Assembly: GCA_039208735.1 (NCBI GenBank)
Contig: JBCCQY010000063.1
Location: 1-44,450 of the forward strand
Length of the DNA: 44,450 bases
Reading direction: 5' to 3'
Origin: Myxococcota bacterium
GTDB lineage: Bacteria > Myxococcota_A > UBA796 > GCA-2862545
The position numbers and the translations under genes are program-made. The number at the start of each line of letters is the position of its first letter. Within the stretch, counting starts at the first letter, position 1. The notes beneath the pieces are model-generated. The model was not told where the DNA came from. It saw nothing but the letters and a program-made list of their open reading frames with translations, and made no database searches. Below, one piece after another: positions 1-44,450 of the stretch.

Positions 1-716
1 ACATACCGTCCGTTCACGACCTGGTTCATGATTTCAACCAGGTCGTCCCCATCAAAGGCCCGACGATGGGTCACCAATTCGTAGAGGATGGCCCCCAGCG
101 AGAACACATCCGCTTCAGGCCCCACGCTTTTGGTGTTGCGCATCTGTTCGGGCGACATGTACTGCGGCGTGCCAAACACCAGTCCCGTGCGCGTCAGGGC
201 CCCGGGCTCAGGACTTTCAAGCACCTTCGCGATGCCAAAGTCCGTAATCTTCGGCACCACCGTTTCGCCCTTCGGTTCGAGCAGAATGTTGGCGGGTTTC
301 AGATCGCGATGGATGATCTGATGGCGGTGGGCCTCCTCGACGCCGGAAAGGATGCCGCGGGCGAGGTGGTCCGCTTGCTTCAGATCGGGCGGAGCCACCT
401 CGAGGAGACGGTCGAGGGCCGGGCCCAACACCAGCTCCATCACAACCCCCGGGGCGCCCCCTTCGAGGTCGACCAAATCGGTAACCGTGACCAAATTCGG
501 GTGCTTGAGCGTCGCCTGTACCCGACCTTCTTGGACCAGGCGCTGCCGAATCGTCGCCGAACCCAAATGGAGGACCTTCATGGCGTGTTCGGTGCCCAAG
601 CGCGTGTGGCGCACCCGATACACGGTAGCCATTCCGCCGGAGCCTAGTGTACCGAGCACCGCGTACCGATCGATCACATCGCCGACTTGCGGCAACCCTG
701 GCTCGACAGAAGGCAT
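1..716 (-). CDS. Hanks-type Ser/Thr protein kinase (N-terminal part; runs off the left edge of the window)
   Basis: Not in the ORF track. Manual translation from ATG at 716 gives MPSVEPGLPQVGDVIDRYAVLGTLGSGGMATVY...AMKVL...HRDLKPANILL...KITDFGIAK...GTPQYMSPEQ...DVFSLG, i.e. the core kinase subdomains. Confidence 0.95.
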   Translation of the reverse strand, partial: MPSVEPGLPQVGDVIDRYAVLGTLGSGGMATVYRVRHTRLGTEHAMKVLHLGSATIRQRLVQEGRVQATLKHPNLVTVTDLVDLEGGAPGVVMELVLGPALDRLLEVAPPDLKQADHLARGILSGVEEAHRHQIIHRDLKPANILLEPKGETVVPKITDFGIAKVLESPEPGALTRTGLVFGTPQYMSPEQMRNTKSVGPEADVFSLGAILYELVTHRRAFDGDDLVEIMNQVVNGRY

Positions 717-717
717 G

Positions 718-1344
718 CTACTCCCACACGAGGACGACGGTCAGTCCTGGCGATCGACCGACCCGCGGGGCCCAATGGCTGCGGATGCGTCGACGTTCAA
801 CGTGTGCTGACGAGGCTTTCAACTGCAGTTCCTTTCGGGACCCATTGTTGTCAGACTGCTGAAGCACCGCGCCAGTGTAGGCGCCGATCTCGGCGAGCAA
901 AGCGTACAGACGAAGCTCGGTAGCAAGGCCGGGATCCTGTTGCTCAACCGCAGCGGAGGCCACCCGAAGGGCGACATCCGCCCCGAAGAGACCCCAGGCT
1001 GCATAGCCCCAATTCCGGTCGGGGGGGCGCCCTAATGCGCCGAGCGCTCGAGCCGAACGGAAGGCCGCTCCGTTCATAATGGGCGCTCCCGCAAGCTCGC
1101 CCAGACCACCGACCACACTTAGGCCAGGGGTATTCGTCGCAAACCCAAGCAAATCAAGGGCCAGGCCGGTGCCCCCCACCGCAATGCCGACCTTGTAGAT
1201 GGTCCTCGCGCGCCGGTCCACCGTGACCCATCGCGTCAGCTCAGGTGCCTGACTCAGCGTGGAGGGCGGAGGAGGAGACGCCGATTGCCCCCATGAGAGT
1301 ATTGGAAAGGCAAGGAGCCAGACTCCGAATCCCATCGCGCCCAT
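718..1344 (-). CDS. Hypothetical exported/membrane protein
   Basis: Signal-peptide-like N-terminus and several Gly/Ala-rich hydrophobic segments. Its stop abuts the kinase start on the same strand. Confidence 0.6.
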   Translation of the reverse strand: MGAMGFGVWLLAFPILSWGQSASPPPPSTLSQAPELTRWVTVDRRARTIYKVGIAVGGTGLALDLLGFATNTPGLSVVGGLGELAGAPIMNGAAFRSARALGALGRPPDRNWGYAAWGLFGADVALRVASAAVEQQDPGLATELRLYALLAEIGAYTGAVLQQSDNNGSRKELQLKASSAHVERRRIRSHWAPRVGRSPGLTVVLVWE

Positions 1345-1393
1345 TGGCCGACCTCCCGACGACCCCTATCTCATTTCGATATGGGTCCTGGCG

Positions 1394-2062
1394 ATGATGA
1401 TTGTCGCATTCTTCCTGTGGGGGCTCGCCGGGTGCTCTCCTCGCCACCTCTCCAAACAAGCCGACATGCTTGCGATTGGCGACAGCATTCTCGAGGCGAA
1501 CGTTGGACGAGGGGGCTCCATTCCCGAAATCGCCGCCCGACGGACCGGTCATAGAGTCCGCAACGTGGCCGTAAGCGGGGCTTGGGCAACGCCTGGTGGC
1601 GGGGTGCAGACCATCCCCGAGCAACGCATCGCTGGGAAGTGGGCGTGGATTTTCATGAATGGTGGTGCCAACGACCTCAATGGCCGCTGCCGCTGCACCG
1701 ACTGCGCCTCCGTGATGGACGAACTCATCACCCGAGATGCCCAAAGGGGTGTGCTCGTCAATATCGTCGAGGAGGCGCTTGCCACCGGCGCTCGTGTTGT
1801 GTTCCTGGGGTACCCGGAAATGCCGAAAGGAGCCAAGTACGGATTCGATCGATGCGGGGATGAACTCGCGGAACATCGAAAGAGGGTGTCACGGCTGGCA
1901 GACCGGCTCCCGGGAATGTGGTTCGTTGACGCATCGCGGATTGCAGGCAGGGACGACCTCCCTCTCTTCATCGAAGATCGAGTTCATCCCTCGATCGAGG
2001 GGAGCCGTATGATGGGCGAAGCCGCGGCCAAGGCCATTCTCCAAGCGGAAGGACGTCGGTAG
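1394..2062 (+). CDS. SGNH/GDSL-family hydrolase, lipoprotein
   Basis: IGDS (block I), SGA (II), GGANDL (III) and DRVHP (V). Start moved to ATG 1394, which gives a LAGC lipobox and removes the overlap with the divergent gene. Confidence 0.9.
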   Translation: MMIVAFFLWGLAGCSPRHLSKQADMLAIGDSILEANVGRGGSIPEIAARRTGHRVRNVAVSGAWATPGGGVQTIPEQRIAGKWAWIFMNGGANDLNGRCRCTDCASVMDELITRDAQRGVLVNIVEEALATGARVVFLGYPEMPKGAKYGFDRCGDELAEHRKRVSRLADRLPGMWFVDASRIAGRDDLPLFIEDRVHPSIEGSRMMGEAAAKAILQAEGRR

Positions 2063-2170
2063 CCGGGTGGTGGGCTTTCGACGGACACGCCAATTCCTTG
2101 CGTTGTCACTCGCCGATGTTCGGGCCGCGGACCCAAGGCCCCCCCTTCTTGGAGTGAGGACCGGCCTCCG

Positions 2171-2962
2171 TTAGAGGGCCAGCCCAAACGACCCATAGAA
2201 GTAGTAGCCGGGGCTTAGCTCACCCTCGACGATGACTTCGTCGGCCGGAATCTCCACGAGGTCTCTGTCCTTGCGAAGGGGAGAGCCTTCATCATCGAGC
2301 GCAAAGCCCGTCGCGATGCAATCATTTTGATGCGTCAAGGCTCCGCCTCCCGGTGCTTTCAGTCGCTGGTCCGGCAGCCCGATCCCGCAACCAACCTCGT
2401 TGCCTTCAAGCTCCCGGGCGGGAGCCGGATCCCCAATGGCAACATAGAGGTCCGCCCATCGGCCCGATGGCGTCTCCGTGAAGATTTCCAACACGGAGGA
2501 GTTTCCAAAGGGATGTGAGGCATTGGAGTCGATGTCGAATCCTTCGCACTCGTTGACGATCGAGTCGTCCGAAGGGTTCCAATCCCATCCCCATGGATTG
2601 TTGCCCATAGGACCCGTCCGCAGCTCGCCTTCATCGAGCAAGAGTCGGATGTAGCAATAGTTGTCGACGTCGTCGAATTCGATGGTCCACGACTCTGTAA
2701 ACACGAGCAGCCGGTACTCGCTCGTATAGGTAACGGTATCATCCGTGAACGTGGTAGCCCGGAAGCCATCCCAGGCTATGGACCCGGTAAACAGGACACC
2801 TCCGGTATTGAATTCGATCAGTTCTTCGACCGTTTCAAGGGTTTCGGTGGTGAACGATGGCAAGGGAACCGGATCACCGCAGTTATCGCCCTGACAATCT
2901 GCATCTCGGCATGCACTGCCGAACACAGATAGACCAAGCCACATCATCATAAGATGACGCAT
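2171..2962 (-). CDS. Hypothetical acidic lipoprotein
   Basis: GGAGG SD before the ATG, lipobox-like GSAC and a very acidic mature region. No family recognised. Confidence 0.7.
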   Translation of the reverse strand: MRHLMMMWLGLSVFGSACRDADCQGDNCGDPVPLPSFTTETLETVEELIEFNTGGVLFTGSIAWDGFRATTFTDDTVTYTSEYRLLVFTESWTIEFDDVDNYCYIRLLLDEGELRTGPMGNNPWGWDWNPSDDSIVNECEGFDIDSNASHPFGNSSVLEIFTETPSGRWADLYVAIGDPAPARELEGNEVGCGIGLPDQRLKAPGGGALTHQNDCIATGFALDDEGSPLRKDRDLVEIPADEVIVEGELSPGYYFYGSFGLAL

Positions 2963-3044
2963 ACCCCTCCTTCATAGCAGTATTTCACTGCAACACCTGT
3001 ACTGCGATAGGTGTCAAGGAGAGTACGCCTGTTAACCAAAAGAG

Positions 3045-3893
3045 TTACTCCACCTTTCGTTCACGCCGTTCGCCCATCACCAGGTGCTGTTCCAAGCGTC
3101 CTCGCTGGGCCGCATAGAACGCCCCGAGGAACGGTCGAACCGGCTTGGGTGGTTCTTTGAGTCCAAGCTTTTTGGCGATACGAGACGCCACATCCTCCAA
3201 GAGGTCAACGTCGTCGATGCGATCTCGCAAAATGGTCTCGAGCACCTGGAGTTCCCGAATCCCGTACAGATCGAGCTGCTCCTTGGTAAAGGTAAACCCT
3301 GCGTCCGCACGATCAACGAGGTCTGGCCGTAGCACCGCTTTGGGCCGGTTCACAACCACGGTGCCCGCCAAAAGATCCCCAATTCGTGCGCCCTCCGGAT
3401 GACCCATTGGAAACAAGATGAGAAAGAGCGTCCATGCGATGAGCGCGAGGATGGGAATGAGCCCGACCTCATCGCCAAACAGCAGTTGAGGGGCGGCGAG
3501 TGCCGACAAAGGTAGGAACAGTTCCGGTTCCCGGGTGAAGTTTCGGGCAAGCAACATCTCTGCCGTGAGCGGCCCGCCATCCCGGCTTACGACCACCAAA
3601 CCCATGAACCGTTTGCCGGGGCTCGCTCCATGAAACGCCAGCTCTGCACCCGCAAAGTAGAACGTGCGGATCACGAAGGACAGGACGAGACCTGCGGCAA
3701 TTCCCAACTCCCCAAAGAGCAGTCCCAACCCTAGGCCGCTCGCCAACGTTAGCAGCGCTTGCAGGATCGTGTCGATGAAAAAGGCCAGGAGTCGACTTGC
3801 GGGATCGGCCAAGGCGAATTGGACCTCGACATTTTCGGGTGTGGATTGGCCGAGCCACGTTCGCTGGCGAGCATCACGTCGGATTCGACTCAT
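3045..3893 (-). CDS. RDD family protein
   Basis: TPENVEV...LADPASRLLAFFID, SPGKR, RIGDLLAGTVVV. ATG 3893 overlaps the upstream stop (ATGA). Confidence 0.92.
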   Translation of the reverse strand: MSRIRRDARQRTWLGQSTPENVEVQFALADPASRLLAFFIDTILQALLTLASGLGLGLLFGELGIAAGLVLSFVIRTFYFAGAELAFHGASPGKRFMGLVVVSRDGGPLTAEMLLARNFTREPELFLPLSALAAPQLLFGDEVGLIPILALIAWTLFLILFPMGHPEGARIGDLLAGTVVVNRPKAVLRPDLVDRADAGFTFTKEQLDLYGIRELQVLETILRDRIDDVDLLEDVASRIAKKLGLKEPPKPVRPFLGAFYAAQRGRLEQHLVMGERRERKVE

Positions 3894-4891
3894 GCAACGC
3901 CCCCCGCCCGCCGGCCGAAGAACCCGAAGTACACCAGCCAAAGGAGTGCGGAGGACAACGCCACCGACCACCGCACGGTGTCGTTAAGGACCAACTGCCG
4001 AAAGAACCCTTCGAGTCCTCCTGCGATGAAGAACAATCCGATGGCGCCCAAGACCACCCCTGCGGCACGTTGACCTGCCAAAAGCAGCGCGTCACGTCGC
4101 GACCAGGCACCCGGCAGGACCAAGGCTCGTCCTACGTGGAGCCCCGCTGCACCGCACAGGACCACCGCCAGTAACTCTGTGACCCCATGAGGAAGCAACC
4201 ACCCCCACAATTCGAAGTTGAGGTCGCAGCGGTGATAGATCGCCGCGAATGCCCCGAGCATGAGGCCGTTGGTAAAGACGATCAATGCCGTGGGTACGCC
4301 ACCCGCAAACCCAATTCCGAAGGCAAGCAAACCGATACGGGCATTGTGAGCGAAGAGAAATGCGGCAAACGCCGCAAGCCCCTGCTGGCCACCATCCGAA
4401 TACAGTGGTTCTCGGAGTTCGAGGCAGGAGGCGGTCGGTCCGCGTCCGTTGGCGAGCGCTGCGTCGACGAAGCTGTAGAACCGCTCGGGTTCAGCGTCGG
4501 TAAGCACAAATCCTACCGCCGTACCTAAAACGAGCAGTCCTCCTGAAACGAGAAGCTCTGCGGCCAGGGCACGGACCCGAGCGGGGAATCCCCCCGCCAC
4601 AAACTCAAGGCCAAGTTCGAAAAGCCCACGCCGATTGCCATAGACCACGACGTAAGCTCGCGCGGCCAAGGCTTCGAGGTATTCGAGCAGGTTGGCATCC
4701 AGTGAGATCGACCGGGCGACTGACAGGGACGACAGAACGGCGCGGTAGAGCGCAGGCAACCGATAGCGGTCTTCCGCCGACAAGACCGACAGCCCGTATT
4801 GGTCCACCTGATCAAGGAGCACCTCCAGGTCCACCCAGGACTGTTCACGCTCCAGGCGAAACTGCCGAGACTTGAGCTGGAAATCGGCCAC
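3890..4891 (-). CDS. Stage II sporulation protein M (SpoIIM/DUF95) family membrane protein
   Basis: LFAHNARI, NGLMLG, LLPHGVTEL and AGGLEGF motifs; multiple TM segments; lies in the MoxR cluster. Confidence 0.92.
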   Translation of the reverse strand: MADFQLKSRQFRLEREQSWVDLEVLLDQVDQYGLSVLSAEDRYRLPALYRAVLSSLSVARSISLDANLLEYLEALAARAYVVVYGNRRGLFELGLEFVAGGFPARVRALAAELLVSGGLLVLGTAVGFVLTDAEPERFYSFVDAALANGRGPTASCLELREPLYSDGGQQGLAAFAAFLFAHNARIGLLAFGIGFAGGVPTALIVFTNGLMLGAFAAIYHRCDLNFELWGWLLPHGVTELLAVVLCGAAGLHVGRALVLPGAWSRRDALLLAGQRAAGVVLGAIGLFFIAGGLEGFFRQLVLNDTVRWSVALSSALLWLVYFGFFGRRAGGVA

Positions 4892-6174
4892 TAGATCCGC
4901 TCCCGTCTTGCAATGTCGAGGTATCGATTGACAAGCGTAGGCCCAACGATGGCAGGAGAGGCATCCACGCAGAGCACCCCGAGCTTGTCGAGGCGACCGT
5001 TCACAAGTGCCCGTTCTGCGAGGAAGCTCTCGGCAACCAGCGATCGATCGACGTCAGCGAAGTCGTGAAGGGGTGCGGTGGCAATCGCATCCAGGCGAGG
5101 GTCGCGTAGTGACACAAACATGGTCAAGTGTCGTCGCGCGACCCGTGCCAGATTCTCGACCATGAGTTCCGCCGTGACGGTATCGACAAAGTCGGTCAAG
5201 ACTACGACGAGCGATCGTCGCGATAGCCGACTCATCAGCGTGGTCAACCCGAGCGTGAAATTGGTTTCGGCATCGCTGTAGTCGAGCCGTGCCGCCTGAT
5301 CGACGAAACTCGCCAACGCCCGCATTCCCGGTCGAGGAGGAACGAACCGATCGGGACGGTCCGCAAACGTAAACAGACCCGCTCGGTCCCCATGGCGCAA
5401 ACTCACCCATGCGAGCAACAACGCAGCGTGAACCGCGTGATCGAGTCGAGGAACCCCCTCGATGGGCTCCGCCATGAGGCGGCCCGTGTCCACGGCGAGG
5501 ATGATTTGATGGTTGCGCTCAGCCCGAAACTCGCGGGCCAGCAGTTTCGTGTGGCGGGCGGATGCCTTCCAGTCGATCGTTCGCCGATCCATACCCGGCA
5601 TGAATTCTCGCAAGGCGTCGAATTCGGAGCCGTCGCCCGCAAATCGCTCCACTTTGAGCCCGGATTGGCCATCTCGCCCCCCGAAGAACTGGAGCGCTTG
5701 AGCTTGGACCTTGGGAACATCAGGCAGAATCGGGATGGCTTCGTCGACCGGAAAGGACGTCACCCGCCGGACCAATCCAAGCGGCCCTCCATGCCTTAGC
5801 CACACACGCCAGACCTGCAGTTCACCCCGCCGCTCGGGCACAATGCGCACATCGACACTCGACGCCTCCACCACCGTCGAGGAAGCTTCTTCGGAGTGCT
5901 CGACCCGAACTACGGCGTTGGCATCGGAGAGTCCGTGTACGGTGAGGGTGATGTCGTGGCGGCTTCCCACGTAGAACTGTCGGGGCCAATCGGCCTCGAG
6001 GCGCAACTGCCGACGACCCGGAACGAGGACGGCATCGATCCCGACAAAGAGCGACACCAATGCAACACAGACCGTCCACACAGGCCACGTGCGCTCATCG
6101 ATCAATGCCGGCAACAGCGCCACAACCGTCGTAGCTAGGATCACAACCAGGGTGCGAGGGGTGGGATGCAGCAT
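4891..6174 (-). CDS. DUF58 (vWA-like) MoxR partner protein
   Basis: GDGSEFDALREF..G.D.R.IDWKASAR, DTGRLM, LVVVLTDF; two N-terminal TM helices. Confidence 0.93.
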   Translation of the reverse strand: MLHPTPRTLVVILATTVVALLPALIDERTWPVWTVCVALVSLFVGIDAVLVPGRRQLRLEADWPRQFYVGSRHDITLTVHGLSDANAVVRVEHSEEASSTVVEASSVDVRIVPERRGELQVWRVWLRHGGPLGLVRRVTSFPVDEAIPILPDVPKVQAQALQFFGGRDGQSGLKVERFAGDGSEFDALREFMPGMDRRTIDWKASARHTKLLAREFRAERNHQIILAVDTGRLMAEPIEGVPRLDHAVHAALLLAWVSLRHGDRAGLFTFADRPDRFVPPRPGMRALASFVDQAARLDYSDAETNFTLGLTTLMSRLSRRSLVVVLTDFVDTVTAELMVENLARVARRHLTMFVSLRDPRLDAIATAPLHDFADVDRSLVAESFLAERALVNGRLDKLGVLCVDASPAIVGPTLVNRYLDIARRERI

Positions 6175-7163
6175 CAGCGGGGTGCGGCCACGGACTCGAG
6201 GATTTGCGTCAGCACCTGCCCGACCGTGGTCCGCTCGACCTCAGCCGCGGGTGTGAGGACCAGTCGATGCCGCAATACGGGCCGCACCATCGCTTTGACG
6301 TCGTCCGGAATGCCGTAGGCGCGTCCGTTTAGCGCGGCCCGCGTTCGAGACGCAGTGGCGAGCATGTTGGCGGCTCGAGGGGACGCACCGTGGAGCACAG
6401 CCGTGTGGTCGCGGGTCGATCGAACCACGTCCACCACATAGTCCACCATCTCGTCGGACAACCGGACGTTCCGTACGGTGGCACGGGCCTGGGCGAGGCT
6501 CGCGCGATCGGCCGCGGGTGTCAACGCAAAGTCGTCGAGCACGGGCATCGCCGATTGGTTTCCGTGCAGTTTGACGATGGCACGCTCTTCATCACGTGTA
6601 GGGTAGGGCACGTCGATCTTCAGCAGGAATCGGTCCAATTGGGCTTCGGGCAGCGGATATGTCCCCTCGTGCTCGATGGGATTCTGAGTCGCGACGACCA
6701 AGAAGTCGTCTGGCAAATCATGGGTTTCACCATCGATTGTGACCTGACGTTCTTGCATGGCCTGCAACAGTGCGGCCTGTGTCTTCGGTGGGGTCCGGTT
6801 GATTTCGTCAGCGAGCAGGAAGTCGGTAAAAATGGGACCTTTCGTCAGGGTGAAGCGACTGGTCTGAAAGTCGAACAAACTGGTGCCGACCACGTCTCCA
6901 GGCATCAAGTCCGGCGTAAACTGGATGCGCGAAAAACCCAGACCAAGGCAACGCGAGAACGTCCTCGCGAGCAACGTCTTCGCCGTTCCGGGAGGCCCTT
7001 CCATCAGCACGTGACCCTGGGCCAACAGTGCAATCAGTAGTGCTTCAACGACGTCCCCCTGCCCCACTACGACCTGCCCGATGCCTGCCCGCAGCGCGGT
7101 GGTGAGGTCGCGAAGCGCGTCGAGTTGTTCAGCGCTGACCGGCGGCTGGCTATCCGTTGGCAT
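6174..7163 (-). CDS. MoxR family AAA+ ATPase
   Basis: [14 protein letters not shown] (Walker A), [20 protein letters not shown] (Walker B), [22 protein letters not shown]. Start at MPTDSQ, preceded by a GAGAGGAG SD. Confidence 0.97.
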
Positions 7164-8343
7164 GGGTGATCTCCTCTCGCAAAACGCGGATGCGTCGGGC
7201 GAGGTGCAACGCACGACGACGTGGGGGGGATTCGGGAAGGCCGGCAATGGCCTTGGCAAGCCGCGAGGGGCGCTCTGCCGTGCCGTGCCGCGCACAGTGC
7301 CGTTCGAGCGCGTCTAGGCGCTCCTCTTCGGTGAGGCTCGCCGGGAATCCGAGCGCATCGGCCGCACGTCGCATCGTCGTGGCAAAGTAGCGGCGAAGCA
7401 CATGGGAACGGCGTGGCCCTTGCTGCAGCAGACGCACGGTCGACGTGATGAGTCCATCCTTGCCAGGCGGCAGGCGCGGAGGCACGCTCCGCAGCGGGCC
7501 AAAACGCACCGCCGCAGCAAGGACCGACAGCGCGAGCAGGCCGGTCAAATGGACCACAAAGATGCTCAACGGAAAGCTGGTCAGTTCCTGCCAGATCGAC
7601 GGGGCCTGTTCAAAGCCGTGAATGGTCTCGTCGAAGATGACGCCCGACGCTGACAAGTGGTCCCGCAACAGCGCATCGACAATCGCGGCATTGTCCCCTT
7701 GGCCAAGTCCGTGGGTGTTCCAAAGATCGGGGTCGGCGATAACGATGAGCGGTGGGTCGTCGGCACGTGGATAGGCACCGACGAGGACCCCCTCGTTGCA
7801 CCACACCAAGGGCTCCGCAAGCTCCGTGGCCAGCAACTGCGGCGAATGGGGCAACGTCGGCACTACGTCGCCGAGCGTCGTGGCGCACCCGGTGATCGCT
7901 TCGGGTCGAACCAAGGATCCGCCGGGATCCAGCCGGTCGACAAGAGGCTCAAGGGCCGCCGTCTCCCGCACCAGCCCGACGTTCGTGACCCATCCCCGGT
8001 CATCCTTCTGCCCTGTCCACTTTGGCAGACCTAGCACCACCGTGGCCCCTTGGTCAGAGGCGTCGCGGAGCACGTCCTGCAACTGAGCGCGGGCCTTGAT
8101 GGGTTCGAGCGCCAAGACCGGTACGGTGGGGCGCGCTCGAAGACCGGAATTCCAACGGCTCACGAGCACGGTTTGGCCTGAACGCTCGAGACTCTTCGCC
8201 AGCGCCAGGTAGCCGAGCGCCGATCGACTAAAGGCAGATGGATCGGCGGTTCGCGGGGGTGCCGGAGCTGCGGTCATCGACACGAAGAGGGTGATGACCA
8301 AGGCCACCGCCGCCCCTACTCCGGCCATTGCAAACCGGGTCAA
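7150..8343 (-). CDS. DUF4350-like domain membrane protein
   Basis: N-terminal TM helix, S..S....GY.AL, ADPDLWN..L...DNA, FDETIHG, second TM helix, then RFGP; typical position directly upstream of MoxR. Confidence 0.75.
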
Positions 8344-9146
8344 ACCACCCCCAACTGCGGCTGAAGCGCGGCCCAGGCGGCCACGCAGCGATCGTACTGA
8401 TCACGGCTGAGCTCCTGGCCGCCAAACCACCACGCTTCTACGCCACTCACCAAGGTCGCGAGGTGTTCTCGAGCCGGTGCTTCGAGTTCGACCTGATCGA
8501 GGATCTCTCGGCTGGTGGCGCTATGGCGGGCCGCGAGTCCCCCGCGTGAGGCAAGCCGCCCAAGCGCAAGGAGGAGCATCGCATGAACCGCCTCGCCATA
8601 GCTTCCGTCGGAGGCGAACTCGGCCGGTGAGCGCTCCGGCTGGGGTACCCACGATGCCGCCGCGACCTCGTGGATGGGCGCCAACGGCGAATCTCGTCGT
8701 CGGATCGCGGCACGCGCCAGGGCAAACGCCAAAACCGCGATCACCACCAGGACCATCAAGATCACCAGGACCCAGAACACCGCTTGGCCCAGTTCCGCAG
8801 GGAGTGTGAGGGGTTGCGGGGGCGACGGTGGGGCAGACGGCGGCGCAGCATTGCTCCCCGAACGGCGCCCTCGGTCTACGGGAGGTTGGCCTGCCCAGGG
8901 TTCGCCTGGTACCTCGGAATCCGGAGATCCCTCTGCGCCGGACGCGGTCGACGGGGGCCTCTCCGACCTTGCGTTCGACGTCTCCTCCAACGGCGGTGAC
9001 GCCTCGGAGAACCCAGGAAGCGAATCCTGATAGGCGTCATCGTTGAGGACCGACCCCACATGGTCGCGAAGTCCCGGATCGGCGAGGGCAGGCGATGTGC
9101 CAAGCAGCCCCCAGGCGAAGGTCAACACACGCATCCAAGGCTTCAT
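8340..9146 (-). CDS. DUF4129-like domain protein
   Basis: Signal peptide, Pro-rich linker, TM helix, then G.YGEAVH...SATSRE...E..WFGG...Y. Confidence 0.8.
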   Translation of the reverse strand: MKPWMRVLTFAWGLLGTSPALADPGLRDHVGSVLNDDAYQDSLPGFSEASPPLEETSNARSERPPSTASGAEGSPDSEVPGEPWAGQPPVDRGRRSGSNAAPPSAPPSPPQPLTLPAELGQAVFWVLVILMVLVVIAVLAFALARAAIRRRDSPLAPIHEVAAASWVPQPERSPAEFASDGSYGEAVHAMLLLALGRLASRGGLAARHSATSREILDQVELEAPAREHLATLVSGVEAWWFGGQELSRDQYDRCVAAWAALQPQLGVV

Positions 9147-9887
9147 TCAGTCAAACACCGAGGCGAGTTCATCAGAGTCGATGCCTTCTTTGCTGACGCG
9201 AAGGTCGTGGTAGGTCACCGCGGTAAACACGGCTCCTAGGGCAATGATGAACGAGCTTAGGAAGGCGTTGACCAACGGTCCAACCAACGGAACCGTGCCC
9301 TGCAACGGAAGCGCCAAGGCACTCGCCACCATCCCCGCCACGTTGTTGAACACCGCTACCAAGAAGATGATCCCGAAAATCGGCCAACGATGGTTGGTGG
9401 TCAAGACGTCGCTACGCCGCAGTCCATCCGTCGCATCTAGATTTTCCACAACCACCGCCGGCAGCCCGACGTACCACATGGTCTGGAGAACGAGCCCGGG
9501 AATCACACACAACATCGTGCCCAAGCCAATCGCGATGTTCGAAATCACCGAGTAGATAAAGACCGTTCCCAAGCGAGAGAGTCCAGTTTGGATGCACTCC
9601 GAGAACGAGGCACGTTCCCCTCGAAGCCGGCGAAACACGCCATGGATAAGGGCCGCCGTGGCGAGCTGTATCGCAATGGAGAACAGCATCAGGGTGACCA
9701 ACCCAAGTCCAATGAGCGCTGGACCCTGGGCGTCCAACGCTCCGCTTTGGATCAATGCCATCACGCCAAGATTCAAGATCACGAATGGCGCGTAGACCAC
9801 CAAGGTCAGGCTCAGGAAAAGAGGTAGATCCTGAAAGAAGATGGAAAGGGAGCGGTTGAAGACTGAACCTATCGAAAAGGGTGTCAT
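9147..9887 (-). CDS. Integral membrane protein of the MoxR cluster
   Basis: About six TM segments, LCVIPG, VVVE..A..GLRRS..LT...W, and C-terminal YHDLRVSKEGID. First gene of the operon. Confidence 0.8.
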   Translation of the reverse strand: MTPFSIGSVFNRSLSIFFQDLPLFLSLTLVVYAPFVILNLGVMALIQSGALDAQGPALIGLGLVTLMLFSIAIQLATAALIHGVFRRLRGERASFSECIQTGLSRLGTVFIYSVISNIAIGLGTMLCVIPGLVLQTMWYVGLPAVVVENLDATDGLRRSDVLTTNHRWPIFGIIFLVAVFNNVAGMVASALALPLQGTVPLVGPLVNAFLSSFIIALGAVFTAVTYHDLRVSKEGIDSDELASVFD

Positions 9888-10125
9888 GACGGGGCCTTGG
9901 AGTACAGGGGTCAGGGTCGCCACAGTGGCAATCCACTCTACGTCAGGGTTCGCCCAAGATTTCAAGTCGCAGCATCAGCTTGTCGATGTGGACGCTGGAA
10001 AGCGGCTTGCTGAAGAGGCCAATCGTCGAGAGAACGACCCGAGTTCGAACGGGGCGGAGCTTCGCCCAAAGACGGGAGGCAGGGTCGAGACGGCGTTAGG
10101 GAGGGAAGACCTACCGGAGGCGGCG

Positions 10126-11010
10126 ATGAGATTCCTCGTGGCGTCATTCGTGCTTACGACAGTGGAGTGCCATCGCGAGACTCCTACCACCGAGACGCAT
10201 TGGCCCCCATCGCACACGGCGGAACACGACGTAGCCAAGGTTCATAAGCGTTCCTTCACCTTCGAAGGATTGAAGGTCGCCGAGGTGGTCCTTGGCGCCG
10301 ACGATCCAGATGCGCCCTTGCCTCTCGTGATGATGCTCCACGGCCGAGGCGACCGTCCGCGCATCCCCGGCGGCCCTTTCGAGCACATCTCGACCCCGAT
10401 GCGAATCCTGATTCCCCGTGGACCGTTTCGGGTCGCGGGGGGGTTCGCATGGTCGCGAGTCAGCGTAACGGAAGGTCGACACAACGAACTGGCGGTGGAC
10501 CTCCTCGAGGTTTCGTCTCGCCTGTCGCGTCTCGTGGCGCACGTAGGCAACGAGCGGCCCACGCTCGGCACTCCGGTCGCAACAGGATTTTCCCAGGGGG
10601 GCATGGTGGCTTGGACCATGGCCGTCCGGTACCCCGACCAGCTAGGTCTCGCGTTGCCGCTGGCCGCTTGGGTGCCTCCTCGTGCGCGCCCTCAACCCCT
10701 GAAGTCGGCACCCGTGCAATCCATGCACGGCACGGCGGACCGCATCGTGCGCATCGAACCCACCCGCAACTGGGTAAATCAGCTTCGGCGAGCCCGGAAT
10801 CGCGTCGAATGGCGAGAATTCGATGGGGTGGGTCACGAGGTGACGCCTGAAATGAACCGGCAACTCGAGCGATGGCTCGAACAAGCCTTGCAGGAGCGAA
10901 CCTACAAGGGTTCGACGTCGAAGACCAGCTCTACCGATTCCGGATCACCTGCCCAGTCACGTGATGGAGCAAATGCGTTCAGTTCCACGTTGACCGAGGC
11001 CGTCAGGTAG
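10126..11010 (+). CDS. Phospholipase/carboxylesterase (alpha/beta hydrolase)
   Basis: LHGRG oxyanion motif, GFSQGG nucleophile, HGTADRIV and GVGHEV. GGAGG SD before ATG 10126. Confidence 0.9.
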   Translation: MRFLVASFVLTTVECHRETPTTETHWPPSHTAEHDVAKVHKRSFTFEGLKVAEVVLGADDPDAPLPLVMMLHGRGDRPRIPGGPFEHISTPMRILIPRGPFRVAGGFAWSRVSVTEGRHNELAVDLLEVSSRLSRLVAHVGNERPTLGTPVATGFSQGGMVAWTMAVRYPDQLGLALPLAAWVPPRARPQPLKSAPVQSMHGTADRIVRIEPTRNWVNQLRRARNRVEWREFDGVGHEVTPEMNRQLERWLEQALQERTYKGSTSKTSSTDSGSPAQSRDGANAFSSTLTEAVR

Positions 11011-11142
11011 AAGTCGTCGAACGGTACTGTCGCATTTACGGAATGAGATTTTTCAGGCTGCACCTTACCGCACCCTGGGTCACATGGTCAGTGAAGGCAA
11101 CGTCCAGTAATCTAGGGAAGTCCGACCAATCTCGGTGTTTCG

Positions 11143-11463
11143 ATGGACGATGCCGATACTGCAATGGCCTGGGTTTCCTCACTCACCGAACAGTGCGAAG
11201 GAGCCGCACCCATCTCCCATGACGTCTCTGCATACGTAAACATGCTGGAAGGACTGGAGCTGCCCAGCATCCAAGATGAATGTGCGTTGATTCTCGAGTT
11301 CGACCCTTTTGTAATCGATGGTGAGGATGCGCTGGGGAATTCGTGGTCGGTCGAAGTCACCGATAGCAGCGCCACCGTGACGCCTTCCACCAACCCCGCA
11401 GCTCTCAATTACACCATTCTACTGGGAGCCCCTCCGTCTGGCCCCAGCCTGACTGTGCACTGA
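11143..11463 (+). CDS. Hypothetical protein (start uncertain)
   Basis: Acidic 106-aa ORF filling an intergenic gap; no family recognised. Confidence 0.4.
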   Translation: MDDADTAMAWVSSLTEQCEGAAPISHDVSAYVNMLEGLELPSIQDECALILEFDPFVIDGEDALGNSWSVEVTDSSATVTPSTNPAALNYTILLGAPPSGPSLTVH

Positions 11464-11562
11464 CTCCTGGTTACGCGCACACTTGCGTCAAGCTCGAATC
11501 TCAGCCTGAAGCCAAGTTTGCAGAACGTGTGAAGCATGGGGGTGCACACAGCAGGGAGAGGC

Positions 11563-12525
11563 ATGGCCGCCATCCGGAATCTGGTCTTTGAGGGCTGCGG
11601 CGTGAAAGGACTCGCCTACCTCGGGGCTCTCGAGGTGCTCACCAATCGAGGCGTCCTAAGCGGAGTTCAGCGGGTTGCCGGCACCTCGGCGGGAGCGATC
11701 GTGGCCGGCCTGCTCGCCACCGGAGCCGACTCCAAGACGCTGTCCGACAAGCTCAAGCCCGAAGAACTCGCCCGCTTGCTGGGTGGAATCCCTGGATTCG
11801 GCGACGTGATCAACTCCGCGTTCACCTACGGCCTGCATTCGGGTGAACCCATCGAGGCCTGGGTTCGTGACCAGATCGCGGAGCAGACTCGGTCACGTCT
11901 CGGTGAAGCCCGTCCCGATCTGACGTTTGGGGACCTGCAGCACCTGGCGCTCGAGCATCCTGGCACGTTCCGGCAGCCCTACGTGATCGTGACCAACCTC
12001 TCAGAACAGCGGCCACAGGTGTTTTGCGCAGAGACCTCGCCCGATGTCACCATCGCCCACGCGGTTCGGCTCTCGGCGAGCATCCCCGGCATCGTGCAGG
12101 TGACCAAGCATGGCGGTGCCCTGATGATCGACGGTGGCCTGACCTGGAACTACCCGTTCCAGCTCTTCGGGGGCGCCCATCGGGCCCCCATCCCGCCCAA
12201 GGTCCAGCAGGCCCTCCTCCAGCAAGGTTCTCCAGAAGAAACCCTTGGATTCGTGACCCTCTCCCGCGTCGACCTTGGCCTCGATGATGGTCTGTCGCCC
12301 GTGACCAACGTGGCTTCGGCAAGTGACTACATCAACGCCATCTTTAGTCTCACGACCAAGGCGGCAACCTCCGCCCACGTCGACGACATCGCCGCCTCTC
12401 GAACCGTTTTCATCGATTGTGAGGGACTTTCCCCGATCGACTTTCGTATTCCCGCCGAAGCACGCGCGCGACTGGTCGATCAGGGACGAAAGGCCACCGC
12501 GGCGTGGCTCGATGCAATAGCGTGA
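11563..12525 (+). CDS. Patatin-like phospholipase (ExoU/VipD-like subgroup by motif)
   Basis: LVFEGCGVKGLAY anion loop, GTSAG catalytic Ser, AVRLSASIP, IDGG catalytic Asp; GGAGAGG SD. Confidence 0.93.
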   Translation: MAAIRNLVFEGCGVKGLAYLGALEVLTNRGVLSGVQRVAGTSAGAIVAGLLATGADSKTLSDKLKPEELARLLGGIPGFGDVINSAFTYGLHSGEPIEAWVRDQIAEQTRSRLGEARPDLTFGDLQHLALEHPGTFRQPYVIVTNLSEQRPQVFCAETSPDVTIAHAVRLSASIPGIVQVTKHGGALMIDGGLTWNYPFQLFGGAHRAPIPPKVQQALLQQGSPEETLGFVTLSRVDLGLDDGLSPVTNVASASDYINAIFSLTTKAATSAHVDDIAASRTVFIDCEGLSPIDFRIPAEARARLVDQGRKATAAWLDAIA

Positions 12526-12560
12526 GGGTTCCTGCGTAGGGGCCACCTCGGGAGGTCCCC

Positions 12561-12962
12561 ATGCATCTCATTTACGGCCTGGTCATCGGCGTCTTGCTTG
12601 GACTGTGGGCAGGCCCCGTGGGGGTCGTGGGCCCCTTCGTGGCGTTCTTCAAGAAACTCCCGATGCGTTGGGGCCTCCTGATCGGCTACCTCGTAGGACT
12701 GACCGGCGCCGTCCTCTTCTACCAGGTCCTCGACGATCTGGTGTTTGGGCGGCCCTTGGGAACCTCGGCCCAAGAGCGGGCCGCATGGCTCGAAGCCCAC
12801 CAGGTCCCCGAGGCGCCACCGGTCAAGGCCCCACAGGAGCAGGACTGGAGCATTCCCATCTGGCCTATGGCCGCAGTACCCGGAGGACTCATCGCGTTGT
12901 TCGGCGTCGTGGGCGCCGCCACCATCCTCAACGCACACTCGGACGACAGCGAAGAACGCTAG
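12561..12962 (+). CDS. Small membrane protein
   Basis: GGAGG SD; three hydrophobic segments. Confidence 0.7.
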   Translation: MHLIYGLVIGVLLGLWAGPVGVVGPFVAFFKKLPMRWGLLIGYLVGLTGAVLFYQVLDDLVFGRPLGTSAQERAAWLEAHQVPEAPPVKAPQEQDWSIPIWPMAAVPGGLIALFGVVGAATILNAHSDDSEER

Positions 12963-13107
12963 GTTCGAGGAGCCACCGGCAACCTGCGGGAATGTACACC
13001 TCCGTCGCGAGAGGGACCGCGACGGAGCCGAGCTGGCCGCTCTGAACCCGTGTGCGGCGAACCAAGTGGCCGGCGATTGACCCCGTAGGGCCCAGCCTGG
13101 TCAGCTC

Positions 13108-13123
13108 TCGAACAAATGTTCGA
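13108..13123. promoter_or_regulatory. Palindrome TCGAACAAATGTTCGA (matches the CGAAC-N4-GTTCG LexA-type box)
   Basis: 7-2-7 inverted repeat about 43 bp upstream of the blaI-like start. Confidence 0.4.
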
Positions 13124-13131
13124 TCTTCTGT

Positions 13132-13166
13132 TGCTAAAAAATTCGCACACCGCTAAGAAATTAGCA
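13132..13166. promoter_or_regulatory. Tandem candidate operators for the BlaI-like repressor
   Basis: TGCTAAAAAATTCGCA (13132-13147) and CGCTAAGAAATTAGCA (13151-13166), related dyads at 19-bp period; the second touches the start codon. Confidence 0.6.
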
Positions 13167-13555
13167 TGCCAAAGCGACCGAACGAACCGCCCGCCTTATC
13201 CCGGCGGGAACGCCAGATTCTCGACATCGTGTACCGGCTGGGCCGTGCGACGGCGGCCCAGGTTCGGGCCGAACTCGCGAATTCCCCGAGTGACTCGAGC
13301 GTGCGCACCCTGTTGCGCCTGATGGAGGAAAAGGGGCACCTCGCCCATGAGGTCGAGGGTCCCCGGTACGTCTACTTCGCGACGACCCCACCTGATGTTG
13401 CGAGTCGGCGAGCCCTCCGACACCTCATTCGAACGTTCTTCGGAGGTTCTCCCGGCGAGTTGGTGTCGACCCTGCTCGATGACGAAGAACTCGACGAATC
13501 CACCTTGGACGACCTCGCCAAGCTCGTCGCTGAGAAGCGGCGCAACAACTCATAG
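13166..13555 (+). CDS. BlaI/MecI/CopY family transcriptional repressor
   Basis: LSRRERQILDIVY...SVRTLLRLMEEKGHL...RYVY...FFGGS; adjacent to an M56 peptidase. Confidence 0.95.
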   Translation: MPKRPNEPPALSRRERQILDIVYRLGRATAAQVRAELANSPSDSSVRTLLRLMEEKGHLAHEVEGPRYVYFATTPPDVASRRALRHLIRTFFGGSPGELVSTLLDDEELDESTLDDLAKLVAEKRRNNS

Positions 13556-13592
13556 GACGGTCCTTAGGCCTGTCCGCTGTTCTGGAGCCTGT

Positions 13593-15236
13593 ATGACCCT
13601 GTCACTCGCGCTTCAGGCGGCCGCTGTGTACGCGGTCGCCTGGCTGCTCGCAAGATTCGGAACGCCGGGGCACCGGCGAGCCGTGCTCATTGCAGGCTGC
13701 GTTGGCGTCGCTCTCCTCCCCATGCTTCCAAGCTTCCCGTCATGGGTCCCCCCCTCCCCAACACCGGGGGCGCTGTTGGGCACCTTCGAAATCCTTCAGG
13801 AGCCCGCGGGCGTCGGACCGACGGTACATTCAGCCTCCCGCCCCATCACATCCGTTCCATTGTGGTGGGGTATCTGGATGGTGGGACTCTGCCTTTCATT
13901 GATCCAACTGGGGTTGGATGTCCGGTCTGTCTGGCGTCTTTGGGCGTCCGCAGAACACCTCGAGGGGAATGTGGGGACCAGCCCCCACGTGAACACTCCC
14001 GTCGCAGTAGGAATCCTCGGGCCTCGCATTCTGTTGCCCCCATCCTCCACAAACTGGTCGGAGGCAAAACGCGGGCTCGTGCTGGCTCATGAACGGGCTC
14101 ACGTGCGCTACCACGACAACCTCGTGATGCTACTGTGTCGGGCGGTCGCGTGTGTGCATTGGTTCAATCCTCTGGCATGGTGGACGCTCCGTTCGTTGCG
14201 TGACGCTTGTGAGCACCACGCCGATGACGTCGTCCTTCGCGATGGCGTAGCCCCCACCGACTATGCCGACGCGCTCATCGCGGTGGCGAGGGATCGCACG
14301 CCTGCACTGGGGCTCGCTATGGCCCGGTCCTCTGCGCTCGAACGTCGAGTGCATGCGGTGCTCGCCCCCCGTCGCCGGGGTCACGTATGGGGGCCGATGG
14401 GCGGCGTGTTCCTGGTGCTCACGTTTGCATTGGGCACCGTCACCTGCTCGGACCCCGTCGCGACCACCCCCACTCCAACGCCATCCTCCTCGATGTGGGA
14501 AGCCCGACTCGAGGCCGAAGCCGAACGATTGATGGTCGATGTGCAGCCCGACGGGCTCGCCTTGGTCGTGCTCGACGCGCGGTCGGGAAGGGTGCTGGGC
14601 CAGGCGGAACGCGGCGACCTCCTAAACCGTAGCATCTCGCCTGCTTCCTTGATTAAGCCATTCATTGCCGTGGCCGCTCTCGAGTCGGGGACGCCGTCCG
14701 ACCATCCGTTTGAGGACGGAGACATGGCCTCGATTCTCGCCCGTTCTTCAAACTCCGGGGCGCAAGAGATCGCGCGCCACGTGGGACCCACGCCCATCCA
14801 GGATGTGCTGGAACGCGTGGGTCTGGTGGGCGCGACCGCTCCGCCGGTCGAGCGACTCGCCCTTGGCGACGGCGTTTGGGCGACTCCGGTAACCCTAGCC
14901 CAGGCCTGGCAACACCTGTCTGGCCATGGCCGAATTGCACCGTCGGTTGCCACCACGGCGCGGGAGCTTCTGGCGGGCGTGGTCGAAGAGGGAGGAACAG
15001 GACGGCTTGCGCACATTCCCGACACCCCCATCGCAGGCAAGACCGGCTCTGCACGCATGATTGGTCCTGACGGTGCGCCTATCGAAGGCCGCTACATCGC
15101 GAGTTTCGCGGGACTCGTCCCTGCAGCGGATCCCGAACTCGTAATCGTCGTCTGTGTGGAAGGACCCCGCACCGACCAGCCGTGGGGCGGACGGGTTGCC
15201 GCGCCGGTGTTCCGACGCATCGTCCAGACTCGCTAG
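13593..15236 (+). CDS. BlaR1-like M56 metallopeptidase fused to a penicillin-binding (transpeptidase-like) domain
   Basis: LAHERAH, WFNPL, E..AD (M56); SLIK (SxxK), SSN (SxN) and KTG (PBP). GGAG SD before ATG 13593. Confidence 0.9.
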   Translation: MTLSLALQAAAVYAVAWLLARFGTPGHRRAVLIAGCVGVALLPMLPSFPSWVPPSPTPGALLGTFEILQEPAGVGPTVHSASRPITSVPLWWGIWMVGLCLSLIQLGLDVRSVWRLWASAEHLEGNVGTSPHVNTPVAVGILGPRILLPPSSTNWSEAKRGLVLAHERAHVRYHDNLVMLLCRAVACVHWFNPLAWWTLRSLRDACEHHADDVVLRDGVAPTDYADALIAVARDRTPALGLAMARSSALERRVHAVLAPRRRGHVWGPMGGVFLVLTFALGTVTCSDPVATTPTPTPSSSMWEARLEAEAERLMVDVQPDGLALVVLDARSGRVLGQAERGDLLNRSISPASLIKPFIAVAALESGTPSDHPFEDGDMASILARSSNSGAQEIARHVGPTPIQDVLERVGLVGATAPPVERLALGDGVWATPVTLAQAWQHLSGHGRIAPSVATTARELLAGVVEEGGTGRLAHIPDTPIAGKTGSARMIGPDGAPIEGRYIASFAGLVPAADPELVIVVCVEGPRTDQPWGGRVAAPVFRRIVQTR

Positions 15237-16363
15237 CGTTCCAACAGTGCGATGAGCGTGGGGTTCCCATGATCGTTCGCGTGATCGAGGGCCGTCCATC
15301 CGTCGGCTCCGCGATGTTGGGCCTCTGCGCCACGAGCGAGGAGGGTGCGACTGGCCGCTTCATGCCCTCGAATCACCGCAACTCGCAAGGGTTGTATGGC
15401 GTCATATCGCCAAATCCGCCGCACCTCATGCACCGCCTTTGGCTCGTCCCCTAAAACGGCCTCGATGCGGCTGGTCAAGTCGTAGGCCGCGGCTTGGAAG
15501 AGATCCAAACGGTGGGAGGCGTGACGAATCAACCACGCTACGGTGTCGGTCTGCCCACCGTGCTCGGCCCAATCGAGCGGCGTCGCCCAAAACGGATTGT
15601 CTCGGTTGTTCAGATCCGCCCCGAGCTTCAGAAGTCGCTCGACCAGGTCGAGTTGGCCCGCCGCACACGCACGATGCAGCAGGGTCCCGTTCCCAACTCC
15701 GATGACGTCGAGGTCCGGAGCCTGGGTCAATAGCCACTCGAACGCATCGGGCTGCCCTATGACATAGGCATGGAGGGTGGCAAGCCCCAGTTCCTGGGCT
15801 GACGGCGGCGTGGTCGCGACCATGGCCTGGAGTCGCTCGAGTTCGCCAAGACCCGCCGCCGCGGGAAGGTCCCAAGGTACTCCCTCGTCGATCAGGAAGC
15901 GAGCCGCCTCGGGGGCATGATTGGCCAATGCGCTCCGCACGGCCGATACGGTGGCGCTAAACGACGCTCCAGCCGCGATGAGGACCTTGGCCAGGGCCCG
16001 TGTCTGACCTGCCGCACTGGCGAGTTGGCTGGTGAACAGTAAGTCGAGCACGGTGTGGCCACGACCGTTCGGTGCGTTCGGATCGGCCCCCTGATCGAGG
16101 AGAGTTCGAGCGATTTGGGGCATGGAGTCTGGCATGGCCAGTTCCCCATCCCCGACGATGCCGTGTTCACGGTGACTCGGCCAAGGATTCCAGGCCACGT
16201 AGTGCAGCAAGGGAGACCCACTGAAATAGTGGTCCGATGCCTCTTCGTTGAAGGTGTGCACCAGACCTGGATGGTCCACCAAGAGCTGTCGAAGATCGTC
16301 GACTCGCCCCCCGTCGATCGCCAGAATTGCTTGTGCGAAAGGGGAGCTTGTTGGTGACGGCAT
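15233..16363 (-). CDS. Ankyrin repeat protein
   Basis: Repeats such as LLDQGADPN, TLLHRA..G..LVERLLKLGADLN, TPLDWA, TALDHA. Start placed at MPSPTSS. Confidence 0.9.
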   Translation of the reverse strand: MPSPTSSPFAQAILAIDGGRVDDLRQLLVDHPGLVHTFNEEASDHYFSGSPLLHYVAWNPWPSHREHGIVGDGELAMPDSMPQIARTLLDQGADPNAPNGRGHTVLDLLFTSQLASAAGQTRALAKVLIAAGASFSATVSAVRSALANHAPEAARFLIDEGVPWDLPAAAGLGELERLQAMVATTPPSAQELGLATLHAYVIGQPDAFEWLLTQAPDLDVIGVGNGTLLHRACAAGQLDLVERLLKLGADLNNRDNPFWATPLDWAEHGGQTDTVAWLIRHASHRLDLFQAAAYDLTSRIEAVLGDEPKAVHEVRRIWRYDAIQPLRVAVIRGHEAASRTLLARGAEAQHRGADGWTALDHANDHGNPTLIALLER

Positions 16364-16538
16364 GCTCAAGACGTAATGCGCGCCGCACACCGCGAACCAC
16401 GAAGCCCCGTCGCACTGCGATGTGTGATCTCCACCCTTGGCCTCCGCGAGGTGCCCGCTCCTCGGCTCAGTTCCAAGCCCTCGCACCCCCTCGCCGGTAC
16501 GCGGCCGTTTCCGTCATCCAGCTCGGGCGTCGGCTCGC

Positions 16539-17489
16539 CTAACGAAAGCGGGCGCGGTAGTCGCGGGGGCTCACACCGAGCCACCTATGAAACGCACGTC
16601 GCAGCCGTTCGGCGTTTCCAAGGCCGAATCGGCCCGCCAAGGCGTCGAGCGTCTCGTCGGAGGTCTCGAGGGCCGCCGCCACCGCATCGACCCGACAACG
16701 TTCCACAAATTGGGCCGGGGTGGTGTTCAACTGTTGCCGAAACACCCGCCGGAAGTTCCGTGGGCTCATCGCGACGTATTGGGCGAGCTGTTCAATGTTT
16801 AGTGGCTCGTGAAGCCGGTCCGCGATCCAGCGGCGCAACCTGGCCATTCGGTCATCGGTCGGCGACGGATCGGAAAGGTACCGACTGAACTGCGACTGCC
16901 CCCCCGGACGCCGCAAGAACACCACCAACTCCCGTGCAATGGAAAGGGCGGCCGGTCGCCCCAAGTCCTGCTCGACAAGAGCAAGCGCCAGATCGATGCC
17001 AGCGGTCACTCCAGCCGACGTCCAAACCGGCCCGTCGTGGACAAAGATGGCGTCCGGCTGCACGCGAATGCACGGAAAGGCACGCTGCAACTCCTCGGCT
17101 CGAGTCCAATGGGTCGTGGCCCGACGGTTCGTCAATTGGCCCGTATGTGCCAACGCAAACGCGCCGGTGCAAATGCCGACCATCCTCGTGACCATTGGAG
17201 CGACGGTCCGGACGGCTTTTAGGACTTCAGGGGCAAGGCAGGCGGCTCCATCGCCCATCGAACTCCCTGGCACCACCAAGGTGTGGGGTTCGAGGTCCGC
17301 CAAGGCGTGGTCCGCCACCAACGTGAGGCCTGACTCGGTGCGAATGGGTCCTGAATGGGGGCCGGCAAGCACCACATCGTAGGCCGGTTGCCCAGAAGGG
17401 TCCTTCGCCAGCTGAAAGACTTCGTAGGGCCCGAGTGCATCGAGCGTGACGACCCCATCGAACACCAGAATCGCGACCGAAGGGCTCAA
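16539..17489 (-). CDS. GlxA family transcriptional regulator (DJ-1/PfpI + AraC HTH)
   Basis: ICTGAF, ATTHW, TSAGVTAGIDLAL, RRPGGQSQFS, MSPRNFRRVF, GVSPRDYR. Confidence 0.95.
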   Translation of the reverse strand: MSPSVAILVFDGVVTLDALGPYEVFQLAKDPSGQPAYDVVLAGPHSGPIRTESGLTLVADHALADLEPHTLVVPGSSMGDGAACLAPEVLKAVRTVAPMVTRMVGICTGAFALAHTGQLTNRRATTHWTRAEELQRAFPCIRVQPDAIFVHDGPVWTSAGVTAGIDLALALVEQDLGRPAALSIARELVVFLRRPGGQSQFSRYLSDPSPTDDRMARLRRWIADRLHEPLNIEQLAQYVAMSPRNFRRVFRQQLNTTPAQFVERCRVDAVAAALETSDETLDALAGRFGLGNAERLRRAFHRWLGVSPRDYRARFR

Positions 17490-17875
17490 TCCACGTATCG
17501 CATGCCGAGGAAGCCTTCGAAGGCCTGAATGTACACGACCTTGAGTCGGGCCGACCGATTGCCGGAAACATTGCGTAGACGTGCCATCTCATTGGGTCCC
17601 ACCGTTGCGTCCGCCACGTCGCCCGGTGCGATGGTCCCCATCGAGCCCGCCGCGGTCAGAACTTCGACCTTAGTTTTTCCGACATTCTCCACCCGAAGTT
17701 CAAAACCCTCGGCTTGGCGACCTCCCAATTCGAAGGTTTGCGCCCTCGGAATTTCGAGGTTTGACCGTTTAACGGCCTGGGGTGCCGCTTCGACTGGCGG
17801 AGCCGGGAACGGTTTGTTCTTCCACGAGCAACCCGCGCACAGACTCCACCCCACCCACATCCACACGTACTTCAT
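17486..17875 (-). CDS. Small lipoprotein
   Basis: GAGGT SD, CAGC lipobox, beta-rich body; overlaps the GlxA start. Confidence 0.7.
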   Translation of the reverse strand: MKYVWMWVGWSLCAGCSWKNKPFPAPPVEAAPQAVKRSNLEIPRAQTFELGGRQAEGFELRVENVGKTKVEVLTAAGSMGTIAPGDVADATVGPNEMARLRNVSGNRSARLKVVYIQAFEGFLGMRYVD

Positions 17876-18004
17876 GTTGACCTCACCTGCGCAACGTAGG
17901 ACTTGTAGACGCCAGGCACGAGGACAACGACCCCTCGAATCCGGCCACCAACATGCTTGCGTGACCGCATGGTTCAGGCGTTCCTCTGACGACGATGGAG
18001 CGCT

Positions 18005-18352
18005 GTGATGCTACCTTTCGAGTTACTGCTGCTCGCTAAGCCAGACCCTGTGGATTCGTTCATCGCTCGTCATGACCAAATGCTGCTCGTCTTCGACAAC
18101 GCCGAGAGCGACCTTGATGGTGTGGCCACAGTGCTGAATACGCTGCTTCCACGGTGCCCTAACCTGTGCGTGTTGGCCACCAGTCGAATGCCGGTCGGGC
18201 TACGTCTCGGACAGCGACTGCCGCCAAGAGGCGTCGAGCATGCGTTCGCCGATGGCGAGCAACCGGCCTTGCCCTCCGAAGTCGCCACGCCGATTCGAAC
18301 GCTTCGGTGGCTGGCCCTTCCTCAAGAAGCAAGGAAGTTCCTGGAGCATTGA
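18005..18352 (+). pseudogene. Fragment of an NB-ARC/STAND-type predicted ATPase
   Basis: LLVFDNAE (Walker B-like) and LCVLATSR motifs are present, but there is no Walker A and no C-terminal domains. Confidence 0.55.
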
Positions 18353-18429
18353 GCCCACCCAGAATTTCTCATCCCGAGAACGCAAAACGCTCCCCAAGCT
18401 GTGTAGGCATCCCAGATCGGGAGTGACAC

Positions 18430-19620
18430 ATGCACTGGTGGATGTTGGGTTGGTCCATGGCAATCGCGACGCCGAGCGAACTCGAACGGGAGGCACAGCG
18501 ATCGGCTCCGTTGATCGAGGCGTGTCGCCAATCACCCGCCGTCTGCGCAGGCCGGCGTGATGAGATCGCACACGCGCTGTTCGTCGACGTTCTGCAGGAC
18601 TGGGTGAGCGAGGGCAAGGTGGATCGTCAGAATGTGGCGAATCTGAAGGTACTCGACCCAGATCGACTCGCCAAGCTTCCGCCGATCCTCACCGAATCGA
18701 CCGGCCAACCCGAGCCATGGGCGCAGCAGGCTCGCAACCCCGCTCCCAAGGCCAAGGAGCCCGCCGATGCCTTCGATCCGGGCACGGTGACCGAAGTGAC
18801 GGAGGCCATCGCGCGACCCTCATCCCCACCGCCCAAGCCTCCCGCGCGCGCTGCGGAGGCCCCCGAGTACGCGCTGGACCCGGCCTCGGTCGAGTTCCGA
18901 TTGGCTCCTCGCACCATCAAGATCGATGTGTTCCTTCTCGAACCCGGAATCCGGCGTCTTCCTGAGCCCTTCGTGCCCACCACGATGGAACAATGGACCG
19001 CGGCGCTGAGATGCAGTCCTGTGACGAAGAATCGCGAGCGCTGCACGTTTGTGGATGGGGTGTGGTGGGGCGTGGTGTTGCAGAACAACAGCCAGTTCAA
19101 CGCCAAGAAGCTCCCCGCTCCCGATGCCATCGAGTTCGTGTGGACCAAGCGCGACACCCGCGTGTTGGGGGAGTTCGTGGAGTCTCAACTCGCCCAGTAC
19201 CTGGGCGGCGCCATCGATTGGGAACGGCCCAAGCCCAACTGGAAAAGCGGGCCCTATGCGCTAGCCCAGGCGCCTGGCTGGACACCGTGGCTTCAACCGT
19301 CGGTGGCCAAGCCCAAGCTCGTGGTGACCTCCAAAGCTGCCGACGCAGATCGCGTGGAACTGGAACTCCGCGGTACCGTGACCGAGAGCGCATCGATGGG
19401 CAGTGCCTTGAACAGCTCATCGACCTCCCGAGTGGCCGCTTGGGCGATGGTCACCAAGGGGGTGTTGACCCATGCGATGACCGAACGGGCCTTTTCGTCC
19501 AACAACACGCGAATGGTTGGGTACAAGCGCGCGGTTACCATCGCCCAGCCCTACGTGTACGGGGCAGTTTTGCCCGCGGATCTGCCTCCCCCCCTTCTCA
19601 ACGAAGGCAAGTCCCGATGA
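18430..19620 (+). CDS. Hypothetical exported protein
   Basis: GGGAG SD, short hydrophobic N-terminus, Pro-rich linker; long ORF with GC-ending codons. Confidence 0.7.
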   Translation: MHWWMLGWSMAIATPSELEREAQRSAPLIEACRQSPAVCAGRRDEIAHALFVDVLQDWVSEGKVDRQNVANLKVLDPDRLAKLPPILTESTGQPEPWAQQARNPAPKAKEPADAFDPGTVTEVTEAIARPSSPPPKPPARAAEAPEYALDPASVEFRLAPRTIKIDVFLLEPGIRRLPEPFVPTTMEQWTAALRCSPVTKNRERCTFVDGVWWGVVLQNNSQFNAKKLPAPDAIEFVWTKRDTRVLGEFVESQLAQYLGGAIDWERPKPNWKSGPYALAQAPGWTPWLQPSVAKPKLVVTSKAADADRVELELRGTVTESASMGSALNSSSTSRVAAWAMVTKGVLTHAMTERAFSSNNTRMVGYKRAVTIAQPYVYGAVLPADLPPPLLNEGKSR

Positions 19621-19684
19621 GAGATACAAGGGTTCATGAGCCGAACGCTTCTCGCAGGGCGGTGAGGCACCTTGAGGACTCCCC

Positions 19685-20284
19685 ATGACTCGCCGAGGGC
19701 GTCCGGCCGCCGGCTCCGAACTCGATGCGCAAACCTGGCTCCAAGCGGCGATCGAAGTCCTCGACGAGCGAGGGCCGGAACGGTTTACCCTCGGTGCGGT
19801 GGCCACCCAAGTCGGCGCCACGACCATGGCCTTATACCGACACTTTGAGGGGAAGCAGGACCTCTTGGATGGCGCGGTTGCAACGGTCCTTGCCGTGCCT
19901 CCGGCCGGTGCTTCCGTGGAGGACTCGTTCACCGACCTCCGTGTTCGGTTCATGGCGCATCCGTGGATTGCGCGATTGCTTCTCGAGGGCCGTGCGTCCC
20001 AGCCCTACGCACTGGCAACGTCCGAGCGCATGGTTCGAGGGTTGCTCGACGCGGGACTATCGGCACAACAGGCGCATGTGGCCTGGCAGCTGATGCTCGG
20101 GATCCTCGTGGCGACGGCCAGCCAAGCTGCGGCAGGACCCCCTCCGAGCCCCCCACCGTCGCTCGAGGCCTATCCGAGCCTCGCCCAGGTCACCGCCGCC
20201 TTGACCGACATCAAGGCCGAAGAAATGCCCCAACAACTGGTTCGAGCCATCCTCGCAGGAGCACGAACCATCAACGAGCCGTAA
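19685..20284 (+). CDS. TetR/AcrR family transcriptional regulator
   Basis: RGRP...G.ERFTLGAVATQVGATTMALYRHFEGKQDLL HTH. Confidence 0.93.
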   Translation: MTRRGRPAAGSELDAQTWLQAAIEVLDERGPERFTLGAVATQVGATTMALYRHFEGKQDLLDGAVATVLAVPPAGASVEDSFTDLRVRFMAHPWIARLLLEGRASQPYALATSERMVRGLLDAGLSAQQAHVAWQLMLGILVATASQAAAGPPPSPPPSLEAYPSLAQVTAALTDIKAEEMPQQLVRAILAGARTINEP

Positions 20285-21299
20285 AGCCCTCTCCCACTTC
20301 GAACCCCGCACAGGTCAAGCGCCCAGTTATGCCCTCGATCGCCGCCCGAACGATGTGGAACGTGCGCTCGTGCGCAAGCTCGGCGGACAGGTCGGATCGA
20401 TGGCCTGGCACCAAGAAGGGGAAGTCTGTGAAGTCGAGATGGCCCGCTTCTTCCATGAACCAGGCACACGTAGAGGGCGACCGCCCTCGCGACACCGCGA
20501 CAGCATCGAGTTCCGCCTGCTTCACATCCGAATAGAAGTCAGCCCAGCCAAGCCGTTCGAGATCGCCCTGCGTGAGGACGGCGGGATCGCGAGAAGCGAT
20601 GTGCACCCAGGGTGTGGCAACCCCAAACTCCTGCACCATCGCGTAGGTGGGACCGTCGAGATTCACAACCCCCCCACAGGCCTCCGACGTGCGACAATGT
20701 TCAAGAGCGACCGCTCCTCCGTGGGAGTGGCCAACCAGGATGGGGCTCGCGAATCCAGGTAGCGGCTCACTTGGAGCGGCAAACCAGTCCAAAGCGCGAC
20801 CCACCTGCCGGACGTTCGTAGGAAGGGCGTCTCGCTCGAGTACGTCGTAGATCGCACGGGCGGCTTCCTCGGTGGCCTCGGTCGGCACGTCGAGATCGTG
20901 GGCACCGAGCCCCAAGTCGACCTGGAAGACCACATGACCCTGACTGGCCAACCCCAACCCCAGGGCCGTCGATTGATGAGGCACGTTGGTGGCGCCGGGA
21001 AGCAGCAGTACGCCAGGCCCAATCACCCGCGTGTCATCGACCAAGGCGTCGTCGGCCACTGAAATGTGTCGGTCGATCCAACCCCGCAGTGGCCATCCAA
21101 ACCCGAAGGCGGCTTTGGTGAGGTCAGGAGCGACATCCCACCGACCTCGCGCTCGCACCGCATCGGCCGTAGGAGCCAACACCCAGCCTAGACGGCCCTG
21201 GTCGGTGGTCACCTCGAACCGCGTGACGTCATAGGGCCCCGTTGGCTCAGGAAAGGAAGGGCGGCAGGCCAGGAAGGTTGTAAGGAGCAGCATGAACAT
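20271..21299 (-). CDS. Alpha/beta hydrolase (PAF-acetylhydrolase-like), probable lipoprotein
   Basis: FLAC lipobox, PTGPY, LASQGHVV, GHSHGG, NLDG, HLDFTD. Confidence 0.85.
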   Translation of the reverse strand: MFMLLLTTFLACRPSFPEPTGPYDVTRFEVTTDQGRLGWVLAPTADAVRARGRWDVAPDLTKAAFGFGWPLRGWIDRHISVADDALVDDTRVIGPGVLLLPGATNVPHQSTALGLGLASQGHVVFQVDLGLGAHDLDVPTEATEEAARAIYDVLERDALPTNVRQVGRALDWFAAPSEPLPGFASPILVGHSHGGAVALEHCRTSEACGGVVNLDGPTYAMVQEFGVATPWVHIASRDPAVLTQGDLERLGWADFYSDVKQAELDAVAVSRGRSPSTCAWFMEEAGHLDFTDFPFLVPGHRSDLSAELAHERTFHIVRAAIEGITGRLTCAGFEVGEGFTAR

Positions 21300-21484
21300 C
21301 GAAAGCCTCTTTTAATATATCTATTATATTTATATCTTTGAGCGAGATCCATGCAGGTCGCATACAGCTTCTGCAAATCCTGCCTCTTCCCACGTAAAAG
21401 AGAGGCCCAATAAAGCCCTCTATGGGGTTCTGGCTCGGGTCTTCGACCATGGTGCGGTAGGTTGAGAGCCCTGGAGAGGACCCT

Positions 21485-21838
21485 ATGCTCATCGCTGCCC
21501 AAGCCCTCACCCTCCTCGTCGCGGTGCTTCATGTCGCATTCTTCGCGGCCGAGACCCTGTTCTGGACCCGTCGCCCGGTCCGCCGTCGCTTTGGATTCAG
21601 CGCAGAGGACGCCGAAACCACGCGGGTGCTCGCGAGCAATCAGGGCGTCTACAACCTCGGCCTCGCCGTCGGGCTCCTCTACAGCCTGCTCTACGGAGAA
21701 GTGGTCTTGCAACAATTCCTGCTCGCCTACATCGTGGCGATGGGGCTCTACGGGGGAGCCACGGCCAAGGCGACCATCGTGGTCATCCAGGCGTTGCCCG
21801 CCGCCCTTGCCCTTGGCCTCCTCACAGTCCAGCTGTAG
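21485..21838 (+). CDS. DUF1304 family membrane protein
   Basis: VAVLH..F..E...W, NQGVYN, YGG.T....I..QA.PA; GGAGAGGA SD. Confidence 0.9.
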   Translation: MLIAAQALTLLVAVLHVAFFAAETLFWTRRPVRRRFGFSAEDAETTRVLASNQGVYNLGLAVGLLYSLLYGEVVLQQFLLAYIVAMGLYGGATAKATIVVIQALPAALALGLLTVQL

Positions 21839-22413
21839 GAGCGCCCCGACTCAATCTAGACATGCCTCTTTGGCTTGCTCCTTGGCCTGAAGCGTCGCAA
21901 CGTTCGCCTTCGCCACGTCCGTCAACCATGAGGCCTCGAAGTCTTCCCGACGGATGTAGTAGGGATCCGCCTCGAACATCTCCCGCGCGCGAAAATCCCG
22001 TTGCGCATGGCGGCGTACGCATCACGGCTCGGGACATCACTAAAGGGCCAATCCAGGTCACAGCACCAATGGTCCGAATCTGCCGCGCAGCACACCGTGC
22101 TACACGTGCCTCCCTGCAGGTCCTCGTAGCGGTACTTCAGCAACAACAGCGTATCGGACTTGCACAAGTCCGCATCCGAGAGCCCCTTCAATGGATCGGG
22201 GGGTCTAGTCGGGGGCGGAGAAGGCGTGGGACCTCCCGAACCTTCGTCACGTCGGGAGGCACGGGTTCAGAAGTGCCCGCGGTGCACGCGAAAATCCGCG
22301 ATCGATCGACACCCCACCCCGACCCGGCATAAACGCACTCCCCAGGAGTGCTGATGTTTTGCTTTGTTCTTGATTTTTGCGGCGCGCCCCACCGCGTCTT
22401 GCCTATCGTCTCA

Positions 22414-23022
22414 ATGATCGGTCTGCTGGCTTGTACGCCCCCCGCGGACACTTCACCCCGGGGCCCCGATTCCGAGTCCTTGGCCCCCACGGGAACCCCC
22501 GTCGCGCCCAAACCGGATGATCCGACTCCCGGACCCGACAAGCCGGATGTGACCTGGTCGGCGGTCTCGATCGACTTCGACGATTTGGAGGGATTTCGAC
22601 CGGTCGTCGGAGATGTTTACCCGGAGGCGAGCTTCACCTCTGAGTCCGGCTTCGACGTTCGTGCAATCACGGTGGGCCAGGGCAATTCGGATCCTCACTA
22701 CGCGTGCACCACGCGTACAGGCTCGACCTCGCCCTCATGTGAAGAGGCGTTCTTCGTCGACTTCACCCGGCCCATTCGAGGCCTTCGCTTCTTTGCAACG
22801 GGCACCAACCGCACCGGTCCGGTGGCCACGGTGCAACTCTTCGCAGACTCAGCGTCCTTGGGCACCGAATCCATCGAGGGATGGGGAACGCAGTCGTCTC
22901 CCGAGGTCTCGGAAGTCGACTTGTCGGGCTACACGGGCGTGACGCGCCTGGAGATCGTCGATGTGGATGACCCGGCGGGGCTTGGTTGGGACGATTTCAC
23001 GTTTGAACAACAGGACCCTTAG
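22414..23022 (+). CDS. Hypothetical lipoprotein with a beta-rich domain
   Basis: LLAC lipobox, Pro-rich linker, IDFDD...GWDDFTF. Start uncertain (22348-22414). Confidence 0.7.
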   Translation: MIGLLACTPPADTSPRGPDSESLAPTGTPVAPKPDDPTPGPDKPDVTWSAVSIDFDDLEGFRPVVGDVYPEASFTSESGFDVRAITVGQGNSDPHYACTTRTGSTSPSCEEAFFVDFTRPIRGLRFFATGTNRTGPVATVQLFADSASLGTESIEGWGTQSSPEVSEVDLSGYTGVTRLEIVDVDDPAGLGWDDFTFEQQDP

Positions 23023-23073
23023 GTCCTCGACCGAACCACACGCTTGGTGGTGAGTTCTCGAAATGTGACGCTC

Positions 23074-23094
23074 TGGTATGGTGGCGGCCGGAGG
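23074..23094 (+). promoter_or_regulatory. Candidate extended -10 promoter and SD of the sheath/tube operon
   Basis: TG-G-TATGGT at 23074-23082; GGAGG at 23090-23094. Confidence 0.45.
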
Positions 23095-23102
23095 TTGGCT
23101 CC

Positions 23103-24596
23103 ATGGCCTCAATCCCTCAGTACCCGGGCGTGCACGTCGTTGAGCTGCCGTCCAGCGTGCGCCCCATCGCCGGCACGTCCACGTCGGTCACCGGTTTCAT
23201 CGGACGCGCCCCTCGAGGGCCTACGGATCGCGCCGTTCTCGTCCGAAGTGTGGCAGATTTCGATCGCCACTTTGGGGGCATTTGGTTCGACAGCCTCCTC
23301 GGCTACATGGTGCACCACTACTTTCGCAATGGGGGACGCCAGGCCATCGTGGCTCGTACGGCCCCCGGAGCTACGCCGGCCACCGCAACGGTACCCGCGA
23401 GCGGCACCCCCGCCAACCTCCTGCTCGCCGCCGCCAACCCGGGACCGTGGGGCGACAACCTGCAAGCCCAAGTTGAGGTCACGGACGGTCGATTCACTCT
23501 GGTGATCGAAGAGATCGATCCCTCAAAGGCGACCACCGATCCCGCTCGCATCGTGGCTCGCGAAGCGCACCCAAATTTGGGCGTGGCGACCGACGATGCC
23601 CGTCGGGTCGATCGGGTATTGGGCCAGCACTCCAGGCTCGCACGCGCCACCGCACTTCCTGAGAATGTGCCGTTGGCCACCGGCGCCGCTATCGGCTTCG
23701 GCGGCGCGACCGGCGACAGTGCGCCAGTGCTCGCGGACTACCGGACAGCCCTTCGCCATCTGGCCGAGGCAGGCACGGTCAACCTGCTCTGTCTGGCCCC
23801 GCCCACCCGGACGGGCGACGTGTCGTCGGATGTGTGGGGCGAAGCCGTGACCTGGGCCACGGACCGGCGTGCCATGGTGCTCGTCGACCCGCCCGCGTCG
23901 TGGTCCACCGTCGCTCTGGCCGCAGCACGCACCGGACTCACCAGCATCACGAGCCCCAACGCCACGTTCTACTACCCCCGGGTCAACATCGCGGACCCCC
24001 TCCGCGCTCAACGCCCGCTCGCGATCGGACCAGGAGCCGCCGCGGCCGGGGTGATGGCCCGGACCGATGGCACCCGTGGCGTGTGGAAGGCGCCGGCGGG
24101 CTTCGATGCAGGAGTCAGCGGCATCTCGACCCCCGCCCTCGCCCTGCGCGACAGCGACAGTGAAGTCCTCAATCCAGCCGGCATCAACGCCATTCGAGAG
24201 ATTCCCGGTGCGGGACCGGTGTTGTGGGGCGCGCGAACCGCAGATGGAGCCGACGTTCGCGCCTCGCAATGGAAGTACCTGCCGGTGCGGCGACTTGCGC
24301 TGTTCATCGAGGAGAGCCTTGTGCAGGGCCTTCAATGGGTTGTCTTCGAGCCCAACGACGAGCCGTTGTGGAGCCAGATTCGGCTGAACGTCGGCGCGTT
24401 CATGAACAACCTCTTCCGGCAAGGGGCGTTCCAGGGTGCGACCGCCCGCGAAGCCTATTTCGTCAAATGCGATAGCGAAACGACCCAACCTGGTGATGTC
24501 AACCTCGGTGTCGTCAACGTGCTCGTTGGATTTGCACCGCTGAAGCCGGCCGAGTTCGTTGTTCTCCAGTTCCAACAACTGCTTCAGGCCAGCTAA
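23103..24596 (+). CDS. eCIS contractile tail sheath protein 1 (Afp2/3/4-like)
   Basis: YPGVHVVE, YFRNGG, GVWKAPAG, WGART, WKYLPVRR, WVVFEPNDEPLW, GFAPLKPAEF. Confidence 0.97.
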   Translation: MASIPQYPGVHVVELPSSVRPIAGTSTSVTGFIGRAPRGPTDRAVLVRSVADFDRHFGGIWFDSLLGYMVHHYFRNGGRQAIVARTAPGATPATATVPASGTPANLLLAAANPGPWGDNLQAQVEVTDGRFTLVIEEIDPSKATTDPARIVAREAHPNLGVATDDARRVDRVLGQHSRLARATALPENVPLATGAAIGFGGATGDSAPVLADYRTALRHLAEAGTVNLLCLAPPTRTGDVSSDVWGEAVTWATDRRAMVLVDPPASWSTVALAAARTGLTSITSPNATFYYPRVNIADPLRAQRPLAIGPGAAAAGVMARTDGTRGVWKAPAGFDAGVSGISTPALALRDSDSEVLNPAGINAIREIPGAGPVLWGARTADGADVRASQWKYLPVRRLALFIEESLVQGLQWVVFEPNDEPLWSQIRLNVGAFMNNLFRQGAFQGATAREAYFVKCDSETTQPGDVNLGVVNVLVGFAPLKPAEFVVLQFQQLLQAS

Positions 24597-24611
24597 GGCT
24601 CCGGAGGACCC

Positions 24612-26138
24612 ATGGCGATCCAGCTCGCGCCCGGCGTCTACATCGAGGAGTTGCCCTCGGCAACCCGCAGCATTGCGGGGGTCAGTACGGCGGTATGTCT
24701 GTTTGTCGGGGCGGCCGCCCGTGGCCCCACCGAGCCTACCGCGGTCACATCGTGGACCGAATTTGAACGTCGATTCGGAGGGCTTCTCGCGTCGAGTGAC
24801 ATGACCTATGCGGTGCGGCACTTCTTCGACAATGGAGGGCGCCGCGCAATCATCCGGCGCATTCACAACGGGGCCGTCGCTGCCTCGGCATGGCGGTCCT
24901 TCGACGGCACCAACGTTCGATTCGTCGCAACGAGTCCGGGAGCTTGGGGCAATGCCCTGCGCATCGACGTGGGACTCACCGGGGGCAGTTTCAGCGCAGG
25001 CGACGCTTTCGACCTGACCATTTTGGAGCGCATCGGCCAGGCCAATGTCGTGCGAGAGAAGCACTACGGCCTTTCGCTGGACGAACGGAGCGATCGGTTT
25101 GCGCCAGAGGTGCTGCAGACGGATTCCGAGCGCCTGGCCGTGGAGTTGGGGGGAACTCCACCAGGGGCGGTGACGGCGGTGGACGCCACCACGGTGGAAC
25201 TCGTGGACGGCACCAACGGCAATGCGCTGACGAGTACTCAGTACGACGCCAACCTGATTGCCAACATCGATTTCAACCTACTTGTGGTGCCCTTCCCGCC
25301 CGAGGACGACAGCGAGATCACCGATGCGCAGCGCATTGCGTTTTGGCAAGCGGCGAGCCTTGTGTGCCAAACCAAACGGGCCTTCGCCATCATCGACCCG
25401 CCAGTAGGATGGGGGAGCACCGCTTCGCTTGATGCAGATATTCCCCAGGCAACTGGCCTCTTGGCCGGCCTACGGACCGCGGCGGGCCGAGAGTATGCGG
25501 CGGTGTACTTCCCGCGCGTCCGAGCGCCGGATGCCTTAGCCGAGAACGCCCTCCGTACCTTCGGCCCCTCGGGGATGATCGCAGGCATCTACGCCCGAAC
25601 CGACAGCGAGCGGGGGGTTTTCAAGGCCCCCGCGGGAGTGCAAGCCAGTCTGTCGGGCTCGCTCGCCCTCGATGTGCTGGTCGATGATGCGACCCAAGCC
25701 ACCTACAACCAAGAAGGTATCAACGTCCTGCGCGCATTCCCGTCGTACGGCAGGGTGGTTTGGGGGGCACGCACGATCGAGGGGCTTGATCGGCTCGGCA
25801 GCGAATGGAAGTACATTCCCGTCCGACGCACCGCGAACTTCCTGGAAGAGAGCCTTCGGCGGGGCATTCAATGGGCGGTCTTCGAGCCCAACGACGAGCC
25901 GCTGTGGAGCCAACTCCGGCTCAATGTAGGCGCGTTCATGCACCAACAGTTCCGCGCCGGTGCGTTCGCGGGCAGCACGCCTCGCGAAGCCTATTTCGTC
26001 AAGTGCGACGCCGAGACGACCCCCCAAGAAGACATTGATGCGGGGCGTGTCAACGTCGTCGTCGGCTGGGCGCCCCTGCGTCCCGCCGAGTTCGTCATCA
26101 TTCGGATCCAGCAGATTACCCGCCCCAGTTCTGTGTGA
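24612..26138 (+). CDS. eCIS contractile tail sheath protein 2
   Basis: PGVYIEE, FFDNGG, GVFKAPAG, WGART, WKYIPVRR, FEPNDEPLW, APLRPAEF; GGAGG SD. Confidence 0.97.
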   Translation: MAIQLAPGVYIEELPSATRSIAGVSTAVCLFVGAAARGPTEPTAVTSWTEFERRFGGLLASSDMTYAVRHFFDNGGRRAIIRRIHNGAVAASAWRSFDGTNVRFVATSPGAWGNALRIDVGLTGGSFSAGDAFDLTILERIGQANVVREKHYGLSLDERSDRFAPEVLQTDSERLAVELGGTPPGAVTAVDATTVELVDGTNGNALTSTQYDANLIANIDFNLLVVPFPPEDDSEITDAQRIAFWQAASLVCQTKRAFAIIDPPVGWGSTASLDADIPQATGLLAGLRTAAGREYAAVYFPRVRAPDALAENALRTFGPSGMIAGIYARTDSERGVFKAPAGVQASLSGSLALDVLVDDATQATYNQEGINVLRAFPSYGRVVWGARTIEGLDRLGSEWKYIPVRRTANFLEESLRRGIQWAVFEPNDEPLWSQLRLNVGAFMHQQFRAGAFAGSTPREAYFVKCDAETTPQEDIDAGRVNVVVGWAPLRPAEFVIIRIQQITRPSSV

Positions 26139-26145
26139 GGTCGGC

Positions 26146-26667
26146 ATGGCTCAATTCACCGTCAACCCGTCGCGCTTCGACCCCTACAAAAACTTCAAGT
26201 TCCGCGTTCGTTGGGATGGTCGTTATGTCGCAGGCATTTCCAAGGTCTCGGCTTTGAAACGTACCACCGAGGTGGTCGAGCATCGAGACGGAGGGGACCC
26301 GAGCAGCATTCGCAAATCGCCAGGTCGCACCAAGTACGAGCCCATCACCCTCGAACGCGGCGTGACCCACGATGTCGAGTTCGAAAACTGGGCCCGAAAG
26401 GTCTGGGACATCTCGGGCGGGCTAGGCGCGGAAGTCTCGCTGGCCGATTTTCGGAAGGACATCGTCATCGACCTGTACAACGAGGCCGGTCAGCTGGTGA
26501 TTTCCTACAAGGTCTATCGATGCTGGGTCTCGGAATACACCGCGCTGCCCGAACTCGACGCCGGCGCGAACGCGGTTGCCATCCAATCCTTGAAGCTTGA
26601 GACCGAGGGTTGGGAACGTGACGACTCGGTCCAGGAGCCGGCCGAGCCGACGCTCGCGGCGGGCTGA
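26146..26667 (+). CDS. eCIS tail tube protein (T4 gp19 / Afp1/5-like)
   Basis: DPYKNFKFRV, KSPGRTKYEPITLERG, FRKDI.I.LYNEAGQ, ELDAGANAVAIQSL. GAGG SD before ATG 26146. Confidence 0.97.
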   Translation: MAQFTVNPSRFDPYKNFKFRVRWDGRYVAGISKVSALKRTTEVVEHRDGGDPSSIRKSPGRTKYEPITLERGVTHDVEFENWARKVWDISGGLGAEVSLADFRKDIVIDLYNEAGQLVISYKVYRCWVSEYTALPELDAGANAVAIQSLKLETEGWERDDSVQEPAEPTLAAG

Positions 26668-27365
26668 TGGCCCGGCTCTCGGCGACGGACATCCTCGATG
26701 TGCACGCACGAGGGCATCGTGCGGATTCGCTCGATCGAGCGCTGCTGGTGCTTCGCGCCACAACCGGCTCGACCCTTGACACACTCGCTGCCTTGCCGAT
26801 CGGGCGACGGGATCACGCGCTGTTTACGGCGCATGCCGAGACGTTCGGGGACGCGATTCCCTGCGTCGTGCCCTGCCCCTTCTGCGCCACTCCCCTCGAG
26901 CTGGCGTTGGGAGCGCAACAGCTTCGTCTCGAGCCGCCCGACGAAGGGCCAGGCCCCTTTGCGCTGGCGTTCAACGAGACGACCTTCACCTTCCGGCTTC
27001 CCAACACCCACGACCTTCGTTTTGCCCTGGCCGAGCCGGATGCCGTCGAAGCGCGACTCCTCGAACGGTGTGTGGAGGGACCGGTTCCGGAGGAAGAGGT
27101 TGCCAACGCCATTTCAGCCGAAATGGGCCGACTCGACCCTCAAGCGGATGTCCAACTCGCGCTGACGTGTCCAAGCTGCCATGGCGCCTGGAGCGCGCCC
27201 TTCGACATTGCCGGCTACCTTTGGCGAGAAATCGAAACCGAGGCCGAACGCTTGCTCGACGTCGTCCACGTACTAGCGAAGAGCTACGGTTGGTCCGAGG
27301 CGGCCATTCTCGACATGCCCGCCACCCGACATCGGGCCTACCTCGAACGCCTGGAGGCCTGGTGA
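26667..27365 (+). CDS. eCIS conserved protein (baseplate-hub assembly / tail-chaperone-like)
   Basis: Two CPxC motifs, FRLPN..DL, DPQAD, VHVLA.SYGWSE..IL.MP; follows the tube gene. Confidence 0.8.
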   Translation: MARLSATDILDVHARGHRADSLDRALLVLRATTGSTLDTLAALPIGRRDHALFTAHAETFGDAIPCVVPCPFCATPLELALGAQQLRLEPPDEGPGPFALAFNETTFTFRLPNTHDLRFALAEPDAVEARLLERCVEGPVPEEEVANAISAEMGRLDPQADVQLALTCPSCHGAWSAPFDIAGYLWREIETEAERLLDVVHVLAKSYGWSEAAILDMPATRHRAYLERLEAW

Positions 27366-28069
27366 GTCTGCTCCGTGCGCTCGCGATGCGGTTTCGCACC
27401 CCCTCCTCCCCCCGACCCCCGGTTCGGCTTCGTTTCGACCCGCTGTTGAGCGAGGAGGAGCCCGAGCCCGTTCCAGCCGTCCCCCCCTCACCGCTGCCCT
27501 ACGTCGACTCGCCCTCCCCATCCGTGCCCCGTCCCCCCGCAACCGCCGCGACGACGGTGCCTCCGCCTCCCGCACCCCGTCCTTTCGGCCTCGAGGAGCC
27601 AAACCGCTTCGAGGCCGCAAGTCCGAGCCCGTCCCCCGGGTCACCCACACCACCACCACCCCACCGCACCACGAACGTCGAACGGATCGTGGAACACCAT
27701 CACAACGTCGAGCGCACCACCGAGCGTCAGGTCGAAACCCAAATCGAGACCTTGCGCGAACGCGAACGGCTACGGGAGTCCGCTCCCATGCCTCCGGCAC
27801 CGACACCGCGGTTGGACGCAGCCGAATCCCCGGTCATGGGTCAAGCGCCGATGCCTCCCGCTCCCCCAATGCGCCAACCGACCGCAGTCACGTCTGCGCC
27901 GGCCCCTGAACCGACTTCGCAGCCCGTCACGGTCCACATTGGGAGTGTGGTGGTGCGCTGGCCCACCCCAGTTTCGCCACCCCCGCCCCCTGCACCGGCG
28001 CCACGTCCCACCACGACCATGGATCTCGACACGTACCTCGCCCGTCGCCGAGGGAAAACCACCCCATGA
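27362..28069 (+). CDS. Proline-rich eCIS-associated hypothetical protein
   Basis: GTG overlapping the previous stop; low-complexity body with V.V.IG.V.V and LD.YL.RR near the C-terminus. Confidence 0.7.
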   Translation: MSLLRALAMRFRTPSSPRPPVRLRFDPLLSEEEPEPVPAVPPSPLPYVDSPSPSVPRPPATAATTVPPPPAPRPFGLEEPNRFEAASPSPSPGSPTPPPPHRTTNVERIVEHHHNVERTTERQVETQIETLRERERLRESAPMPPAPTPRLDAAESPVMGQAPMPPAPPMRQPTAVTSAPAPEPTSQPVTVHIGSVVVRWPTPVSPPPPPAPAPRPTTTMDLDTYLARRRGKTTP

Positions 28070-28293
28070 AGCGACATGTCGAACGCATCGTGATCGATCA
28101 GGTGGTCTTCGAGGGGGTGCCCACCGAGCTACAGGGTCGCGTGCTCGTAGCCATGCAGGCCGAGTTGGTTCGCCTCGCCGAAACGGGCCCTCCGGTTCCC
28201 GGCGCCCTGCCAGTGGCGTTGCCATCCCACCCCGATGCAGACGCCATCGGGGTTGCCGCCGCACGTTCGATCTGGTCAGGGCACCACGAGTAG
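28066..28293 (+). CDS. Small eCIS-associated hypothetical protein
   Basis: ATGA coupling to the previous gene; HVERIVIDQVVFEG resembles small eCIS accessory proteins. Confidence 0.6.
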   Translation: MKRHVERIVIDQVVFEGVPTELQGRVLVAMQAELVRLAETGPPVPGALPVALPSHPDADAIGVAAARSIWSGHHE

Positions 28294-29511
28294 CGGACCC
28301 GCGATGGCACCTCCGGTTCGGTCGACCGGACTGTCCACGCCATCGACTTGCAGCCGCACCAACCACGACCCGCTGGCCAACTCGGGCACCGTGAACACGA
28401 GGTCGCCGCCAGGGCCATCGATACGCCACGGACCGGCGTGTGCCCGCGCAGTTCCGCCCCCTTGGGGGGTCAGCAGCAACAGGGGGACTTGGCCATCACC
28501 GAGGGCCGGCTCCACGGGGAGACGGACCTCGATGGTGCCCGAAGCGGGACCTGGCCCAAAGGTCGGGGCAGACGAAAATGATGGCCGAAACAGAATCGAA
28601 GCCGGATTCGACCACAACCAGGGTCGTTCGACGGGGGGCGCCGCTCCATCGAACGTGGCCTCGCGCCCCACTTGAATGGCGATGAGCCCAGCCTCGACCG
28701 CATCGATCGCCAGCACCGCCGACATCGGCACCCGGACGAGGGTTTCCGTCATGTCGGCCGGATCCGGCGTGACGACAATGTCATTGATGCGAACTCGAAG
28801 ATCCGGGCCACCAAAGGACGCTCCCTCCAAGACCAGCGTTCCCCCTACGGTGAGCGGTTCGTTCAAACCCGCTTCAGCCGTGGCCCGCTCGATGAAGGGA
28901 ATGGCCATGGGGCGGACGTGAAGCAGCGGCGTGGTGACCGGAAGGGCGCTGGCGGGACGTTCCTCGGCTTCGATGCGAATGGGCCCCGCCTCGTAGGCGA
29001 GGGTCGGCAACATGGTGACGCCATCGAAGGACGACCACAGGCGGGTGAGGTCATCGAGGTCGATCGACATCGCCGTGAACCGCACCGGCACGCCATCGGC
29101 GGAGAGATCGGACGCCCGCAGCGGATCGGACAGACCAAGCCCTGCGATCAACGTGTCAATCTCGTCCCCTTGAATCAGGGGCTGGGCATGCAGCTGGCTG
29201 GCCACGAGTCCGAGCATGCGATGGGCATCGCGGTCGCCGCTCGCCGACCGAAAGGCGATCAAATACCGCAGCGTCAGGGCCACCACGGGCCGTAAGGCGA
29301 GGCTACCCTCGGTCCGTCGTGTCGGAAGGTCCTCGTTGCGCCGGGCGGGGTCGGGCGTGACCGCAAACAGGAAGATGAACACCCGCGCATCGCTCCCCGG
29401 CGATGGCGCCGAATCCACGGCCATGGCCGAAAGGCTGGCGTCATCAAGCACCCGTTGGATGCGGGACTTCAGGACCTGGGTCACCGTCGCAATGGCGAGC
29501 GCGTTGCTCAC
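28276..29511 (-). CDS. DUF4255 / Pvc16(Afp16)-like sheath terminator with C-terminal Ig-like domains
   Basis: MSNALAIATVT, FLF.V.P..ARRN.DLP, L.L.YL, LWSSF, LAYEA..I.I; IPT-like G..LVLEG; C-terminal LVRLQVDGVDS. AAGGAG SD. Confidence 0.92.
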   Translation of the reverse strand: MSNALAIATVTQVLKSRIQRVLDDASLSAMAVDSAPSPGSDARVFIFLFAVTPDPARRNEDLPTRRTEGSLALRPVVALTLRYLIAFRSASGDRDAHRMLGLVASQLHAQPLIQGDEIDTLIAGLGLSDPLRASDLSADGVPVRFTAMSIDLDDLTRLWSSFDGVTMLPTLAYEAGPIRIEAEERPASALPVTTPLLHVRPMAIPFIERATAEAGLNEPLTVGGTLVLEGASFGGPDLRVRINDIVVTPDPADMTETLVRVPMSAVLAIDAVEAGLIAIQVGREATFDGAAPPVERPWLWSNPASILFRPSFSSAPTFGPGPASGTIEVRLPVEPALGDGQVPLLLLTPQGGGTARAHAGPWRIDGPGGDLVFTVPELASGSWLVRLQVDGVDSPVDRTGGAIAGPLLVVP

Positions 29512-29524
29512 GGGAACTCCTTGT

Positions 29525-31960
29525 TTAGAACGGCGCGGATCGACCGGCCGTCACGTAGGCCGCAAGTTGCGTCTGAAAGTCCTGCACCCGATCGATGAGT
29601 TGCAGGAATTGGGTGTCGGCCGTGGTCAACGTTGCGCCAAGCCCCTCGAGATGCCGGAGCGCCATCGCCACCCGAACCAGAGGATGCACCGCAACGCCCG
29701 AAGGCATGCCGTAGTAGTAGCGCGTCGTCACGGTCCGAAGCGCACGAGGTCGGCTCGACGAAATCGCGAATTGAGGCGACGTTCTTGACGTGGCCGAGGG
29801 CCCCATACGAAGGAAGCTGACCAAGCTCGGCCCTGCCACCGGAAGAATCGCGTCGAGGCGACGACGCAAAAAGCCTTGCCGGTCGGCCGAGGCCTGACGG
29901 GTCAGGGCAGGTGAGAGGGCCTCCATCACCGGATGAAGTCGCGTCATCGCCTGGTCATATTGCTCCTGTTCAGCGTAGTGGGCCCGGTGAGCGGCCTCCG
30001 TGCGTTCACCCAAGCTCCGCGTATCGGTTGGGCCGCTGAGCGGCTCCGCTTCAAGGCCGAAGGCGGCCGCATCCTGATAGCGTGCCCAGGCGCGACGCTC
30101 GAAGGTTTGCCGGCTCTGACGCGTGTTGCCCAGCGATACGCTGACCGCCGGCGTCACAACGAAATTCCGGGTCTGGATTCCTCCAATCGCCCGTGCAATG
30201 GCTTGATTCGCATCGTTCAACGTGGTGCCCCGAAGGGGTGGACTCACCTCGTTGTTGTTCACCAAATAGATGTTCCCACCCGTGCGATCAAAAATCACAA
30301 GCATGACGTGCGCCGGCACCGAGATGAGTTCGAACGCGAGATCGAGCCGTGGCCGCGCCACTCGTGCGGTACGAAATAGTTCGTAGGCCACCGTAAGCGC
30401 ATACACGCCACAGTCCCGCTCCACGCGACCCATGAGGTCAACGGGCATATCACTACGGAGGTAGCTCCGTCCAAAGTCGCGAATGTTGTACTCGGTGTGG
30501 GTCGTGAATGCCTGCAGAACCCGCCCCACAAAGATCATCAGCTGCTCGGTTGCATCCCCCCCTACCCGTTGGAAGACGCGGTACATGGCTCCGAACAGAC
30601 GAATGCGATGCTCCGCGTTCGTCGGATCGACCGCGCCCCTGCGAAAAGCAGATTGAACCTCTGGATGCCGCTGCACCTCGGCGAGCAGACCGGCCTGGGC
30701 CATCAGGCTATCCGCGATTTGATTCGTCTCGACGTATTGCGTCGAACGACCCACCTCCGAAGGCGGATCAAGGCCCGGAAGCTGGGTCAAGTCCTCTTCG
30801 ACACTGTTCTGCCCGTAGAGGCGGAGTGCGGCATTGCCCCGTGAATCCGTCACCGGTCGTACTTCGGCGATCATGGCTTGACCCGGGATCGTCGCCGTGT
30901 CGCGAATGTGCTGGTACAGCGCGACGGCACGAGCTCGATGGGCGGCATCGTCAGCCGGGCGTCCATCCGCGTGTGCCTCGACCGCGAGTTGCTCGTAAAA
31001 GCCTAGGATGTCGCGCATCTCATCGTAGATGCCGTCGATGTCGAGGTAGGTGAAGATTCGCGTCAACGCGAAGACGTCACCCGCTTGGTTCGGCAGCGCT
31101 GTCGACGAAAGGGTGGTTCGCCGCCGCTCGGTGTAGCGCAACAGGTCGTTCTGAAGAAGGATCCAGGCGCTCGTAAACAGGTCGGTGGCTTCGGCGTGCC
31201 GCCCACCCCGAGCTGCGCGCCGGGCCCGCTCGATGAACACCTGAGGTCCGGATTGAAGAAAGCCAGTTCGGCCCACCTCCCCCGGACCATTTCCCGTCAG
31301 CTCCTGGTTGAGTCGCGTAAGGATGGCCTGGCCATCGGCCGCATGGCCATGGGCGTAGAACCAATCTGCGAGCTCTACCCCATGGGCCCTCAAATCGGCC
31401 CCCTGGGTCATCGCGGCCGCGGCGCGCCGCGCTACCGCCAAGCGTTGTTCTGGCGTGACGGCCTGGGACAAGTCCGAGCTGGCCCACTGAATCGGCAGCT
31501 CGTCGAAGGCTTGCCACGCGGTCGCAAAGTCGTTGGCTGGTGTCGCCTCGGGAGCGGTCTGGCGTGCCACCTGAAGCGGCGTCGCCAAGGGAATGCCCTG
31601 ATCGGCAGCGCGTTCAGCCGAATCACCGGGTTGGGTGAGCGGGACCGTGGTGGCCCAATCGGGTTCGCGGAGCCCTTGCTGCACTGCGTGACGGGCCTCG
31701 TGCTTCAGGAGTTGAGGGGTCGCGGTCTCGCCCAACACGATGTGACGCCCCAGGGTGAACGCAGACGCATTCAACGAAGTGGCAGCTCGTTCCGCTTCAG
31801 GGCCGTCGTGCACCCGCACGCGGGACAAATCAAACCCCACTGCAGCGTCTGCCGACTCATCCAGCGCTCGCCCCGATTGACGGAGGAGCGAGGCCAATGG
31901 CGCCGTTCGAACCCGAGGGCCCGAATGGGACGCGTCATGTTCTCGAGCCGCGGGGTCCAT
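29525..31960 (-). CDS. DUF4157 (eCIS core domain) protein; putative effector with a papain/transglutaminase-like domain
   Basis: DLSRVRVHDG..A...A..LNASAFTLG.HI....LLKHEARHAVQQ; later DCGVYA...AHVMLV...YLVNN. Confidence 0.85.
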   Translation of the reverse strand: MDPAAREHDASHSGPRVRTAPLASLLRQSGRALDESADAAVGFDLSRVRVHDGPEAERAATSLNASAFTLGRHIVLGETATPQLLKHEARHAVQQGLREPDWATTVPLTQPGDSAERAADQGIPLATPLQVARQTAPEATPANDFATAWQAFDELPIQWASSDLSQAVTPEQRLAVARRAAAAMTQGADLRAHGVELADWFYAHGHAADGQAILTRLNQELTGNGPGEVGRTGFLQSGPQVFIERARRAARGGRHAEATDLFTSAWILLQNDLLRYTERRRTTLSSTALPNQAGDVFALTRIFTYLDIDGIYDEMRDILGFYEQLAVEAHADGRPADDAAHRARAVALYQHIRDTATIPGQAMIAEVRPVTDSRGNAALRLYGQNSVEEDLTQLPGLDPPSEVGRSTQYVETNQIADSLMAQAGLLAEVQRHPEVQSAFRRGAVDPTNAEHRIRLFGAMYRVFQRVGGDATEQLMIFVGRVLQAFTTHTEYNIRDFGRSYLRSDMPVDLMGRVERDCGVYALTVAYELFRTARVARPRLDLAFELISVPAHVMLVIFDRTGGNIYLVNNNEVSPPLRGTTLNDANQAIARAIGGIQTRNFVVTPAVSVSLGNTRQSRQTFERRAWARYQDAAAFGLEAEPLSGPTDTRSLGERTEAAHRAHYAEQEQYDQAMTRLHPVMEALSPALTRQASADRQGFLRRRLDAILPVAGPSLVSFLRMGPSATSRTSPQFAISSSRPRALRTVTTRYYYGMPSGVAVHPLVRVAMALRHLEGLGATLTTADTQFLQLIDRVQDFQTQLAAYVTAGRSAPF

Positions 31961-32004
31961 CGGCGCGACGATAGCACGGGGGGCGACCTGCTATCTTCCC
32001 GCCC
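31961..32004. promoter_or_regulatory. Symmetric bidirectional extended -10 promoter, probably leaderless in both directions
   Basis: Plus strand TG-C-TATCTT-N7-ATG(32005); minus strand TG-C-TATCGT-N7-ATG(31960); no SD for either gene. Confidence 0.65.
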
Positions 32005-33948
32005 ATGACTGCCCACGACGCGTCCATGTCCTCCGTGTTGCCCGCTGCGCTGGCCGAGGTGCGCGCACGGCTCATGGCCCACGCCGCAAACCTCGGTCAT
32101 CTGACCACCGAAGCGGATTCGCCACCCCTAGACGCCGTGACCGAAACGGCCGAGGTGCTCGCCAACCGCCGAACCGCCGCAGGCGGCCATGACCCTGCCT
32201 CCGTATTGGCCCGGGTTTGCGGGCTCACCCCCTTTGAGACCCATGTCGTCTTGCTGCTGGCGGCAAGCCAACTCGACGAGACCAGCCAAGGCCTACTCCG
32301 GGCCATGGGAGGGAGCACCCCCGCCCTCGCCATGGCGATGCTTCCGGCCCCGCACTGGACCGCGTGGACCCCCGAAGGCCCGTTGCGTCGATGGCACCTG
32401 GTCGAGCTTGACGCGTCGAGCGGACTGCTGACCGCTCGGCTCCGCCTCGATGAACGCGTGCTCCTCCACTTGGTCGGGCTTGCCCCGATGGATGCCTCCA
32501 TCCGGCCAAGGGTGTCGCCCATCCACGCCCGCTGGTCCCCCCCCGATCGGTGGTTCGAGGCCGCGACCACGGTGGTCCACGCGTTGCAGTCGGCTCCCCC
32601 GTGGCCCGTCGTGAGCGTCCAGGGGAGCCGAGCGGTGCCCGCCGCGTGGCTGCGATCGGTCTGTGATGACATGGGCCTTGAGCCTTGGCGAATGGCCGCC
32701 ACCGACCTCGTGTTGGGCCCCGAGGAACGATTGGCCTTGGCCCGGCGGTGGGACCGAGAAGCCGCCCTTGCAGGCCGTGCTCTGGTCGTCCAAGCGCACG
32801 ATGCAACCCCCGTCGAAGCAAAGGCCGTCGCAGAGTGGATTGGATGCGTGGCGGGGCCTGTCTTCGTGGTGGGTGAACTCCCCACCGACCCCCTCTCCCG
32901 GTCGGTGGTGCGGGTCACCTTGCCGCGTCTTCGGGCCGGCGACCGGGAGGTGCTCTGGGAGGAGGCTCTTGGGGGCGAGTCGGTTCCGCTTTCGTCGACC
33001 CTCCGGTCGCTGGCCAAGACGTTCCCCTTGGCCCCTGCCGACATCGTTCAGGTGGCGAGCCGCGTTCAAGGCCGACCGGGCGACGACCCCGACGTCGTCG
33101 AGCATCTCTGGCAAGCCTGTCGCACCATCGCCCGACCGAGGCTCGATGGTCTTGCGCGCCACGTGGAGCCCGACGCCACGTGGGACGACCTCATCTTGCC
33201 CGCCGATCAGATCGACGTGATGCGCCTCATCGCCGCGAGAGCGCGCCAGCGGGTCCGCTTGACCGAAGAGTGGGGCTTTGGAGGAGCGTCGACCCGAGGA
33301 CTCGGATTGGCCGCGTTGTTTGCTGGGCCGAGCGGCGTCGGCAAAACGCTGGCGGCTGAGGTCATTGCCAACGATCTTGGGGTGGACCTCTTTCGCGTCG
33401 ACCTGTCGGCAGTGGTGAGCAAATACATTGGTGAGACCGAAAAGAACCTGCGACGCATTTTCGATGCAGCCGAGGATGGGGGGTCTGTGCTGCTCTTCGA
33501 TGAGGCAGATGCGCTATTCGGCAAGCGCTCCGAAGTGCGTGACAGCCACGATCGCTACGCGAACATCGAGGTGAGCTACCTCTTGCAGCGCATGGAGGCC
33601 CATCGAGGGGTAACGATTCTGACCACCAATTTGCGTCAGGCCCTCGATTCCGCCTTTCTACGCCGAATCGCATTCGTGCTCGAGCTAACGACCCCCGACC
33701 AGTCGCGGCGGCTTGCGTTGTGGACCCGAGCGTTCCCCTCCGCGACCCCCACCTCAGGACTCCAACCGGAGCGCCTGGCCCGTCTTGCGGCGACCGGCGC
33801 GGAAATCCGAAGCATTGCCTTGCATGCCGCCGCGATGGCCGCCGACGAAGATGCTCCGGTCACCATGCGCCACCTGGCCCGCGCGGTGCGCATCGAACTT
33901 GGCAAAGCGGGACGTCCGGTTCCCGAAGCAGAGCTGCGAGGCTGGTGA
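32005..33948 (+). CDS. eCIS AAA+ ATPase (Afp15/Pvc15-like)
   Basis: PL.RW.LV winged-helix-like N-terminal region, TWDDLILP, FAGPSGVGKT, VVSKYIGETEKNL, LLFDEADALFGKRSEVRDSHDRYANIEV. Confidence 0.96.
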   Translation: MTAHDASMSSVLPAALAEVRARLMAHAANLGHLTTEADSPPLDAVTETAEVLANRRTAAGGHDPASVLARVCGLTPFETHVVLLLAASQLDETSQGLLRAMGGSTPALAMAMLPAPHWTAWTPEGPLRRWHLVELDASSGLLTARLRLDERVLLHLVGLAPMDASIRPRVSPIHARWSPPDRWFEAATTVVHALQSAPPWPVVSVQGSRAVPAAWLRSVCDDMGLEPWRMAATDLVLGPEERLALARRWDREAALAGRALVVQAHDATPVEAKAVAEWIGCVAGPVFVVGELPTDPLSRSVVRVTLPRLRAGDREVLWEEALGGESVPLSSTLRSLAKTFPLAPADIVQVASRVQGRPGDDPDVVEHLWQACRTIARPRLDGLARHVEPDATWDDLILPADQIDVMRLIAARARQRVRLTEEWGFGGASTRGLGLAALFAGPSGVGKTLAAEVIANDLGVDLFRVDLSAVVSKYIGETEKNLRRIFDAAEDGGSVLLFDEADALFGKRSEVRDSHDRYANIEVSYLLQRMEAHRGVTILTTNLRQALDSAFLRRIAFVLELTTPDQSRRLALWTRAFPSATPTSGLQPERLARLAATGAEIRSIALHAAAMAADEDAPVTMRHLARAVRIELGKAGRPVPEAELRGW

Positions 33949-33961
33949 ACCAGGAACCCGT

Positions 33962-34375
33962 TTACGTCACCTCGACCACGTCGAGCGACGCCAACTCCCC
34001 AAGCTCGGGTTGACCAAAGAAGTCGCCCGCCCCGGGTCCAAGTACGAACTCGACCGTCGCGAGCAACTCGGTCCACGTTGCCTGGCGCTCCCACCGTTCT
34101 TGGTAGAGGCTGTCCGCCTCATGAGCCCACTGCGAAAGGGCCTCCACCAACTCGGGCGCCGAACCTGCCGCCTCGATCGTCGTGCCATCCACACCGGTCA
34201 ACCGCAAGACAACGCTGGGTTCAAGGCCGCGCGTAACCAGCACATCGCGCAACGAAGCAAGCCACGTCGCCGTCGACGGAGGGGCGGGGGCAAGACCCAG
34301 CAAGTGATTCAACAGACGGTTCTTGGGTCCATCGCCGATGACGCCTCGACCGCCGGAAAGATCCCACCACGCCAT
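33962..34375 (-). CDS. Hypothetical 137-aa protein, candidate immunity protein
   Basis: ATG 34375 (MAWWDLSG) with purine-rich SD, 28 nt after the toxin stop on the same strand; small, soluble-looking, acidic C-terminal half. Confidence 0.65.
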   Translation of the reverse strand: MAWWDLSGGRGVIGDGPKNRLLNHLLGLAPAPPSTATWLASLRDVLVTRGLEPSVVLRLTGVDGTTIEAAGSAPELVEALSQWAHEADSLYQERWERQATWTELLATVEFVLGPGAGDFFGQPELGELASLDVVEVT

Positions 34376-34403
34376 CGCGCCCCCTTCGCCATCTCCGGCG
34401 TTA

Positions 34404-37400
34404 CTACAGGCAATAACCCGCGGCACGAACGTCAGAATCCTGCCCGATACGCTCGGCCACCGCATCCCGATGACCCTGGCTCGAGATCTCTTCCCTTCGA
34501 TTGATCAGTTCGTTCATCGCAACGTCACGCTCAAAGTCCATGTTGAGTTGTTCGACCCAGGCCGCTTGGTCCTCGGTCGTCATTCCCACGACAATGGCTT
34601 CGATCCGAAAGCCGTCGGAGCCATCAGGGTTCGTGGCACTCTTGAACTCAAAGAAGCGACGCTGCTCTGCGGTCAGGTCGCTCCTGCGCAATTCTCGCCG
34701 AGCCTCGGAATGGTGACCTGAGGTCTCTCGAGTCTCCAGGCCCTGAACGGTGCGGCCAATGTAGACCACACCTGGGAAACGTGGGTTTGTACCGCGGTAG
34801 ACGATCTGCGATCCTCCAAAACCTAAATCGAGTGGCGTGTTGTGCACCAGCACGCCCTCACCAACGAAGAACGTTTGGGCGCCTTCCACCGACAGATTCC
34901 AGGTTGGAGCATCCAGCGCCTCGATGCGCTCATGGGACACAACGGGCCGTTCCTCGCCATTCATGCCCACCAGCCGTGCTCCAACCTCGAGCGACTGCGC
35001 CGCCACCCACCGGTCCCCGACCCGGAAGGGATGGGCTGCAGTGGCCAGAACCTCACCAACCGCGGTGGTCACCCGCCACCAGGCCCGGGTCTTCCCTTGA
35101 TGGACCTGGCTGACGGGACGCGCCACCACCCCTTGGCCTGGTTGCCAGGCCAACACGAGAGATCCCACCTCGATGGAATGGATGGGTACTGGACCATCTG
35201 GCGTATGCACCAACGTCGATTCCTCGAAGCACGGCAGACGTCCCCTCGAATGCGGGTCCAAGAGGGCCTCGAGCCGAGCGACCTCGGATGCCGTCGAACG
35301 GGTCTGTGCGGCAAGGGTATCGAACGGCGAAAGCCGACGACGCCCTCCGCCGGGCGGGGGCTCCGGCGCCGAGACGCGAAGGCGCTGAATCTCCTCCCAA
35401 ATGGCGTCCCTGCGTTCTTGTGCCGCTGCAAAAGCTTCACGATTGGCGGCGCGCTCGCCAGGCCCCGCACGCTCAGAAATGGCCTGTAAGCTTCGCTGTC
35501 GGATCGTCTCAGCGTCGACCGCGGCCTCCCGATGCAGGCGACGCAACTCGGTCAAGTGCTCACCCAGGCGCTGCCGCTGGGCTTCCAGACTTTCGAGCCG
35601 CAGGCGGGCCTCGACCAGTCGCTGTTGGGGCTGATCGTTACCTGTAGTGATCTCAGGCAAGTCCTCCCCAATGAACTCGGGAATTCCATGCACCTGGAGC
35701 GGATCGTCAGGGTCAATCTCCGCTCGCGGAGCTCCGTCCTCTCCGTCGGCGCGGGGCGTCCCGCTCTCCCCGTCAGGACGAGCCGGCCCGTCCTCTCGCG
35801 CGCGCTGCCGAGCCCGATCGCTTGCGCCACTGGTGTCATCGGCGGCTACGAAACCCCGCCCTGGATCGACCGAGTCAATTTGACCCTCGTGGTATGCCAG
35901 CTGTTCCCGAAGACCGGCAATCTCCGCCTCAATTCCCGCAAGTTCAATGGGGTCGAGGGGGTCAGACTGCTCGCCGGCATTGCGGATCCGCTCCTGAATC
36001 TGGTCACGGATGCCCTCAATCTCGGAGAGCATCCGACGCAGTTTGCGAACCTCGAAGCGCGACTCAAAGCCGGCCCGGCCGTATCCTGGCAAGCGGGTGA
36101 AGATCTCGGTAATTCGGCTACCGAGGCGCCGAACCATCCCCAATGGCCCCTCGAATCGACGAAGCGCGTGCAGGGTTTCAAGATGCTGCTGGACACGGCG
36201 ACGACTCGCCCGAGGACCGACTTCGAGCCGCACCTTGCCGCGTCGGTAGCGGACCCGGACGCCATTGCCGAGTTCGGGGTTCTCAACCAGACGGCCTTGG
36301 CCTGACGCATCGCCGAGGAGCGCATCCAGTTCGAGTGCACGGGCGGAGGGGCCTTCGGAAGGCGGACGGCCTTCCGCACCCTCGGGCCGGCGTGCTCCCT
36401 CGTCCCCATCGCGAGGGGCCGTCTCTTCGCGAGGCGTGGTTCCGCCCTCTTCCTGTGGGCGTGGACGGGGAGACTCGTCCCCGGGAACCCGCGCCGGGCC
36501 ATCGGCATCGTCCCGCGGAGCACGGGTGGGCTCGGGACCCGCCGAAAGCAGCTGCATGGCCGAACCCACCGCCATGAGCCCACCCTGCACCGCCCGCAAC
36601 ACGGCCTCCGCCCGACGTGCGGCCCGTTGCCCATCCGAAAGGCTGGGGTCCTCTTCGATCTGCCGCAGCTCCATCTCGAGCGACAGGGGAATGATGATGA
36701 GCTGCATCCCTAGATCGGTGACGGCGTAGATGTGGAGCAAGCCGCTGATGCGCTCGACCCGCGAAGCCCAACGCGGCACGGCACTGGCCGCGGTGACGCC
36801 AACCCCCGCCAAGCCCACGACGCCACCGACGATCGCGGCCACGTCCATGATGGCTTCGAAATCCCACTCGAACCGGTCGTCGCGCGTCCGTCGCGCCAAA
36901 CGGTCGATCGCCACGACCGCGCCGGCCACCCCACCGACCGCACCAATCGCGACCCCCACCGGACCGGTGATCAACAGCCCGGCGAGAGCGGCCGCAGTGG
37001 CAAGGTCGCCCAGCCGTCGCATGACCCGAGCCCGCTGACCCGGGGCCATCCGCATGGCCGAGTCGATCGAGAGGTCGCCAACCGCCTCAATCAGGTTGGG
37101 GGGCAGCCGGATGGCGATGGTTCCCCGGCCGTACTCCGCGTTCTCCCTGAAGTCGACGAACGCATTGCGAATCGCTTCGTTGTGGCCCGCAAGCCCGCTT
37201 CGCGTCGAGACGGATCCGGTGTAGTAGCCCCGCGTGCGCTGGCTCGTGACGTCGGCCAGGACATAGCGACGACGCCCCTCCCGTGACCCCGCCACCTCGC
37301 CCAACAGCAAGATGAACTGCGTCACCATTCCGTTTTCTTCGGATGCCAGCGTCACCTGCGGTCGGTAGTTGGGTCCCGAAATCTGTCCTTCGGCTTGCAG

Positions 37401-39887
37401 CGCGCGTCGCCGCAGGCTTGCAAGTTCGCGATGTTGGCCTTCGAGCTGCTGGATGTAGTCGGTGATCGGAATCTCGAGCAGCGCCAACTGTGCCGCAAGC
37501 AGGCGAACCTCGTCCGAACGCTCCTCTCGAGGGGTGCGGTTGCGTTCCGCCCGCGACAAGGCCCGCGCCACGGCAAGCTTGGACGCGACCAGCTCCATGG
37601 ACTCGAGGGCCCCTTCGCTTGCCGTGGCCTGATCGGCGCGCTCCATCGCATCGATGCGACGCTGCAACGAGGCACGCCGCGCCTCGTCGGTGGTCGAAGC
37701 GAGTTCCTGCTTGAGGTCCGCAATTTCGTTGAGGATGCGGTTGTTCTCAGACTCGGCGCGACCTTGGACGGTTTGGACCTTGATCGGCACGGCCGCAACG
37801 CTGGACGCTCGGATGACCTGGGCATCTTCACCGGCCTCCGGCGTCGCCACGCAACGCACGAGGAACTCGCCTTGCTGGTCCCAGGCGACCCCGCGCTCAT
37901 TTCGAGGGGTGGTCACCGCCGTCACGTAGGAGCTGATGAGCGAGCCCCCAAGGCGAACCACGTTGCTGATGCCCACTACCCCAAGCCACGCCGACCGGGC
38001 CTGCCAGGTCGCGACGACCAGCGGAGCGGGGCCCGATGTCACGTCTTGGAGGTCGGCCTGAGTGTCCTCAACAACATTTTCCCAGCCTTGCTCGAGTTGC
38101 CGAAGCGACTCTTCAGCCGGCGTCGCCTGACGTCCGCTGCCCACCGGTCGCCCACGGACCACCCCCGACCGTTCGGCAGGCCGTACGTTCGAGACGTCGA
38201 GGAGTTCCCAGTAGAAGTTGATGGGTTGGAGACGTGCCGCGACCTGGTCGAGCAGCCGTCCCCCCGCCGGCGCGTAGTCCAGCACCATTTCAAACCGACT
38301 CGTCGCTCCGACCACGGTAATGTCTGGACCAAAGCTTCTGATCCGGGCTGGATACGCGGGTGCGTTCGCCCGTCGCTCGCCCCCCGCGACCTCGGGCTGA
38401 TCGGAACGCATGCCCCCCACAAACCCGGTCTGGTCAACATCGTTGTCAACCCGTTCGCTCTGAGACGGGTCGCGGGATCGGGCCAGGGCGTCCGCGGCTT
38501 CCTGAATCCGACGTTCGAGATTCTCGGTGGCCTCGCCGGTATTGATGGGAACCGAAACCACGCCTCCGTCGACCCAGACGTTGACGAAAAGCTGGCCGTC
38601 GGACTCACGACGCCACACCACCAGACGGTCGGGTCGGGTCTGGCCAGGCGCGGGCTCCCCGTCTCCCTCTTCCTCATCGAGCCTCGTCTCGTCGTCGTCT
38701 CCCCCGCCTCCTGCGCCTTCGCCTTCCTCGCCCTGGCCTCCCGCTCCGGCCGCCTCTTCTTGCTCTTCCTCCGTCTCCGAGTCGGCCTCTTCGGCATCTT
38801 CCTCGGATTCCTCTTCTGCCTCGCGACGCATGCGGGCCTCGATCTCCCGAACCATGCGTTCGGCCCGACGGGTCTGGCGACGCTCTGCTTCGTCGCGACC
38901 TTCCCCTTCGCCGCTGGGCGGTACGGCAAGCACCCACATCGGCGAACGTCGACCTTCGAAGAACGTTCCAAATCGCTCACGTTCGGAAGGATCCAGCCAG
39001 TTTACGACCTGGGCGGAGAGCCGTGCCTCCTCGGTGTTCTCAACCGGCCCAAATCGCTCGAAGACCAGGCCCCTGCCTTGGTCGACCAACCACCACGCGC
39101 CGCTGCTCACGCCAGCGTACCAGCCCGCCTGCCACACGGTGGCCTGATTGCGAAGATCGAATCGGCCGATGCGCCGCCCATTTCGGTCGTAGGCCGTGAG
39201 CTGGCTCCCCAAGACGAAGGTCGTCACCCCCCTTGACCAGGAGGTCCCCTGCGCCGCGGAGATCCGATTTTCCTCCACCAACAGTTCCACGAAATAGCGA
39301 GCGACCTCAGAGGCTTGCCGGCGAATCTCCCGAGTGTTGCCCTGGGGAATGGGCTGACTTAGGATTTGGGGTTCGCCCGCGGTCACCTGCGCGTCTTGGC
39401 GCTGAAGAATGCGCAAGGCCGGGCCCGCCCGTCCGGGCAAGCGACCCTGGACCGAACCGCCACGCCGCACCTCAGCCGCGATCACGTCCGCGTGCCGTTC
39501 GTACGACGCGTGCCCCATCGACCCGACGGGACCATGGCCCAGCGCCTGGAGCACCGCGTGGGTCACCTCGTGCGCCACCGTTGAAAGCGGTGCCTCACGC
39601 GACAACGCCACATCCTGACCGAGGGTGAAGGCATTCGCGTCCACCGCGGCGAGAGCGCGATCCACATGGGGCCCCCGGTGAGCCCGAATGCCCGCCAGAC
39701 GACCCGGCCCAAACGCTGCGCGCAGGCGGGCCTCAAACGGCAAGGGCTCGCCCGCGCCCGCCACCGCGACCTGGGCCAACGCAAATCCCACGGCCGGTTG
39801 CTCATCGGGAACGACCACGGGCTGAACGTCGGGAGTCGGGGAAGGCCGTGCGGTTTCGGGCGGGGACCGGTCCTTGGCCTGGGACAT
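34404..39887 (-). CDS. Polymorphic toxin: DUF4157 + helical/hydrophobic region + HINT + GIY-YIG-like nuclease
   Basis: AHEVTHAVLQ (DUF4157); CFEESTLV...TAAHPF...WNLSVEGAQTFFV...LVHN (HINT, aa 1553-1683); IVY-x11-YIG...R...E...N at the C-terminus. Confidence 0.9.
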   Translation of the reverse strand: MSQAKDRSPPETARPSPTPDVQPVVVPDEQPAVGFALAQVAVAGAGEPLPFEARLRAAFGPGRLAGIRAHRGPHVDRALAAVDANAFTLGQDVALSREAPLSTVAHEVTHAVLQALGHGPVGSMGHASYERHADVIAAEVRRGGSVQGRLPGRAGPALRILQRQDAQVTAGEPQILSQPIPQGNTREIRRQASEVARYFVELLVEENRISAAQGTSWSRGVTTFVLGSQLTAYDRNGRRIGRFDLRNQATVWQAGWYAGVSSGAWWLVDQGRGLVFERFGPVENTEEARLSAQVVNWLDPSERERFGTFFEGRRSPMWVLAVPPSGEGEGRDEAERRQTRRAERMVREIEARMRREAEEESEEDAEEADSETEEEQEEAAGAGGQGEEGEGAGGGGDDDETRLDEEEGDGEPAPGQTRPDRLVVWRRESDGQLFVNVWVDGGVVSVPINTGEATENLERRIQEAADALARSRDPSQSERVDNDVDQTGFVGGMRSDQPEVAGGERRANAPAYPARIRSFGPDITVVGATSRFEMVLDYAPAGGRLLDQVAARLQPINFYWELLDVSNVRPAERSGVVRGRPVGSGRQATPAEESLRQLEQGWENVVEDTQADLQDVTSGPAPLVVATWQARSAWLGVVGISNVVRLGGSLISSYVTAVTTPRNERGVAWDQQGEFLVRCVATPEAGEDAQVIRASSVAAVPIKVQTVQGRAESENNRILNEIADLKQELASTTDEARRASLQRRIDAMERADQATASEGALESMELVASKLAVARALSRAERNRTPREERSDEVRLLAAQLALLEIPITDYIQQLEGQHRELASLRRRALQAEGQISGPNYRPQVTLASEENGMVTQFILLLGEVAGSREGRRRYVLADVTSQRTRGYYTGSVSTRSGLAGHNEAIRNAFVDFRENAEYGRGTIAIRLPPNLIEAVGDLSIDSAMRMAPGQRARVMRRLGDLATAAALAGLLITGPVGVAIGAVGGVAGAVVAIDRLARRTRDDRFEWDFEAIMDVAAIVGGVVGLAGVGVTAASAVPRWASRVERISGLLHIYAVTDLGMQLIIIPLSLEMELRQIEEDPSLSDGQRAARRAEAVLRAVQGGLMAVGSAMQLLSAGPEPTRAPRDDADGPARVPGDESPRPRPQEEGGTTPREETAPRDGDEGARRPEGAEGRPPSEGPSARALELDALLGDASGQGRLVENPELGNGVRVRYRRGKVRLEVGPRASRRRVQQHLETLHALRRFEGPLGMVRRLGSRITEIFTRLPGYGRAGFESRFEVRKLRRMLSEIEGIRDQIQERIRNAGEQSDPLDPIELAGIEAEIAGLREQLAYHEGQIDSVDPGRGFVAADDTSGASDRARQRAREDGPARPDGESGTPRADGEDGAPRAEIDPDDPLQVHGIPEFIGEDLPEITTGNDQPQQRLVEARLRLESLEAQRQRLGEHLTELRRLHREAAVDAETIRQRSLQAISERAGPGERAANREAFAAAQERRDAIWEEIQRLRVSAPEPPPGGGRRRLSPFDTLAAQTRSTASEVARLEALLDPHSRGRLPCFEESTLVHTPDGPVPIHSIEVGSLVLAWQPGQGVVARPVSQVHQGKTRAWWRVTTAVGEVLATAAHPFRVGDRWVAAQSLEVGARLVGMNGEERPVVSHERIEALDAPTWNLSVEGAQTFFVGEGVLVHNTPLDLGFGGSQIVYRGTNPRFPGVVYIGRTVQGLETRETSGHHSEARRELRRSDLTAEQRRFFEFKSATNPDGSDGFRIEAIVVGMTTEDQAAWVEQLNMDFERDVAMNELINRREEISSQGHRDAVAERIGQDSDVRAAGYCL

Positions 39888-40058
39888 GGGCGCATGATAC
39901 CGCGGTTCGCCATCGCGGCACCTTCACGGATCGCGGTCCCGCATTCACGGGACAGTCCGATCGCCGCCTGGTCTCTCCACCCGACGACACCGACGGAGCG
40001 AGGTAGCGCGAGACCAAGCCGCAGTGGTAACTTCCGTGAACTCTGCGGGAGAGGAGAC
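39888..40058. promoter_or_regulatory. Divergent promoter region between the toxin and the baseplate operon
   Basis: Minus strand TATCAT-N6-ATG(39887) with no SD; plus strand TG-G-TAACTT (40025-40033) followed by a GAGGAG SD. Confidence 0.5.
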
Positions 40059-40682
40059 GTGAGCGCTTTTCCAGCTTCGCCGCGTGTGCTCCGAGGCGCA
40101 CTGGTCTCGGTAGGGATCGAGCAACCGGTGCCCGCGGTCGTGCCGTTTCAGTACAATCCCGCCTCCGTGACTCGCAAACTCGAAACGACGGGCGGAAGTG
40201 GTGGGCCAACCGCGAATCGCTTCGTGGGAGCCCCCGTCGAAACGATCACGCTCGACATTTCCCTCGACGCCACCGACGGCCACGAGCGTGGCGATCCCAT
40301 CACCAAAGAGATGGGCATCCTGCCTTGGCTCTCGGCGCTGGAGACCATGATCTACCCTTCGGCCGCCCGCATGCTGGTGAACGGTGTGCTGGCCGCAACC
40401 GGAACGATCGAAATCCTTCCCGCCGCCGGCAACCTGCAGCTCCTGGTCTGGAGCTGGTTTCGGGTGGTTCCCATCGCCGTCGGGTCCTTCTCGATCACCG
40501 AAGAAGCCTACGACCCCCAGCTACGGCCCATCCGAGCCAGAGTTTCACTCGGGCTTCGCGTGCTTTCCTACGACGACCTTTCGGTCACCCACCCTGGGTT
40601 CTCAGTCTTTCTCGCCCACCACCTCGCCAAAGAGGCCCTCGCCAAGGCAGGACTCGCCCAAGTGATCGGAGGTGCGCAGTGA
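40059..40682 (+). CDS. eCIS tube initiator-like protein (Afp7/CIS tube-like)
   Basis: SPRVLRGAL, FQYNP..V.R.L, ETI.L...LDATD, SFSITEEAYDP.L.PIRA.V.L.L.VL. GTG start with GAGGAG SD. Confidence 0.85.
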   Translation: MSAFPASPRVLRGALVSVGIEQPVPAVVPFQYNPASVTRKLETTGGSGGPTANRFVGAPVETITLDISLDATDGHERGDPITKEMGILPWLSALETMIYPSAARMLVNGVLAATGTIEILPAAGNLQLLVWSWFRVVPIAVGSFSITEEAYDPQLRPIRARVSLGLRVLSYDDLSVTHPGFSVFLAHHLAKEALAKAGLAQVIGGAQ

Positions 40683-40963
40683 GTGACCCGTTCAGCCGGT
40701 ACGCCAATGCAACGCCCCTCGTGATGGAAGGGCCTGACGGTACGCCCGTGCGCTACCTCGATCGGCGTGTGCTAAGAGCGCACCAAGCCCCGGTGCTCGC
40801 TCGGGTCACGGTGCAGGACGGCGACCGCCTAGACACCCTCGCCGCCCGGTGGCTTGGCAATGCCGAGGTGTGGTGGCGGATTGCGGATGCCTCCCGCACG
40901 CTGCATCCCGCGGATGTCGTCGCGGAACCAGGTTCCGTCGTCGTCGTGCCGGTCCCGGAGTAG
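40679..40963 (+). CDS. LysM/tail-X-like baseplate protein
   Basis: SRY, YLDRR, VQDGDRLDTLAARWLG..E.WWRIADA; GTGA coupling. Confidence 0.88.
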   Translation: MSDPFSRYANATPLVMEGPDGTPVRYLDRRVLRAHQAPVLARVTVQDGDRLDTLAARWLGNAEVWWRIADASRTLHPADVVAEPGSVVVVPVPE

Positions 40964-40965
40964 CC

Positions 40966-42105
40966 ATGCTCCCGTCCATGCTGCTAACGCTGCTCGCCGG
41001 ACCCGTGGTGCCGTTGCCCGCGCCCGACCTCGTCCCGTTGATCGAGCAAGTCAGTGTCAACCACTCCGACGAGGGGCGATCCGGCTTTCAATTGGTCTTC
41101 AAGCTCGTCCGGCAGGTGGGCGTGCCCGATTGGCTCCCCCTGCTCACTCAGCGGTTGAAGATCGGGACACGCATCGTGCTCATCGCCACCCTGCAGGCCG
41201 TCCCCCAAGTGTTGATGGACGGCATCGTGACCCACCATCAGCTCGCGATGGGAACCGAGCCCGACACCGCGACGTTTACCGTCACCGGCGAAGACGTTTC
41301 GGTGATGCTCGACCTCCAAGAATTGCAGATCCCAAAGGTCACCACCGACGCGATGCTCGTCACAATGTTGTTGGCTCCATACGCTGCATACGGGATGATC
41401 CCGACCGTCATTCCCCACCCGGCCGATCTACCGCCTGACCCCAATGAAGGACCCGAGAATCAACGAGGTACCGCCTACAACATCATTGTGGAAAAGGCGA
41501 ACCTCTACGACTACACCTTCTTTGTGCAACCCGGGCCTGCTCCCGGTCAAAGCATTGCCTACTTCGGGCCGCGAATCGACGTCCCGATTCCTCAGCGCGC
41601 CATCACGACGAACATGGGCGCTGCCAACAACGTGGCCAACCTGTCCTTTGCCCATGATGGGAATGCCCCAAAGCACATTTTCGACATGGTGCAGGACGAC
41701 AGCCCCTACGCCAATGCGCCCCCCTTGCCGGTGGTGGGGCTTCCCGTGCACCCCATCCCCCTTGCGGCCCTGCCGTCCGCCTTTGGAAACCTCCCTTATG
41801 TCCATGTCGAAGGCCTGGGTCTCGACGGCCCGAGCGACTACGCGAAGGCGGCCCAAAAAGCGGTTGCATTAGCCACAGACGCCTCGCGGAAGGCCGTCAC
41901 GGGCCAGGGCGAACTCGATGGGGCCCGGTACGGCTTTGTGCTGTACGCCAGGGGGCTTGTCGGCGTCCGAGGGGCCGGTTTGTCGTATGACGGGATGTAC
42001 TACGTGAAATCCGTGGCCCATTCCATCAAGCACGGCGAATACAAGCAGAGCTTCAACCTGCAACGGGAAGGCGTGCTCACCACGGTTCCGGTGGTGATCC
42101 CATGA
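40966..42105 (+). CDS. Baseplate hub protein (gp27/GpD, VgrG N-terminal-like)
   Basis: SGFQL.F, LMDGIV, TVTGEDVS..LD, G.GELDG.RYG.VL.AR..V.VRGAG..YDG.YYV..V.H.I; position before the gpV gene. Confidence 0.85.
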   Translation: MLPSMLLTLLAGPVVPLPAPDLVPLIEQVSVNHSDEGRSGFQLVFKLVRQVGVPDWLPLLTQRLKIGTRIVLIATLQAVPQVLMDGIVTHHQLAMGTEPDTATFTVTGEDVSVMLDLQELQIPKVTTDAMLVTMLLAPYAAYGMIPTVIPHPADLPPDPNEGPENQRGTAYNIIVEKANLYDYTFFVQPGPAPGQSIAYFGPRIDVPIPQRAITTNMGAANNVANLSFAHDGNAPKHIFDMVQDDSPYANAPPLPVVGLPVHPIPLAALPSAFGNLPYVHVEGLGLDGPSDYAKAAQKAVALATDASRKAVTGQGELDGARYGFVLYARGLVGVRGAGLSYDGMYYVKSVAHSIKHGEYKQSFNLQREGVLTTVPVVIP

Positions 42106-42596
42106 GGCGCTGGTACGGGAAATATCGTGGCACCGTGATCAACAATGTCGACCCGCTGCAGATCGGTCGGGTCATGGTGCAGTGCCCTGCGGTGCTTGGG
42201 GTGAACATCGCGTGGGCCATGCCGTGTGCTCCCTATGCGGGGCCGAACGTCGGACTGTTCCTCGTGCCTCCCCTTGGGGCAAACGTCTGGATCGAGTTCG
42301 AAGGAGGCGATGCGACCAAACCCATTTGTGTCGGCGGATTTTGGACGGCGGGCACCTCACCCGCACTTCCGGGCCTCCCGACCACAAAGATTCTCAAGAC
42401 CGATGGTTGCACGATCAAACTCGATGATCTGCCCGGTGCAGGTGGGGTCACCATCGAGGTGACGCCGCCGGTGGTGGGCGTGCCCGCCACGATCAAACTG
42501 ACGTCAACGGGAATCTCCATCGCAACGGGCAATGCGAGCGTCGAACTCGACGTCGCCACCGTCCGCATCAACAAGACGGCACTGGAGGTGACGTGA
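42102..42596 (+). CDS. Baseplate spike protein V (gp5 OB-fold)
   Basis: YGKYRGTV.NN.DP...GRV.V..P, WAMPC.PYAG...G...PP.GANVWIEFEGGD...PI..G.FW. Confidence 0.95.
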   Translation: MRRWYGKYRGTVINNVDPLQIGRVMVQCPAVLGVNIAWAMPCAPYAGPNVGLFLVPPLGANVWIEFEGGDATKPICVGGFWTAGTSPALPGLPTTKILKTDGCTIKLDDLPGAGGVTIEVTPPVVGVPATIKLTSTGISIATGNASVELDVATVRINKTALEVT

Positions 42597-42928
42597 TGCC
42601 CGGACCGCTCATCGACGCAACCACCCCCATAATGTGCCCTCACATGGGTAAAGCGACCACCGTAGCCAAGAATCTTCGGGTGCGGATCGGAGGCCAACCC
42701 GTCCTCCTCCAGACCGACGTGACGACGGTAGCGGGATGCCCGTTTGCTACAGGGAATGTGCCCTCGCCCTGTGTCATCGTAAAATGGGTGACGGCCTCGA
42801 CACGGGTGCGGGTGATGGGCCAGCCGGTGCTGTTGATGGACTCCCAAGGCGTGGGCCAGGCCGCGACCCAAGCCCCGCAAGGCCCCGCGACGGTCGGTCC
42901 GGCCCAGCCCCGCGTGAAGGGAATCTGA
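42596..42928 (+). CDS. PAAR-like (DUF4280-type) spike tip protein
   Basis: CPH.G, V.IGGQPV, AGCPF, PC...W, V..GQPVL, Q..V.G pattern. Start GTG 42593 or ATG 42596. Confidence 0.8.
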   Translation: MPGPLIDATTPIMCPHMGKATTVAKNLRVRIGGQPVLLQTDVTTVAGCPFATGNVPSPCVIVKWVTASTRVRVMGQPVLLMDSQGVGQAATQAPQGPATVGPAQPRVKGI

Positions 42929-43284
42929 TGCGATTTCCCTACGCCATTGACGGACGGGGGCGTACGGCCACCGCCGCGCGAGAGGAAGACGCGGTTCGTC
43001 AACTCGTGGAACTGGTGCTGTTCACGAGCCCGGGGGAGCGCGTGATGCGGCCCTCCCTCGGCACGGGCGTTCAACAGCTCGTGTTTGCCCCACTCGACGA
43101 TCAGGCGCGCGCGGCAACCCGACACCTGGTCCAAAGCGCGTTGCAGACCTGGCTTGCCGACCTCGTCGTGGTCGAAGACGTACAGGCCGAAGCTCTGGAG
43201 AGCCGGCTTGAGATCACGGTTCGCTACCGCGTTCGTTCCGACTCCCGCCTCGTCGTGGCCACATTCACGGGTGCACCAACGTGA
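42928..43284 (+). CDS. GpW/gp25 family baseplate wedge protein (Afp9-like)
   Basis: FPY.IDGRG, LFTSPGERVMRP..G.G....VF.P, L.I.V.Y. Confidence 0.95.
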   Translation: MRFPYAIDGRGRTATAAREEDAVRQLVELVLFTSPGERVMRPSLGTGVQQLVFAPLDDQARAATRHLVQSALQTWLADLVVVEDVQAEALESRLEITVRYRVRSDSRLVVATFTGAPT

Positions 43285-44450
43285 GTACGGTGTCCGCCCG
43301 CCTTCGGCGCCTCGTGGAGGCGTTTGGATTCGACGGCAACGCCCTCGATCGTCTGGTGGTCCCTGGTCGACGCGGCCCCGCACCGACCGACCTCGCCGAG
43401 CGACTCGTCCTCCTCCGCACGGTCGACACCCGCGGTCTTGCGGGTCTTGGACCGGCCAACGTCGAGATGGAAGGCGCGACGGTCGAGCAGGTTCGCCCGC
43501 TCTCCGATCACCCTGCTCTTCCTGCATTGTCGACAGAGGCCCGAGACTGGCTCGCCGAACTTGCCGCGGAACGCTCGACGCCGAGCCGCGAGCTCGACCG
43601 CTGGACCCTGGTGATCACCGCGGCGGACCTGCCCCCAGAGGTGCGAGTCGCCCTGGTGGATGGCTCGGCTCCTCGTGCGGGCTTCGACCTTCACGCCCTT
43701 GGTCCCGCCGAACCTCCCACCGTCGACGTCCGCCGCGACCATCTCAACGGCATCGACGCGTTGGTGGTGTTGGACCGCCGGCAACCGCTTTCTGATGCCC
43801 TGCGCCAACGGGTGTTGCTCGTCCGCTTCGTGCACGCCGTCGGAGTGGATCGCCTTCGTGCGGGTCAGGTGCGCATCTTAGGCGGCGTGCGAGTGGTCGA
43901 CCCAGAGGTCCTCGTCGCCTGGCCTCTTTGGGGCATCGCCGACGCCCCCCTCGATTTCGTGTCCCCGTCCGATCGCACGGTCCTCGAAGACCTGCGGACG
44001 CAGGTGGAACCTGGAGAACAAGAGCGCTGGCTCGTCGTTGTGGTGGACGAAGCGGGAGACCATTCGCCCTACACGCTTTCGGTCGTCGACGGCACCCATT
44101 CGCTTGTTGCCGCGCCCGGCTTCGATCCGGTACTCGCCTCATCGACGGTTCGGTTCAAGGTTGATTGCCCCTCGCCCTTCGACTGCCGCGAACCAGAGAC
44201 GCCCGCTTCCGTCCCGCTGCCCGAACCTCCTCGCTTCGACTATCTGGCGCGGGACTTTCATGGATTTTCGAGGCTCATGCGCGATCGGATTCGATTGCTT
44301 GGCGCATCGACCCCGCTCGATGAGCATCCGGCGAGCCTGCAGTCCACGTTGATCGAATTGGTAGCGTTTGCCGCCGACGAGCTGTCCTATCTCACGGACG
44401 CCGTCACCACCGAAGCCATGCTCACTACCGCACGCCGCCGCACCAGCGTG
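43281..44450 (+). CDS. Baseplate assembly (J-like / Afp11-like) protein, truncated at the right edge
   Basis: Not in the ORF track (no stop in the window). Manual translation from GTG 43281 is open to the end: NGID...GFDP...FKVDCPSPFDC...DYLARDF..F.RLM.DR...LIEL.A..AD.LSY..DAV.TEA.L.TARRR.SV. Confidence 0.92.
   Translation, partial: MSTVSARLRRLVEAFGFDGNALDRLVVPGRRGPAPTDLAERLVLLRTVDTRGLAGLGPANVEMEGATVEQVRPLSDHPALPALSTEARDWLAELAAERSTPSRELDRWTLVITAADLPPEVRVALVDGSAPRAGFDLHALGPAEPPTVDVRRDHLNGIDALVVLDRRQPLSDALRQRVLLVRFVHAVGVDRLRAGQVRILGGVRVVDPEVLVAWPLWGIADAPLDFVSPSDRTVLEDLRTQVEPGEQERWLVVVVDEAGDHSPYTLSVVDGTHSLVAAPGFDPVLASSTVRFKVDCPSPFDCREPETPASVPLPEPPRFDYLARDFHGFSRLMRDRIRLLGASTPLDEHPASLQSTLIELVAFAADELSYLTDAVTTEAMLTTARRRTSV

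Follow-up and report, generated by a model that had tools for sequence, protein, structure and literature searches.

A DUF4157 protein with a HINT domain and a predicted GIY-YIG nuclease tail in a contractile injection system locus of a Myxococcota bacterium

The window, by which we mean the whole 44,450-nucleotide stretch of contig JBCCQY010000063.1 that was analysed, carries a toxin gene that sits in an eCIS cluster (Table 1). The first-pass annotation of this DNA had proposed a single long reading frame, and the frame is real: it reads through without an internal stop, and a public protein collection calls the identical 1827-aa product for the same contig. The product is built, in order, from a leader, a DUF4157 domain, a carrier of about 1300 aa, a HINT domain and a 144-aa tail. 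Acidic, Pro/Arg-rich and hydrophobic segments had also been reported, and these could be placed at approximately aa 355–412, approximately aa 1117–1185 (where Glu is likewise abundant) and aa 962–1068, respectively. The G+C content is 58.1% in the tail, compared to 66.6% in the carrier.

Table 1. Features of the toxin gene and of the surrounding cluster, with positions counted in the window.
Feature	Position	Strand	Basis
Two sheath genes, gp19-type tube, further tube/baseplate-like gene	23103..27362	+	Pfam Phage_sheath_1/1C, Phage_T4_gp19 (5e-45), T4_baseplate
Pvc16_N (tail terminator-like)	28276..29511	-	Pfam 1.7e-30
Second DUF4157 protein, 811 aa, without recognised C-terminal domain	29525..31960	-	Pfam eCIS_core 4.6e-16
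AAA+ ATPase with winged-helix domain (Afp15/Pvc15-like)	32005..33948	+	Pfam AAA 1.6e-26, WHD 5.4e-13
137-aa ORF P0022, likely cognate immunity	33962..34375	-	Sequence, locus conservation
Toxin gene P0001, 1827 aa	34404..39887	-	Open frame without internal stop
Toxin stop codon	34404-34406	-	
C-terminal toxin domain, aa 1684-1827, predicted GIY-YIG	34407..34838	-	AF2 model, VIA-align, conservation
PT-HINT autoprocessing domain, aa 1553-1683	34839..35231	-	Pfam, NCBIfam, residues
Pre-HINT helical, charged segment, aa 1430-1552	35232..35600	-	Homology with P0002
Conserved carrier, ~aa 44-1350	35838..39758	-	BLASTP
Hydrophobic Gly-rich segments (within carrier), aa 962-1068	36684..37004	-	Kyte-Doolittle scan
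DUF4157 / eCIS_core, aa 50-115, HEVTH aa 106-110	39543..39740	-	Pfam
N-terminal leader, aa 1-45, Pro/Ala/Val-rich	39753..39887	-	Composition
Spike (Phage_base_V), PAAR-like, gp25, further baseplate gene off contig end	42102..44450	+	Pfam

The proposed eCIS setting is borne out by sheath, tube, Pvc16, AAA, spike, PAAR and gp25 genes on the same contig. The toxin gene, whose strand is opposite to that of the structural genes, is located between the AAA ATPase and the spike/baseplate genes, and it has the same position in one related locus (L003). The AAA+ ATPase gene is convergent with the 137-aa gene, and a gene of its type adjoins the toxin in three other loci (L003, L004 and L009); the ATPase is likely the cargo loader. 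In L003, L004, L006 and L009 the homologous toxin has genes of eCIS type as neighbours. The toxin of L012 is found in a row of arginine-biosynthesis genes with no eCIS genes in view.

At the N-terminus, the leader would be the counterpart of the disordered sequence by which eCIS cargo is loaded, by analogy with the leaders of Cgo1 and Cgo2, which are cargo proteins of AlgoCIS (available text of bioRxiv 10.64898/2026.05.27.728243). The adjoining DUF4157 domain, already named together with its HEVTH motif, exceeds the Pfam cut-off of 22 bits for eCIS_core (PF13699) with a score of 42.4 bits, and it reaches 47.4 bits in the genome scan. It is nonetheless a divergent, shortened and degenerate copy (about 42 bits, compared to about 100 bits in relatives). 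Its HEVTHAVLQ replaces the HELAHVxQQ or HELAHVVQQ of relatives, with the canonical QQ lost and the Gln shifted by one residue, and the segment ahead of HEVTH is shortened. The zinc-binding signature of the family is HExxHxxQ...E (Zhang et al. 2012, PMC3482391), and a candidate for its Glu is found at about aa 130.

The carrier is common to DUF4157 proteins of about 1700 aa from Corallococcus/Pyxidicoccus and from metagenomes, with 38–42% identity by BLASTP in 15 of 20 relatives, over a region that begins at aa 27–67 and ends at aa 1349–1370. The C-termini of these 15 relatives vary: 12 have in common another region of about 360 aa, two have other regions, and only one protein (P0002) has a HINT domain and the tail. 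Homology to P0002 restarts at aa 1430 and reaches aa 1826, showing that the pre-HINT segment travels together with HINT and tail. Within the carrier, three hydrophobic Gly-rich segments (aa 962–998, 1010–1038 and 1050–1068) are kept in the alignment consensus and coincide with a weak Pfam match to C19orf12; they may mediate membrane insertion.

The HINT domain that had been assigned to the region ahead of the tail is confirmed by a PT-HINT match above its Pfam cut-off (PF07591, aa 1559–1683; 38.3 bits against 27.7), by a Hint_2 match from aa 1552 and by the NCBIfam intein_Cterm model (17.4 bits against 15.6). When the family profile was compared with the PDB, the HINT part had its best match in the bacterial intein-like domain 2lwy (E 6e-23). 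The catalytic set is complete and consists of Cys1553, a TxxH motif (Thr1616-Ala-Ala-His1619) and the terminal His1682-Asn1683, directly after which the tail begins at Thr1684 and continues to the end of the protein. The His-Asn ending is kept in 92 of 93 family members. Only 11 of the 93 have a nucleophile (Thr or Ser) at the +1 position, which fits cleavage and not splicing, and we infer that HINT releases the toxin by autoproteolysis. True intein splicing was considered, as the window protein itself has Thr at +1, and was rejected as the conserved reaction: the +1 residue is a non-nucleophile in 82 of the 93 relatives and there is no C-extein past the toxin.

The tail had been read as a GIY-YIG nuclease from its motif, and all of the motif's residues are present. 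The IVY motif (Tyr1697) is followed by 11 residues and by YIG (aa 1709–1711, with Tyr1709 and Gly1711), Arg1720 lies nine residues after Gly1711, and Glu1779 and Asn1796 fall within AAWVEQ and LINR, respectively; His1725 and Cys1826 complete the key residues. Across 80 relatives, Tyr14, Tyr26, Gly28 and His42 (tail numbering) are each found in 80/80, Glu96 in 79/80, and Arg37 and Asn113 each in 78/80. Because the catalytic positions are kept to this extent, the tail motif is no chance match. The family also has features that are atypical of GIY-YIG nucleases, namely an invariant C-terminal Cys, His42 and Phe65, together with an extra C-terminal helical part (approximately tail residues 117–144) that ends in the invariant Cys.

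Structure prediction points the same way. A single-sequence AlphaFold run on the tail was unusable (pLDDT 55), while an AF2 model from 26 sequences reached a pLDDT of 95.1 and a pTM of 0.87, with secondary structure elements in the order beta-beta-alpha-alpha-beta-alpha. When this model was aligned to 48,161 chains with VIA-align, nine of the top ten matches were GIY-YIG proteins, and the best was the I-TevI catalytic domain (Z 8.2, a value that the tool grades as middling; rmsd 3.1 over 89 of 92 residues). Further matches were PD-T4-3 (Z 6.3), the AtGRXS16 N-terminal domain (6.2), T4 EndoII (5.5), HIGLE (4.7), UvrC (4.7), Slx1 (4.3 and 4.2) and Eco29kI (3.2). Foldseek against the PDB also ranked I-TevI first, at E 0.26, and returned no match to the tail model at E 0.001 or better.

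Of the three domains named in the first-pass annotation, DUF4157 and PT-HINT pass their Pfam cut-offs, but the window's tail has no direct match to Pfam GIY-YIG or to Tox-URI2 (PF15653) up to E 10. PF01541 is weakly matched by 12 of 26 family members (best E 2e-4, among matches to E 5), and T5orf172 and GIY_YIG_2 are matched by three and one of the 26 (E up to 5). In the ESM Atlas, the tail has neighbour clusters that carry Tox-URI2 in 42% of members and GIY-YIG in 32%. A phmmer search of PDB sequences with the tail found nothing relevant, the family profile found HINT and intein matches in the PDB and neither a GIY-YIG chain nor any match to the tail part, and hhalign of the 80-tail alignment against 12 UvrC GIY-YIG domains, a set from related genomes with low diversity, aligned only VYIG..R with a probability of 1.2%. 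Altogether, the predicted structure, its structural matches, the conservation of catalytic residues and the weak PF01541 matches support a GIY-YIG fold for the tail, which is predicted to act as a DNA-cutting toxin.

We collected relatives of the tail from an exhaustive HMMER search and from genome loci. The family comprises 97 representative clusters, nearly always placed at the extreme C-terminus behind HINT (83 of 98 proteins have it no more than two residues from the C-terminus), and it is a distinct family that is absent from Pfam. Forty-three of the 52 tail-bearing proteins of at least 900 aa carry both DUF4157 and HINT, and eight of the 52 lack DUF4157. The architecture is therefore recurrent, neither unique nor a rarity, as 43 representative clusters unite DUF4157, HINT and the tail; judging from these sequences, the layout is common in environmental bacteria. 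No characterised example of DUF4157 with HINT and a GIY-YIG-like tail was found in print. A long stretch of the window's carrier occurs in only one of the 97 tail-bearing proteins (P0109, 41% over about 730 aa), and short or weak pieces of it occur in 15 others. Short ORFs with HINT and tail (170–550 aa) are frequent among the matches, and many of these may be fragments. None of the 97 proteins has an Rhs, LXG or similar trafficking domain at E 1e-4. A word-based search with the tail among longer proteins returned only the query itself, a sample of 400 further genomes of the phylum gave no tail in those searched with a single-protein query, and the producer's own genome holds no second copy of the tail, the 137-aa ORF, HINT or the carrier (tblastn, E 0.01).

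The 137-aa ORF starts 28 nt past the toxin stop codon, behind a ribosome-binding-like site (AAGGGGG), and is likewise called in the public protein collection. A homologue lies directly downstream of the tail in nine of 11 related loci from several phyla. These proteins form a conserved, uncatalogued family with the pattern 'MSWWD...GD.PAD', and an independent HMM built from the ORFs of these nine loci had P0022 as its sole match among the genome's 92,161 ORFs (E 6.6e-16). Pfam found no family shared by ten members, a word-based search with the 137-aa ORF returned only itself, and the ESM Atlas gave no usable feature match and a poor model (pLDDT 0.42). The linkage suggests that the ORF is likely the immunity protein for the tail; its family is absent from Pfam. 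The polymorphic-toxin logic that had been proposed for the locus agrees with these observations: the carrier is found with other C-termini, and the tail is found on other carriers and has a conserved small gene behind it.

We consider it probable that P0001 is a cargo toxin of the surrounding contractile injection system, that its predicted GIY-YIG DNase tail is cut free by PT-HINT and that the 137-aa gene likely confers immunity. Under this mechanism, the leader, with or without DUF4157, and the adjoining AAA+ ATPase would bring the protein into the lumen of the tube, as happens in AlgoCIS and PVC. Once the particle has fired, Asn1683 would cyclise and so free the tail, the N-terminal side possibly also being cut by thiol chemistry at Cys1553, and the carrier's hydrophobic Gly-rich stretch may aid the toxin in crossing a membrane. 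The freed domain would then degrade the DNA of the target cell, while the 137-aa protein would shield the producer. Because the immunity gene is kept, the targets would include bacteria related to the producer.

Several alternative mechanisms would account for parts of these observations. A toxin with an immunity partner could be one that the particle does not fire, either a membrane-associated or otherwise exported polymorphic toxin that just happens to lie in the cluster or a protein with a role within the producer cell, such as in lysis or in regulated cell death linked to the release of particles. Streptomyces contractile injection systems act intracellularly in regulated cell death. This counts towards such an alternative, as do the three hydrophobic Gly-rich segments in the conserved carrier, the strand of the toxin gene opposite to the structural genes, the lack of DUF4157 or of nearby eCIS genes in some relatives (8 of 52 long matches; L010–L012) and the loading of AlgoCIS cargo without a need for DUF4157 (available text of bioRxiv 10.64898/2026.05.27.728243). 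However, the eCIS marker domain is present in 43 of the 52 long members of the family, the gene has the AAA loader on one side and the spike/baseplate genes on the other, here as in L003, DUF4157 proteins have been described as secreted in a CIS-dependent manner (accessible part of PMC11566945) and the retained immunity gene speaks against killing of the producer. We therefore regard an unfired toxin as unlikely, though it deserves some weight.

Alternatively, the protein could be eCIS cargo whose HINT domain does not free the toxin in the target, either because cleavage already takes place in the producer, ahead of loading or in its course, and only a fragment is packed, or because the domain serves as a structural spacer in a protein that acts as a whole. 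HINT chemistry is cofactor-free and could act at any time, short ORFs with HINT and tail, many of which may be fragments, are frequent, and the length of 1827 aa exceeds that of the largest cargo in the accessible texts (Cgo2, 1228 aa). On the other hand, the loading leader lies 1600 residues from the tail, so cleavage before loading would part the warhead from its address, and all HINT catalytic residues are kept across the family. We give this alternative a small chance of being correct.

The tail could also have the GIY-YIG fold and yet be no general DNase, and instead cut RNA, cut only at specific sites or merely bind nucleic acid. The missing direct Pfam match of the window's tail, the atypical invariant residues (C-terminal Cys, His42 and Phe65) and the moderate Z of the structural matches are in keeping with such an activity; the whole GIY-YIG catalytic set is nevertheless retained in 78–80 of 80 members, and the tail is linked to an immunity gene, as expected for a dangerous enzyme. 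We judge this very unlikely. It is scarcely credible that HINT and tail are a selfish, intein-like homing cassette spreading among DUF4157 genes and no weapon: the nearest solved fold is the homing endonuclease I-TevI, the cassette occurs on unrelated carriers and the tail's G+C content is below that of the carrier, but the cassette is terminal, with no C-extein and a non-nucleophile at +1 in 82 of 93 members, and so cannot splice out as an intein would, and a dedicated downstream gene of protective type travels with it.

Returning to the fired and self-released toxin, we propose a broader reading, which we hold only tentatively. HINT, the GIY-YIG tail and the 'MSWWD' immunity gene may together form a dedicated mobile eCIS warhead cassette that has spread over Acidobacteriota, Actinomycetota, Gemmatimonadota, Myxococcota-like bacteria and other soil lineages, encoding self-cleaving DNases that would be fired at rival bacteria while kin are protected. 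If true, this reading would do away with the rule by which HINT processing never occurs in PVC/eCIS toxins, and it would imply that phage-tail machines, free-floating or cell-bound, serve in warfare between bacteria. Such warfare is a role long suspected for eCIS, and to our knowledge few toxin-immunity pairs have been demonstrated for these systems. That a putative immunity gene is retained points towards bacteria as targets, which bears on the question of eCIS in bacterial competition.

The locus is a compact package that consists of a domain serving as putative address, a predicted self-cleaving joint whose catalytic residues are all present, a confidently modelled 16-kDa predicted DNase and a conserved candidate antidote. 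What appears to be new here is the tail family, the linked family of likely immunity genes and a carrier common to myxobacterial DUF4157 proteins with other C-termini. The two families absent from Pfam, those of the tail and of the likely immunity protein, could annotate hundreds of metagenomic genes, and a payload released by HINT would lend itself naturally to engineered cargo meant to come away from the sequence that loads it. According to Zhang et al. 2012 (PMC3482391), HINT and the PVC secretion system are 'never' found together, and HINT and PVC-metallopeptidase are 'mutually exclusive'; supplement file 4 of Geller et al. 2021 (PMC8213781) records PT-HINT only four times in eCIS operons, in one phylum and with an FDR of 0.066. 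The pairing of DUF4157 with PT-HINT in 43 representative clusters corrects this published generalisation on toxin processing.

Compared to known GIY-YIG nucleases, the tail model has a fold like that of I-TevI (PDB 1ln0), T4 EndoII, PD-T4-3, the UvrC N-terminal domain, Slx1, HIGLE and Eco29kI (Z 8.2 to 3.2), and its Tyr, Tyr-x-Gly, Arg, His, Glu and Asn follow the same order and spacing. It differs in its low identity (12–21%, without a significant sequence-profile link), in its extra C-terminal helical part and in its context, as the tail is a predicted toxin module and no repair or homing enzyme. The Tox-URI1 and Tox-URI2 polymorphic toxins resemble the window protein in layout, with HINT directly before a C-terminal GIY-YIG-fold nuclease and an immunity gene downstream. 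Their signatures are Y, YxG, R, [RK]xxE and N for URI1 and Y, KxG and [EQ] for URI2 (Zhang et al. 2012, PMC3482391). The tail has Y, YxG, R and N in common with URI1; however, its Glu lies in A-W-V-E (family consensus D-Y-L-E; 'LEQxN') and not in [RK]xxE, and it has YIG in place of the KxG of URI2. In the same source, the Tox-URI families are listed with export by T2SS, T5SS, T6SS and TcdB/TcaC and with repeats of the Rhs or filamentous-haemagglutinin kind, and not with PVC/eCIS. Bacterial intein-like (BIL) domains such as 2lwy have the N-terminal Cys and C-terminal His-Asn of the window's HINT domain, which in contrast stands at the boundary between carrier and toxin and is followed in most members by a non-nucleophilic residue.

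Among eCIS cargo, the AlgoCIS proteins Cgo1 and Cgo2 have the same layout of disordered N-terminal leader, DUF4157 and large C-terminal part. They have been shown to reside in the lumen of the tube and to require an AAA+ ATPase. The window protein is about 600 residues longer than Cgo2; descriptions of Cgo1 and Cgo2 in the available text mention neither HINT nor an identified nuclease tip. The same preprint reports that DUF4157 cargo is located in the AlgoCIS tube and that DUF4157 is dispensable for its loading (bioRxiv 10.64898/2026.05.27.728243), and the accessible part of the Halogeometricum study describes CIS-dependent secretion of DUF4157 proteins together with downstream protective partners (PMC11566945). 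More generally, it is a known pattern among eCIS that a long linker joins DUF4157 to a C-terminal toxin (accessible part of PMC8213781). The toxins described under this pattern (EATs, or 'PVC-metallopeptidase' toxins; PMC8213781, PMC3482391) resemble the window protein in their N-terminal DUF4157, very long linker (over 1000 aa in those described), variable C-terminal toxin and eCIS cluster, while the window protein, unlike the described EATs, has a PT-HINT domain directly before its toxin domain.

The protein had been read as an eCIS-embedded polymorphic toxin running from DUF4157 through HINT to a GIY-YIG nuclease, and this reading stands on its domains, its gene cluster and the evidence for its fold. 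The gene comprises 1827 codons without interruption, and an identical 1827-aa product from the same contig is present in the public protein collection. Both N-terminal and HINT calls were borne out above the Pfam cut-offs, where eCIS_core, the former DUF4157, scores 42.4 bits over aa 50-115 (cut-off 22) and PT-HINT scores 38.3 bits over aa 1559-1683 (cut-off 27.7). These are accompanied by a weaker Pfam match to Hint_2 from aa 1552 and an NCBIfam intein C-terminal motif at aa 1664-1684. The HEVTH motif claimed for DUF4157 was found at aa 106-110, the proposed linkers correspond to an acidic stretch (about aa 355-412) and a Pro/Arg/Glu stretch (about aa 1117-1185), and the hydrophobic segments were located at aa 962-1068. 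The latter are three Gly-zipper-like segments, conserved in the carrier family, that may act as a module for membrane insertion or translocation; two relatives (P0042 and P0081) match DUF6861 at a comparable mid-protein position.

The window takes in one entire contig of an assembly with 288 contigs and 9.4 Mb, and a Pfam scan of 112 ORFs with a minimum length of 130 aa, together with further candidate ORFs, found contractile injection system genes on both sides of the toxin (table). The baseplate gene is interrupted by the contig end. The 811-aa DUF4157 protein adjoins Pvc16_N, shares the toxin's strand and may be a second cargo.

Features of the toxin gene and its surroundings in the window
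Feature	Position	Strand	Assignment or remark
Ankyrin-repeat protein, BlaR1-like sensor, MoxR/DUF58/vWA set, Ser/Thr kinase fragment	15233-16486; 3-716	-	Pfam; upstream of the cluster
Two sheath genes	23103-26135		Pfam; with gp19 tube gene and second tube/baseplate-like gene
Pvc16_N	28276-29511	-	Pfam
Second DUF4157 protein, 811 aa	29525-31960	-	Pfam; C-terminal part without family match
AAA+ ATPase with winged-helix domain	32005-33948	+	Pfam
137-codon ORF	33962-34375	-	Putative immunity gene
Toxin gene	34404-39887	-	Between AAA+ ATPase and spike-side genes
Cys1826 and adjoining residues at the end of the tail	34407-34412
NPDGSDGF insertion of the tail	34608-34631
Hydrophobic segments, aa 962-1068	36684-37004	-	Conserved in carrier family
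Two ORFs without assignment, Phage_base_V spike, PAAR-like ORF, gp25, baseplate gene		+	Pfam; after the toxin

The expected HINT residues are in place (Cys1553, Thr1616-x-x-His1619 and His1682-Asn1683), and the family profile matches the bacterial intein-like domain 2lwy with an E-value of 6e-23. Among 98 proteins bearing the tail, the HINT end could be located directly before it in 93, and 92 of these end in His-Asn. The pattern fits C-terminal cleavage via Asn cyclisation rather than splicing, because a Thr or Ser comes directly after HINT in just 11 of the 93 proteins (Thr in the window, Gln in its closest relative, P0002), and we infer that the domain would cleave in this manner.

Sequence comparison alone gave no direct assignment for the 144-aa tail: a Pfam scan of the window's tail against GIY-YIG-clan models returned no match even at an E-value of 10, PDB sequences returned none, the family profile found no GIY-YIG chain in the PDB, and when hhalign compared the family with 12 UvrC domains, nothing beyond the YIG..R stretch aligned. 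A HMMER search run exhaustively over 1.84 billion representatives did find tail homologues in 97 other proteins (E ≤0.001; 44 of them at ≤1e-10). From these, 25 short members were aligned with the window's tail (alignment A2), and 12 of the 26 sequences reach PF01541 at E ≤5, the best at 2e-4. With A2, the pLDDT of the AlphaFold model rose from 55 to 95.1 (pTM 0.87), showing strands at tail residues 9-17 and 24-30, helices at 34-49 and 57-65, a strand at 78-86, a helix at 89-107 and a helical end.

Foldseek returned nothing for this model at E ≤0.001, its first-ranked match being the I-TevI catalytic domain (E 0.26). VIA-align, run over 48,161 chains, also matched I-TevI (Z 8.2, rmsd 3.1, 89 of 92 residues), followed by PD-T4-3 (6.3), the N-terminal domain of AtGRXS16 (6.2), which we take to be a GIY-YIG fold, T4 EndoII (5.5), HIGLE and UvrC (4.7 each), Slx1 (4.3 and 4.2) and Eco29kI (3.2). 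A Z of 8 by itself is middling by the program's own note; the match gains its weight because the entire top of the list belongs to one superfamily, with GIY-YIG proteins in nine of the ten top rows and a penicillin-binding protein at rank 9. ESM Atlas neighbours of the tail include clusters annotated Tox-URI2 and GIY-YIG.

The catalytic pattern proposed by the first-pass annotation (IVY, 11 residues, YIG, an Arg 9 residues past the Gly, the Glu of AAWVEQ and the Asn of LINR) is present in full in the window's tail and near-invariant in its family. Across 80 full-length tails, Tyr14, Tyr26, Gly28 and His42 are kept in all, Glu96 in 79, and Arg37 and Asn113 in 78 each. Adding 1683 converts this tail numbering to that of the protein, and the window's tail has every one of these residues. 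With the Pfam match absent, the model, the structural ranking and these residues sustain the earlier call: the tail is, as modelled, a GIY-YIG-fold domain. An invariant Cys, part of the sequence 'GYC' and present in 80 of 80, lies 1-2 residues before the C-terminal end and, like the invariant His42 and Phe65, is outside the usual GIY-YIG set. The window's tail also carries an 8-residue insertion (tail residues 70-77), in the gap separating the second helix from the third strand, that is missing in 76-79 of the 80 relatives.

We found that the toxin's architecture is recurrent, not singular. Of 98 proteins, 83 have the tail at most 2 residues from their C-terminus. When the 97 tail matches were tallied by Pfam at E 1e-4, 43 carried eCIS_core and a HINT-family domain, 42 carried HINT only and 11 carried no domain; one match, P0101, was rejected as an off-target repeat protein. 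Many of the 35 HINT-only proteins shorter than 900 aa are probably fragments, and 10 of the 11 without a domain are shorter than 200 aa. Both domains occur in 43 of the 52 matches of at least 900 aa, and therefore DUF4157, long carrier, PT-HINT and tail constitute the family's standard form. Eight long proteins have no DUF4157 and no HExxH within their first 600 residues. In the same tally, two matches carried annexin repeats, and none had an Rhs, an LXG or any other classical trafficking domain.

The window's genome encodes a second DUF4157-to-GIY-YIG protein on another contig (C143:7302-10262, + strand), a 986-aa frame in which DUF4157 and a hydrophobic, Gly-rich stretch are combined with a canonical GIY-YIG domain that Pfam detects at the C-terminal end. 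It lacks HINT, which makes HINT optional for such payloads.

Carrier and tail occur in different combinations, as expected of polymorphic toxins. A word-based search returned 20 relatives of the whole toxin, 15 of which, including named Corallococcus and Pyxidicoccus proteins, align at 38-42% identity over a stretch that begins at about aa 27-67 and stops near aa 1350. Past that point, 12 of these have another C-terminal region of about 360 aa in common, and P0003 and P0015 have further, different ends. Only P0002 (2131 aa, metagenomic) matches again, between aa 1430 and the C-terminus, at 39% identity over HINT and tail. Among the 97 proteins with the tail, P0109 alone has a long stretch of carrier in common with the toxin. 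The G+C content of the tail (58.1% versus 66.6% in the carrier; GC3 63% versus 74%) is a weak hint of a separate history.

The 137-codon ORF begins 28 nt past the toxin stop, is preceded by AAGGGGG and is called as a gene in the public collection; it has no Pfam match and no relatives by word-based search. With each species represented by one genome, a scan located the HINT-tail module at 11 loci, in Acidobacteriota (three), Amycolatopsis, Actinoplanes, Gaiellaceae, Solirubrobacteraceae, Longimicrobium, a 'delta proteobacterium' MAG, Burkholderiales and Planctomycetota. At nine of them, the ORF next after the toxin starts with M-[SG]-W-[WF] and aligns to the window's ORF over its full length at 22-28% identity, with Met1, Trp3, Gly14, Asp15, Tyr91, Arg97 and Glu103 invariant; the exceptions are L010, where the toxin frame continues beyond the tail, and L012. 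When an HMM trained exclusively on the nine foreign members was run on all 92,161 stop-to-stop ORFs, each 60 aa or longer, from the window's genome, its sole match was the window's ORF (E 6.6e-16). The ten members have no Pfam family in common. We read the ORF, from this conserved placement, as a putative cognate immunity gene.

Pfam assignments for 94 ORFs from nine loci (L002 and L008 left out) placed some related toxins among similar genes. Around the Amycolatopsis toxin (L003) lie Pvc16_N, a winged-helix AAA gene and a spike gene; L004 has an AAA gene and two additional DUF4157 genes, L006 has Pvc16_N, sheath and tube genes, and L009 an AAA protein with winged helix. DUF4157 lies on the toxin frame or a neighbouring frame in six of the nine loci, and on neither toxin nor adjoining frame in L010, the Actinoplanes locus L011 and L012. 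In three MAG loci (L007, L009 and L002), the DUF4157 and HINT-tail parts occupy separate, overlapping frames, reflecting either frameshifts, assembly errors or truly split genes. At L004:9112-14226 (Pyrinomonadaceae MAG), another DUF4157 protein, whose C-terminal part is a GH-E (HNH) nuclease, comes after the toxin and its putative immunity gene, and after it comes a 162-aa ankyrin-repeat ORF; the arrangement resembles a series of eCIS toxin cassettes. At L012:4230-8783 (Planctomycetota MAG), a 1518-aa PT-HINT protein with a divergent tail copy, without DUF4157 or an immunity homologue, sits within a row of arginine-biosynthesis genes.

Taken together, we consider it moderately probable that the toxin is an eCIS cargo with a HINT-released, predicted GIY-YIG DNase tip and a putative cognate immunity gene. 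Beyond the level of sequence, every step of the mechanism is one we infer: the protein would be loaded and cleaved, its tail would act as a DNase, and the downstream product would protect. The toxin belongs to a widespread family of which we found no description in the literature, and full-text searches on the two domains, or on PT-HINT and contractile injection, yielded no description of the combined DUF4157 and HINT architecture; papers among the results treat the domains one by one or use 'hint' in its everyday sense. Neither HINT nor GIY-YIG appears in the main text of Danov et al. 2024 (PMC11297309). The relevant sections of Geller et al. 2021 (PMC8213781) describe N-terminal DUF4157 followed by linkers of over 1000 aa and C-terminal toxins, and the domain table in supplement file 4 has four PT-HINT entries for eCIS operons (one phylum, FDR 0.066) and two GIY-YIG entries. 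In the parts concerned with secretion, the Halogeometricum study (PMC11566945) reports DUF4157 proteins that are secreted CIS-dependently and downstream partners that are protective. For AlgoCIS (bioRxiv 10.64898/2026.05.27.728243), the account of loading has DUF4157 cargo enter the tube lumen by means of an N-terminal leader that is disordered, together with an AAA+ ATPase, and DUF4157 itself is dispensable. The pertinent passages of Zhang et al. 2012 (PMC3482391) name the PVC-metallopeptidase, whose toxins are polymorphic-toxin-like, and list URI (GIY-YIG) toxin families with HINT. The tail family contradicts that study's rule that HINT and the PVC-metallopeptidase exclude each other, and defines a new tail subfamily together with a new, putative immunity family.
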